This document shows positions 1-64,000 of a stretch of 64,000 nt of DNA, in pieces. The stretch comes from Nageia nagi (taxonomy: Eukaryota > Plantae > Pinophyta). The stretch spans positions 205,468,001 through 205,532,000 of the forward strand of contig JBITNC010000001.1 in NCBI GenBank assembly GCA_050084985.1, in the 5' to 3' direction. A program made the position numbers and the translations under genes. Each line of letters opens with the position of its first letter. Positions within the stretch are counted from its first letter, which is position 1. The notes beneath the pieces were generated by a model, which was given only the letters and a program-made list of their open reading frames with translations, had not been told where the DNA came from and searched no databases.

Positions 1-150
1 CTCGACTTCCAAAATAGAAAGGATGAAGAATTACCAGGTGCACTTACTATAGAACTTGCCAAGGCCAAGGCATTCTTCGATGATCGATCTCACGGGATTC
101 CTGAGAACATCTTTGCTGCTGCTCACTCTACCGGTCCCACAGAGGGATGA
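1..150 (+). pseudogene. C-terminal end of an element-borne ORF (LDFQNRKDEELPGALTIELAKAKAFFDD...TEG*)
   Basis: 49 open codons from base 1 to TGA at 148-150. Same position relative to the downstream hairpin as the end of the F2 ORF, with weak similarity (ELAKAKAFF vs GMRKTMAFF). Confidence 0.4.
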
Positions 151-1482
151 TTAGGTAAATGCATATTTTATTTTCCAACTTATTATTCATATATTTTAAA
201 TTTCGCATTGTGATGGATGAGTTTTTACTCCCACAGTTGCGAAAAGACTCTTGATTTGACATAAAGATGGAATCCAATATAATCGAATGTGATCAGATGC
301 GGATTTAGTTGATGTGACGTTTAGCGGTGCTGTTTGGCTGCAGTTTTGTTTTCTATCAATAGTTTTCGCATTTTACAATACAGTATTAGGGTTGTATAGT
401 TGTTTTAGGGCAACATTTCATTTAATGAGGTTGTTAGTAGCATACTATAAGTACCCCTCATCAGATCATTTTGAAGAGAGATAAGGATCTAGGAGAGATA
501 GTTATGTAGTTAGAGATATGCATATGGTTGAATGTATGAGCATAAAGATTGTGCAATTGCTTTGAGTTGAATGTCAATTTTCTGAAGAGCATATTTTGAA
601 GCGCAACTTTTGCAGTTGAAGTTTTCATTACATGTATGTATGATCAATCTTTCTAGGAAACTTTGTCATCAATGAAAGTCTGATTGTGTATTTCATGGGA
701 TTGTAGTTTATGTTGATGGCATGGCATGCATGTTGTAGCAACATTTATATATTTATGAGCATTTCCTTTGAAAATCCGGCACTTTAGGGAAAGATTGTTG
801 AATATCTTTCTTAAATGGATGATTGATCATTCCTGCAATCTGCATACAGTTGCATTATTTTGGAATTACTCTGCTTTTCTGATATTTGATTGGCTTTATC
901 CACCGGAAATGAGAAACTGATCCACACACCATTTTATATCCACCTTACCACACCGGTGATTACCTTGTGCTCTTGCTAGGGAAAGATCCGAACCCAATCA
1001 CTTCCTCTCTTGCTTGATTACCCAGCGGAAATTTCATAATAAATCTGAAAGCAAAGTCCCAAACCCTATACAACGGTAAATAATCATTACTTACCTTACC
1101 ATCGACTACTAAGTTCACTTCGCTCTTGCATATCTATACACCCGGAATACCATTGTCCTTTGCTTTGAGTATTGTCATGAAAGTTACAGAAAACTGTGAA
1201 AGAATCCCAATAGGTCTGTAATTAATTTGTGGGTCTAGCATACAAGGTACTCCTGAAACCCATTAGTACCACATACCGGGTACTCGTATTTGCATACCAG
1301 CATACCGCCGTACCATGTGATCTAGTTGTGAGTTAACCACCCCAAGCACATTCTTACCTGAGCCACTCCCTCGACAAAAGAACACCTTTGATAGGTAAAG
1401 TCCTTTCAAGTGGAGGTAAGTAACGCTACCTCACTCATCTTGGTGTTGTTTCCCACAGGGAGGAAACAAACTCACGTCAACA
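1..1482 (+). mobile_element. 3' part of a giant LTR-type unit (copy X, same family as B/F2); runs off the left edge
   Basis: Ends ...CACGTCAACA at 1482. Shares the terminal GGTA..AGTCCT + stem-loop + TGTTG block with 15686-15808 and 47896-47984, and the GGATGAG..CTCC motif (215-234) with 19000 and 39967/40031. TATA-like actataagta near 444. Confidence 0.65.
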
Positions 1483-2624
1483 CTCATAAGTCTCAAAAAA
1501 TGACTAAGTGTTCGAGGAGTACCAAGGTGGTACCCAAGTCTCACTTTTCAAAGGATGCCATCTAGGTTGATATAATTATTATTTTATTGATTGACCAAAG
1601 GCGATTTAATAGTCAATATTCTTTTATTTGAGATAACTAATTTATATTTATTTTTAAAATGTTATGTATTAAAGTTAAATTTTAACTTTAGCATTTTAAA
1701 ATTAAAATAAAAAAAGGCACTAGAGAGACTTAGCGGAATAATAATCAAAATTTAAAAAAAAAATTAAAATGTCTATAGGAAAAAAAAGAAATAAGGTTCC
1801 AACATTAGAAATGTGTAAAAATTAAATTAAATGATTTAATAACCCTTTGCATACCCACAAGTCAAAAATAAATAAATAGAAAGTGCTTAGTCATCTTGAG
1901 GAGAGAAATATTTCCTAAAACCTTAAGTGTTGATTTCTTTCTAAATAAAGGGAGATAAGGACGAATTGTTTAAAAAGACAAATACATGACTTCCAAAATC
2001 ATGCGCTCCACTTAAGGATGTCTCCAGCTCGAGCACATAAAATAAAAGGACAAAAATGTGACTTTTGGTAAGATGCGCTAAAATCAGGAAGGCACTAGAA
2101 TGGAAGAAGATTATTCAAGAGAGGTAGCGTCGGGGAGATTAGTGAAAGGGTTTATGTGCACCATGAAAACTCCTTGTAAGTAGATTTTTGTTATAGCTGC
2201 TGCTGCCTGGAGAAATATGTGAGCAAAACGTGGTAAAATGCATAAATCCTGGAAACCGTTAGACATGCTGCAGCCAGTGGGGATATGCAATTCATGGCTA
2301 TGGCGAGAATGTCTTTGAACTATGTGACGTGTCTATAAACCCTTTGATCTGATGCGGCACTTCAAAACCCACCTAGCAACATAACTTGGGCATGCGTTCA
2401 GGTTTGAGGATGTTAAAAAAAGCTCTGAGAAGGGTAGATTGTCGGGCTTTATAGTGCATGACGAAGGAGAAAAGATGCCATGGAACCAAAACCAAACAAA
2501 ACCAAGGATACACCAGGCGTGACGAAGACTACAGATACTGAGGTCACGAACTGCTCTTGTGAGAATGCCACGGTTGCAAACGGTAGTGGATAGGTTGTTC
2601 GTATTTTGCAGGATCGTAGAAAAA

Positions 2625-3301
2625 ACAGCGCAAGCAATCATATAAAAGAATTGGTCCAGTTTCTTTGAATATTTGACAGCACTCGCCATAACATCTTTAC
2701 CTGCTGCAGTAGTGAACGGTGGTTTAAAGGCTATGCAGATTGTTATCAGTATCTCATTCTAGTAGGATCTTACAAAGCATCTACACGAAGCTTACCTTAC
2801 AAACCATGTATATTATGTGGCATCTAATTTAGGAGGGCTTTAAAGTCCAAGCCAGCGTATTACTGAGGATGTTGCAAAGTTCTGATCGACAATAAGTGAG
2901 CTATCTTCAGATACATTTAAACCTATATTAGAGGTCATCTTCTTCAACCGCTCTTTAGCAGAGACAATTGGGTGTAAAAGGCAGATTGTACTGCATGGGT
3001 ATTTCACTTTATCTTCAGCATTTGTTTGTGTATTATTAGTTCACCCTTAGCCTTTATCACGGCACAAGAAGCAACTTTGTCAGAAAATTCAGAGACACAC
3101 ATCAAAGAGTTGTGGCACATGTTGAAGAGATAACATCTAATGATCCACTAGGAAGAGCTGCAGAATGCAAGATTCTAGATGACCATTTACACAGATTAAT
3201 ATGACATTCAAAACTATATACATTGCAAAGATTTCTCCAACTGGTTGTAGATGGTTATGCTGTCAAATATCTCACTCCAGTTACTGGGCCTTGTGTTTTT
3301 G
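2625..3301 (+). pseudogene. ABC transporter subfamily D (peroxisomal-type) pseudogene, transmembrane domain, intronless
   Basis: Translation with stops and frameshifts: NWSSFFEYLTALAITSLPAAVVNGGLKAMQ..LTKHLHEAYLTNHVYYVASNLGGL*SPSQRITEDVAKF*STISELSSDTFKPILEVIFFNRSL..AQEATLS..FRDTHQRVVAHVEEI..VDGYAVKYL. QRITEDV and the EAA-like segment are ABCD TMD hallmarks. Interrupted by element A at 3302. Confidence 0.85.
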
Positions 3302-4508
3302 TGTGATGTTCCCTTTGTATATTTAGTGGGACCAGTTTGGTCATCTCGTATTATACTTTATTCATGTACTTGCATTTGCATTGTTGTAATTTAGGATAGG
3401 AGATTTAATGGGTCAGTGGACCCTACTGTGAGCACCAAGTGAGACATCTCCCTCCTAAGTAGTAGATTAGGCATCTGTTCTATTGGAGATCCTGGATTGT
3501 GGGAATCCCAAGGTATATTTATGTATTAGAGTGATGGACGGCCACCTGCATACTAGCACCTGGGGAGGGCCCCACACCCCCACGTTGGCACTTTAAGTGG
3601 TCAGGACCCCATGTTGGCACTTTAAGTGGTCAGGACCCCATGTTGGCACTTTAAGTGGTCAGGACCCCATGTTGGCACTTTAAGTGCTTATGACCCCACG
3701 TTGGCACTTTAAGTGATCATGAGATCCGGACATAAGATAGTAGTGTATAAATAGACACTAGAGCTTCATTATTGGACGCACTTGTTGATTATTACTTCTA
3801 CTACAGTCCTTCAAACACAAATCTTAGCGGAGCTAAGCAACCATTTCTAGGCGGAGCGTCTAGAGGGCAGTTAGGTTGAGGGATCCTATTTGTCTATGGC
3901 ATTGGTGGAGCACCTTTGCCTATCTGGTGGCATTCCAAGTGTTTACTTCTACCATTCAGTTGGTCAACTAGAGTTCCAAGAGGGCTCCTTCAGTGGAGAG
4001 GATTTGAGGTATGAGGGGGTAGATCTGTCCCATGGTTCCATAGTTCGTCCAGTATTGGAGATACTTAATATTGTGCCCTAGTTGGCTCCTTCGAGGCCAA
4101 CATCTGCCCCTTAGGGCTTGGTATTGTATTATTTTCATATCATTTGTATACAGCCATAGGGCATTGGATCTCATTCGTGTATTGTGTATTCCATACTTGT
4201 GCATGCGTTGGATTGTTTATGCTTCACTGTGCATGTATGAGCCAGATGTTGGCATTCTGATGTGTTATTCATTGTTATATGCTTGCAATTGCTAGACGTT
4301 GGCATAATGATGTATTAATGATTGGATCTTGCATGTTATACTTAAAAGTTGGCATCTTGAGGGTTTGAATGTTTAATGCTAATGCCCTAACCCTAACGTT
4401 GCATATTTGAGGGTGTGTTGGCTTGTGTTTGGTGCCCTAGACCTGACGTCAGGATTTGATGGTCTAAATTTGATAGTTGTGGTTGAATTTCATTTTTGGA
4501 TCATCCCA
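3302..4508 (+). repeat. 5' LTR of element A, with five 29-bp tandem units at ~3577-3722
   Basis: TGTGATG...ATCCCA, direct repeat of 16883-18203. Unit ACCCCATGTTGGCACTTTAAGTGGTCAGG. TATAAATA near 3746. Confidence 0.92.
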
Positions 4509-4510
4509 AG

Positions 4511-4523
4511 TGGTATCAGAGCC
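4511..4523 (+). promoter_or_regulatory. Primer binding site (initiator tRNA-Met) of element A
   Basis: TGGTATCAGAGCC 2 nt after the LTR end. Confidence 0.9.
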
Positions 4524-4543
4524 TGGATTTGGCCAGCCTATGT

Positions 4544-6231
4544 ATGAAACCCAATATCCATTGCTACTACACCAGGTACATCAACCAAAGACGTATGGCA
4601 TCCACTACAAAGAGAGGAAGATCACATGCAGAGGAGGCATCAGAGAGAGCTGACCAAGAGGAGGATAGACGACCATGGATGAATGAGCCACAAGAAGAGA
4701 GGGTTTCTGGTGATGAGGGAGAGGCACAAAGAGACAGGCAGAGGATTGCCAAGAAGAGGAGTTCCACTCCGGTTCCAGGATCCGCTTCCGAACAAAAGTT
4801 TGATGAGCTCATTTCAGCCATTCACAATATGACCGAAGTGATGACTTCTATGGATCGAAAGATGACTAGACATTGGGGAGATCTTGATGAGCCAAAGAGG
4901 TGCCATACAGCCCCACAGCATACCAAAGAAGATCAAGAAGCACTGCACCATGTTTAGGATGAGAGGAAGCACCCACGACTAGCCAGGGAAGACAGGGAGC
5001 ACCCATGTTGGGCCAAGGATGAAAGGGAACACCCACGTTTGGCCAGAGATGACCAGGAGACCCCATGTCTAGCCAGGGATGAGAGAGGAGCACCACGTTT
5101 GGCCAAAGGAGACAAAGATGAGTGGATTGAGGAGGATCGGACCAATCATGAGCCTAGCTTGAGGAGATCTTGGAGTTTGAGGGATAGAGTCTACTTACCA
5201 TGGATCGATGGGAAAGCCAAAAGCCACTTTCCTGAGATCCCATTCACACAGAGCACCCTAGGGTACAAACCCTCTCCTAAGGAGATACCTGGAGGAGGAC
5301 ATTGGCAAGATGGAAGAGTAGCCAGTAATTCCGAAGCCATCTAGGCCCATGTTTGTGAAAAAGGCTAGGGAGGCTTCGAAGAGCAAGGTGCCTAGTCTGG
5401 TAAAGTTGAACCAGATCTTCAGAGAGTATTCCATGTTGGATCCAAGACTAAGGAGGGATGTCAACTTCAACAGCTATCTTAAGCTCTTGGTGTTGAAGGG
5501 TAGCTCAACGATTGGTGAAGAGGTTTGACCAAAAGAAAGAGAATGACTACTTCGGACATCTGACAACATTGAGGCAATCGAGTGTTGTTGACGAGTATTT
5601 GATAGACTTCCAGAGGATAGCCGTCATGATCCACCACATTCCTGAGGAGAGACTAGCTTTTCTCTTCATCGAGGGTTTGACGAAGCCTCTACCAGTAATG
5701 GTCAAGGTGTCCTCTCCTAGGAGCCTTGATGATGCTATTCGGGCAACCTATGACTTGGAACCCACCGTGAAATCCCTTAGGCAAGGACTTGTATCCAAGG
5801 GGCCAGCTAACCGAAGGCCATTTGTTGAGGGGCCTAGCAAGGCCAAGACACTTCATCCAGGCCATTGGACGTAGCCACACGGAGGAAGCCGAGAGAAGAG
5901 GGCAAGTGCTTCTACTGCAAGAAGACTTGGGAGCCCAAGCAACATTGTTTGGGGAAGGGACAAGTACATTATATTGAGGTGTTTTCGAAAGATGAGTCGG
6001 ATGATTCAGACTTGGAGGTGGGAGAAGATACCATGGAGCCAAGGTCACCACGGGTTGAGGCCACTCTCAGAAGCATGATCGCTTCACTGCATGGAGTGAA
6101 GAAGTACTTGACATTCAAGATTGTGGGACAGGCGAGTGGACAAGATATGATGGTGCTGATTGATCCTAGAGCATCTCACAACTTCATAGATGTCGGCTTT
6201 GTTGAGAGGAAGAATTTGAGGACCAAGGCAT
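4544..6231 (+). pseudogene. gag: Degenerate gag and N-terminal half of the aspartic protease of element A
   Basis: LVKRFDQ..YFGHLTTLRQSSVVDEYLIDFQRI..FIEGL (retrotransposon gag), zinc knuckle CFYCKKTWEPKQHC, protease VLIDPRASHNFID. Several stops and frameshifts. Confidence 0.88.
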
Positions 6232-7908
6232 TGTTGTGCCCACACAACACACCGCAAGATGCAGCATTTTTGGGATCCTATTTTTTCAAAGGCAATGAGG
6301 TGCATTGCCTTGAGATTGGCTTTTGCCGACGAATAGTTCATTCTAAAGAGTAGCAAAGTATCCAGCCGCAAATTTTGTAGCCAAGGAGCTAGGATTTGAG
6401 AGCTATTGACAAAGTACGAATTTTTGGCTCTAACATAAGATCGATAGAGATAGGGCCATTTTGGTCAATTTTGAGCCCAAAAAAGGCGAGCATAACCAAA
6501 AGGTGCGTTTTGGTCACTTTTGAGCCTAAAAAGCTAAAAAATAGTTAGTATCACTAAAAAGCATGTTTTGGTCAATTTTGATCCCGGAAGTGGTCAATAT
6601 GGTAAAAATATGCATTTTTGCACAGGTTAAGCTCAAAAATAACCAAAAGTGCAAAGTTGAGCTCCAAATGACTAGAAATGTTGGAAATGATCGTTTTTGC
6701 CTAAAAATGCCTAAAATATACACTAAGAGCTCGAAAATGATCAAAAATGCAAAGTTTGAGCTCGAAAGTGCCGAAAAGTGCGTTTTGGTCGAGTTCAAGC
6801 TCGGAAAAGATGGAAATGACCGAGATGATAGGGAATTGATCATGAGTGTTCTAAAACAACGAATACAACCAAAGATGGTGCACGAAAGCTATTCACAGGA
6901 CGTTGTGAGACAGTTCAACGTGCCAAACTATCTATTTTGAAGCTTTAAGGAATCCCAACTCCAGGAGATGGTGTTAATGAGTAGTGAGGACAGATTTTAA
7001 TGATAAAGGGAGATGAAGAATACAGTTCCAGACATATTTGGGCTTGGAACTTTTAAGTTCTGATTGAAGGGGTTCCCTAGGGAATGGGGTTCCCTAGGGA
7101 ATGAAATCAAGAGACAAGTTTTGACTTCCAAGAAGTGTGGAGTTGAGTTTGAGCCTAGAAAAAGGACATTTTTCAAGTAATGTCAAAATGAAAATCTAAG
7201 AGAAAGGTGTGATGCCAAATCCAATTTTAGGCACCTTTACTCTTGAAATATTTGAAAAAAGTCAAAAAATGCCCTTCCTAGAGTTTTCCCTCGCTCAAGT
7301 TTGGAAATTAGCCTAAAACCTCCAAAACGAGCACCTACCCTTCTTGCACCCCAAAATTGCAAAAACTCAAAATTTTTGATCTCCATGAGGTGTAGGATGG
7401 GATTTCACACAAGATTGATGATTTGAGCTTTCAAAAAAAATGAGATTTAATCCCTCAAAATCATCAAAAATTGATCAGCAAATGAGAGAGCTCCAAAATT
7501 TTCCAAAGTTGGCCAAATCAAAAAAGAAGAAAGAGGTAAGGTGGCAAATCCAAAATGGAGCATCTTTGCTCTTGAAATTTTAAAAAATGACAAATTTTTG
7601 CCCTCCCTGAAGTTAGGCACTGGTTTTGCATGATTTCCCTCATTTGCCCAAGTTTCCAAAATTGCCTAAAACCCCCAAAACCTGCGCCAAGCTTGGGAGC
7701 ACTCAAAACTTGTCAAAATTCAAAAAATTTGGTCCTAGGAGCATGGGAAATCCAATTTTGCACAAGTTTCATGTTATAAGTTTTTGAAAAAATGTTGATC
7801 TACTCCCTCAAAATCACAAAAAATGGATCAGCCAATGGGAGAGCTTGAAAAATTTTCCAAATTTTTTAAAATGGTCAAAACCAAAATTGGAGAGAAAGGT
7901 AGGGTGGA

Positions 7909-10900
7909 TGTGATGATCCAAATTTAATTTCAACCATAAACTAGCAATTTAATTTCAGTTCTAGGGCATCAACATACAATCAAACAAACCCTCAAGTGCC
8001 AACGTTAGGGTTGGGATAATGAATAAGCATCATAATAATGGAAACATGCCAACATCTAGCTCATACACTTGATTAGCAATGAACATCACATTACAACGCC
8101 AACATTTTGCTCATACATGTACAATGAAGCAAAGACAATCCAAAGCATGCACAAGTATGGAATACGCAACACAATAATGAGATCCAATACCCTCTGGCTG
8201 TATACAAAAGATATGAATAGCAATAATACAATACCAATCCCTAAGGGGCAGTCGTTGGCCTCCAAGGAGCCAACTAGGGCACAACAACAAGTATCTCCAA
8301 TACCGGACAAACTACGGAACCATGGGACAAATCTACAACCTCAGATCTCGAATCCTCTCCACTGAAGGAGCCCTCCTCGAACTCTGGCTGATCAATTGAA
8401 CGGTAGAAGTAAACCCTCAGAATGCCACTGGATGGGCAAAGGTGCTCCACCAATGCCGTAGATAATCAAGATCCCAATGCTTGACTACCCTCTAGACGCT
8501 CCACCTAGGAATGGTTGCTTAGCACCGCTAAGAGTTGCGTCCGAAGGACTATAGTAGAAGTGTAATAATAATAAGTGTGTCCAGTAATGAAGCTCCAATG
8601 TCTATTCATACATTACTTATGTCTGTATCTCACCTAGGTGTCATCCCAGGCCCATCTAATCCAACGTTGGGTATTTGGGAGGCCCAATCACTTAAAGTGC
8701 CAACATGGGGGTCATGATCACTTAAGTTGCCAAGTGGGGTCCCTAGCACTTAAAGTGCCAACGTGGGGGTTTTGGAGTCCTCATGAGCCAACGTGGGGGT
8801 GTGGGGCCCTCCCCAGTGTGGCGCTAGCATGCTAGTGCTTGTCCATCACTCTAATGCATAAACATACCTTGGGATTCCCACAATCCGAGATCTCCAATAC
8901 ATTACATGCCTAATCTACTACTTATGAGGGAGACGTCCCACTTGGGGCTCACAGTGGGGTCCACTTGACCCATTAAGTCTCCTATCCTAAGTTACAACAA
9001 CGTAAATGCAAATATATCAAATAGATATAGTACAAGATGACCAGACTGATCCCACTAAAATTACAAAAGGGATATCACAAAGCCTCCCCTCTAGCGATTG
9101 CTTGCCCTAAAGCAATTAGAATATGATCCAGGGTCCCAAACCCATCTTAAGGGGTAGAGTCCATCATGCTCAAGAGAAGAAATCATATCAACTGTGCATC
9201 CAACCAATTTGACCTCAAGAGTGTGCTCAACAACCTTCCAAGAATCAACAAGTGTATGATGCTCAAATCTAAAATGAAGATCGGCATGTAAGGGCTCAAA
9301 ACATGTCTTGAAGAAACATAGGGTTGTATGTATATGGAAATCTCCGAGAGGATATACCTGCAAAAACCTCAAGTAAATCATATGCAAGTATAAACAAGTG
9401 GAGCCTTTGCTCCCAATCTGAGGCCAAGCTCTCTCCAATCCCAACGTAGAGTCCAAGACTCCTCCAATCAGCAATCTGAAACCAAATGCTTCCCCAACCT
9501 CTAACGTGGGGTGCCCACATGTCAGCTGAAATCTCGTGAAATTAGACCTTCCCAAGTCCAACATGGTATCCTCCAACTCGTGAAACCTCCATAAGGGGAA
9601 TGCAAACTTCCTCAAACTCAACGATGGGTGCCCATCACCATCACACCTCTCAACAGCAATCCTGGCCTCCCCACTCCTCAACATGGGACACCAATTCTCC
9701 TGGCAGCTCCTCATGGGATGGTGAGCCTCCCAGATACCCAACGTGGCATGACAGGACTCCTCGAAGCTCAACGTGGGGTGGCTACTCCTCAGGAAGCTCA
9801 ACGTGGGTGAGCAACCTCTAGTGTGTCCAACGTGGGGTGGTAACTCTCCTAGATGCCCAACATGCATCCAACAAACTCATCTTCAAGCGTGTACACAACA
9901 ATCCTCAAAAATGAACAATTATATTCAAAGTGAGGTCAAACCAACTTCCCAACATGCATGTTAACATCAGAAATGCAAGCTACTATCAATCTACAAAGAT
10001 ATGTGATCTTTCTCATGCGCTCAAAGTCACCAAATAGGTTTAGAAAACCAGCAGTCCCCCTGCATCCCGATGCTATCCATGATGAGCATAACATGGAGCG
10101 TAAACGTGGGTGGCACTTCCCGCAACCATTGCTGATTTCTCCTCATGCAACAATGTCTTCAAGTGATGCAGAGTGGAACAAAACATTCTCTTCCAAAAAT
10201 CAGCAAGTGTGTGATAGTTAGATCTGAAATGAAAGTCAGCATACAATGGCTCAAAATCAGTTCTCAATGTTCCCCATGCATCGGACGAACATATGATAAC
10301 AACCTCTACAGTGGACAAGGAAGTTGTCAACTTGGCTTCTTCCAAAATATCCCCAAATGGTACAAGGAAAGTCATCCATGGAATCTTCAACTATGTACAA
10401 ACAGCAGGTAATACACCAATTCCTGAGATGCCAACAACAAGCCAAGCACAGTCCCAAAATCCCATGCAATGCTCAACAGTCCATTCGTTATCGAATGTAG
10501 CCATTAATCAGAGTTATCAATCCTTAAACCATCATCAAGGCATGCAACAATACATCCACTAACAGTTACCAATGTGTCCTCAATTTAAGTCCCTGCTATC
10601 CTCAGAAGTGTTGTCCAATCAGCCAAGGATGTAGCCCTGTTAGTCATGAAGAATGCAACCCCAGATGTTAACAACAGTGGCAACATTTCAGTCCCAACTG
10701 TCTTCCATTTTCCCTTATCAAATGCTGCCCTTGAAATGTACCAACTCAGCTCAGAGATAGCTGAAATCAGATCTGAATGTCTTCCTTCTAAATCAGCCCA
10801 CACCAAGCACAAAGAAGAAGAGTGAAACCTCCTAGTAATGCATGAGTTTCCCTCATAACAGTGATGAATATTTAAGAACATAATGGCCACAAAAGTCAAC

Positions 10901-13560
10901 AAATGTACCTGCCTTTCTCTTGATGTATTGGCTGCAAATGAATGTGTCATGAGAAAGTTTGATGCCCTTCTCATGCTCTAATCTTTCAAGTGAGGCTATG
11001 GATTCCTGCAAACAACCAAAGTGAGCTAAAACAAGTGAGGCCATTGCCCATGTCATGCACCAAAGATCCAAGTGGCTCCAAGGACCATCAAGTCCTCCAT
11101 CATAGGCTGAGACTGTTTTGCCTTTCTTCTCTAAGGCTGATTTGGAAAGCTTCATGCTGTCTTCTTCATCCCCCATGAATACCTCCTACCTTCTAAATCT
11201 CCCATAGTGTGCTAACACACCCAGATCCCATGGAGCTAGAAGTCTATTGCCATTCACATGAAGAATTGACTCCTCCCACACATCACACCTTGAAACCAAA
11301 GGCATGAAACTATTATATGCATACTCACAAGCAACATTCATCTCTACATCAAGCTTCTTGTTCCCTACTACATTTTCAACAAATAGGGGTGATTGCATTT
11401 TGAAGGAAACATCTTGTAACTTTACTTGACATACCTCACATGGTGATACAATGATTTATGATTTCCCAATATCTGAAATGGTATTCCCTTCTTTGCAATC
11501 TTTATCTTCTTCCATGATAAGCTCATGCTCTTCACCCTTCTCATTACTTTCTGGGGTGTCAACATGACTAATCCAAGGTTCTTCTTTTGTCAATTCTCAT
11601 TCTTTCCCAACGTTGCGTGCCCAAGATCCTTGGTGCTCAACGTGGGGTGCTAAACTGCTTCCTAGTTCAACGTTGGGTGCCAAGCCTTCTCTTTGCCTGT
11701 TCTCATCCCAATCATGGTGTGGTGCCTCCCGATCCTCACTGGCATGTCGTGGGGGTGGATGGCGTCTCTATGGCTCGTAAAACTCTCCCCAATACCTTCT
11801 CATTTGCCAATGCATCGATTTCATCACTCTATTCATATTGCTAATGACCGAGATGAGCTCATCAAACTTTCGTTTGGAAGTGGATCCCCAAACCGGAGTA
11901 GAGCTCCTCCTCCTCGCAATCCTTTGCCTGTCTCTCTACATCTCTCCCTCATCATCGAAAATCTTCTCCTTCGATGGCTCATTCATCCATGGCCATCTAC
12001 CCTCATCTAGGACGGCTCTCTCTGATACCTCCTCTACATGTGATCTTCCGCTCTTTCTAGCAGATGCCATATTCTTCAAACCCTTACTCAAAACCTTGAA
12101 GCCTTCATATTAAATTTCTCTAATTAGTCAAGATGATAGATCAGGTCCTTCTATACCTAGAAACGCCCTTCAGATCTACAGATATGTTCTCCAAACCCTA
12201 GACTACTTAGTCTAGGAATTCAGACTTTCTCGAAAAACTGTCGTCTTGCCCCTGAAACTGGCCTTTTAAGTGCAGGACCTCCCAATCTACTAGTTCAACT
12301 TGCTTCTAGCTAGATCTTAACCTTACAGGTTAGCCAAATCCAAGCTTTGATACCACTTGTGATGATCCAAATTTAATTTCAACCATAAAATAGCAATTTT
12401 GGACCATCAAACCTTGACGTCAAATCTAGGGCATCAACATACAATCAAACAAACCCTCAAGTGCCAAGGTTAAGGTTAGGATAATGAATACGCATCATAA
12501 TAATGGAAACATGCCAACGTCTAGCTCATACAATTGATTAGCAATGAATATCACATCATAATGCCAACGTCTGGCTCATACATGTACAATGAAGCAAAGA
12601 CAATCCAAAGCATGCACAAGTATGGAATACGCAACACAATAATGAGATCCAATACCCTCTGCCTGTATACCCTCTAGCTGTATACAAAAGATATGAATAG
12701 CAACAATACAATACCAATCCCTAAGGGGTAGTCGTTGGCCTCCAAGGAGCCAACTAGGGCACAACAACAAGTATCTCCAATACCAGACGAACTACGGAAC
12801 CATGGGGCATATCTACCCCCTCAGATCTCGAATCCTCTCCATCGAAGGAGCCTTCCTCGAACTCTGGCTAACCGAATGAACGGTAGAAGTAAACCCTCGA
12901 AATGCCATTGGATGGGCAAAGGTGCTCCACCAATGTCGTAGATAATCAGGATCCCAATGCCTGACTACACTCTAGACGCTCCACCTAGGAATGGTTGCTT
13001 AGCACCGCTAAGACTTGTGTCCAAAGGACTATAGTAGAAGTGTAATAATAATAAGTGTGTCCAATAATGAAGCTCCAATGTCTATTTATACATTACTTAT
13101 GTTCGGCTCTCACCTAAGAGTCATCCCAGGTCCATCTAATCCAACGTTGGGCATTTGGGGGGCCCAATCACTTAAAGTGCCAACATGGGGGCCATGATCA
13201 CTTAAGTTGCCAATGTGGGTTCCCTAGCACTTAAAGTGCCAACATGGGGATCTTGGAGTCCTCATGAGCCAACATGGGGGTGTCAGGCCCTCCCCAGTGT
13301 GGCGCTAGCATGTTGGTGGCTGTCCATCACTCTAATGCATAAACATACCTTGGGATTCCCACAATTAGGAATCTCCAATACAATACATGCCTAATTTATT
13401 GCTTAAGAGGGAGACGTCCCACTTGGGGCTCACAAGGGGGTCCACTTGACCCATTAAGTCTCCTATCCTAAGTTACAACAATGTAAATGCAAATACATCA
13501 AATAGATATAGTACAAGATGACCAAACTGGTCCCACTAAAAGTACAAAAGGGATATCACA
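7909..13560 (-). mobile_element. Element C: non-autonomous LTR element of the A family nested in B
   Basis: LTRs 7909-9079 and 12358-13560 (TGTGATG...ATCACA). PBS (reverse of GCTTTGATACCA, 12344-12355) and PPT at 9080-9093. Gag N-terminus at 12068-11730 is homologous to A. The TSD is degenerate (GTGGA / ACGGC), but the B repeat unit GGTGGCAAATCC rejoins across it. Confidence 0.9.
9091..9867 (-). CDS. 258-aa open frame of element C made of 10-aa HPTL repeats, running to the PPT
   Basis: ORF track: SPTLSFLRSS HPTLSFEESC HATLGIWEAH... followed by GSTCLYLHMIYLRFLQV, which is also seen in A and H. Confidence 0.5.
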   Translation of the reverse strand: MHVGHLGELPPHVGHTRGCSPTLSFLRSSHPTLSFEESCHATLGIWEAHHPMRSCQENWCPMLRSGEARIAVERCDGDGHPSLSLRKFAFPLWRFHELEDTMLDLGRSNFTRFQLTCGHPTLEVGEAFGFRLLIGGVLDSTLGLERAWPQIGSKGSTCLYLHMIYLRFLQVYPLGDFHIHTTLCFFKTCFEPLHADLHFRFEHHTLVDSWKVVEHTLEVKLVGCTVDMISSLEHDGLYPLRWVWDPGSYSNCFRASNR

Positions 13561-15809
13561 ACGGCAAATCCAAAATTGAGCAACTTTGCTTTTGAAATTA
13601 TTGAAAAAGCTCAAGTTTTGCCTTCCAAAAAGTTGGGGGGAGTTTACCAAGTTTTGAACCTTGTCACAACTTTCCCAAACATGCCCAAAACCTTCAAAAC
13701 CTACGCCAAGCATCAAAGGGACCTAAAATTTGTCAAAAGTGAAATTTGTGAGCTTCATGGGGTGCAAAATTCAATTCTACACCATTTTGATCTTCCGAGT
13801 GCATAATTTGGACAAGAAAAACTCCTCCAATCATGGATTTGTCCTCCAAAATGGAGAAAATCAGAAAAAGGGAAAAAATAGAAAACTTCAAATGTTCAAA
13901 ATTTTGAGTCAAGATCCAAAATTTTAGAAATCAATTTGAATGATTGATTTGAACACCCATTTCCCTTGTGAAGAAAAGTGATTTGGATCCAAAAAGTGAA
14001 GAAAAACACAAAAAAATCTCTAGATCCAAGAGCTGAAGGCTGAAAATCTTCACTTTTCCAAAAAAAATGAAAAAAAAATAAAAATTGGAGATCATGTGTA
14101 GAATAAGGATTCAAACATTTTGGCTTTTGAAATTTTGGAAAAAGAAGTAAAATCATGCCCATTATGCCTAGGCGCTCATTTTCCAAGTTTACCAACCTTT
14201 GGCCTTTCTTCTCAACATTGGGGATGAGTAGAAAACTCCAAAAATGCAAAAACACCTTATGGAGCCTCCAAAATGCCCCATCATTAAAAAGCTCAAAATC
14301 CAATGCCTGAAAGCTCCAAATCCTATCAAAACTTCCCAATAACATTAAAATCCCATCCTTCATCCATCCATGCGGTCAAATCCACTTTTTTAAAATTTTC
14401 CAAATTTCGGACCCCCCATTTTTTTCGAAAAATAGACCAAAAAATTCCATTTTTTTGGAAAATTCTCTCATAATTCCTTGAAAATTTGCCAAATTAATCA
14501 CATCAAGGGCAAATCTAGGTTGAAACAAAGAAGAAGCTCAAAATACTGATGAACTGATCCAAAACGGTGATTTGAAGCTCCAAATTTTACCAAATTGATG
14601 CAAAATGCCTCGAAATCCATGTCAGAGGGCATCAATTTTTGTAAATATTTTATTTCAAGCATATTTTAGTGGGATGAGTATTGTTCTCCCACTAAACGAC
14701 ATTGTAATTTCAATTTAGCATTCAAATTAGCATTTTTATGTTTTTTTTAAGAATTAGGGCAACACTTGAAAATTAGACCTAATTTTGCCTATAAACAAGA
14801 GGCATGAGGTCTCATTTTCACTAGAGCTCATTTTGACCTAAATTGATGTATCCTTGCACAACACTTTTATAAGCTAATACAAAGAGGTTAAGGCGAAATC
14901 GAGCTTGTTTATCCATTTGTGGTGTTGTGAAGTGATTCTTAAGGATTATCATTATTCGTTTGACACTTTCGCATCCTTCATTTGAAAACTCACGAGTTTT
15001 AGGGAAAGTATCATTGCTTTATTTTTCTAAAGTGTTGGAAACCAGTATTTGATAGTTGCTTCATTCATAGCATGCATGTAGATGAGGTATTCTGAATATG
15101 TTTCCTGTTTCATGACATCAAACTAGAGGTTTAGATCCTAACTTTTGTTCTTCCCACGTTCTTCCATCACATGCATTTGATTGCAACGGTCCTACTTGCA
15201 GAGTATCGACAATCAGCATTCCTCACCGCTCCTCTTTGGAACAACTCGAACATAGTTTTTTGTTCGTAAAGTTGGATGAATTGCATGAAATCCCTTAGCT
15301 GATCCGAAAAGGATGAGCTTTTTAGACAATGTTTTATCGTGGTGACCAATTTGGTATCTGAGAAAGTATCCATTTCCGTTTCACAAGTGTAGTCTCTCAC
15401 TTTCCAGTATTATCTTTATGCTTTCTTTATGCTTCCGAACCCAAATACAATCATTAAGTCCACACAGATATTTCAAATAAACTCTATACATCAAATAAAA
15501 AATGTTGGTTAACAAATTGCTACCTCTCATTCCATTCATTTTCCATTGAGGTTGATTCCAAAGAGGGATACCGCACATATATTATCGATCCCTATCCAGA
15601 GACACTTGCGCAAGCGTTGGATTTCGCTTGGCAAGCATACCTACAATGTTAGAGCGTTGAGTAGGTGTTTCGACAAAAGCCTTGGAGGTATAAAGTCCTT
15701 TTCAAAAGGAGGAATTGGTAACACTTTCCCGACTATGTTGTTGGGTAGCTCCTAAGTCCTACATGCGATTTTCAAAGAGTTGCCATAGGAAATAAAAGCA
15801 TCCCAACAG

Positions 15810-16882
15810 GCATTTGAGGGATTCCGAGTTTCCAATGCCAATGGGAAACTCACCTTGGTTGATCACATTGTTGGGAGGTTTGAGGTGAGACTGCAAAGTT
15901 GTGTGGTGAGGGAGGATTTCTACATATATCCCTTGAAGGGGCACCCTCACATCATTCTGGGAGTTTAGCGGTTGTTTGACTTAGGAGATATTCATACCAA
16001 CTATCAGAAGCTCACCATGAGTTTTGAAATAGACGGTAAGACAGATACTCTGTAGGGAATTCGGGATGATTGTCCACAGGTGGACAATAAGAGATTGGAG
16101 GTGATTGAGTAGTGTTAGCAGAAGGAGGAGGCAGAAGGGGAGGCCACGTTGCAGCCCAAGGAGCCAAGAGGGGCCACGTTGGACCATGGAGGAGCTAGAA
16201 CCCCAACGTTGGGCATGCAGGAGGTATGCCACCCCACGTTGGGCATACAGGAGGTCCGCCATCCCACATTGAGCATTCAGGAGGCTTGTCATGCCACGTT
16301 GGGTATCTAGGAGGTTCATCATCCCACGTTGAGCTGTCAGGAGGATTGGTGTTCCACATTGAGGATTGAAGCGACCAGAATTGTTGTTTGGAGGTGCTAT
16401 GATGATGGGCACTCATCATTGAGCCTAAGGGAGGCTGCATTCCCTTCATTGAGGATTCAAGAGTTGGAGGATGAGGTGATTTCTTGCCTCACATTGGCCG
16501 AGAGGAGTTTGGGAGGTTTTGAATGGAGATTGGAGGAATCACTGTTGAATGAGTGGAGCTTAGGCTCTACTTGTTTTCCACTTACTATGATCTTCTTAAG
16601 GTTCTTGCAGGTACAGTTCTAGCTAGACTTGCATACACTTCCATGGTTAAGGAGGACATACATTGAGCAGCTACTAAGGAGTGACAGTTATAACAAACAG
16701 TTTGCATTGAAACAGTGGCATGGATTTTTGCCATACGTTGCTCACCATCATCCTGGATGATGAATATTGAAGTTGCATTCCACCGACATGTGCTCCATTT
16801 GACAATACCAAAGGATTCTTGGAAGACTGTGTTTTGATCTCCTGCGATTGCTTGAGGGCAAGCAATTTGAGAAGGGAGGCTT
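15810..16882 (+). pseudogene. Protease C-half, then in-frame 10-aa repeat domain, then integrase-like tail (LLEGKQFEKGGFV) of element A
   Basis: Codons at 15810, 16329 and 16848 are all in the same frame. The stops in the protease and repeat part are TAG (from TGG/CAG). Confidence 0.8.
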
Positions 16883-18203
16883 TGTGACGTTCCCCTTGTA
16901 TATTTAGTGGGACCAGTTTGGTTATCTTGTATTATACTTTATTCATGTACTTGCATTTGCATTGTTGTAACTTAGGATAGGAGATTTAATGGGTCAGTGG
17001 ACCCCATTGTGAACCCCAAGTGGGACGTCTCCCTCCTAAGTAGTAGATTAGGCATTTGTTGTATTAGAGATCCTGAATTGTGGGAATCCCAAGGTATATT
17101 TATGCATTAGAGTGATGGACGGCCACCTACATACTAGTGCCACACCAAGGAGGGCCCCACACTCCCACATTGGCTTATGAGGACTCCAAGACCCCCATAT
17201 TGGCACTTTACGTGCTCAGGATCCCACGTTGGAACTTTAAGTGCTCAAGACCCCACGTTGGCACTTTAAGTAATCATGACCCCCACATTGGCACTTTAAG
17301 TGATCATGACCACCACATTGGCACTTTAAGTGATCATGACCACCACATTGGCACTTTAAGCGATTTGGCCCCCCAAAAGCCCAACGTTGGATTAGATGGA
17401 CCTGAGATGACTCTTAGGTGAGATCCGAACATAAGATAATGTATAAATAGACACTAGAGCTTCATTACTAGACACACTTGTTGATTATTACTTCTACTAC
17501 AATCCTTCGGACACAAGTCTTAGCGAAGCTAAGAAACTATTCCTAGGCAAAGCATCTAAAGGGTAGTTAGGCTAAGGGATCCTATCTGTCTACAGCATTG
17601 GTGGAGCACCTTTGCCCATCCGATGGCATTCCAAGGGTTTGCTTCTACCATTCATTTGGTCAGCTAGAGTTCGAAGAGGGCTCCTTTAGTGGAGAGGATT
17701 CGAGGTATGAGGGGGCAGATCTGTCCCATGGTTCCGTAGTTCGTCCAGTATTGGAGATACTTGATATTGTGCCCTAGTTGGCTCCTTCGAGGCCAACGTC
17801 TGCCCCTTAGGGCTTGGTATTGTATTATTTTCATATCATTTATATACAACCATAGGGCATTGGATCTCATTCGTGTATTGTGTATTCCATACTTGTGCAT
17901 GCGTTGGATTGTTTATGCTTCATTGTGCATGTATGAGCCAGATGTTGGCATTCTGACGTGTTATTCATTGTTATATGCTTGCAATTGCTAGATGTTGGCA
18001 TAATGATGTATTAATGATTGGATCTTGCATGTTATACTTAAACATTGGCATCTTGAGGGTTTGAATGTTTAATGCTAATGCCCTAACCCTAACGTTGCAT
18101 ATTTGAGGGTGTGTTGGCTTGTGTTTGGTGCCCTAGACCTGACGTCAAGATTTGATGGTCCGAATTTGATAGTTGGGTTGAATTTCATTTTTGGATCATG
18201 ATA
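16883..18203 (+). repeat. 3' LTR of element A with an expanded 29-30 bp tandem array (~17160-17390)
   Basis: Direct repeat of 3302-4508. Confidence 0.92.
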
Positions 18204-18208
18204 TTTTG

Positions 18209-18578
18209 CTGCACCATTTCATTTTGTTGAGGAGTCTGACTCAAAGTTATCTGATGGCATATTACCAATGATATCACTTGTGGTGTTGGATGAAGTAATC
18301 AAGTTCAACAATGTAATTAATTGTTTATACACCAAATGGGACTCTATTAATTTGTGAACTTAGTTTTGGGGTGTTGCTTGGGATTTCAGCTATCATTATG
18401 GGTTCAAATGGGAGAGGCAACCTTGATCAAGTACAAAACTAGGAAGAAAACTCTTTCAAACGGAGAAAAACAAAGAGTTGTTGTTTTAAGCCTTTTATAC
18501 CATTGCCCAAAGTTTGCAATTTTGGATGAGTGCACATCAGTGGCTAGAGCAGAAAAGAAGATATGCACCCAATTCTAG
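18209..18578 (+). pseudogene. ABCD pseudogene, nucleotide-binding domain fragments
   Basis: VIKFNNV..TPNG..MGSNGRG (Walker A), then NLDQVQN*EE/TLSNGEKQRV..LYHCPKFAILDECTSV (ABC signature and ABCD Walker B ILDECTS). Confidence 0.88.
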
Positions 18579-18634
18579 ACAACCTTCAAGCCAAGTGCAT
18601 GACAAAAAAGGTAAAATCTTGTCTTTTCCTGACA

Positions 18635-20106
18635 TGTAACAACCCAAAAGACACTCAAGGACCTCTACCCCACATTTCAAAGATCAGATTCTCAAATTTC
18701 AAGCGGGCATGCATTCTGAAGTCGGCTAGCCTAGAAGGTCTCACAGAGCTCAAAAATTGCATCACAAGGTCCCATAATGTTTTAGTAATGAAAGCAGGCT
18801 TTCAGATTGTCCTTGCCAATCGCTAGGAGTGTTTCAAAGTCAAGTGTTGCAGAAGCAAGGAAGATGGACGAATTCTTGAGTACCAGAGGAGCATAGCGGC
18901 ATGTTGTTGCAATTGCAGCAATTTAATTTTATTTTACTATTGCAATTTATTTTAAATTTGGATTTCAAAGACTTTTTAAATTTGGTTAAGCCTTGTGACG
19001 GATGAGGATTTACTCCCACAAGTGCTGGAATAAATCTTGTAATGCCATGTTGCGAATTTTCATTGGACCACTTTTATTTTTCTTGTAATTTGCATTAGGG
19101 TTAGGGCAACACTTAGGGTTGCCACAAAAACTATTTATAGCCCATTTGGGCTCATTTGTAAGGGATTAGACATTTTGCACTTGTGAGAAACTTAACTCTT
19201 ATTTCCAAATATACAAGTTGCTCCAATTATTAATGTGGTATTATCTCATGTAATTGAATAGTGAATGCTCTCATTGATGGAATCATGAACATGTGTTGAA
19301 TGCCTTATTGAATCCAGTGGATGAATGATATTGCTATCTTATTTTGCTCAAGCTTGCTTGGTTCATTTCATAAACCTTGTGTTGAGGTGGATGAAAGAGT
19401 TTGTTGAATACCATTTGAAGTGATCTTTAAGTGAGATATGATGGGTAATGGTTCATGATTTAGGCTTGTGTTGTTTGGGATGACTCCTCTTATGTCGCTT
19501 AGCACAAGAACTTCACTCCACTATTGAAGATTCACCCACGATCTGCTTTACAACCACCCTTGACTATAGCTTTAAGATCCTTGCACTATTCCATTCATGT
19601 AGTTGGCTAGTGATAGGGATAAGGAGTGTGTGGAACTTGCATCAAGCTCGGAAGAAGTAGATTCCAATCCTTACACCAGTCGGTGAGACCATATGCACTT
19701 CTGCCCAACTCATATACTACCGTCTAATCTACCTTTTTCTTTTATCTTTCATTTTTTTTCCACAATTTTCACAATCCGATTTTACTTTTTTTTTTTTAGA
19801 AACAACCATTTTTCGGAGACAAGGACACTTTGAGTCCTTGAGTAACAAATTCTATTTGAGTTGGAAATAGCTTTAAACACCTCAACTAGTCTCCTGAGCA
19901 ACCTCTTGCACAACCCATCACGAGACCTTTGTGGTAACCAGTCCTCAGCGGGTAGAGGTCAAGCCCTACCACCTAGGTGTTGGTATCTTCCATAAGCCTT
20001 GCAAGCTCATTTGCCTATCATTTCAATGGATAAACAAGCGTTTGGAGAATTTGTACATTTTGCGTCCACTCCTTTCCCTGTTGCATACTCTGTCATATCA
20101 ATAACA
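18635..20106 (+). mobile_element. 5'-truncated giant LTR-type unit (copy Y)
   Basis: ORF-like remnant to ~18897, GGATGAG..CTCC hairpin at 19000, CTATTTATA at 19131, GGTAACCAGTCCT stem-loop at 19933, ends ...AATAACA. No matching TSD; the left boundary is approximate. Confidence 0.55.
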
Positions 20107-20230
20107 AGTTAAAAAATATGTACCAGATCACTACATTAAGATATTACAAAATCATTTATTTCATTTTGATGTCATTATTGAAGATTGAAAGCCTTTTAAT
20201 TCCTAGTATATAACACAAATAATAGAATTT

Positions 20231-20284
20231 TTATAACAGAAAATTGTTCAGCACTCTCTTAACATGAATATCTCGTAACACATA
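20231..20284 (-). CDS. AAF: Possible degenerate next AAF exon (YVLRDIHVKRVLNNFLL*)
   Basis: VLRDIH lines up with the F(I/V)(K/R)(N/D)IH expected after ALE. The acceptor is weak (CTGAAG), there is no good donor, and there is an in-frame TAA. Confidence 0.4.
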   Translation of the reverse strand, partial: YVLRDIHVKRVLNNFLL

Positions 20285-20584
20285 CTTCAGCAAGAAGTCC
20301 AGTAGAAAACAGTTCCTTTTGCTATTCATATCAATTGAAGTTTTCACGTCACAAAAAATCAGGTGCTCTACCAAGCACTTAAAAACACTTGCAAAAAGAA
20401 GTCATTTATATTAAAACTATCAATATTCTATTCTACTGCATCATTTCTTGAATTTATCCATTTTGTGACAATGAATACACCGTTAAAATGTAAGGTTGTA
20501 TTTGCTTGTTCAGACTAAGAACCATAGACTTCATTTTAATTATATCTTTCAGCTAATGCTCACATTAAAATAGCTGTGGCATAC

Positions 20585-20653
20585 CTCTAAAGCCAAAAAG
20601 GCATCTTTCATAGCACGTCGCCGTGCACGTAAATCAGCTCTACGTAAATCAGC
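20585..20653 (-). CDS. AAF: AAF/SPA15-like coding exon 6 (ADLRRADLRARRRAMKDAFLALE)
   Basis: TTTTCTCAG acceptor, GAG|GTATGC donor; matches the family motif ADLRRADFRAKQRAMEDALMALE. Confidence 0.9.
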
Positions 20654-20815
20654 CTGAGAAAAGGACCTATATATAAGTTATTACTAAAGTACTAGAGCAT
20701 AATGTGAGCTTTAGTATTATTTTGTCAAATGGACACACAGAAATTTAAAAGTCATTGTGGCAGTGGATATGATTAGTTTCACATTATAACTTTGATGATT
20801 GGTCAAGAAGATTAC

Positions 20816-20887
20816 TTCTAGAGCCCCATCATTCCAGTGGTTAGCCGCCGCAGTCTTCAATTTAGTTTGAGCTTTGTCTGTCAGACC
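20816..20887 (-). CDS. AAF: AAF/SPA15-like coding exon 5 (GLTDKAQTKLKTAAANHWNDGALE)
   Basis: AAG acceptor, GAA|GTAAT donor; HWxDGALE motif. Confidence 0.9.
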
Positions 20888-21032
20888 CTTTATATGTGAC
20901 AACAAGCTTCATGAATACATTACTCTTCATAAATTCTCGTTTACAAAAGAAAGCAATGGAAAACAAAATAGTCTATTTGTTATCTAGTAAATTAAATATT
21001 CAGACATAATAGCATGTGTAAAAATACTTGAC

Positions 21033-21109
21033 CTCTGCTAGTCGCTGAAGGCGTGCAGCCTTTTTCTTGACATTATTGTCAATCTTTCCAGTATCCTCTC
21101 TTGCACGAG
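21033..21109 (-). CDS. AAF: AAF/SPA15-like coding exon 4 (ARAREDTGKIDNNVKKKAARLQRLAE)
   Basis: CATAG acceptor, GAG|GTCAAG donor, phases consistent with neighbouring exons. Confidence 0.9.
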
Positions 21110-21238
21110 CTATGTTTAAGTCAAATTACTTAGAATTAGGATGACTTATTACCAAATACGATGAAAATTGTTAAAAGAGTCTGAGGTTACATAAAAGAAG
21201 TTTCCAAAATGAGATTAATGTTACAACTAGATATTCAC

Positions 21239-21312
21239 CATCAAGCTTGAGAAATTCAGAACCAAGAAATGCAACGTCCTGACGTGCACGGTCATTCAAT
21301 CTTGTGATCCCA
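21239..21312 (-). CDS. AAF: AAF/SPA15-like coding exon 3 (GITRLNDRARQDVAFLGSEFLKLD)
   Basis: TCACAG acceptor, G|GTGAAT donor; RARQDVAxLGSxFLKLD motif. Confidence 0.92.
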
Positions 21313-21639
21313 CTGTGACAAGATACAAAATGTTTTATGAGAGAAATAAAAGGAGGAAATTCAACACAGAAATTTACAAATAAAAAGTTTTATTCAGCAA
21401 CTGCAATATTTTCAGCAGGGTTTGATCTAATGCTGAACACTCTTTATTATATTTCAAAATTCCACTTCATTGTCAACAGAAATCTTCAAGCCTCATGTTT
21501 CAATACCCTAAGTGAAAACAAGATAACATAATTGACCACGTTCAGTAGGTTTCATTGTCATGTGATCGACCAAACATATGCCAATTGGCTAAATCCACCT
21601 TCCAAAAATACACAAGTCAACTACTACAAATAAAATTAC

Positions 21640-21828
21640 CGTGAGAGTAGCACAATATCATTTCGCACCCGTTCATTCATAAATTTGGCATCATTGCAGG
21701 CATATTTCGCAGCTTTAGCTAAGCCTCGACAATAACCACAATGTGAGTCTGAGAATATAGATGGGCAGTCCCGTGTGCACATTGGATCTAAACTTTGCTT
21801 GTCATCATCTCCTGGACAAGCATCCTCC
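21640..21828 (-). CDS. AAF: AAF/SPA15-like coding exon 2 (..GYCRGLAKAAKYACNDAKFMNERVRNDIVLLSR)
   Basis: TTTTCCAG acceptor, CG|GTAATT donor; NDAKFxNERxRNDIxLLSR motif. Confidence 0.92.
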
Positions 21829-22419
21829 CTGGAAAACCATCCAATAATTTAGAAAATATGTTTTGAAAGTATATATGCATAAAAAAATATAGAATCTCAG
21901 ATTGGCTGTGAAACAATACTCCTAGAAGCCTCTAGTAATAAGTGTTCTTAAAATCATTCATGATCATGCCAATCTTAGCCCAGAGAAAAACAAATTTATG
22001 AATCAGCTTATGATCTTCTATCCTAATATAGTTGACATAAGAGTGATTTTGGCTCCAGGTGTACTCCGAACACATGAAGAATATAATCAAAATAATTTTG
22101 AAGTAAACAAACTAAGCAACATACCTAATAATTCTTCGAAAGTTTTGTACATCCATGGGATTACTTTGTATATTCATTTTGACTGCACTAAAGGGTCAAA
22201 ACAGCCTCACATGCACCTTTCAGTATGTATTTGTTCAATGTCATGTTCTTTGAAAGTAGACATCAAAATCTGAAGTTCAAACTACAATTATATATTTAAG
22301 TTCCTTTCATCCACAGCATTGAAATGTTTATGTATGTTTAACTTCTATAATCTATCATTAGTGTACTTCTTACTCTTTTAAGTAAGTAAACATTGGTACG
22401 AATAGCAAGCAAACAATAG

Positions 22420-23030
22420 TGTAAGTCCATGAAAATGTACTGAAGGCAGACTTGGAGATCAACACACTTGTAGAGAAAGCATCATGAACAAGATATTGAC
22501 AGCAGTCAAAGAGAAATTTCAGAAGTAGATATAGCATCTGTATTTAATCCTCCAGGTCAGTTATGACCATGATACATTTCAACCAGGTCTTGGTAAATCC
22601 CCTTACTCCAATCTCAAGGCCTCTAGTTCTGCTTCCTCTGGAAATTTGAGAATAAGCTTCATGCTGCTTTGTTGTTACATACGCATTTAGTTGTGTCAGT
22701 TCCCTTCTCGGACAAGTCCTATCTCCAAGCCCATACTTTTGATTACCATTGTAGGTGATGAAACAGAGGTTTAATTATCAACAGTGAAAAGGGGCAACTT
22801 GTTCTTATTAGCAGCAATAACAATATTCCTTTCTCTCCTTCCTATTTTCTTCTATCTCTTTTTGGCCTGCTTCTCAGGCCATCACTTTGTATTTACCTTT
22901 ATTTCTTTCCTTTTTGTTGGGTGCTTTTGCCCTCCCATTTCTTGATGTCTTTTTCACAGTCCGTTGAGCCCCCTTTGGCCCACCGTGGACATTAATAATA
23001 TTTCATTTCATTTCTAGACATACTACCACA
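22420..23030. mobile_element. Candidate 611-bp solo LTR in the AAF intron
   Basis: TGTAAG...CCACA termini flanked by ATAG on both sides (22416-22419, 23031-23034). Confidence 0.4.
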
Positions 23031-25634
23031 ATAGCAATTTGGTGCCATGATCCATAAGAAAATACAAAATAAGATTGAGCCATTTACTTGTGCCAAAATC
23101 AAGCATATTTGAGGTGACCAAAAATCCGAGGCACTGCTTAATTGGCAATTTTACTGAGGAGCTAACAACAGCAGGGATGACAAATAATGAATAAAACCAC
23201 TCCCTGGAAAATGGAAAGATTGGGAAACAGTTTGGTTGTACAAACTTATCACATATTTTCAAAAGGCTAGAGGGAGTGAACAGAGGAATACAAGAAATGG
23301 TACACCGATAAACAAACTAGTAAACTAGTCAATATAAAACAGTAAAAAAACAAATCTTCTGAGGGCCGTATACAAAAATGGAAAGAATAGAACAAAGGTT
23401 GTATAAACCACTCATAATACATGTTAATAGCAATCTTTATGCAAGTACCAAGAAAACAAGCAAACCCTCAAGGTTTTGCCTACTTGCAGCTGTGACAAGA
23501 CATGAAAGCAAGCAATTGACAAATAACAGCATAATGTTTTGCTGAAGAAAATGAGGAAGACAGCCCAAGCATTGAGCTAATAAATTAAATGTTTGGTATG
23601 CTGATGCAACACAAAAATACTAGGGTTGATGCATTGGACAGATCACATTGATGAAACGCAGAATAAGAGTGCCCAATAAATTATTGTATGATTTTCTACA
23701 TTAAAGGCCATGACCTTGGCCATTCAACTAGAGAATAATCCTACGGAAGAACCTCAAGTTCTAAATCCAATAGTAGTAGATATAAGTCTCTAAAGAACAG
23801 AAAAAAGTGATAAAATCACATTTTGAATAAGTATTAAATATCAGAATACAACGTAATAATTATGCTATGAACCTCACTCTAGTAGTATTTGTTAATATTA
23901 GCTTGGGTACATATGTTTTGTAAGTCGCCCATATGCTATATTAGAATAACTCTAGTAGTACTAATTAGCAATGTATACAAATTCAGGTTTAGGGCAAAAA
24001 CAGCTCCTGGCCAAATTAAAAAAATGGAAAAAAAATGCGGAAAAATACGAAGAGGAATACAGGGAGGGGAAAAATGTGAATAAATGACAAATACATGTTT
24101 ATTCAGAGAATTTGTAAACTATGCTAGTTAGTATCTAAGTTACTACATTTGTGTAATATCCCTTTCTAGATGATAGCAAGTTGTGGATCCTAGTCACATA
24201 TTTTTGTCGAGCAGCTGTGGCGAGTGGATGCTAGTGTATAGGAGGAATAAGTACGAGCAACCATAGCCATTTGTTTTGTATTGCTTTCTGGTGAATAAGA
24301 GGAAAATTCCTATATTTGAAGAATCTTCCTAATCTTTAGGAGGTTCAATTGAATTTTGCAGGGCCCTAGAGGTGTTATATGCTACCTTGGCTTTCGTTTG
24401 GTATAATCCATAATCATATCAGAGATTTTAATGGGAGATTATGGTTAAATAAAGGCTCTATGAAGGCTAATCCTACTTTCAAGGCTACATTTAAGGATGG
24501 ACACTTTGGATTAGGTCATGTATATAGTCAGTGGATTCAGCTTCAAATCTTCCGATTTTAGTTTTTGACACTCTAGGTATCCAAGATGTTAATGTAAGTT
24601 ACGATATGACCTTTGAGAAAAGATCTAGTATTTCTATTACGGAATTTAATTCAATTTCATGTCATTATAGATACATTAGAATTTTGACTTACAACCCAAG
24701 AAAAGAATCTAACATCTAATGTTGTAACACTTGATATTAAAAGGTATAAATTCTAATACATTAGCTAATTTCTAAAGAGTGGAGTTGAAAAGAGATTATT
24801 TTGAAAAATCCTTTCTATTCTTCTTGGAGTGGTTGTGTAATAGCATAAGCTAGTAGACTTGAGGACGAAAACCTTCAAATCTCAAAAGCAAAGGACAAAA
24901 CTTGTGTATTTATAGCAAGGGAAACCCTAAGACCCCATTTACAAAAAGTTGTACAATAAATGCATTTAGGCCAACTAGCAATTATAAATGTGCTTAAGGG
25001 AGGTATAAATAGTCAGCTACTAATCTAATGTCAAAAACATTAAAAATAATGTTAACTTCGATGTCTACGTTACCCAAGATCCCTTAACCTAACAATAATA
25101 AGAAATGTTCGGTATGGTTAGAATGTAGTGGTAATATAGCATGTAATTTGTTGGTTCAACCATGATCCTTAGACCTTAATTTGAGCAAAAGGTTGATATG
25201 CGAACATATGTTATCCTAGAGCAAAGGAAGAGAAAATAGTGGACCATAATAGAATGAGTCCAAAGGTGATTCATCTTGTGTATACATTATAATGGGTCGA
25301 ACAACAAGCAAACAATCAAAGCCTTTGGTAGTTCTATAAACTTCATTGACATTTGAACCAAAATTGTTGACAGGTGTCCAACACTCTAGGTAGACCAACC
25401 AAACTCATGGGTCTACCATTAGTCATCCATTAGTGCTATGATTTATCATTCCTCAATCAATGTCATTGTCGTTAAGCCATCAAATAATATTTTGTTGACC
25501 AAAGTTGTTGGTTGCTGAATGAGAAATCACCCATTCATTGACCAAAATTGTTGGTTGACCATTGGTCAATCATGGTGATTGACAATCAACCTTCTATTGT
25601 TCAACATCATCGATGTAGAATTAGTCCATGGCTA

Positions 25635-27650
25635 GATTGATGGTCGATCATTCATCATTGATGTTATGGGTTGATCGTTCATCAACAATATTGTTGGACT
25701 ATCATTAGTTGGCCATTAGGTTGATGAATCTCGATTTGTCAACCAAAGTCATTAGTTGGTCATCATGATGACAATGAACAATTCATCTACCAACATCATC
25801 GATCAATTGTTAAGGCTTTAGGCCATCAAATGATCATTCATGATCTAAAGACATTGGATAATCATGGTCATGGGGGTTGAAAATGAACTATTCATCGACG
25901 ATGTTGTTGGCTGATCATTAGTCCATCATTGGGCCAGCAAACAATTAATTTGTTGATCATTGGGCTGCCAGACAACCATTCATCGACCACTAGGTCGTTG
26001 GTCAATTGAAGTCATTGGTCATCTATTTCTTAAGTCATTGAATGACTATTATCAACCATGGGGATCGATAACCAACTGTTCATCAACCATTGCTCAACCA
26101 TAAGCCCCATAAGTTGATTGTGGAGTGGCCATTAATGCAATAAGCCAACAATGTAATGCCTATATGTGTCATGGTTGGTGGTAGTTTCGTGATTGATCAA
26201 CAAGGATGTTGACTATTTATGGTTACAACCATAGAGACTATTAACAATCCCTTCAAATTGCTGATCGTCTAGTCAACGTAAGTAGGACTTTTCAACTATA
26301 TTAGAACAATACCCTAAGCAATTTAAACTAATTACCAAACACAATTGAGGTGTGAGGTGTTTTCTACAAGTAAAAGATTCATTGTGCGAAAAATATATTT
26401 AGAATGAATCTCTCACCCTGAAGTTGATTAATTAAGTCAACAATGTGAGGAAAAGGATATTGATTCTCAATGGTAATTTTGTTAAGTGTTTTAAATTAAT
26501 ATGAAAATGCCAAGATCCATCATTCTTAACAAAAAGATGAAAGATGCCAAAAAACAAACATGGCAGGATTGATAAATCCTTTGGAGAGTATATCAAGAAT
26601 ATTATGGTTGGTTTCTTCATTCTTGGTCATTAAACTATGATACAATTGGGAATTAGTAAAAGAATGGCAGGAAATTCGAGGAGTGTACTATTCAAATACT
26701 GATATAATAATGTTCATACTATGCATGTAATTTAAACAAGTACATGTTTAATAGACCATGCACTAGCATGCATGATAACCAATGCGCATAACCTCACAAC
26801 TATTGTTGCTTGGTTTGTGGTAGCTAAAGCTGACTGTGTTTCGATGAATAAAAATTATATAAAATTATAAATTGGTAAGTCGAAGTCTTGATGATTATGA
26901 TGGTCAATCATTCATCTTGATGTTATGGGTTGAACATTCATCAACAACATTATTGGACTATCATTGGTTGGCAATTAAGTTGATACATCTCCATTCATTA
27001 ACCAAAGTCGTTAGTTGGTCATGAGGCTGATGGTGAAAAGTTCATCAACCAACATCATTGGTCAACCATTAAGGCATTAGGCCATCAGACAATCGTTCAT
27101 GATCCAAAGATGTTGGATAATCGTGGTCTGGGGACCAATAATGGACTATTCATTGACAATGTTGTTAGCTGATCATTAGTCCATCATTGGACCATCAAAC
27201 AATTAGTTTGTTGATCATTGGGCTGCCAGACAATCATTCATCGACCACTAGGCTGTTGGTCAATTGGTTAGCTATTTATTATGTCATTGAATGACTATTG
27301 TCAACCATGGGAATTGGTAATTGATTGTTCATTAACCATTGCTCTAAAATAGGCCCCATTGGTTGATTGTGGAGTGACCACTGATGCAATAAGACAACAG
27401 TGTAATGTCTATATGTGTCATGGTTGGTGGTAGTTTGGTGACTAATCAACAAGGTTGTTGAATATTTACGGTTACAGCCATAGAGACTGTTAACAATCCA
27501 TTCAAATTGGTGACCGTCAAGTCAACATCAAGTAAGACTTTTCAACTATATTAGAACAATACCCTAAGCAGTTTAAGCTTATTACCAAACACAATTGAGG
27601 TATGAGGTGTTTTCTGCAAGGAAAAGATTCAATGTGCATAAAAGAGATTT
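25635..27650. repeat. Two diverged ~760-bp direct repeats (25635-26400 and 26890-27650) built from a decayed short repeat
   Basis: Colinear throughout; for example TTTCAACTATATTAGAACAATACCCTAAGCA occurs at ~26290 and ~27540. Spacer of about 490 bp. Confidence 0.85.
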
Positions 27651-28897
27651 TGTAATAGGGTCTTTAGGTGTTTTCTATTGGGACTACATAATACATGACA
27701 ACATCCATCGATAAGTACATAACACTGCTGCCCCTATCAACATATGGCTATAAAAGACAACATAGATAGGAAGGAAGACTCAGCTCTAGAGGAGGAAGGA
27801 AAGATGCACCTGCTAGTGTCAATAAGGTAGTCCTCTTAGAGTGGGAAGAAGCAGGTATCTAGATTCATATGACAGTACCATTTGCTTTGGGCAATCTGTA
27901 CTTATATGCTTGAAAAACAGTTCAGCATTCATTTTTTGAGAATATCTTGTACATGATATTCTACCGTAATCAATAGTCAATGCTCAAGTGAAGATCTATT
28001 CTAATCATAGGAGTCAAATTCTTTGTGTCTAGAAAGTACTCACTGGTGATCTTGCCAAGTTGATCAAAATGAGTACTCACATTCATCTCGTACGTTTTTA
28101 AGGTTGATCAAGTTTTTGTTAGTTAGTTGATTCCATAATTTTTGCCAATTTTTTTAGTGAATCATGAGTTAACTTTTGCCTAGTTATTTAAAAAAATCAA
28201 TATTCTTTGCTGAGCTAAAAGCTTGCCTAGTCCGAGTTTAGCTATTATGATTGTAATCAAGCTACAATAGTCAGAGCAGACCTAGCATGTTGTACAAATC
28301 AAAAACCACAACGTGCAACTTGTCCAGCAATAAAATTGAGAAGTAGTAAGATTGAAATAAGAAATTTACTTTTGAGTAAGTGATCAATTAGATAAAAACA
28401 AAAGTAAAATATGAATGTTTGAGTGAAAAACCAATCTGATAAAATGAAAAGCATTAGCATATGATTGTAAAGTTAGAAGAAATGTGTGCATGCAAATGGT
28501 GTTTGGGAAGGTGATATACTAAAAAAAAATAGTTGTTGAAGAATCACAACTATAAATAAAGCCAAATTTCCAATGTTTAAAAACACAGAAGATCCATCTT
28601 ATCCAACTCTATGGACCAACAACTACCAAAAAACTCAGAATACAATTTGGGTGCACTTTTGCAGTGTCATCCTCCAAAAAGAGACCAACATCAGTAATTC
28701 AAGCCCATATTAAAACCATAGAACAGTATAGGAACATGTGATACATGCGAGTCAAAGAACTAGCTCTTTATACTGAAAAACTTACAGTAAACAACTGTTT
28801 TCTTCTGCACTAGCCAGTATTGCATTATGAATATCTACTCAATGATCAATAAGTTGTCTTATCAATAACAAGATAAGCGAGCCCTTCTAACAATTAC

Positions 28898-29253
28898 CTT
28901 TTTGCCTCTGGATAGCATTCACAATGTAGGGTTGATGTATCTGATAAGATGTCTTCACAATTTGTAGGACACTCTTGGACTTCACTCCTTCGAGCACAAG
29001 AAATGTGATGCAAAAAGTGAAATTTTGCATCTCGGAAATTTTTTTGATTAGTCACTCCATGTCCTCGCCAATTTCCCATTGAGACTGACTCTTTTGTACT
29101 CGCAAACCACTGACCTTTGTATTTAAGCTGTGCAGATAACCATGTGCATTGTAATTTTTTTGAGACATTGTAACTTGCAGCATGGGAATTGCCCTTGTTA
29201 AGAAGCCCAGTTTCCAAGGGTCTATTGAGAATCTTGTATGGTGGCAAAGCCAT
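28898..29253 (-). CDS. AAF: First coding exon of an AAF/SPA15-like senescence-associated chloroplast protein (MALPPYK...EAKR), transit-peptide-like
   Basis: ATG at 29253. The AG|GTAATT donor is phase 2 and joins correctly to the exon at 21828 over a 7069-bp intron. An upstream acceptor TTTCAG at 29385 gives a UTR part 29254-29384. Confidence 0.75.
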
Positions 29254-30089
29254 TTCCAATGCAATCTCTAGAAGCAGAAGAGCAGTCACAAAAAGAGATT
29301 ATTCACAAAAGGATGTTAAAGCCAGGTCTACTGGAATATGGATAGTCGTTAGGCCATCTTTTCTTGGATTATGTAGCATCATTCCTGAAATGAAGGGAAA
29401 GAGCATTTAACAATATTTAGATAATTTTATTTTCAAAAAAATATCAGTCAAGATTTTATACCTGCATGTTCAGAAAAATTATCCACATATGCATTTACTT
29501 CCAAATCCAAACCTTATGTTAGGTGAAGGTCTGCCTGGATGAAATAAAATCTCCCAAAATTAATAAAAAAAAATCAATTATTCCATAATCAATATAAAGA
29601 AAAGGTAGAGACCAAGGAAGATGCATTATACTTGAGCTCTAGGAAAAAGATCTAGACATAAACTAGATATTTGAATGGGGTCTAACCCAAATTTAATCAA
29701 GCAACAAGTGGTTTTTGCTTGTAAACAACTCTATTTGATTTGTGGTAACATCGTCTTTTTGTTGATATGGATAGATTTTGAAAAACAAAAATCATAATAC
29801 AACCGATGTGTTATTGCAATCACAATGCAAGATTGTCAATGTTTATTGTTTATTGACTATGCTGGATGCATAAGGGTCACTCATAGAGGTCTAATGATTA
29901 GTATACATAAAATATGTCCTAAAAGTTACATGACAAATACTAATCACCTGCTCATATGAATTGCATTTCAAGTCTAGGTCACTACTTGTGTTCCAAAAGT
30001 CTCAAGAGTATTTATTAGATTTCCTTCCATATTTAAAGTAGCTGGGTGATCTAAAGAATAGGGTTTAGTTTAATATCTTAGTATGATTA

Positions 30090-30729
30090 TGTGGAAGCCC
30101 TGTCAGCATTGTGAGCACTAGTAAATGCAATCCTATGAACTTCCTATGACCTTTGGGATTCCTCCCACACACAAATCCAAAAATAGATAAACTCTAAATA
30201 TTTTATCACATCTACATATAACTTCAAAAATTAATAATAATACAATCAACCTTAATCTCTCTAAGGATTAGGTTTCCAACATTCCCCCCTTTAATCCGAA
30301 AGGGATGAAGAAAGGAATGAAAACAAAAAGATATGCCCAAAGGTGTGTAGAACATTCTCCTCCAAAACAAAATGCAATCTCCTCACAAATAAACACCTCA
30401 AGGATTAAACCCACATTCCCCCTTAATCCTAAAGAAAACAGCGTACCAAAACTAATCATGATAAATTATGTAGTCCTCATAAACTTTGTTATTGCAATGT
30501 GCAATCATACTATGAGCTGATTCAAGAACTTTGTCCCCATAAGCCATCTTGTTTTTGTCTTCATAATGATCCCTCTTCTATTTCATCTTTTACAATGGAA
30601 CCCAACAATTTTTGGCATCATATAACTTTTGCTCACAACGATCACAAAATGGTGTAATTCTCTCTCCTTGATTTTGTGTGCACCCCTTGCTTTGTAGATA
30701 TTCTTTCCTTTTCCCTTTGACCTACCTTT
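30090..30729 (-). mobile_element. Remnant of a short-LTR element (copia-type PPT): 192-bp LTR 30090-30281, PPT, decayed zinc-knuckle region
   Basis: TGTGGAA...TTCCAACA followed by TTCCCCCCTT (reverse-strand PPT). A CDRC...NCW remnant on the minus strand near 30600-30650. Second LTR not found. Confidence 0.5.
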
Positions 30730-32102
30730 TGTTGTGCCAACACAACAACCCCTAAAAAATTTGCATTTTCGAGGACCCTCACAAATTAGAGCATTAAGAC
30801 ATGGAAGAAATTTTTCAAGGAAATGCATGCATCGTAGATCAGCAAGAAGAAACATGACAAGATTTGCACTTTCATGATGAAAACAAGTTGAAAAAGTGTC
30901 ATTGTGCCTATGGCGCATGTTTTGAGGGACACGCTTTTGCATGCACCCTAAATCGTGCGCCCTCCTTCATGTTGCATATTTCGAACTTAGTCTTGCATTT
31001 TCAGTTTTAAAACTGCATTTTTTCATGTCCATCATACTGTAAAAGATTGCATCCCCTCCATTGCATTCTCTTTCGAGGGTCATTCTAGTCATTTTGAAGG
31101 AAAATTTGCATTATGTCCCTGAGCGCATGTTTTAAGGGACATGCTTTTTGCATGTCCCCAAAACGATGCGACCAAGATCAATGAAGCAGTCTCTATACTT
31201 AAGACAATTTTCAAGTTGTGCGAAAAAGGAAAAGAGTGCATGCTTTGAGGTACATGCTTTTGCACATCCCCTAAACGGTGCGCCCAGGCTAAAGAGAAGT
31301 CTCGGTACTTGGTCATTTTTTTGGAGAAAATCATGAGGAAGGCCGAGCCCATGTTTTGAGGTACATGCTTTTGCATTGAAAGGTGTGCCACAAGCTAGGT
31401 GCATGTTTTTCAAGGTATGCTTGAGCACCCATGCAAAAACTTGCGCCAACTCTTAACGTACTAGCCCAAGAATAATTTCACCAAGTGTAAGATCCAAAAA
31501 AACAAGGGCCTAGGCACATGCTTCCAAGTACATGCTTTTGCACCCATCTCAAAAGGTGCGACCGAATTGCAAAGGCTTCTAAAGGTGATGGAAAGACATG
31601 CTTTTGCAAGTCCTCTAATCGATGCACCCATTATCCCAGCTCCATCATTTGACCCCATTTCAGCCCAATCATAAGGTGACATGTGGCAAGTTGAAAAGTA
31701 TATATATCAAGTCACCCCTTATCATTCAACCACTTCATTTCTGATCAAGTCCTCCAGTTGCACCATTTCTAGAACATGCTTAAGCACTCATCTCAATCGG
31801 TGCACCCAAGAGAAATAAGGATTTGAGAGTCATTTGGACTACCAGTAGCCATTTTTGAAGAGGGTGAACTGGACCTCAAGGTCCATTTTTTGTAATTCAC
31901 TTTGCATCGTTTTGACTTAGTTTACCCTAAACTGACCTATGCGCATGCTATCTTACTAGTGGTTTAAGGACTCATCCGAAATGGTGCACCCAAGTCCAAA
32001 CTCAAGAAATTGGCTAAGTATACATCATTGTTCGGTGCATTTCATTCTCCCTTCAGTTTTCCATAAGAGTTCTAGGCGCATGTTTTGAGGAACATGAAAA
32101 AG
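30730..32102 (+). mobile_element. Element F1: 5' part of a giant LTR-type unit, truncated at E
   Basis: Starts TGTTGTGCCAACAC like B and F2. 31640-31820 is colinear with 35730-35920. Array of GCGCATG...GTGCGCC units. Confidence 0.7.
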
Positions 32103-35100
32103 TGTTAGGAAGGAAATCTTTCCTCTTACTCGACGATCGCCTGAACGATTAAGACGGGAAAGCGACCCAACATTTAGGTGAGAACACGTTACTGAACTCC
32201 TCTTATAAGGACTGATACCCCAAGTTTTCTATCAAAAAGCCCGTGTCATTAATACGAGCTTTAAATGACGTAGGTCTTGTTTGGGAATCAGCTAGTGGTG
32301 TAGTAGAGGTAGTAACTGTTAACACACTTTTTTTTTGTGGGGACTGAGGTGTCTTATCTTACTATAGTTCTAAAGTTGCTATAGGTTTAAAGAAAGTGTA
32401 AAATAAAGAAAAGAAAAATGAGAATCAGGCTGGATACTGGCTAGATTTCAAAGAGGTAGTCACAATGCAGCATTGTCTAAACTTTCTTTCTCTCGGATCG
32501 GTTAAGAAATCTTGTTCAACTCAATCAAGTCTTTGAAAAGAATGACTATTGTCCAATCATTCCAAAGATGAGCAAAAAGCAAAATTGATTATCGGTACTT
32601 TGCAAGCAAGACCGATGCAATCAAATGGACTAAGCATGAGTGAAGGTGAATAGTTTTGAACAAGAAGTCTAGGAAGATGTCTTAAGAGAAAGTCGGTTCA
32701 AAATACTAAACATTTAACAAGCAAGTAATGGATTAGCAACAATTCAAGACAATTCAAACATTTTGGAAAAGTTTCCAATAAATTCTCCTAAAACTTGAAA
32801 GTTTTCAAAGAGAAGGCACGAAATTATTCGAATTACAGAAATTGTTCTTAAAGGATCAATCCACCACTCCAATAGATGAAAACATACTTTGAATCAACAT
32901 GTAGCCACTTGTATTATGATTGCAAAAGAGTTATGCATGAGTACATTAATTTGCCCCTCAATTACAAAAAATTTCAATTTTCATGAAAATTGGCCTTTTT
33001 TTTTGACATGAACATTTTAATCAAAAAAGTGACCCCCTATGGTATATTTATAGACTTTTTAGGTCAAATTTGAGTGTGTTGCCCTAATTCTTAAAAAAGC
33101 TTTAAAATGCTAATTTGAATGCTAAATTGAGATTACAATGTCATTTTAGTGGGAGAACAATACTTATCCCACTCAAATATGCTACAAATAAAATATTTAC
33201 AAAAATTGATGCCCTTTGGCATGAATTTCGAGGCATTTTGCATGAATTTGGCAAAATTTGGAGCTTCAAATCATCATTCCGGATCCTTCTGACAATCTTC
33301 TAAGCTCCTTCCTTCTTTGAATCTGGATTTTCCTATGATGTGATCATTATGAAAAACTTTCAAGGAATTCTAAGAGGATTTTTCAAAAAAGTGGATTTTT
33401 TGGTCTATTTTTTGAAAAAGATAGGGGGGTTCGAAATTTGGAAATTTTTAAAAAGTGGATTTGAACTCATGGATGGACGGATGGAAAGTAGGATTATAAG
33501 GTACTTGGCAAGTTTTGAGAGGATTTGGAGTTTTTTTAGGAGGTTTTGTGAAGGATTTGGGATTTTTGGCAAAATTTTCGATTTTCATGTCTATGGATTT
33601 TTTTGGTAGCAAAAAGTGAAAATTTCCATAGGAATGAAAAATGCCTCCTAGATTTTTGAGCACTTAAACTTGCTCAAATTGGAAAATTTCAAAGTTTAAT
33701 TGTGCTTGGAATATGCCCTTCCATGCTATGAAACCATAAATTCGATATTTGAGCAAAATTTGATATTCTTCCTCAAGGTAGGCGCTAGTTTTCACTTGTA
33801 TGGATTTCCACTGACATGAAAACCTGCAGCTGGCCTTTAGGTGCCTTAAATGTGCTCAAAATTGAAAATTTGAACGTTTAAATGTGTTTGGAATAGCCCT
33901 TATCATGCAAATATGCCAAAAAATTTGACTTTTGAGCAAATTTGCACTTATCCCTCCAACTTAGGCGCTGATTTTCACTCAATGGTATGAAAACTTGCGC
34001 CTAGCTTCTTGGGCCTTAAACTTGCTCAAATGACATTTTTGTAGACCAAATGTTTTAATGGCAATTTCCTCATGCAAGGAAGTGCTCAAACTTGAATTTG
34101 GACCAAATTTGTCAATTTTCCTCAATTAGGTGCTAGATTTCAGCCCTATCGATCTTCACTCGCCAAAACCTGCGCTAGATATTTGAGCCTTCAAAATTGC
34201 TCAAAAATGAAAATTTGAAAGCTTAAACCTTCTCAAAATGACCTCCTTTATGCAACTTATGTCTTCAAATTTGGTTTTGATCAAAATTATCATTTTCCTC
34301 AACTTTGGTGCTAGTTTTCACTCCATTGGAATTCATAGCATGAAAACAATGGCCTACCTTTTAGGAGGCTTAAATTGCTCAAATTCAAAATTTTGTAGAT
34401 CTAAACCTTCTTTAAATGGCCTTTTCCTGTCCAAGCCTTCAAACTTGATGTTGTGCTGCACAAACCCCCCAAAAATTTTCATTTGTGAGGGCCCTCAAAA
34501 TTAAAATTAGGAAATGCATAAAATTTGGTTCTAACTTCAAATAAATTTAAAACTTGCACTTTTGTGTCAAGTTCATGACATAATTGTGCATTTTTCAAGC
34601 TTGTCGCATGTTTTGGAGTGAGTCCTTGTGCACCCAACTCAAAACGGTGTCACAGCCCCTTGGCGTTTTCATCCTCATTCTTGCATTATCGTGTCTTAGC
34701 ATTGCATTTTGCTAGTCCCCATACTCAGAAATATGTCTCTCCCTCATTGCATTCCAAAATGTTGTTTTGATCAAAATGCAAGGAAATCATGTTTTTTACT
34801 TGTCGTTATGTTTTTAGGGGAGTCCTTTTGCATCTCACCCAAAATGTGGTGACCAAGTTAAAAAGCCACCCTTGATACTTAGCATTTTTTGGGGTCATTT
34901 TAAAGTATCGCAAATGCTTTTTAATGGCTGTCTTTTGACACTTTAACCTCAACACAATGACCAGGAAACCCATACTTAGCATTTTGGCGCAGCGAAATTT
35001 TGCATTACTATAGGATTCACTTATCATCAGGGCCATGAAAAGTTGCCACATGTTTTTGAGTAAGTCCTTTTGCACCCATCCAAAACCATGCGACCAAGGA

Positions 35101-36387
35101 GAAGTTTCTCATACTTAGTCATTTTTTTAGGTCACAAAGTTGTCGCATGTTTTCGGATGAGTCCTTTTTCACTTTACTAAATCCATGCGACCAAGAAGGA
35201 AAAGGACTTAGCCTTTTTTGGGCAACCATGGTTGTCGCATGCTTTTCAGCGAGTGCTTTTGGACCCTACTCAAAACATGCGACTAAATTCAAGAAGGGAA
35301 AATTGGCTAAGTGTTGGGTCCAGTTTGTTGACAAGTGGAAATTCATGCATTGGACCTTCTCCCGCTCCTATCATATGGCGACAACTGTCCTACCTGGAGG
35401 GCTATAAAAAGGAAGTCAGCCTCAGTATTTCAGTTTGCAAATTTGTCTGGATCATAGCATGGGACTAAGGGAGAAAAGCACCCTCTCTAAAACATGCAAC
35501 CTACATCAAACTTGCATTTTTCGAGATATTTCTGAATTTTTGGTCTTAGGAAGCGTGCTAGACCCCTAGGCACAAGGATTAAGATGCATGCTTTAGCACC
35601 CTCTCAAAACGGTACGACCAAGAATTGGACTTCAATGTCAACTTGGAAAATTGGCTAAGTACCTAAAGCTGGTTGCATGCTTTTCATCACATGCTTTTGG
35701 ACTCCTTAAAACCATGTGCCCTTATTTTTGCTCCATCATTTGACCCCTAGATTAACCAACCCAGAGGTGACACATGGCAGTCCAAAAATTTATAAATATC
35801 ACCTCACCCTTAGTCATTTTAATCACTTCATTTCAGGTTTGCCACCCTTTCCCCAGTCGCACCATTCCTAATACATGCTTGTGCACCCATCTCAAACAAT
35901 GCGCCAAGGAGAAATAGGGTGCTTTATGGGACGTTGTGCATCCAGTTAGCCTTTTTTCAAATAACGCATTTTAGTATAGACCCTAAATCTAGTCGCATGT
36001 TTTTCAAGTTGTGCTCAAGCAATCATCCAGATCCATGCACCCACAAGAAGAATTATGTTCGAAATTTTGACTAAGTGACCCTAGGCCGAGTCGCATGCTT
36101 TTCAAGCTGTGCTCAAGCATTCATCCAAAACCGTGCACCCAAGATCACAGGGTGAAACTGTTCAAGTGTGAGACGCCAGGAGTTGAGAGGAGAAGAAGAC
36201 AAGTGGCAAGCATGCACCCTGCCATGCATTCATCCTCCATGCATCTCATATAAAGGGGGAAGCAACTATCATTAGGGGTGTTGGACGTCCTACAGCCCAA
36301 ATCTACGCGTCTGACTCTGCCTTGCTGCATCTTTCACAACATTCAGAGCTGTCTCTAGGGTTTTCCTGCAGTATTCAGACATCTTGC

Positions 36388-39300
36388 ATGGCTTCCAGTA
36401 TTAGACCACCTCCATCAAGGGCCAGGAAGATTCAAGGCCAGCTCTTAGAAAGACATGTGACCAAAAGCTAGATGACCCAGCTTTCGAAAGAAAGCTTGAT
36501 TGAGTTTTAGGAGAGAGAGATGCCAGAGCTCTCTGAAGCCAAGTTCAAGGGGAGATATATCTTTGTCGGTGATATAGACTGGGGAAACTTAGACCCTATC
36601 CAGACGTTAGCCTCCACAGCCTCCATCAACAAGGAGGACTTATCAGAAGAGCTCATCCATACATGTGGCTTGTTCAACGCCACTATGATGCCCTTTGCAG
36701 TACCTTTTCCTGACTTGTGCTACGAAGTATCCAAGAAGTGTGAATATGACAAGAGTCCTACAGGACATCGAGGGAAATGTGATCATGGATTTCTCCCCTA
36801 CAAGAATTGAAGCAACTTTTGGCTAGAGAAGATACAAAGACGATTATACATTGGCATACTCTGAGGAATTCCACAATTCTACAGCCCAACCCGGGGACTA
36901 CATTCGGCCCTGGTTGCTGGAAGATTATTAGAATCTTCAAGGCCAGAGGTTGGTTAGCACACGCAGAAAGGAGTTCTTGCTTGTTGTGGCTAAGTTGATC
37001 ACCCTCTTATCAAGGGTCACTGGTCAGGAGAATGACACTAAGTATCAAAGGGAGTTCACGGGCTTCATTGCAGTTATCAGCTCGGGGAGAGCTATACGAT
37101 GAGCTAGGGTAATCAGTGATGCCCTACGCGATCAGTTAGCATATTTTGGTTCCTCGAAGAGATTATATATGAACTCTTATCTTGTGTACTTGTTACTGCA
37201 CGGCAAGGTCAGATCCAGGGAATTGGCTGACGAGAGACATTTGGGACAAAAGAACACCCTTGTGTGGTGAGCCTATCCAAAGTGGTGGTATCAGAACAAG
37301 TTCCAACATTTCTGTGAAAGGAATGATCATTGGGAGTATGATATCTACAAAAATATCAAAGGGGAATCCGTAGTGAAGAGGATTTCTGATGCAGCTATCC
37401 AAGCTATCAACCTACATGCAGATTTCTTTCTGCAAGATGCAGACCATACATACATCAAAGTCTATGGCTCAAAGGAGCAACCCCTGCTCCTGCCAACATA
37501 CGCCAATGACAAGCTGATCCTCATGGACTTTGCTAGGCAGCTTTTATTCTTGAAGGAGAAAGTCTAGAAAAAGAAGAATGCAACAATCAATTTGCCTAGC
37601 TCTATTGCCAAGTATGTGTGTCAGACGTGGGTGGAGGCAACCAGCATGAAGGAGTTGCAGCAATATGCCTTTTCCAAGGAGACGGTTACAAGAAAATATG
37701 ATCCTAAGGGTGTAACTGCTCGTTTCTTTGACATTGCATTCCACAAGCCCATCACATTTCCGCATAAGTCTATTGCACAAATAGATGCTCTTCTGAGCAA
37801 GAAAAAGGTTCCCCTCCAAGCAGAAAAGCCACCTCAAAGACCCCGAACTACAAAGCCCAGATCGAAGGAGGTCTCTCTCATCTCCTTCCCCTGCTCATAC
37901 TGCATCTACACCAAGCAAGACATCCTTGCTTCCTCTTGGAAAGAGGAAAGAGACTCCGAGGAAACATGTTCCAGGTCCTAGCAAGCGCACTGCAGTCATA
38001 GATGATCTTAAGGACACTGGCTATCATGCCCTCTCCTTGGATGTGTTGGATGATGTAGTGGGTGAGGCTTGTGCTAGTGATTCACCCACTGAAGTAGTCT
38101 CTTCCAGACTTAACTCATTTTCTTGGATGCAGGGAGAAAGTTCCCCCTTTACAACCAAGTTCTAGTTCCAGTTCTAAACGTTCCACTTCTTCTTCCGATG
38201 AAGAGACTGACGAAGAGCCTAGTCGTATAGTGGAAGATTCTAGAGAAGAATCAGAAAGCCATGACGGAAGAGAAGAAAAAGATGATGATGATGATGGTGC
38301 TACTGATGTTCTCAAGCAAGAGGATGTAGCTGTAGGTGCCTTTGCACCCGATGAGATGGAGTTGAAACTCTCCCGAATGATAATGAGATAGTGGACGTTG
38401 GAACATATGATGATGACATCCAGATCGTTGGAGAAAAATGTGCCAAAGAAGCAGGTGCCTCCAAACCCTCTCTTGCTGAGCATAGGAAGAAGTCCCCTTC
38501 CACATCACATAAGTCCTACACAAAGAGGAAGAACCATGAGAGATCTCCCCAACAGCGGAAAAAGGGTATATCTATAGACGGTAATGTAGGAGATGATGAA
38601 GATAGAGAGACTGAGGAGCAGAAGAAAAGAAGGCAGGAAGAGCACCAAGGTAAGGAGATCACCATCGTTCAGACCACTTCAGCGAAAGAGGTCAAGAAGA
38701 TTGACAAAGGATGGTTGGTTCAAATATTTCCTCCTCAGCCAACAACCAAGCATCCAGATCTTGACATGGATGCCTACCTTAGAGCCCTCAGCATGAGCAC
38801 GTTTCATGATGAAGATATAGATGAGGACCTGTGCTCGAAGGATGAGGAAGAAGAACTCTCGGACGGTGAGAAGATACGAAGGGTTGACACTTTTGTCTCC
38901 ACTTCTAGAAAAGAAATCTCCATCAGCCATTGTTATTCGAAGGAGAAACACCCTCAAAGACCAGAGGACTATGTCATTGAGACATTCAAGATGCCCATGA
39001 AGCTGGGATTGACAGCCCGAAAACACAGTCACGCAAACTGCTGCAGTCATGGAGCAGGAAGGCTACGAAGCCAAAAAGGAGATGAAGAGATTAAAAAGGG
39101 AACTCACAGCTAGCAAGAAAATCATTAAGGAGTTCCAAAAGGTCAGTACCACCACCTTAGATCTGCAGAAGCAAACCTCCTTCCACAAGGGATGGGAAGT
39201 GGTGAAGAAGCAACTAAAGAAGGAAGTGATGGAAGCCATTGAGAGACTGTCTTCTCGAATTTACAGGCTCCTTGCTGAAGGTGTAGAAATCAGGGATCTC

Positions 39301-39864
39301 AAAGTACAAATTTCAGCACACCTTGGCACCATGAATGGTCATCTTCCCAATGTCTCCCATTTGCAGCATATTTATGTTGCAGTCCCGAAAAGCTAGTCTA
39401 CTGCCATGAGTTCACCTATCATCATGATTGGTTGAACCACGCATTTGAAAAGTGCAATATGGCCTTGAAAATCAAAATCCCCTTGAGAAAGGAGGTCGAG
39501 GAACAAATGAGTGAATGTCTATCAACTCAAGTTCGAAGGGGAGGACAACAATGTGAGAAAGGAGGCAATATTGGCAAAAGCTCAAAATCTGTTGCAGGAA
39601 CATCTTGATGTCGATGATCTCTGCTTGCTGAAGGCAGGGCATCCTATCGTCCATGAGAGGCGGATGGTCATCTGGAGGCACCAGATGTAGGCTACTTCCA
39701 AGAAGATAGATGATTATTTTTGGCAGGATGGTAGTACCGTCGACATGATTTCCAAGGGCATGCGGAAGACTATGGCATTCTTCTAGGAGACCATTGAATC
39801 GTACAATCTTACCAGCGAGGAGTGGAGCTCCGCCAGTATCAGATTAGATCTAGCCTGGGTCTGA
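36388..39864 (+). pseudogene. ~1150-codon degenerate ORF: globular N-domain, acidic/basic low-complexity middle, coiled-coil C-terminus (retrotransposon accessory-ORF type)
   Basis: Plus-strand pieces 36520, 37373, 37592, 37926, 38391 and 39049 chain together through frameshifts. Motifs ARVISDALRDQL, LYMNSYLVY, TYIKVYGSKEQPLLLP. TATAAAG at 36249 upstream. Confidence 0.75.
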
Positions 39865-41793
39865 TCCACCCGTATATCCTACCTATGGTATCATTTCATT
39901 TGTTTAATGAATACTTGATGATGGTTGTTATGTCAGACTTTATTTCATTTGATTTGACTGGTGTAGGGATGAGGTTTTGCTCCTGCAAGATCAGATCTAT
40001 CAAACTCATTCATGGCTCTGACCGGTGCAAGGATGAGGTTTTGCTCCCGCCGGTTTAGATGTCAGACTCGTCAAACTTTTATTGCATATCTGATTTACTT
40101 TTGCATAGATTAAGGGTAGATTAGATGCATTTTGACGGTGGCATTTATATTTTGTCAGCTTTTAGATGCCACTTGCATAGTTTTGTGTGAACAATCTGAT
40201 TTTGTATTGGTGTGAGTGTTGCATGTGTGCACACCATATCAGATTTGATGCCTTTAAGGCAACACTTCTAGTGGCCTATTTATACCCCATTCGGGCCATT
40301 TAGAAGGGGATTTTTGACACTAGGGATTCTTGCATTGGATCTTTGCATATAGGATATTTATATTGAAGAATATATGCAATTTTGCACTTGGATTATTGCA
40401 TGATTTTTACGCATCGTTGCATATGTGAGACTCTGCACTTAATGGAAATATTGAATGTTCAAGCTCTTATATCTTTGAGATTCTGGCTATAAGTTTTTAT
40501 GTTTGTAATAATTTTGGAGCCATTGCATTGCAATATCCCAAAAATAAATATTTTTGTAAATGTCTCCTACACTTAATTATAAAAGTGGAAAAGGGGTTCA
40601 TGTGACTAGGAGACATAACTTAAGTTGTGTTTATTTATGCTTTATATTTTTATTTTTTGTAATAAGGTACTTTAAGTGATTTTAGGGTTAGGAGATGTCA
40701 ACTCCAAATTAGAACCTCATTCTATAAAAGGAAGTGAGCATCTCATTTGGAGCATGTTATGTGATATAAGAATTGAATATTGAAACCCTAGAGTTTCCAT
40801 GAGTTGAGATTGCAGGTCTTGCTCATTCCCATAGTGCATTGGAGGTGCATGGTTGGGGACTTGGCAATATCATTGAAGGTGTTATTGCCCTAAAATATCA
40901 AAAATACAAAAAGAGGCATCTGTGAGTGGTTCGTGGCATTTCTTTTGTGGAGGGATTCACTCAGTTTGGAAAGTTTGTATCTGCATTTTTAGTTTCGTGA
41001 GGATTCCATTTGTCCATTCCAGCTTGTCTTGGTTTGGAAATATTTAATATATGATACTGGCTGATTTCTCCTCATAGTAGTGTTATTTTATGAGCAATTT
41101 CTGAGTTATTTTATTGCTGCAATTTATTTCTGCATTTTTATATTGAGGGTTTGCTAGAAATAAAGAAATAAAAATAAAGAGAACATCACAAGTGGTATCA
41201 GAGCCACGTTCTTGCCAGCCTGTGGTTAGATCTAACATTTTTCAAAGATTTGGAGTTAGAGTTTTTGCAAATAATTCAGATCTTCAGTTTCCAGCATCTG
41301 GGTATTGAAGAAATTTGGGTGATCTGCATTTTAAAAGTAATTTTCGGAGTCAAAAAGGCATTTTTTTAAGAAATCTGCTTCCTAGACTAAGTCGTCTAGG
41401 TTTGGAAGAAAAAAATTTGCAGGATTGAAAGCTATTTTCAAGCCCAAAAAGTCTTGATCTAAAAATTTGCTTGAGAATTCAAGGTAGAATTGGATTTTTG
41501 TGTTTTCTTTGAATTAGGGTTTTCAGAAAAATTAGGGATTATAAAAATCTTTTTGTGGGTATTTCAGATTCATGTTAAAAAGTGCTTTTCTATGGTGAAA
41601 ATTTACACCCTGGTGAAAATTGCGGATTTTTAGGGGATTCGCGGATTTTTAGGGATGTGTATTAGAAAATAAAAATTGCAGATTTGGATACCCTTTTGGC
41701 CAAATTGAAGATTTGTGGCTTCAGAAAAAATTTGGTGGTAAGAATTTTTCAATATTTCAGAATTCCATTCTTTTGAAGGTTTGATAGGGTTTT

Positions 41794-42948
41794 ATGCATC
41801 GTCCCCTTATTCATCAGTATTTTACTAGAAAAAACAAACTTGCTTTGGAAATGGCAAACAGGGCAGAGGATGAGGAGCCCCAAAGGCCAGTTGATAGGAC
41901 TGAGCAAAAGTTCGATGCCCTACTTAACATGCTGCAAAGAACGGTGTCCTTACAAGAGACAAATCAGCAAGAATTGAGGGCAGGTTTGGGCAAGCCAAAT
42001 GGCACAAGGAGGGTAGGAGAAAGGGGAAAAAACAACAATGGACATGAGTCATCATCTAATTCACATACTCCCTTGCCTAGGCCACCCAAGCCTATGTTTC
42101 TTGCTCCACCATCTTCACCAGAGGAAGATGAGGTAACTGATGAATTAGATGAATGGTTTGCTGTTTATAGTAATAAATCTGAAGGTTTTAGGGCAACAGT
42201 TTCTTTTGATAAATATTTGAAGATTGTGGGTAAATCTGTTGTTGAGGCTAAAAAAGAGAAAAAGAAACCCTTATTGCATCAAAAGGTGACCATTCCCTCA
42301 TTTAATGGTCAAGATGGTCTCACAGCTAGGGCATGGCTTCAAAAATTGCAAACTTATTTTTCCTTGGAGCCTATTTCTGAAGTTGATGCAGTTCAGATTG
42401 CTACACTTCACCTTGAGGGTAGTGCTTACTCATGGTGGCATCATGGGTTAGTAACCCAAGGGCACAGTGATATTGATACATTTGATGAGTTTTGTGTTAG
42501 GGTTTTGAACAGGTTTGAAAAAAGGAATGTGGAAGAGTATTTTAAGGAGCTTGCCACTTTGAAGCAAACTTCATCCATTCATGCCTATGTGGAGGAGTTT
42601 GAGCAACTTTCAGTTCAGGTACAAAACATATCACCCAAGAGGATAATTTTTCTTTTTATGGATGGTTTATTGGAACCTTTGAAAGGGCTAGTTAAGGCTT
42701 TTGAGCCAGTTACTCTTGATGATGCCATTAAGAGGGCTTTGAACTTGGAATTTGTTTTACCTCCTAGGCAGAAATATGTTGCACATAACACATCTATTAG
42801 ACCACATTTTGCAGCTAGGAAAACAGGTATTGGACAGCAGTATGGACAATCAGGAAATCTCACGCAGCAAGGTGGAAATGAAAGGAATTTTTATGGCAAG
42901 AATCCCATGCATAGAGAGGGTTTCAGGATCTGGTTTTCAGCCATCTAA
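41794..42948 (+). CDS. gag: Gag of element G
   Basis: [46 protein letters not shown]. Confidence 0.92.
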
Positions 42949-45310
42949 TAAGCCCCCAAATGGACCACGCTTAACACAAGAAGAGAAAGATGAGCTAAGG
43001 AAACAAAACAAGTATTTCATATGCAAGTCTCCTTGGCAAAGAGGTCATAAATGTAGAGAAGGAGGTATGAAAATCATTGAATTACATTCTGATTCTGATT
43101 CTGATAATTCTGATTTTTATGAGGCAGATGAGACACCTTTGAAAGAGGAAGCACAAAGGGAGTATGAGGAAGTTCCTGAAGGTTCCCTAGCCACTTTGAG
43201 TGGGTTGAATCAGTTTCGCACTATTAAAGTACCAGGTAGATCTTTTGATGAGAAGGTTATTGTTTTAATAGATGGTGGTGCTACTTACAATTTTGTTGAT
43301 GAGAAGTTTGCCACTAGAAAGAATCTTCCTACAGCTATCATTTCTGGTTTTAGTGTTGCTATTGGCAATGGTGATCTTATCACTTGCAACAAAGTGGTAA
43401 GAAACATAAAAATTAATTTTGGCAACATGGAAGTAGATGAGCAATTCTTTGTTTTTCCCTTAGGAGGCATTCCACATATGGTTTTGGGTGTGCAATGGTT
43501 ATATTCACTTGGTGATTATGTTACTAATTATCAAAAATTAGAACTGAAATTTGTGCTTGAAGGGAAAGATGTGGTGTTGCAAGGAATAAAGGAAAATGGG
43601 CCAAAAGATTCTTACAAAATTTTGGATGTCTCTTGCAAAAGAATGGAGAGAATGATGAGGCATAGAGACATTGAATGGGCAGTTGTAATTTTCAATATAG
43701 AAGGGAAAAAATCAACCACTTATCATCCTAAAATTCAAAGTTTGCTACAAAAACATCTTAAGGTATTTTCTGACCTACCTAAAGGTTTGCCACCTAGTAG
43801 AGGTTTTCAGCATGTTATTGAATTGGAAGCAAATAGTAAACCTATTATAATAAAACCTTATAGGCATCCAAAGGTTTTTAAAGATGAGATTGAGAAAACA
43901 ATTGCTGAATTGCTTGAGAGTGGACACATTAGACCTAGTTGTAGTCCTTTTGCCTCACCTATTGTTTTAGTGAAAAAGAAGGATGGAACTATGAGAATGT
44001 GCATTGATTATAGGGCATTGAATAAAAAAACCATAAAAAATAGATATCCTATTCCTAGAGTTGATGAATTGATAGATGAGTTACATGGGGCTAAGTATTT
44101 TTCAAAAATTGATCTTAGATCAGGATATCATCAAATTCGTATGAAGGATGAGGATGTGTATAAAACAGCATTTAGATGCCATTGTGGACACTATGAGTTT
44201 ATGGTTATGCCTTTTGGATTGACTAATGCACCTGCCACTTTTCAATCAGCCATGAATCAAATTTTCAGTCAGCATTTGAGGCGCTTTGTCTTGGTATTTT
44301 TTGATGATATTTTGGTATATAGCAAAAATTGGGATGATCATTTACAACATTTAGATTCAGTTTTGAGCATTTTAGGACAGCAAGAGTTTTATGCAAAAGA
44401 ATCTAAGTGTGAATTTGCTATGACTGAAATTTTGTACTTGGGGCATATTATTTGCAAAGATGGGGTGAAAGTTGATCAAGCTAAAGTTTCAGCTGTACAA
44501 ATATGGCCTATACCATCCAACCTAACAGAATTGAGAGGTTTTGTGGGATTATGCAGTTACTACAGGAGGTTCATTAAGGGGTTTTCATCTTTGGCTGCTT
44601 CCCTTACTGAATTGACTAAGAAAGGGGCTTTTTCATGGTCTAATGAGGCTCTTCTAAGTTTTCTAAAGTTGAAGGATGTAATGACTTTTACTCCTTTACT
44701 TGCTATTCCTGATTTTTCTGTTGCTTTTACTATTGCTTGTGATGCTTCAGGTGCTGGAGTTGGAGCTGTACTTATGCAACAAGGACGCCCCATTGCCTAT
44801 GAGAGTAGAAAGCTCTCAAATGTGGAGAAAACTTTCAGCATCTATGATAAAGAGATGCTAGCTATCATACATGCCTTGACCAAATTCAAGCAATACTTGG
44901 TGTGTGGCAAGTTTGTGGTCAAAACTGATCATAACAATTTGAAATACTTCTTGGGACAAGCTGAACTAAATGAAAGACAACAAAAATTGGTAACAAAGTT
45001 GCAATTATATGATTTTGAAATTGAATTTGTAAAGGGTAAGAAGAATTCAGCAGCTGATGCACTTTCTAGGCACCCTACTTTTCATTCTCTTTCCATTATT
45101 TCTGCTGATTGGAAAGTAAAAATTATGGCTGAATATGCGAAGAATGATTTTTGCTCTAAACTAATAAATGGGCAAGTTGAAGATGATAGGTTCAGCCATA
45201 AAGAAGGACTGATTTTCTGCAAGGGAAGAGTGTTTTTAGTACCTGAATCAAAGTTGAAACAAACTTTAATGACAGCCATGCATGATGCTCCACTTGTAGG
45301 CCATCCAGGT
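42900..45310 (+). CDS. pol: Protease, reverse transcriptase and RNase H of element G (different frame from gag)
   Basis: Within the 869-aa ORF 42752-45361: [60 protein letters not shown]. Confidence 0.95.
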
Positions 45311-46548
45311 TCTACAAGACTTACAAACAAGTTAGAGAAAGATTCTATTGGAAGGGTTTGAAAAGAGATGTTTTCTTGCATGTTTAGGAATGTGTTATTT
45401 GCCAAGAAAATAAGGGAGAACATGAATTTTCCGCTGGTTTACTTCAGCCACTTCCTATTTCCAATCAGAAATGGGAAAGTATCTCCATGGATTTCATTAC
45501 TGGTTTGCCCAAGGTATACATGAAGGATTGCGTATTCGTTGTTGTTGATAGATTTACAAAATTTGCTCATTTCTATGCTATTTCAGCAACTTATACAGCC
45601 ATACAAGTTGCTGATTTGTTTTTTAAAGAAGTTTTTAGATTGCATGGTTTGCCTAGATCCATTGTGAGTGATAGGGACAAAAGATTTTTGAACATGTTTT
45701 GGCAAGAATTGTTTAAGCTATGTGGTACTAAATTGACTCCTAGTACTAGCTACCATCCCCAAACTGATGGGCAAACTAAAATTGTTAACAAATGGCTTGA
45801 AAGGTATTTGAGAAATTATGTTTCAAATCAGCAAAGTGCATGGGTTAAATGGCTACACCTTGGTGAATACTGCTACAATTCTACTTATCATATGTCCATA
45901 ACAATGTCTCCATTCAAGGCACTTTATGGTTATGATGCACCACACTTTTCAGATCTGATTTTTGGTGATTCAAATGTCCAAAAAGCTAGAGACTTTGCAG
46001 CAGAAAATCAAGCTATTCTTAATGCTTTGAAGGATAATATTCTTATGGCACAAAATCAGCAGAAGAAGTATGCAGATCAACAACGTAGTGAGCGCTCATT
46101 TGAGGTGGGTGACTTGGTTTATGTTAAGTTACAGCTCTACAAACAGTCCACATTGAAGAAGAGTGGAGCAGAGAAGCTAAAACCCAAGTTCTATGGGCCT
46201 TACAAGGTGATTAGTAAGGTTGGACAGGTTTCATATGCTTTGAAACTTCCAAGTGAGAGTAAGATACACAATGTTTTTCGTGTTTCTTGCTTGAAAAAGG
46301 CTTTAGGCCAACATGTTCAGCAATCTTCAGATTTGCCATCTCTTGATGATGAAGGAAAGCTCATTCTTGAACCTGAATTGATCCTTGAGACAAGGGAGAA
46401 AAAGCTTAGGAGTAGGACTATCAAAGAATATCTAGTGAAGTGGAAAGAACTTGCCTATGGAGGATGCTACTTGGGAAGGTGCAGAAATTTTAGATGATCC
46501 AACTTTGACTTTGCTTGAGGACAAGCAATTTGAGGAGGGTGGACTTGT
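45280..46548 (+). pseudogene. pol: Integrase and chromodomain of element G, disrupted
   Basis: H..GHPG, SMDFITGLP, IVSDRD, YHPQTDGQT, FYGPY, EYLVKW..EDATWE..LLEDKQFEEGG. Frameshifts near 45310 and 46450, TAG near 45385. Confidence 0.9.
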
Positions 46549-49500
46549 AATGTCCCAAAAATAAATATTTTGTAAATGTCTCCTACACTTAATTATAAAA
46601 GTGGAAAAGGGGTTCATGTGACTAGGAGACATAACTTAAGTTGTGTTTATTTATGTTTTTATTTTTATTTTTTGTAATAAGGTACTTTAAGTGATTTTAG
46701 GGTTAGGAGATGTCAACTCCAAATTAGAACCTCATTCTATAAAAGGAAGTGAGCATCTCATTTGGAGCATGTTATGTGATATGAGAATTGAATATTGAAA
46801 CCTTAGAGTTTCCATGAGTTAAGATTGCAGGTCTTGCTCATTCTCATAGTGCATTGGAGGTGCATGGTTGGGGACTTGGCAATATCATTGAAGGTGTTAT
46901 TGCCCTAAAATATCAAAAATACAAAAAGAGGCATCTGTGAGTGGTTCGTGGCATTTCTTTTGTGGAGGGATTCACTCAGTTTGGAAAGTTTGTATATGCA
47001 TTTTTAGTTTCGTGAGGATTCCATTTGTCCATTCCAGCTTGTCTTGGTTTGGAAATATTTAATATATAATACAGGCTGATTTCTCCTCATAGTAGTGTTA
47101 TTTTATGAGCAATTTCTGAGTTATTTTATTGCTGCAATTTATTTCTGCATTTTTATATTGAGGGTTTGCTAGAAATAAAGAAATAAAAATAAAAGGAACA
47201 TCACATGCATCCTTTAGTATTTGCATTCTATTGCATAGAGGTTCGCTGCATAAGGGGTTCTATGCATGTTCGTTATTGAATATCATCGTGAATGTATTTC
47301 TTTTGAGGAATGAGATTATAAAGTTTATAATGTGAAGGATATCATTTGTGGGATTATGTATATCTGAATGATTCTCTCTCCTTGAGTTGCATATTGAACA
47401 TTCATTTGGATGGTTTGAGTTAATTCTTTGCATGATTTGCACGCAAGTGAATGTATTCTGAGGCCTATAACTTATCTTTATATCATTCGGTAAGGTTCTT
47501 GCACTCACACCCTCACCTCACTTATAACCTTTCCATTGAGTCTTCCACCAAGACCCAATAGCTTCCTGCTCTCGTTTGGTAGTGATTTGAGCATATTTGC
47601 TATTTGTTGCCCAGCTTGATAGTGAGTGCATCGACCTTAATGAATCTGAAGATGACCTATCGAGAGACTACATCGCTGGTGATACCTTCATAAGTCATTT
47701 TTTTTCCTTGTTTTCCTTTGCACTTATCCCTATGTTTGTCCCTACATTTGTGATCTTTTTTCGCTTTCGTTCACATCTGTAGTCTTTCTTTATTGAGGAA
47801 AGGAACTCCGGCATTGTATTTCCCTTCTATATGGTTAACAACATGCATCTTTGACTACTGAGCCTTAAAGACCATATTCCATGTGAGTGCTTGGGGTAAC
47901 CAGTCCTTTCAAGCAGAAACAAGTAACATTGTTTCCTCCAAGTCTTGTGCATGTTTTGGACTAGAAAAGAAAAACATACCAACACTTGACTTTTATCAAG
48001 AATTTATTTTTTCTCCACATGTTAGGCGCCAAAAATCACTCCATTGGATTTCCATATAGCTAAAAACATGTGCCTAACATTTTGGGGTCAAAACTTGCTC
48101 ATATTTGAAAAATTGAAGACCTAAATGTGCTTGGAATGGTCATTTCCATCAATTTATGTCTTTGGTTTTGTCTTTTAGTGAAAATCCATTTTTTCCTCCA
48201 AGTTAGGTGCCAAAATGCATGTATATGGATTTCCATAGACTTGAAAACATGCGCCTAAGATTTTAGGGCACTTCCATTGGTCAACATCGAAAAATTATAG
48301 ACCTAAAGTGCCTTAGAATGGGCTTTTACATGCAACAACTCATCTCCCTTGATTTTCGAGACAAATGACATTTTCCCCTTGGTAGCTAGGTTTCTTAGCT
48401 AAGAGGGTTTTCATCCTCAAAGTTGTGATCCTGTAGGTTTCCATCCACAAGATCTTTACCTTGGAGGGTTTTCGTCCATCCAAACACCAAAATAGGGGAG
48501 TAAAAATGACAATGAAGAATGAGTAGAATGGAAGCTCAATGCACTTTTATATTTCCAAAAACCCGAATCGTTCGTTGACCTTATTATTTTATTTACTTTA
48601 TTAAAATATCAAAATCTCCTAATAACCCTTTAATGTGACATCCTTATTTCTCCTCCCTTCTTATTTTGTTTATTTTTTATATTTTTGTCCTCCTAAGTCT
48701 CCTAACATATAATTGAGCCACATTTTTATTTTATTTTATTATTATATGTATATAGGACATAATAATAAAAAAATGTGTCATTACAGAAAATGGACTGCTG
48801 GCGGTCTACTTTTTGAGGAATAAAGTGCTGAAATTCAAATTGCAAATTCTGACTACAGAAAACAAGATTGTAACTAGCATAAAATGGACAAAAAAATTGC
48901 ACACAGATATGAACATGAATATTTATGCCGGTTCCCCTCAATGTGAGAGTACATCCAATCTAAAAGAGCTCATCTTCATGGATTTAGCCAAAAGCAACAT
49001 TACAATACATTCAATGGAGAGAACACCGCCTCTCACAATCACAAATTTCCCTAATGAAATGCAACAACACTTCTTCAATACCTCCACTTAATTCTTCAAG
49101 ATTTTTATCAAGTTCAAACTTGACTCAAGAAGTTTGATTTTGCTCATCAAACCTCCCTGTAAGTGGCTCAAGAAGTTTCTGGTGTGGTTCTTCAATGGCT
49201 TCTACTCAATTCTCCCTCTAAGAGCTCAAGAAGATACTACCATCTCCCAATTCCAATTCTCTTGTTCCCCGCCCCCCTTGCAAGAAAGAATTCCCTAGGA
49301 AGTTTTGTCGAAGTAAAACAGATGCCCCTTGATTTGCACTTGGCGCTTCAGCTTCCAAAGTAACTCCAAAACTTCCCAAACCACTTCATCTTCCATTTTC
49401 CCATGCCAAGAATGGATCGCTAGTTGTCTGGTTTTGGTTAGAATGGACCACTAGTGATCCTCTTTCTGTAGAATTATGACACCAAATATGGATGTCAACC

Positions 49501-50430
49501 TTGTTTTTGTGCATAAATTAGGAATCTAATAGAATTGATCCAATTTCATATCATTTCTATGCCATTCTTCCCAATTCATTTTACTAGTCAAAACAACACC
49601 AACAATGGAAAGAAGAGTATGCATTGTTATGAAAAAAAACAAATGCCTTCTAAAAAGATATGACCTTTAGAATGGATGCATTGAAATCATTAATTACAAT
49701 TAGTAGATTCATATTTTAATTTTCTCATTTTATGTAGATGACTACCACAATTTGCATTCATTGTGATACCAAATTGCACACAAGGCATAATTAAAGTCAA
49801 GAAGATTTTCACTATTGATTTAAATGAATGACATGATGAAAGATATAAACAAATTCTAGAATGGAAGAAAGAAGAAGAGGTTGAAGATAATGAGAAAGAG
49901 CCAAGGAGAGGCAATAATACCAAAGAAGAATGAAGGCTCTCTCATAGACAATGCAATATCCACAAAGAAATCCAATGAATATATATAAACAAGAATAGGG
50001 TACAAAGGAGGATCAAATGATGAAGGACAATAAGAGCACTTGCCAACAAGGAATTGGAATGGTATAATAAAACTTTTTTTGCCAAATGCTAGAGGAAAAA
50101 ATGTTGAAATCTTATGACTTGAAGGATTCATTGAGTTCCCTTAGCAATGAACATTTGAATGGTTCATCTTTTACATCATCTCTTAGACTTTAATTTCTTG
50201 TGAAGATAATAAGAACACTTTTGAGGCTTTATTTCAATGTGATTCCATGTGATATTATGTTGAGAAAAAAGGTGATACAAATGTTGGGAAGGCTTTATTT
50301 CAATGTGATTCCATTACAAATCATTTCGATATGAAATGGGAAGAATTCAAGATTATAGATATAGTCCTTCTTTGGATGGGAACATCTCATTTTATGTAGA
50401 TACGAATGGAGATTATGAAAGATATAAAAG

Positions 50431-50507
50431 AGAGTTATTTCTCTATAAAAAGGAAAATAAAAGACAGTTATTTCTCTATAAAAAGGAAAATAAAAGATAG
50501 TTATTTC
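50431..50507. repeat. 33-bp tandem repeat, ~2.4 copies
   Basis: AAAGACAGTTATTTCTCTATAAAAAGGAAAATA repeated. Confidence 0.75.
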
Positions 50508-52699
50508 ACTTGGAGCATTCCATGGAAACATAATCTTATCATTTATGCATCTATCCTGATGTTTAGAAAGGATTGTCATATTTTGGTTATCCACAATCCA
50601 CCACCACTTGTGCTATTGTTAAGATCACATAGATATAATGGAAATTGGAATGATTGTTTTGGTGTGCAAGTGTTAACAAACCAATTTTTTTTATTGTGCA
50701 AAGACTTTTCTATCTTTACCTCCAAGAAAGAAAGAGAATCTCAAAAAGGTCAAGATAGGGATCTCCATGAAGGAAGCATTCTAAGAAATCAAATGATTAT
50801 TACATGTGCATTAAGCAAAGGATTGAAGTTCATGACTTTAAGCATCTCATAAAGGCATCATAGCAAATATACAAATACATGATTGAAGATGAGGACTAGT
50901 CACCAACTATCAAAGTGATGCAGCAAAAGTGACAACCAAGAAAAATATATCAAAGGACTTCAAGGAACAAGCTAAGATTTGGCAACTTGGAAGAATCTTA
51001 AAAGAGAAGAACATGATAAAAAAAACTTGGAGTGAACCCAAGGATTTTGCAAAAGTGGAGAAAGCATGAAAAGTTATCAATGAAGCATATTCATAAGGAC
51101 CAATAAGGAAGCATTACAATCTTTTGAAGGCTCCAAAAAATGTACAACCTTGGAGGTCAAAGCCTTTGAAAGGGGCAGAACATGTAGTTTATCCTTCTTT
51201 GGCCTACATCGGTTGCACCTATGTGGGTTGAGATCATTATTAGAAATAATATCATATAAATATAAGTACATGTAATACTCATTACCATATTGGAAAATCT
51301 TGCTCAATCACAATATTTGGAGGTTTTCCCCCTCAAAATGGTGGAAGCTATCATTTTGGACTTCTATTCATTGATATTCTAGATTTGGCAATTGAAAGAC
51401 ATTTTCAATTGATATTATATGGTGATCTTATTCTTATCTTGCTCTTCAATTTTGTTATTTGATATAACAGGGAGATTATTCTCTTATTTCTATTAGTTGG
51501 TTTGTAACAAAACCTTCTATTTTATTGTGGTTTCAGTTTAAAACACTTAACCACATCTGAAGAAGTAGAGAGAAATCTATCTTTTAAGAGGGTTTCGTAC
51601 ACTCTTCCATTTTTTCACAAAGAAAAAGTGTTCAGAATGTTATGAGGCAAAACCCAACAATGACACAAGACAACAAATATTTTTCCAAAATTTTGCACTG
51701 GAAACAATCCCCTCTGAATGGCATTAAGGATGAAAGTCACCTAGCCTCTATCATGAGCAAGATAGGTAAAAAGTAGGTATCTTTGCGATGGGCTTGTCCC
51801 AAATTTGTGTTGTTACTTGCAAAGCTCAACTCTCTTCCTTTTCCAAGTCTAAGCCATATTCACCTCATCATGGGTTAATTTGAGGTTAGGTATCATATAA
51901 GTATCATTATAATTTTTTTATCTTTATGATCTATTTATACTATTTTTAGGGCCACAATAAATTGGTATCAGCGATGTTCTATTCTTTCTTATAAATATAA
52001 AATTTATATCTATCATAGAGAGCAACTAAGAAATGATAATTTTCATTTTGATAAGTTGACATTCAACAGTAACATGTCCTATTCAGTGTGATCATAAGAG
52101 TAATAACATGTCTCCTAATCAACCAAAAACTCAGCATTTCCACATATTATGGGGCTCTATGAATACCTGCTATAGTTTTTCACAGCAAACTGAACCAGCA
52201 AGGGACAACAATTGTGTTAAAGTGCACATGGAAATACCATTAAGAAAAGAAAGAAATGGTGAAAATAACATACGGCTGGCCATATTCACATTATCATTTT
52301 CAAAGCTTAGGCTGCAAGTTGAAATCCCAAGGAATTTGTTACAAGTCAGCCAATACAATAACTAAAATTGCATGCAAATTCCACACATGATATGACAATA
52401 GTAGTAACTAATAGCAGCACAAGCAATATATCCTAATGATCGATACCAAAACGTCATGCATATTCGCCAAATTCAAAGTAATAGAATAACATAATTTTAT
52501 ACTAATTATTATGAATGCAACTCTCCAATAAGCATTAGGGCAAGTCTACAGATAAAAAAGACATTATGGTTATTTTAAAAAGAAATAAAAATAGAGCACT
52601 TTCATGATCACGTCTCAATGTAAAGGTTTTAAAGATCCGAAAAAATCAAACTTTTTTTATTAATAAGAAATTAACCTTATTAATAAAAAAAAAATGCAA

Positions 52700-53920
52700 T
52701 AAATATGGAGACTATAATTGTCATGTAGGTGCTTCAAGTTCAAGATGGACCATAATAACCTCATGAATTTCTTGGCACAAAAGTTTTCATGCTCTTAACA
52801 ACTTCAATGGGTGATCAAGCTATAAGGTTATGACTAAATGATATTGAGTATTTGAAAGCAAAGGAAAATATGGTAGTCGATGCATTGTCGAGGAAAATGA
52901 AAATATGAGCTTAATTCATGAACAAAACCTCCAAGGGAATTGTAACTTCTATGACAATAGATATTTTAACAGAAAAATAGACTTTATTGAAGGTTTTCCT
53001 AAGGAAAATCAATCATTTTCAAAGTAGTTAGTAGGTTATCCAAATATATCGATTTTGTGCAATACAACATCCATTTTCAAAGCGAAAGGTGGCTCCACTA
53101 TCCTTGGCTCATATCTTTCACTTGCATAATATGTAAAATAACATTGTGAGCAAACCAAACCTAGTATTTGAAAGGAAATGTTTCAATTCAATCGTATAAA
53201 GCCAAACATGAGCTTGGCCTCTGAACTCCAAATCAATGGGAAAATAGAGGTGGTTAATATATACTTAGAGAGTTTTGAAGTGTTTTTCTTTGGACAAACA
53301 AGGTGCCAAGGATGATGGGTCAAATCACTACCACTAGCAGAATGCTTCATGAAGTTTTCTGCCTATGAGCAAATGATACAATCGATCACCTCTTATATTC
53401 CAGCTTCAACATAAGTACAAGAAATGGATAATTTTTCCTACAAAGTTCAGGGATGCCATTTTCAAGAACTCACTATTCCAAGCTCAAAAGAGCATGATGT
53501 AACAAGTAGATCGGCATATTCCAAAAGAAGCCTTTTAATAGGAGATCTTGTCTTTCTCGAGTTCCAATCTTAAAACAATCATCTCCAAAAGCCACAAACC
53601 AAAGTTTAGTCAATGAGTTTATGAACCATACAAAGTAGTTTAAAACACTGGACAAGTGATACTCGAATTGAAACGCACATTAAAGATCTAAACAATCATC
53701 CATATATAATGTTTCATAAAGGTAAATGGCTAGAAGGTGTTGCCCTAAATCTAGATTCTAAAATTAAATGAGGAAGAAGATAGGACGTTGGAACTATAAA
53801 TAGCATTGAAGCAAAGGATGAAGAACGGTAGGAAAAACAGAACTAAAGGAAATTTTCGTCAAATGGAGAGGCTTCCTAAAGGGGAAAAAACATGGAACCT
53901 AAGACTATTTCAAACAACTA
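52700..53920 (+). pseudogene. Highly decayed gypsy RNase H, integrase and chromodomain relic
   Basis: FKFKMDHNNL..QWVIKL..IEYLKAKENMVVDALSR; QINGKIEVVNIYLE; EILVKWRG..TWEP. Confidence 0.75.
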
Positions 53921-53981
53921 TTTACACTTGCAAGTTTTGGAACAGCAACATTTTGCATAACATCTTATGAAACGCAGTTAC

Positions 53982-54150
53982 CCGATCATGACAGAGAAGA
54001 GCAGAGGAGAGCAGATCGCAAGTGCTACGAGTGTTTTCACTTTCCATGGGAGAGTGATAAGTGGAAAGAGGAGTGTTGCAGACCACAAATATGCATTTGA
54101 GGCGTGCGGAGTGCCACCTGCTTATCACTTGCAAATGCTTGAGGAGTGGG
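53982..54150 (-). promoter_or_regulatory. Candidate first (5' UTR) exon and promoter of the AAF-like gene
   Basis: Non-TE island that retains CpG, with a CT-rich tract on the minus strand ending in GG|GTAACT at 53982/53981. GATAAG/CTTATC I-box-like motifs at ~54056 and ~54121. Confidence 0.45.
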
Positions 54151-54396
54151 ACCTACATTCCTCCTTTGTGTTTTAAATTCCAATTAACCTCTGTTCCAAA
54201 TAGATGATAGATAATGTTTTCTTAAGTGAATTACTTATACAAATAAATAGTGAATAATAGTTTATTATTTATAAAAAGATGAAAAATATGATACTTATTA
54301 TTTAATTATCGTAAAATGTGTAATGTAGTGGACAAAGGGATGAAGTCTTAAATGCATTATAGAAAATTTCAAACCCATTTGTAATTAGCTTTGAAT

Positions 54397-54466
54397 ATCT
54401 ATTTTGTAACTCTTTCGATTTTGTTATCTATTTTGTAACTCTTTCGATCTTGTTATCTATTTTGTG
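54397..54466. repeat. 29-bp tandem repeat, ~2.4 copies
   Basis: ATCTATTTTGTAACTCTTTCGATTTTGTT repeated. Confidence 0.75.
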
Positions 54467-55329
54467 GAATTGAACCTTGTATAGATTGAGGTATACATTT
54501 CAAGTTTCATCTAGTTATTATTATAATTATTTGCATTAAAGATTTGAATATAAGGAGTTATGATTATTATCTATTGTATGTTTTTGTGTTATTATAAAAT
54601 GCTTGATGATTTTATATGGTGAAGTAGAAGTTTGTTTATTCTTGCGTAGTTATTAATGATTCATTTGTTCATCTTTATTTCATTAGATATATAAAGAATT
54701 ATGATCTTAGCACATTGCCCCCTAAATTATGATTTTATTTTATGTAATCTTCCTCACCATTTCTCTCTACCGAAAGCTACATTAGTATTTTTATATTTCT
54801 TTGAAAAGTTTAACCTTCCCAAAAAACTTGGAGGTCATTCTACAAATTGCAATATCTCATATTTGTAACATTCTCCATGTTATCTTTTGCATATGATGCA
54901 ACATGAGATGTACTTAACTATTCCATAAGTAGTCTTCATATTATAAGTAACAATAATTTTTGGCATATTCGATGGGACAAGCTAGCATAACTTTAAGAAG
55001 ATTATAGTGAAGGTCTCAATCTTTTTGTTTAAGAAGAGGCATGACATAATCACTTCACATGGTGACTCTATTTTGGCAACTTTACTAAATAAAAAAATTC
55101 ATGATCCGATGAGTTCAAGGATTGATTAGCAAATCCACATTAAGAGGAAACTCATAAGCTTTGTTATTATCTCTTAATTGAACTCTAAGAAGAAGAGCTT
55201 AATGATAATAAGTAGTTACATAATTCAATTCTACTTGAAGAAGCTTCTCGATATGGAATGATAGAATTCCTTATAACTACCTACTCCTTTGGCCATATAC
55301 AATCTGATTCTAGGATTCACACTAAAGTC

Positions 55330-55660
55330 AATGTTATACTTCATGATGGAGGATGCAACAACATAAATGGAACACTTACACCATATGATAAATTTATGCA
55401 CGATACATGACATACAAGAGGAAGATATACAATTCAAATTACTTGTTGCATCCTTCAAAGGTCAAATATAAGAGTGATACATCCATCTTGCCCCTCTCTC
55501 AATCATAACTTGGGATCAATTAGGAGATACTGATCACAAATAGATTTAGAGAAAAGATTAATGGTGTATCATTATTAGAATTGCTATCCATCATAAGGGG
55601 AACATCCATGTAGGTCATGGATAATTTTAACATAAGATTTCACAAGACCTAGTTCATGAT
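55330..55660 (+). pseudogene. Decayed retrotransposon gag fragment (non-chromovirus gypsy type)
   Basis: MEHLHHMINLCTIHDIQEEDIQFKLLVASFKGQI*E*YIHLAPLSIITWDQL. Confidence 0.6.
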
Positions 55661-56325
55661 TTTATATAAAAATTATTCTCTACCAAGTGTAGTCCATGGA
55701 TATGTACAATGTGTTTATCCCTCCATAAAAAATGTATTTATCCCCACATAAATGTAATGTATTTATCTATTGTTAAAAATAATATGTTTATACCCTTGAA
55801 CAAACACAATGCATTTATCTCCTATTAAAAATGAGGTAATTATGCCTTTGTAAAAATCCCCACCTAGTTTTACTATGAGATAAACACATTGTGCGTATCT
55901 CTTCTAAACAAAAATGCATTTATCCCCTATCAAGTACTTTGAGGATGTCATATCTTCTTGCATGCATTTTGAACATCACCAACCACCATTGAGGCATTAA
56001 TGGGTGAAGGCGAGGTGGTTAATTACTAGAGATAGTGATTTGTATTTTCATTTGCATTATTCAAACAAAATCTTAGATAGTTGCAAAGCTTTGAGAAGAC
56101 CAATTTTTTAGCCTTCTTCCAAAGTTTGCCTACAAGTTTAACAATATGTTTCACCCATTTACCTTATTTGTTTAACACTCGTCTTAAATAGGTATTCAAA
56201 AACCTTAGCTCATTGCTCATTTGCAATAAAAGGATCATGGTAGTTAAAGACTTTGTTAAAATAAATCATTTGCTAGAAAAAGATTCATTCCATTTACACC
56301 AAAAATATCATTTAGTCAATCACCA

Positions 56326-59300
56326 TGTAAAGATACAAATACAATCTCAACTGTAAATCAACAAATTCAATTAAACAAACCCTAACATCTGGTCTAGGGC
56401 ATACATATAATGAATTCACAACCCAAATATCCAACATATGGCCAAGATCAACTCACAACAATAATTACAAGCTCACAATGTCAATATCTGGCTTACACAT
56501 GTAAGAATGAACAGTCACATCTCAACATTGCAAATATAGACAAGTGCATAATACAAATATGAGATACAATGCTCGATGTTTGTATATTGATATTAAATGA
56601 ACAATAATATAATACAAGGACCTTAAGGGTTGATGTTGGACTCAAGGAAGCCAACTCAGATATAACATGTATCTTTAAATTGGACAAACGGATGGGATAG
56701 TTTTGCTCCCTCAGAACCTAAATCCTCTCCATTTAAGGAGCCCTCCTTTAATCCTGGCGACCAACTAAATAATAGAAGTTCAACCATGAAATACCACTAT
56801 ATGGGTAAGGGTACTACATTAATGTTGTAGACTAATAGGATCCCTCAGCCTAATAGCCCTCCTATATGTTGTACCTAGGGGTTTGCTTAACGTTGCTAAG
56901 TCTTCTTATCCTCTAGATGGTAAAAGAGTAATAATAATCAAGCATGTCTAACTATAAGGTGCCAATGTCCTTTTATAATGCTTAGCTAGATCTAGATCTC
57001 ACCTAAGAATCATTCCCAACTCCTCTAATCCAATGTTAGCCTCCTGGAGTATCCAAAATGCCCAATGTGGGTGCCTAGGGGTAAAGCATGCCAACATGGG
57101 AGCCTAGAGTACCATAAATGCCAATGTGAGGGTATGGAGTACCATTCATACCTAACATGGTATTTAGGAACCATGCATGGGGATTGATTGTCATCATGGG
57201 TGAAGGTGGAGGTCTAGGAGTCTCCCTAAGGCTAGTGCATGTACAGAAGTGCTCATCCAATCTCATAAGTGCTAAATAGATCTTAGGATTCCCATAATCA
57301 TGATCAGGATCTCCAAGTACAATAAAAATCCTATTCTATGTTTGTGAGGGAGAGGTCCCACTTGGGGATCATAGTGGGGTCCATTGACCTATTAACTCTT
57401 CTATCCCAAGTCCTAACTTAAAGCATAACATAATAATAAAGTATGTTACAAAGGGGAATTCATAGAATTCCAAAATCAAGTATAATAATACAAGGGGGAC
57501 ATCACAAAGCCTCCTCTCTTGAATTGCTTGTCCATAAGCAATGGTGGAAGATTGAAACACATTGTCTTCCAAGAATCCTTCCATCTTGTAAGCTATAATA
57601 TGCCATGGTGGAATGTAACTTCAATATCTTTTCTCCATGATGGCAATTTGGTATGAAATGCTAAATTTGTTCCCCCATGCATCAATAATGAATGCAAATG
57701 TTTTGATTTGCTATAACTATCACTCCTCTTCAATTGTTTAATAGTCATCCTCAGAAAGCAAAGGAGTGTAGTGAAGCCTCTAATAATATGTACCTATAAG
57801 AGCCTCAAGTAAATCATGGGTAAGTGAAAATGGATGGAGCTTTTGCTCTGTGTATGAGGCCAAGTCACTTCAAAGCTCAATGTGGAGTTCCAAACTCCCT
57901 CAACAACCAATATGAAGTAAGAAACCTTCCCATACTCTAATGTGGGGTACCAAGCTAACTTCAAGCTCATCATCCCACTCTGTATCTCCCTAGTACTCCA
58001 TGTGGGGAATAGAAACTCCCTCATACCCAACATTGAGTAGCCAACATCCCTAGTATTCAATATTGGATGAAAAGCCTCCTTGTAGCCTAACATTGGGGGT
58101 AGAATCTCCTTAAGGCTCCATGCGAGATGTCCAACCTCTCCAAAGCTCAACATGGGGTATCTAGCCTTGCCAAGTCCCAATGTGGGGTGTCCAACTCCTT
58201 TAAGACTCAACATGAGGTATCCAACCTCTCCAAGGTTTGACGTGGAGTATTTAGCCTCTCCAAGGTATGATGTGGGGTATCAATCCTCTATAAGGCCCAA
58301 CATGAGGTGTTAAACTCCTCCAAGATCCAACATGGGGTGCCCATCCTCCTTAAGATCCAACATGTGGTATCCATCCTCTCCAAGGGCTAACATGGGGAGC
58401 CAATAGTCCCTCAAGCTCTTTGATGTGCAATGTAGGGAGTAGGGGCTCCTTATTGCTCTCCTCCTTATGCCTAATGTGGCCCCATACTAAGCTTCCTCCT
58501 TCTAGCACCACTCAATCACCTCCATCCACTTATTATCTAGCAATGGATAATCATCGTGAATTCCTTGTAGCATATGATTCTTCCCATCAATCTTGAAACT
58601 CATGGTGAGTTTTTAATAGTTGGTGTGAATGTCACCCAAATTTAATAACCACTACACTCCAAATATGATGTGAAGATGCTTCTTCAATGGGTAAACATAT
58701 AAATTCTCCCTCATAGTATAACCTTGTAGCCTCACTTTGAATCTCTCCACTATGTGGTCCATAAGTGTGAGCTTCTCATTGATATTGAAAAATTTGAAAC
58801 CTTCAAACCCCTTGGTTTTTAGGTTCTTATTTTCCATAAATCTCTCATCAATGAAGTATGAGATGCTCTTGGATCAATCAAGACCATCACATCATGTCCC
58901 TTAGCTTGCCCTACCACCTTCAACGTGAGGTACTTCTTCACCCATGTAGTGAAATGATCATGCTTCCTAATGTGTCCTCTGATCTTAATGCCTCTTGATC
59001 CAATGTATCCATGCTAATATCTAGGTTTGAATCATTTGACTCATACTCCAAGAATAATTCTATGTAGTGTCCCTATCCCTTACATTGGAAATGGTTCCCA
59101 AGATCCCAAATCTTCTTGCAATAGAAGCACTTACCTTCATCCCTCAACTTCCTCTATACGGTTGAGTCTAATTAGTTTTTTTGAAGTGGGGGAAGGGTTT
59201 AGCCTTGCTAGGATCCTCCTTATTTGCATAAGTCTTCCATATTATCAATCTCTTAAATGTCTACCCTCCCTTTAGGGATTTCACTGTTAGCTCAAGATCA

Positions 59301-61825
59301 TATGCAGCTCGAATAACATCATCAAGGTTCTTGGGTGAGGACACCTTGACCATTCCCTATAATGGCTCCATCAAATCCTTAATGAAGAGGAATGTAAACC
59401 ATTCTTCTAGAATGTGGTGGGTCATAACTACAATCTTTTTAAACCCCAATACATACTCATCCACCATTCCTTGCTACCTTAAGGATGTCATATCTCAAAA
59501 GTAGTCATTCTCCTTCTTCTGATCAAATCTCTTCACCAGTTTTCTTGTAAACTCATCACAAGAGATGATGAGTGAGTAATCTTGGCTAATTAGTTCATGT
59601 TGCCACCATTTGAGGGCATCACCCTCAAAGTGTAAATATGCAGAATGGATTACATCTTCCTCCACCATGTTTAGACTCAAGGTGAAGTAAGTTTACAGGT
59701 GATGCAACCATGCCCTAGTAATCATCTGCTTCCCATCATACATCTGCACTTATATTTTATTTATCATTTATTATAAGTCTCTCTTATTTCCCCACAAGTT
59801 GCTTAGGGTATGTGGACCATGTGTGCTACTCCCCTTCAACCATAAGATCTCTAAGTAGCTATTGAAGTTAACATCTCTCTTCAACTTGGGATCCAACATG
59901 TAATACTTCTTGAAAATCTGATTCAACTCTAGTGGGCTAGGAACCCTGTTCTTTACCTCCTCCCTTAACTTATTAGTGAATATGGGTTTGGATGGCTTAG
60001 GGATGATGGATTATTCTCCCATATTTCTAATATCCTCCTCCTAATATCTCCCTAAGAGAAATTAGTACCTTGTAGTGCTCGGTATGAATGGGGTCTTAGG
60101 AATGTGGGTATTGGATGATCCATAAATCCATGGTGAGTGGATTCTTGATCTTTCAAACTACGGGACCTATTCATACTTGGCTCCATGTCTATCCTATCCT
60201 ACTTATGTGGTTCTTCTTTATCATCTAGAATAGGATGTGGGGAGCTAATTTACCTCTCTATCTCCTCATGAACTCCCACATGCCTATTCAATTATTGCTA
60301 CATGATGGTGATGAATATTATCATGTTATTGATGGTTTAAATTAGCTCATTAAACTTTCATTTAGCTATGAAATATTGAACTAAAGTAGAGCTTCTCCTC
60401 CTAGTTGATGTTGATCTCTCTCTTAATGCATCCTCCTCTTCTCTGAATGCACCTTCATTCGATGCTTCATTCATCCATGTCAAACATTCTTCCTCTTGGA
60501 TAGCCTTAGAAGGTGTATCCTTTACCTGCAACATCTCACTCTTCTTGGTAGATGCCATCTCCTTATGAATGGTGGATCTAGTGTAATAGTAATGAATAAC
60601 TAGTAACATTCATAGGTTGGCCAGATCTAGGTTCTGATACCACTGTAAAGAATCAAAATACAATCTCAAGTGCAAATTAGCAAATTCAATTAAATAAACC
60701 CTAATGTCTAGTCTAGGGCATCTAGATAATGCATTCATCACCTAAATACGCTAACATCTGGCCAATATTAACTCATAATAATAATCACAAAGCTCATAAT
60801 GCCAATGTCTAGCTTACACATGCAACAATGGATAATCACACCTCAACGTTGCAAATATAGACAAGTGCATAATACAAATATGAGATCTAATGATCGATGG
60901 TTGTATATTGATATGAAATGAATTAAAATATAATACCACTCCCTAAAGGGCTTACATTAGCCTAAACGGAGCCAACTCAAACATAACATGTATCTTTAAA
61001 CCAGATAGATGGATGGGATAATGTTGCTCCCTTAGAACCCGAATCCTCTCCATCGAAGAAGCCCTCCTCTAATTGTAGTGGCCAATTGAATGGTATAAGC
61101 TCAACCTCGAAATACCACTAGATGGGTAAGGGTGCTACACCAATACTATAGACTAATAGGATACCTCAGCCTAATAACCATCCTATATGCTACACCTAAG
61201 GGTTTGCTTAGCATCACTAAGTCTTCTTATCCTTTGTATGGTATAAGAGTAATAATAATTAAGCATGTCTAGCTATGAGGCTCCAATTCCCTTTTATAAC
61301 ATGTGGTTGGATCTGGATCTCACCTAGGAATCATTCCTAACTCCTTTAATCCAATGGTAGCCTCATAAAAGGCCTAAAATACCCAACATGGGTGCCTAGG
61401 GATAAAGAATGCTAATATGGTAGGCTAGAGTACCATAAATGCCAACATGGGGGTTTGAGTGCCACACATATGTAATGTGGGTCTAGGAACCATGTGTGGG
61501 GGTTAAGTGTCATCATGGGCCAATGTGAGGGTCTAGGAGTCTCCCCAAGGTTGGTGCATGTATATAAGTTCTCATCCAATCTCCTAAGTGCTAAACAGAC
61601 CTTGGGATTCCCACAATCATGATCGAGATCTCCAAGTATAATAGAACTCCTATTCTATGCTTGGGAGGGAGACATCCCACTTGGGACTCACAATGGGGTC
61701 CATTAACCTATTAAGGCTTCTATCCCAAGTCCTAACTTAAAACATAACATAATAATAAAGTATGTTATAAAGTGGAATTCATAGAATTCCAAAATCAACT
61801 ATAATAATATAAGGGGGACATCACA
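56326..61825 (-). mobile_element. Element H: older non-autonomous gag + protease + repeat-ORF LTR element related to A and C
   Basis: LTRs 56326-57506 and 60644-61825 (visibly >10% divergent). TSD CACCA/CACTA. PBS (reverse of GTTCTGATACCA, 60631-60642) and PPT at 57507-57520. Gag 60610-59090, protease 58950-58510, 30-bp array ~57940-58400; no RT/IN. Confidence 0.92.
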
Positions 61826-62429
61826 CACTAGTTATATGCAAATGAAACATGTTCATGGGTGTGATCCTTATACCCTGTTATCAATTACAATTCAACTAAA
61901 TAATGTTTATGGGTGTGATTTCTATTTTATATTTGTGGGTATGATTTATGTATAAAGGTTATACAAGAACAAATACAAATCCTTATGGAGCAAAATTTTC
62001 ATTTCTATCACTAAATAACTCCAATAATCAAATTTGGAGAATAATGTTTAATAGATATATGATATAATTCCATCTAAAAAATTCTTGGTATTTATTTATT
62101 TATGGACATTATGAAATTTGCATCAACCTATAAAGAATAAATTACTACATGTCTGATGCAAATATAGGCACAAGATAATAGTATGAGTGCAAATAATATG
62201 ACCACATAAAATGATAAGGAAAGAGTAAAGTACAAAAAATGATAATGAAATAGGAAAGTACAATTAAGATTTGCTCTTCTTTCTTCATATGAGAGTACTA
62301 GATTACTTGTAAGCCCTTCTCTAACATTTATTATTTATTTAGACTTTTTTATTTCCTTCAAGTATTTATTTGAGGTATTTTTTCAAATAATTTGTGGGCC
62401 CTTTCAATGTATCTATTTTTATGTACTTC

Positions 62430-63080
62430 CTACATGAGACTACAATTTGATGAGCCATTTTATCAAACAATTCATGGGCCCTTTTTGAATATGTTTTATT
62501 GGCAGCAAACCCATTTTAATTATTTTTTGAATATTTCTAACCATGGACAATGCAAACTAAAAATTATGGACAATGCCAAGAATATCAATAATGCATGTAT
62601 AATGATTCATCCTAGGAATAATGCAATATGATAAACTCATGCTATTAAAGTATTTACAACACACATAGACTAGAGCTACATGGATGCATGCAAGTAGAAC
62701 ATATAAAAAGGTTATGTTGTTAGGGTTGGTCCCAAGTGCTTAATCAGATCGAAGAGTTTAAGGTCATCCTTATTGTACCCTTCAATTTTATGTTCTCCAA
62801 TCATTACAATTCATGAAATTATATTTGCATCATGCATCTTGTCAAATAATTTTCTCACCTTATGTATTCTTCAGAATTTTGTATACCTGTCGATTAGGGC
62901 ACTCTCAACCATGACATTTGATGCTAAACCATTTTTGAAGGTTATATGGTTTTTCTTTACACAAAATAATTACATCTTAAAAATATCTAAAGCCTTATCA
63001 AAAAACCAATTTTATGCATATCATGTGATCATTGCAGTTTATGAAATTGCATTTCAATTAGGCATAAATTTTTTATAAGA
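62430..63080 (-). pseudogene. PLS-class pentatricopeptide repeat (PPR) pseudogene fragment
   Basis: Minus strand reads NAIS*TAMIT*YA..DKALDIF; NVMVESALIDRYTK..KVRKLFDKMHDANIIS*IVMI; PNNITFLYVLLACIH..KYFNSMSLSYCIIPRMNHYTCIIDILG. Confidence 0.85.
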
Positions 63081-64000
63081 AACTCATTTATGTTATGTGT
63101 CTAAATATTGGTCCTTTAATAGATCTATGCCCATGTTAGATCCTTATTATAAATACAATCATTTTTTATTGATATTAAAAATTAAAGCAAGGTTTCGAAG
63201 ACCCCATTCCTTTACAATATTAGAAGTATTAGCACATTTGGGACATGGGCCTAAAAATTTGAAATCTAGATTCTCTCCCTAAAATAAGGAACCTCCACCT
63301 AAGAGAACTCTCCCAAGAGGAGGATCCTCAAAATATTCTTGAATATATCTATGTAAACACCTAAAAATGATCCTTCTTTAAAAATTTGAAAGAAAGATAA
63401 AAAATTAATACATTATTATAAAAGTTATAATAAATTATAAATGCTAGCTCTCAACTCTAAACATCAACAACCTAAGTCAGCTACCAACATCCGATCCTAG
63501 GACATCGATGACTCTACAATTATCAAAATCAAAATAAAATAGTGAGTTATTAGGTAATTCATTCCTTGAATTTATGGATTAGAAGTGAGTCATGGTCCAT
63601 TTTGTAATTTTACATGCAATACCACAACCAATTTGGGTTTGGGATGAGCTCTTGGACCAAGTTTCTAGCCTCCAAAATGTAAAATCTATTAAATTTTCAA
63701 ATCTATAAATAAAACTTTCAAGAATAAAGAAAGGGAATCAAATTCAAAGTAGGATTACTCTAAAAAAATGCATTTAGAGGTTTTGGAGAGTTAAGTACTT
63801 TAAGTATATGCTTGTTCATGAATTTGATTTTAGCACTTACATATTTTGATGTGAAAAAGTATGTTTGATAGTTATTTTTGGCATATGTGCAGGGTCCATA
63901 AGTGTTGAAGGATAGAGTACTAAAGTTCATCAAGGCATCAATCACCAGGAGACAATAAATCAAGATGAGAAAGAACATGGAAGGAGAATTAATAAAAGGT

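Follow-up and report, generated by a model that had tools for sequence, protein, structure and literature searches.

A probable solo LTR of an Athila/Tat-type conifer retrotransposon with a decayed, putatively PMD/VANC-fold gene in its U3

The best-described counterparts of the unit reported here, F2, are the OTA retrotransposons (Athila/Tat/Ogre/Retand), including gymnosperm TatII and TatIII, with which it shares very long LTRs and repeat arrays. OTA LTRs reach about 5 kb according to the accessible part of PMC6317226, and that of PMC9289625 gives 6,425 bp for the LTR of an orchid Ogre-like element. Sources on the group, as far as available, also describe mostly 5-bp target-site duplications (TSDs) and accessory ORFs of the PMD-plus-coiled-coil type, both of which recall F2; they place the accessory ORFs between the LTRs, whereas that of F2 lies inside the TG..CA unit. 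In the portion of the REXdb summary at hand, sense eORFs of TatII are found on the 5' side in 23% and on the 3' side in 26%. This two-sided distribution is what would be expected of an ORF inside both LTRs, and we treat it as a lead only.

A second group for comparison comprises the VANC proteins of VANDAL (Mutator-like) elements and the PMD-C proteins MAIN and MAIL1. According to the available part of PMC5735166, the short motifs to which VANC binds form arrays in non-coding DNA of the element that encodes it, and the accessible text of 10.1101/2024.09.27.615353 describes PMD-C and the VANC domain DUF1985 as structurally alike. F2 resembles this group in the predicted N-terminal fold and coiled-coil region of its ORF product and in an array of short motifs in the element's non-coding DNA, binding to which is putative. 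It differs in that there is no sequence-level match and in that the carrier resembles an LTR, not a DNA transposon. We argue below that F2 is probably, though by no means certainly, a solo LTR left by an Athila/Tat-type retrotransposon, with an accessory gene of PMD/VANC fold in its U3.

Boundaries and anatomy of the F2 unit

The features of F2 and its relatives within the window, i.e. the whole 64-kb stretch analysed, are collected in Table 1. The TGTTG and CAACA termini, the CTTGA TSD on either side and the net length of ~6.85 kb claimed in the earlier note were all seen again. The element nested in F2, G, carries gag, RT, RNase H, integrase and chromo domains by Pfam, which makes it a chromovirus-type Ty3/gypsy element, and it is skipped by one contig per sequencing run (20-letter side).

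Table 1 Features of F2 and related units in the window
Feature	Position	Strand	Remarks
F2 unit, TGTTG..CAACA	34449..47984	+	6,854 bp net of G; inferred solo LTR
Left TSD CTTGA	34444..34448	+	flanks F2
Right TSD CTTGA	47985..47989	+	flanks F2
Degenerate array, ~50-bp units	34596..36144	+	motif GCATGYTTTT; candidate binding sites (inferred)
TATA-like site	36249..36254	+	~135 bp 5' of ATG; read from sequence
Decayed 1,133-codon ORF	36388..39786	+	at least 9 stops, ~7 frame changes
Structured region after ORF	39787..40300	+	z -3.76; motif at 39967 and 40031
Promoter-like module AGGGCAACAC..CTATTT	40256..40282	+	1,027 bp from F2 3' end net of G
G, nested chromovirus-type Ty3/gypsy	40529..47205	+	TSD TGCAT; PBS at 41193; LTRs 97.9% alike
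Conserved 3'-end motif (AGTCCTT..GTAAC), then CAACA	47895..47984	+	83 bp from F2 end
B, ORF-less related unit	6232..15808	+	TSD GGCAT; ~3.9 kb net; sits in gypsy pol region
F1, 5' part of F2 relative	30730..32102	+	same terminus; motif array (10 copies); cut by E
E, B-like unit	32103..48400	-	F2 inserted into its repeat array
X, 3' part of distant relative	1..1482	+	ORF-like end, post-ORF motif, promoter module, 3' motif
Y, 3' part of distant relative	18635..20036	+	same modules as X; left limit approximate

TG..CA ends with a TSD were rejected as proof on their own: 28 pairs of such ends with a 5-bp TSD pass the same scan of the 64-kb window. Because chance pairs are this common, the boundaries of F2 were judged by independent lines of evidence. 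F2 is flanked on either side by the same interrupted repeat array; similarity between F2 and F1 begins exactly at 34449/30730; and read depth drops sharply at 47984, where loose contig ends are found too. The left end, TGTTGTGC, bears the TSD and is common to F2, F1 and B. TG..CA ends with a 5-bp TSD are present in both complete units (F2 and B), and the terminal inverted repeat of F2 measures 5 bp only. The 28 pairs would speak for a unique mosaic of unrelated pieces whose TSD is a coincidence, but the matching flanks, the read boundary, the colinear relatives and the contigs joining across G have already largely refuted such a mosaic, and we give it next to no credence.

The earlier note had seen in F2 neither an LTR pair nor a PBS, internal PPT, gag or pol, and repeat, PBS, purine-run and Pfam checks bear this out. 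Comparing the first 1.9 kb of F2 with its last 1.5 kb gave no direct repeat (best match 34 bp, E 0.063); an overlooked short LTR pair, the simple form of what the earlier note had named as fatal to its view, was thus looked for in F2 and is absent. No purine run of 11 or more occurs from 39566 to 40528, none precedes any internal TG border in F2, and the PBS-like matches in the F2 region are G's own, one within the ORF and one with two mismatches at 40515. F2 lacks the terminal direct repeats and the internal PBS and PPT of a two-LTR element (complete, LARD or TRIM).

Within F2, the motif GCATGYTTTT (at most one mismatch) occurs 10 times in the array against 0.29 expected, and not at all in the ORF. 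The pattern AGGGCAACAC..CTATWW has exactly five matches on both strands of the 64 kb, one each in F2, B, X, E and Y; in shuffled sequences the mean is 0.06 and the maximum 1 (n = 200), a flattering figure because the pattern was drawn post hoc from the same elements. In 5/5 family members this module lies 906-1037 bp from the AACA end, and each of the five ends has a second shared motif 83-115 bp from it. Like the promoter of an LTR, the module points outwards, although no sequence remains for it to transcribe. A shared module ~1 kb from the 3' end fits LTR anatomy, and by its sequence and position it may be the main LTR promoter at the U3/R border. The hairpins and structured 3' end of the earlier note held up in part: folding of the post-ORF region is matched by 0/100 shuffles (z -3.76), and its motif recurs in X (215) and Y (19000), in both beyond the ORF-like end, while the 3' end of F2 was rejected as structured (z -1.55, 7/100 shuffles as good). 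Rfam gave no match in 30000-49000.

The X1 summed contig depth is 131-437 over 34250-36097, 438-1621 over the ORF and 1685-3637 over 47186-48100, i.e. far higher across the last 1.5 kb than across the 5' 2 kb of F2; such depths do not measure copy number, and more subfamilies have the 3' part in common. This climb towards the 3' end, and the fact that X and Y keep the 3' part only, could mean that the true LTR is just the last ~1-1.5 kb, that the ORF is an internal accessory gene, as such ORFs are described in the available part of PMC7264820, and that F2 is a deleted or recombined two-LTR Athila/Tat derivative. Against this, the left end holds no second copy of the 3' part, no purine tract with a TG border lies between ORF and promoter, TGTTGTGC is a shared, TSD-bearing end, and in X and Y, too, the ORF-like end runs on into the 3' module. 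We consider this explanation improbable.

The ORF, its decay and its predicted fold

The ~1150-codon gene of the earlier note stands as a span from ATG to stop with a past of purifying selection, but the gene is broken. Its longest stop-free stretch is 252 aa, the 9 stops are a count over five tiled stretches, and the frame changes were counted against another copy, L001. An intact gene in F2 was thus rejected, and the F2 copy is a pseudogene and not the working expression cassette it had been taken for. The comparison of copies proposed in the earlier note yielded a dN/dS of 0.11 from one pair (F2 and one other copy; 7 ungapped blocks covering 699 of 1,133 codons, gapped middle excluded), showing that the ORF was formerly under purifying selection. 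Its product would comprise an N-terminal PMD/VANC-like domain (by way of its homologues), an acidic/low-complexity middle and a C-terminal part that is likely coiled coil; coiled-coil-type Pfam matches at 39013-39393 were rejected, all lying below cut-offs.

Three intact distant natural homologues (P0087, P0165 and P0250) measure 1,010-1,018 aa, and searching with a read-through query gave no longer ones. Distant homologues (P0133, P0169, P0170 and P0250) are encoded on JGI contigs of 13-47 kb, and those of Taxus and Picea are annotated as ‘hypothetical proteins’. In the P0087 model the N-domain is folded, and there are a disordered linker and long helices besides; the available part of PMC4408406 gives this layout, ‘PMD plus coiled coil’, for Tat eORFs. 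Pfam models (PMD, DUF1985 (VANC), Transposase_32, ATHILA) found no match in F2 pieces or ~30 homologues, and neither did a profile search of PDB sequences. The Atlas leads were Transposase_32, ATHILA and DUF1985, with scores of 0.79-0.84, all below 0.9.

The fold match to VANC21 was obtained with the model of a distant homologue, P0028 (pLDDT 86; 25.5% identity to the F2 protein over 380 aa, E 2.5e-25), not with the F2 protein itself. Among 48,161 PDB representatives, 9LNK (VANC21-DNA) was the sole match at Z of at least 5, the next reaching 2.4; its Z of 7.8 (rmsd 4.6, 236 aligned, 6% identity) lies below the tool's caution line of Z 8. Foldseek returned nothing at E ≤ 0.001 for either homologue model, and a wide structure search with the 1,010-aa homologue model gave generic coiled coils, VANC21 not being among the matches listed. 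On these models, the ORF product is predicted to be a PMD/VANC-fold DNA-binding protein, which suggests that its gene is akin to the accessory genes of PMD/VANC type that Athila/Tat elements carry.

The VANC21 match and the non-coding motif array would also suit a VANDAL-like non-TIR Mutator derivative that retained only its VANC gene and target array. Mutator elements, however, have TSDs of ~9 bp, against 5 bp in two independent insertions here; the ends are TG..CA, and no transposase (MuDR) is seen in the unit. VANC is moreover described as dicot-specific in the accessible part of PMC13547354, and PMD-type ORFs are reported from gymnosperm Tat elements in sources available in part. A Mutator origin is therefore very unlikely.

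Relatives, copies and the search for paired forms

B had been described as having the termini of F2 without the ORF, and this is confirmed: of 240 tblastn matches obtained with 256 proteins, all but one fell in the F2 ORF, the exception being a stretch of 20 aa close to the 5' end of B. It carries the 5' octamer, promoter module and 3' motif of F2, and the likeness of the two is limited to ends and short modules. X, Y, F1 and E are indeed partial relatives, with shared modules and colinear parts in the window; F1 is colinear with F2 at the 5' end, and a 5' end of E was not found. The colinearity of L001 with F2 begins at the ORF start and extends to 40240, and contigs from both sequencing runs cover all 30 bins of F2. 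The organisation of F2 is thus a family trait. A metagenome scan gave two loci among 165 candidate stretches (L001 and L002), both short and within the F2 unit, and scans of viral contigs and of genome contigs gave no match.

Neither gag-pol nor RT is linked to units of the family in the 64-kb window, where PBS-like sequence follows 0/5 right ends and a purine tract (PPT) precedes 0/3 left ends. This counts against the solo-LTR reading, as does the lack of paired forms among the copies seen, but it is expected if solos dominate. Loose ends at 47984 belong to 14 contigs (X2) and 12 (X4), whose agreement of 0.43 and 0.41 is near-random; no shared continuation is seen among these 26 junction contigs. 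By simulation, under an assumed scoring of agreement, at most ~3/14 and ~2/12 could share one continuation. This agrees somewhat poorly with the solo:intact ratio of 2.8:1 that the accessible source gives for Cupressus genome-wide. In the second read mapping, an end-to-start joint of F2 was not among the 15 joints listed, nor a loose end at 34449 among the rows listed.

These observations bear on the second proposal of the earlier note, that of a single-LTR unit moving by itself. Such a self-standing unit would have two short integrase-type ends around promoter, array and VANC-fold gene and would depend for its movement on an integrase or DDE enzyme supplied in trans from another locus. B and E would be derivatives that lack the gene. 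The absent PBS and PPT neighbours count in its favour and nothing else does so specifically: both complete units are singles with a TSD, the junction contigs lack a common continuation, and F2 and B are alike only in ends and short modules, but a high solo fraction explains the same data. Furthermore, the terminal inverted repeat is just 5 bp, the conserved outward promoter 1 kb from the right end would be roleless, and reverse transcription requires a terminal repeat. To our knowledge no plant element moves as a self-standing single-LTR-like unit, and we rate this proposal as unlikely. Similarly doubtful is that the units are never paired; they would then constitute a new high-copy conifer mobile element that carries a VANC-fold anti-silencing gene and the array it targets between two 5-bp integrase-type ends and moves in trans without an LTR pair, with the gene-less B and E on the same ends.

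A solo LTR with a gene in its U3

The best fit is the other proposal of the earlier note, a solo LTR whose U3 contains a gene, given the promoter module in 5/5 members and the PMD/VANC kinship, with the reservation that the gene of this copy is broken. The parent of F2 was likely a giant OTA Ty3/gypsy retrotransposon of a conifer, although no RT is linked to the unit. The last ~1 kb of F2 would be R-U5, and the module at 40256-40282 would have driven genomic RNA into a gag-pol region since lost through LTR-LTR recombination. U3 would span ~5.8 kb and hold its own promoter, ORF and structured 3' UTR. In related elements the accessory gene is located between pol and the 3' LTR, and U3 probably gained it as the left border of the LTR shifted upstream over that gene. 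The ORF protein may bind the motif array and, in the manner of VANC in VANDAL elements, counteract the silencing of its own family by the host; granted the R-U5/promoter and U3 steps, we regard this one as evenly balanced. Intact solos would then still make the factor, acting in trans.

If this solo-LTR reading is true, a plant LTR bears a full-size gene that was under selection and, with it, the sites to which the product probably binds, and solo-LTR formation, usually seen as disarming by the host, leaves behind a family-wide anti-silencing cassette that acts in trans. A testable role, VANC-like sequence-specific anti-silencing with a candidate motif, could also be assigned to the accessory ORFs of Athila/Tat/Ogre elements, for which the sources give no known function. 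LTRs of ~7 kb would lie beyond the usual limits of LTR finders, so that conifer repeats of this type, a class of some size, may have escaped classification, with their ORFs entered as ‘hypothetical proteins’ of the host. A full-text search (exact words; non-subscription journals) gave no report of an ORF inside a plant LTR.

The nearest parallels for such an arrangement are the retroviral genes that overlap U3, MMTV sag and HIV nef, which are likewise LTR-borne coding sequences, duplicated with the LTR and kept in solos. These are unrelated and shorter, at about 200-320 codons, whereas the F2 ORF spans 1,133 codons with an apparent upstream promoter of its own. Among plant elements, rice Retrosat2/RIRE3 has an LTR of >3.2 kb, an ORF0 and solo LTRs at 2.6:1 in the available part of PMC3485330. 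There ORF0 is described as lying upstream of gag-pol, outside the LTR, and the lineage is chromoviral; what it has in common with F2 are long LTRs, an extra ORF and many solos.

Boundaries and surroundings of F2

The window has a GC content of 37.7% and consists mostly of nested retrotransposon pieces. As the earlier note described, F2 begins with TGTTG, ends with CAACA and carries CTTGA on either flank. Alone, such termini are weak boundary evidence, as the scan that picks them out yields 28 TG..CA pairs with a 5-bp TSD across the window; the TGTAAC..GTTACA pair is probably one of these chance pairs. The F2 ends are fixed by four independent facts. Firstly, the degenerate repeat array of E, the host unit, resumes beyond both ends, 34090-34425 resembling 47984-48327. 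Secondly, similarity between F2 and F1 begins exactly at 34449 and 30730. Thirdly, summed read depth drops 14- to 25-fold from bin 47951-47987 to bin 47988-48024 in 4/4 public runs; loose contig ends also lie at 47984 in public runs X2 and X4. Fourthly, contigs skip G, one per run in two runs, with a short side of 20 letters. F2 is a real, repeated element.

Net of G, F2 measures 6,854 bp, in line with the ~6.85 kb claimed, and the absence of an internal LTR pair and of a PPT/TG border 3' of the ORF was likewise borne out. An Rfam search of F2 gave no match. The CpG observed/expected ratio is 0.13 in the internal region of G (41200-46540) against 0.35-0.40 in the F2 array and ORF (34449-39786), even though G inserted after F2. 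F2 may be less heavily methylated, or the two families may simply differ in composition.

Features of the window and their positions
Feature	Position	Strand	TSD	Description
F2	34449-47984		CTTGA	TGTTG..CAACA unit
F2 ORF	36388-39786	plus		From ATG; 1,133 codons, broken
G	40529-47205		TGCAT	Chromovirus-type element nested in F2; LTRs 97.9% identical
B	6232-15808		GGCAT	Related unit without ORF; inserted in pol region of one gypsy copy and itself containing another
E		minus		B-like unit, host of F2
F1	30730-32102			5' part of an F2 relative
X	1-1482			3' part of a distant relative
Y	18635-20036			3' part of a distant relative
Ty3/gypsy family	3302-18199, 56322-61825			Several mutually nested copies of another family; ~1.2-kb LTRs with 29-30-bp tandem repeats inside
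Exon-like region	20500-29400	minus		Short open stretches that look like host-gene exons with long introns between; three stretches without Pfam match
Coding-like fragment	2100-3300			Decayed, truncated by LTR at 3302; by eye, presumably like a peroxisomal ABC transporter
Direct repeat	25638-26400, 26898-27650			760 bp, 85% alike, ~500 bp between; no recognised coding region
TGTAAC..GTTACA pair	18635-29930		TGACA	Encloses Y and exon-like region

Anatomy of the putative LTR

The module AGGGCAACAC..CTATWW has five occurrences in the 64 kb. F2, B, X, E and Y contain one apiece, always 906-1037 bp from an AACA end, and a second common motif lies 83-115 bp from each of these ends. The pattern was defined post hoc, while its spacing to the end is an independent agreement. 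Judged from sequence, this common 3'-end anatomy is the strongest sign that F2 is, as seems likely, an LTR; an outward-facing promoter-like module 1 kb from the end is the anatomy of a U3/R-U5 LTR. In X and Y, as in F2, an ORF-like end is followed by a post-ORF motif in common and then the module; their ORF ends matched none of the collected homologue proteins. The non-coding DNA of F2 (1.94 + 1.52 kb) roughly equals gene-less B (3.9 kb) in length, and F2 therefore reads as a B-type LTR plus a gene.

The true LTR might instead be the short 3' part only. Summed depth, which is no measure of copy number, is higher at the F2 3' end as this would predict, but the same rise fits wider sharing of the 3' part among units. 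Alternatively, the unit may never have been half of a pair: no PBS follows the right ends of family units in the window (0/5), no PPT precedes their left ends (0/3), and the 14 and 12 junction contigs at 47984 agree near-randomly, at most a minority sharing one continuation. Because of these results, either solos greatly outnumber intact elements or the unit never paired. If F2 is an LTR, its length would favour the former.

The broken gene and its protein relatives

The gene of ~1150 codons claimed for F2 exists in extent but is not open: its longest open stretch is 252 aa, with nine stops within five tiled stretches and about seven frame changes (near 36750, 37875, 38160, 38360, 39020, 39390 and 39515). 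It was nonetheless once a real gene: differences from L001, a database relative with 70-76% DNA identity, number 131/87/306 at codon positions 1/2/3, and dN/dS is 0.11 (699 codons). In L001, positions 8-606 belong to an LTR of the gypsy family with 1.2-kb LTRs seen in the window; it ends ~200 bp short of the L001 ORF start, and the stretch between is unlike F2's sequence.

In the 1.94 kb that precede the ATG, the plus strand has 10 copies of GCATGYTTTT (≤1 mismatch; 0.29 expected), a motif chosen by eye from the same repeats in which it was counted. F1 likewise has 10 and the F2 ORF none, while no plus-strand segment of B or E has more than one.

Close database relatives of the protein are fragments (nine proteins, 50-78%). 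A profile search at E≤0.001 found 289 representatives, and the homologue list covers 150 of them. Intact distant homologues have 1,010, 1,018 and 1,011 aa, and the close group's profile aligns with that of one distant group at 95% probability. Pfam named no family for the F2 ORF pieces or the homologues scanned. The only species-named homologues, all hypothetical proteins, come from Taxus chinensis (2 of 10 clusters examined) and Picea glauca (one member), which suggests a conifer host. In another database protein, P0048, 54 residues of F2-type ORF are fused with a reading frame that stems from a B-like 5' end (compare window 6271-6330); some F2-type ORF somewhere therefore abuts a B-like unit.

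The model of homologue P0087 has a confident N-domain (about 41-480), then a disordered linker and long helices. That of P0028, which matches F2 over 380 aa (E 2.5e-25), has pLDDT 86 and pTM 0.84. Against 48,161 chains, its sole match at Z≥5 was VANC21 with target DNA (Z 7.8, rmsd 4.6, 236 residues; next-best chain Z 2.4), although a Z under 8 may reflect a common arrangement; Foldseek with the same model missed VANC21. Independent but weak Atlas leads for homologues name Transposase_32, ATHILA ORF-1 and DUF1985 (0.79-0.84). The gap after VANC21 and these leads point the same way, towards a predicted PMD/VANC-type kinship.

Proposed origin and known systems

The ancestor was likely an Athila/Tat-type element whose accessory gene, in sense orientation, stood after pol and before the 3' LTR. 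An upstream shift of the plus-strand start would then, likely, have turned the gene, its promoter and the array into U3, giving each LTR two promoters, for the accessory gene and the genomic RNA. LTR-LTR recombination would have produced units such as F2. Intact units might go on producing a VANC-like factor able to bind the family array and oppose silencing, a prospect we weigh about evenly. The F2 copy decayed, and G inserted into it later.

VANC proteins are reported to recognise arrays of short motifs in the non-coding DNA of their own family (PMC5735166), and by analogy the F2 protein may have bound the GCATGYTTTT array. PMD-C and VANC DUF1985 are reported to be structurally alike (10.1101/2024.09.27.615353, PMC13547354), and Tat eORFs are described as PMD plus coiled coil, earliest in gymnosperms (PMC4408406). 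The literature searches listed no account of a plant LTR that encloses a gene; Additional files 1 and 3 of PMC6317226 may already contain such elements. The parts of F2 are of known kinds and their arrangement appears undescribed; at 6.85 kb, F2 would be just longer than the 6,425-bp LTR given in PMC9289625.
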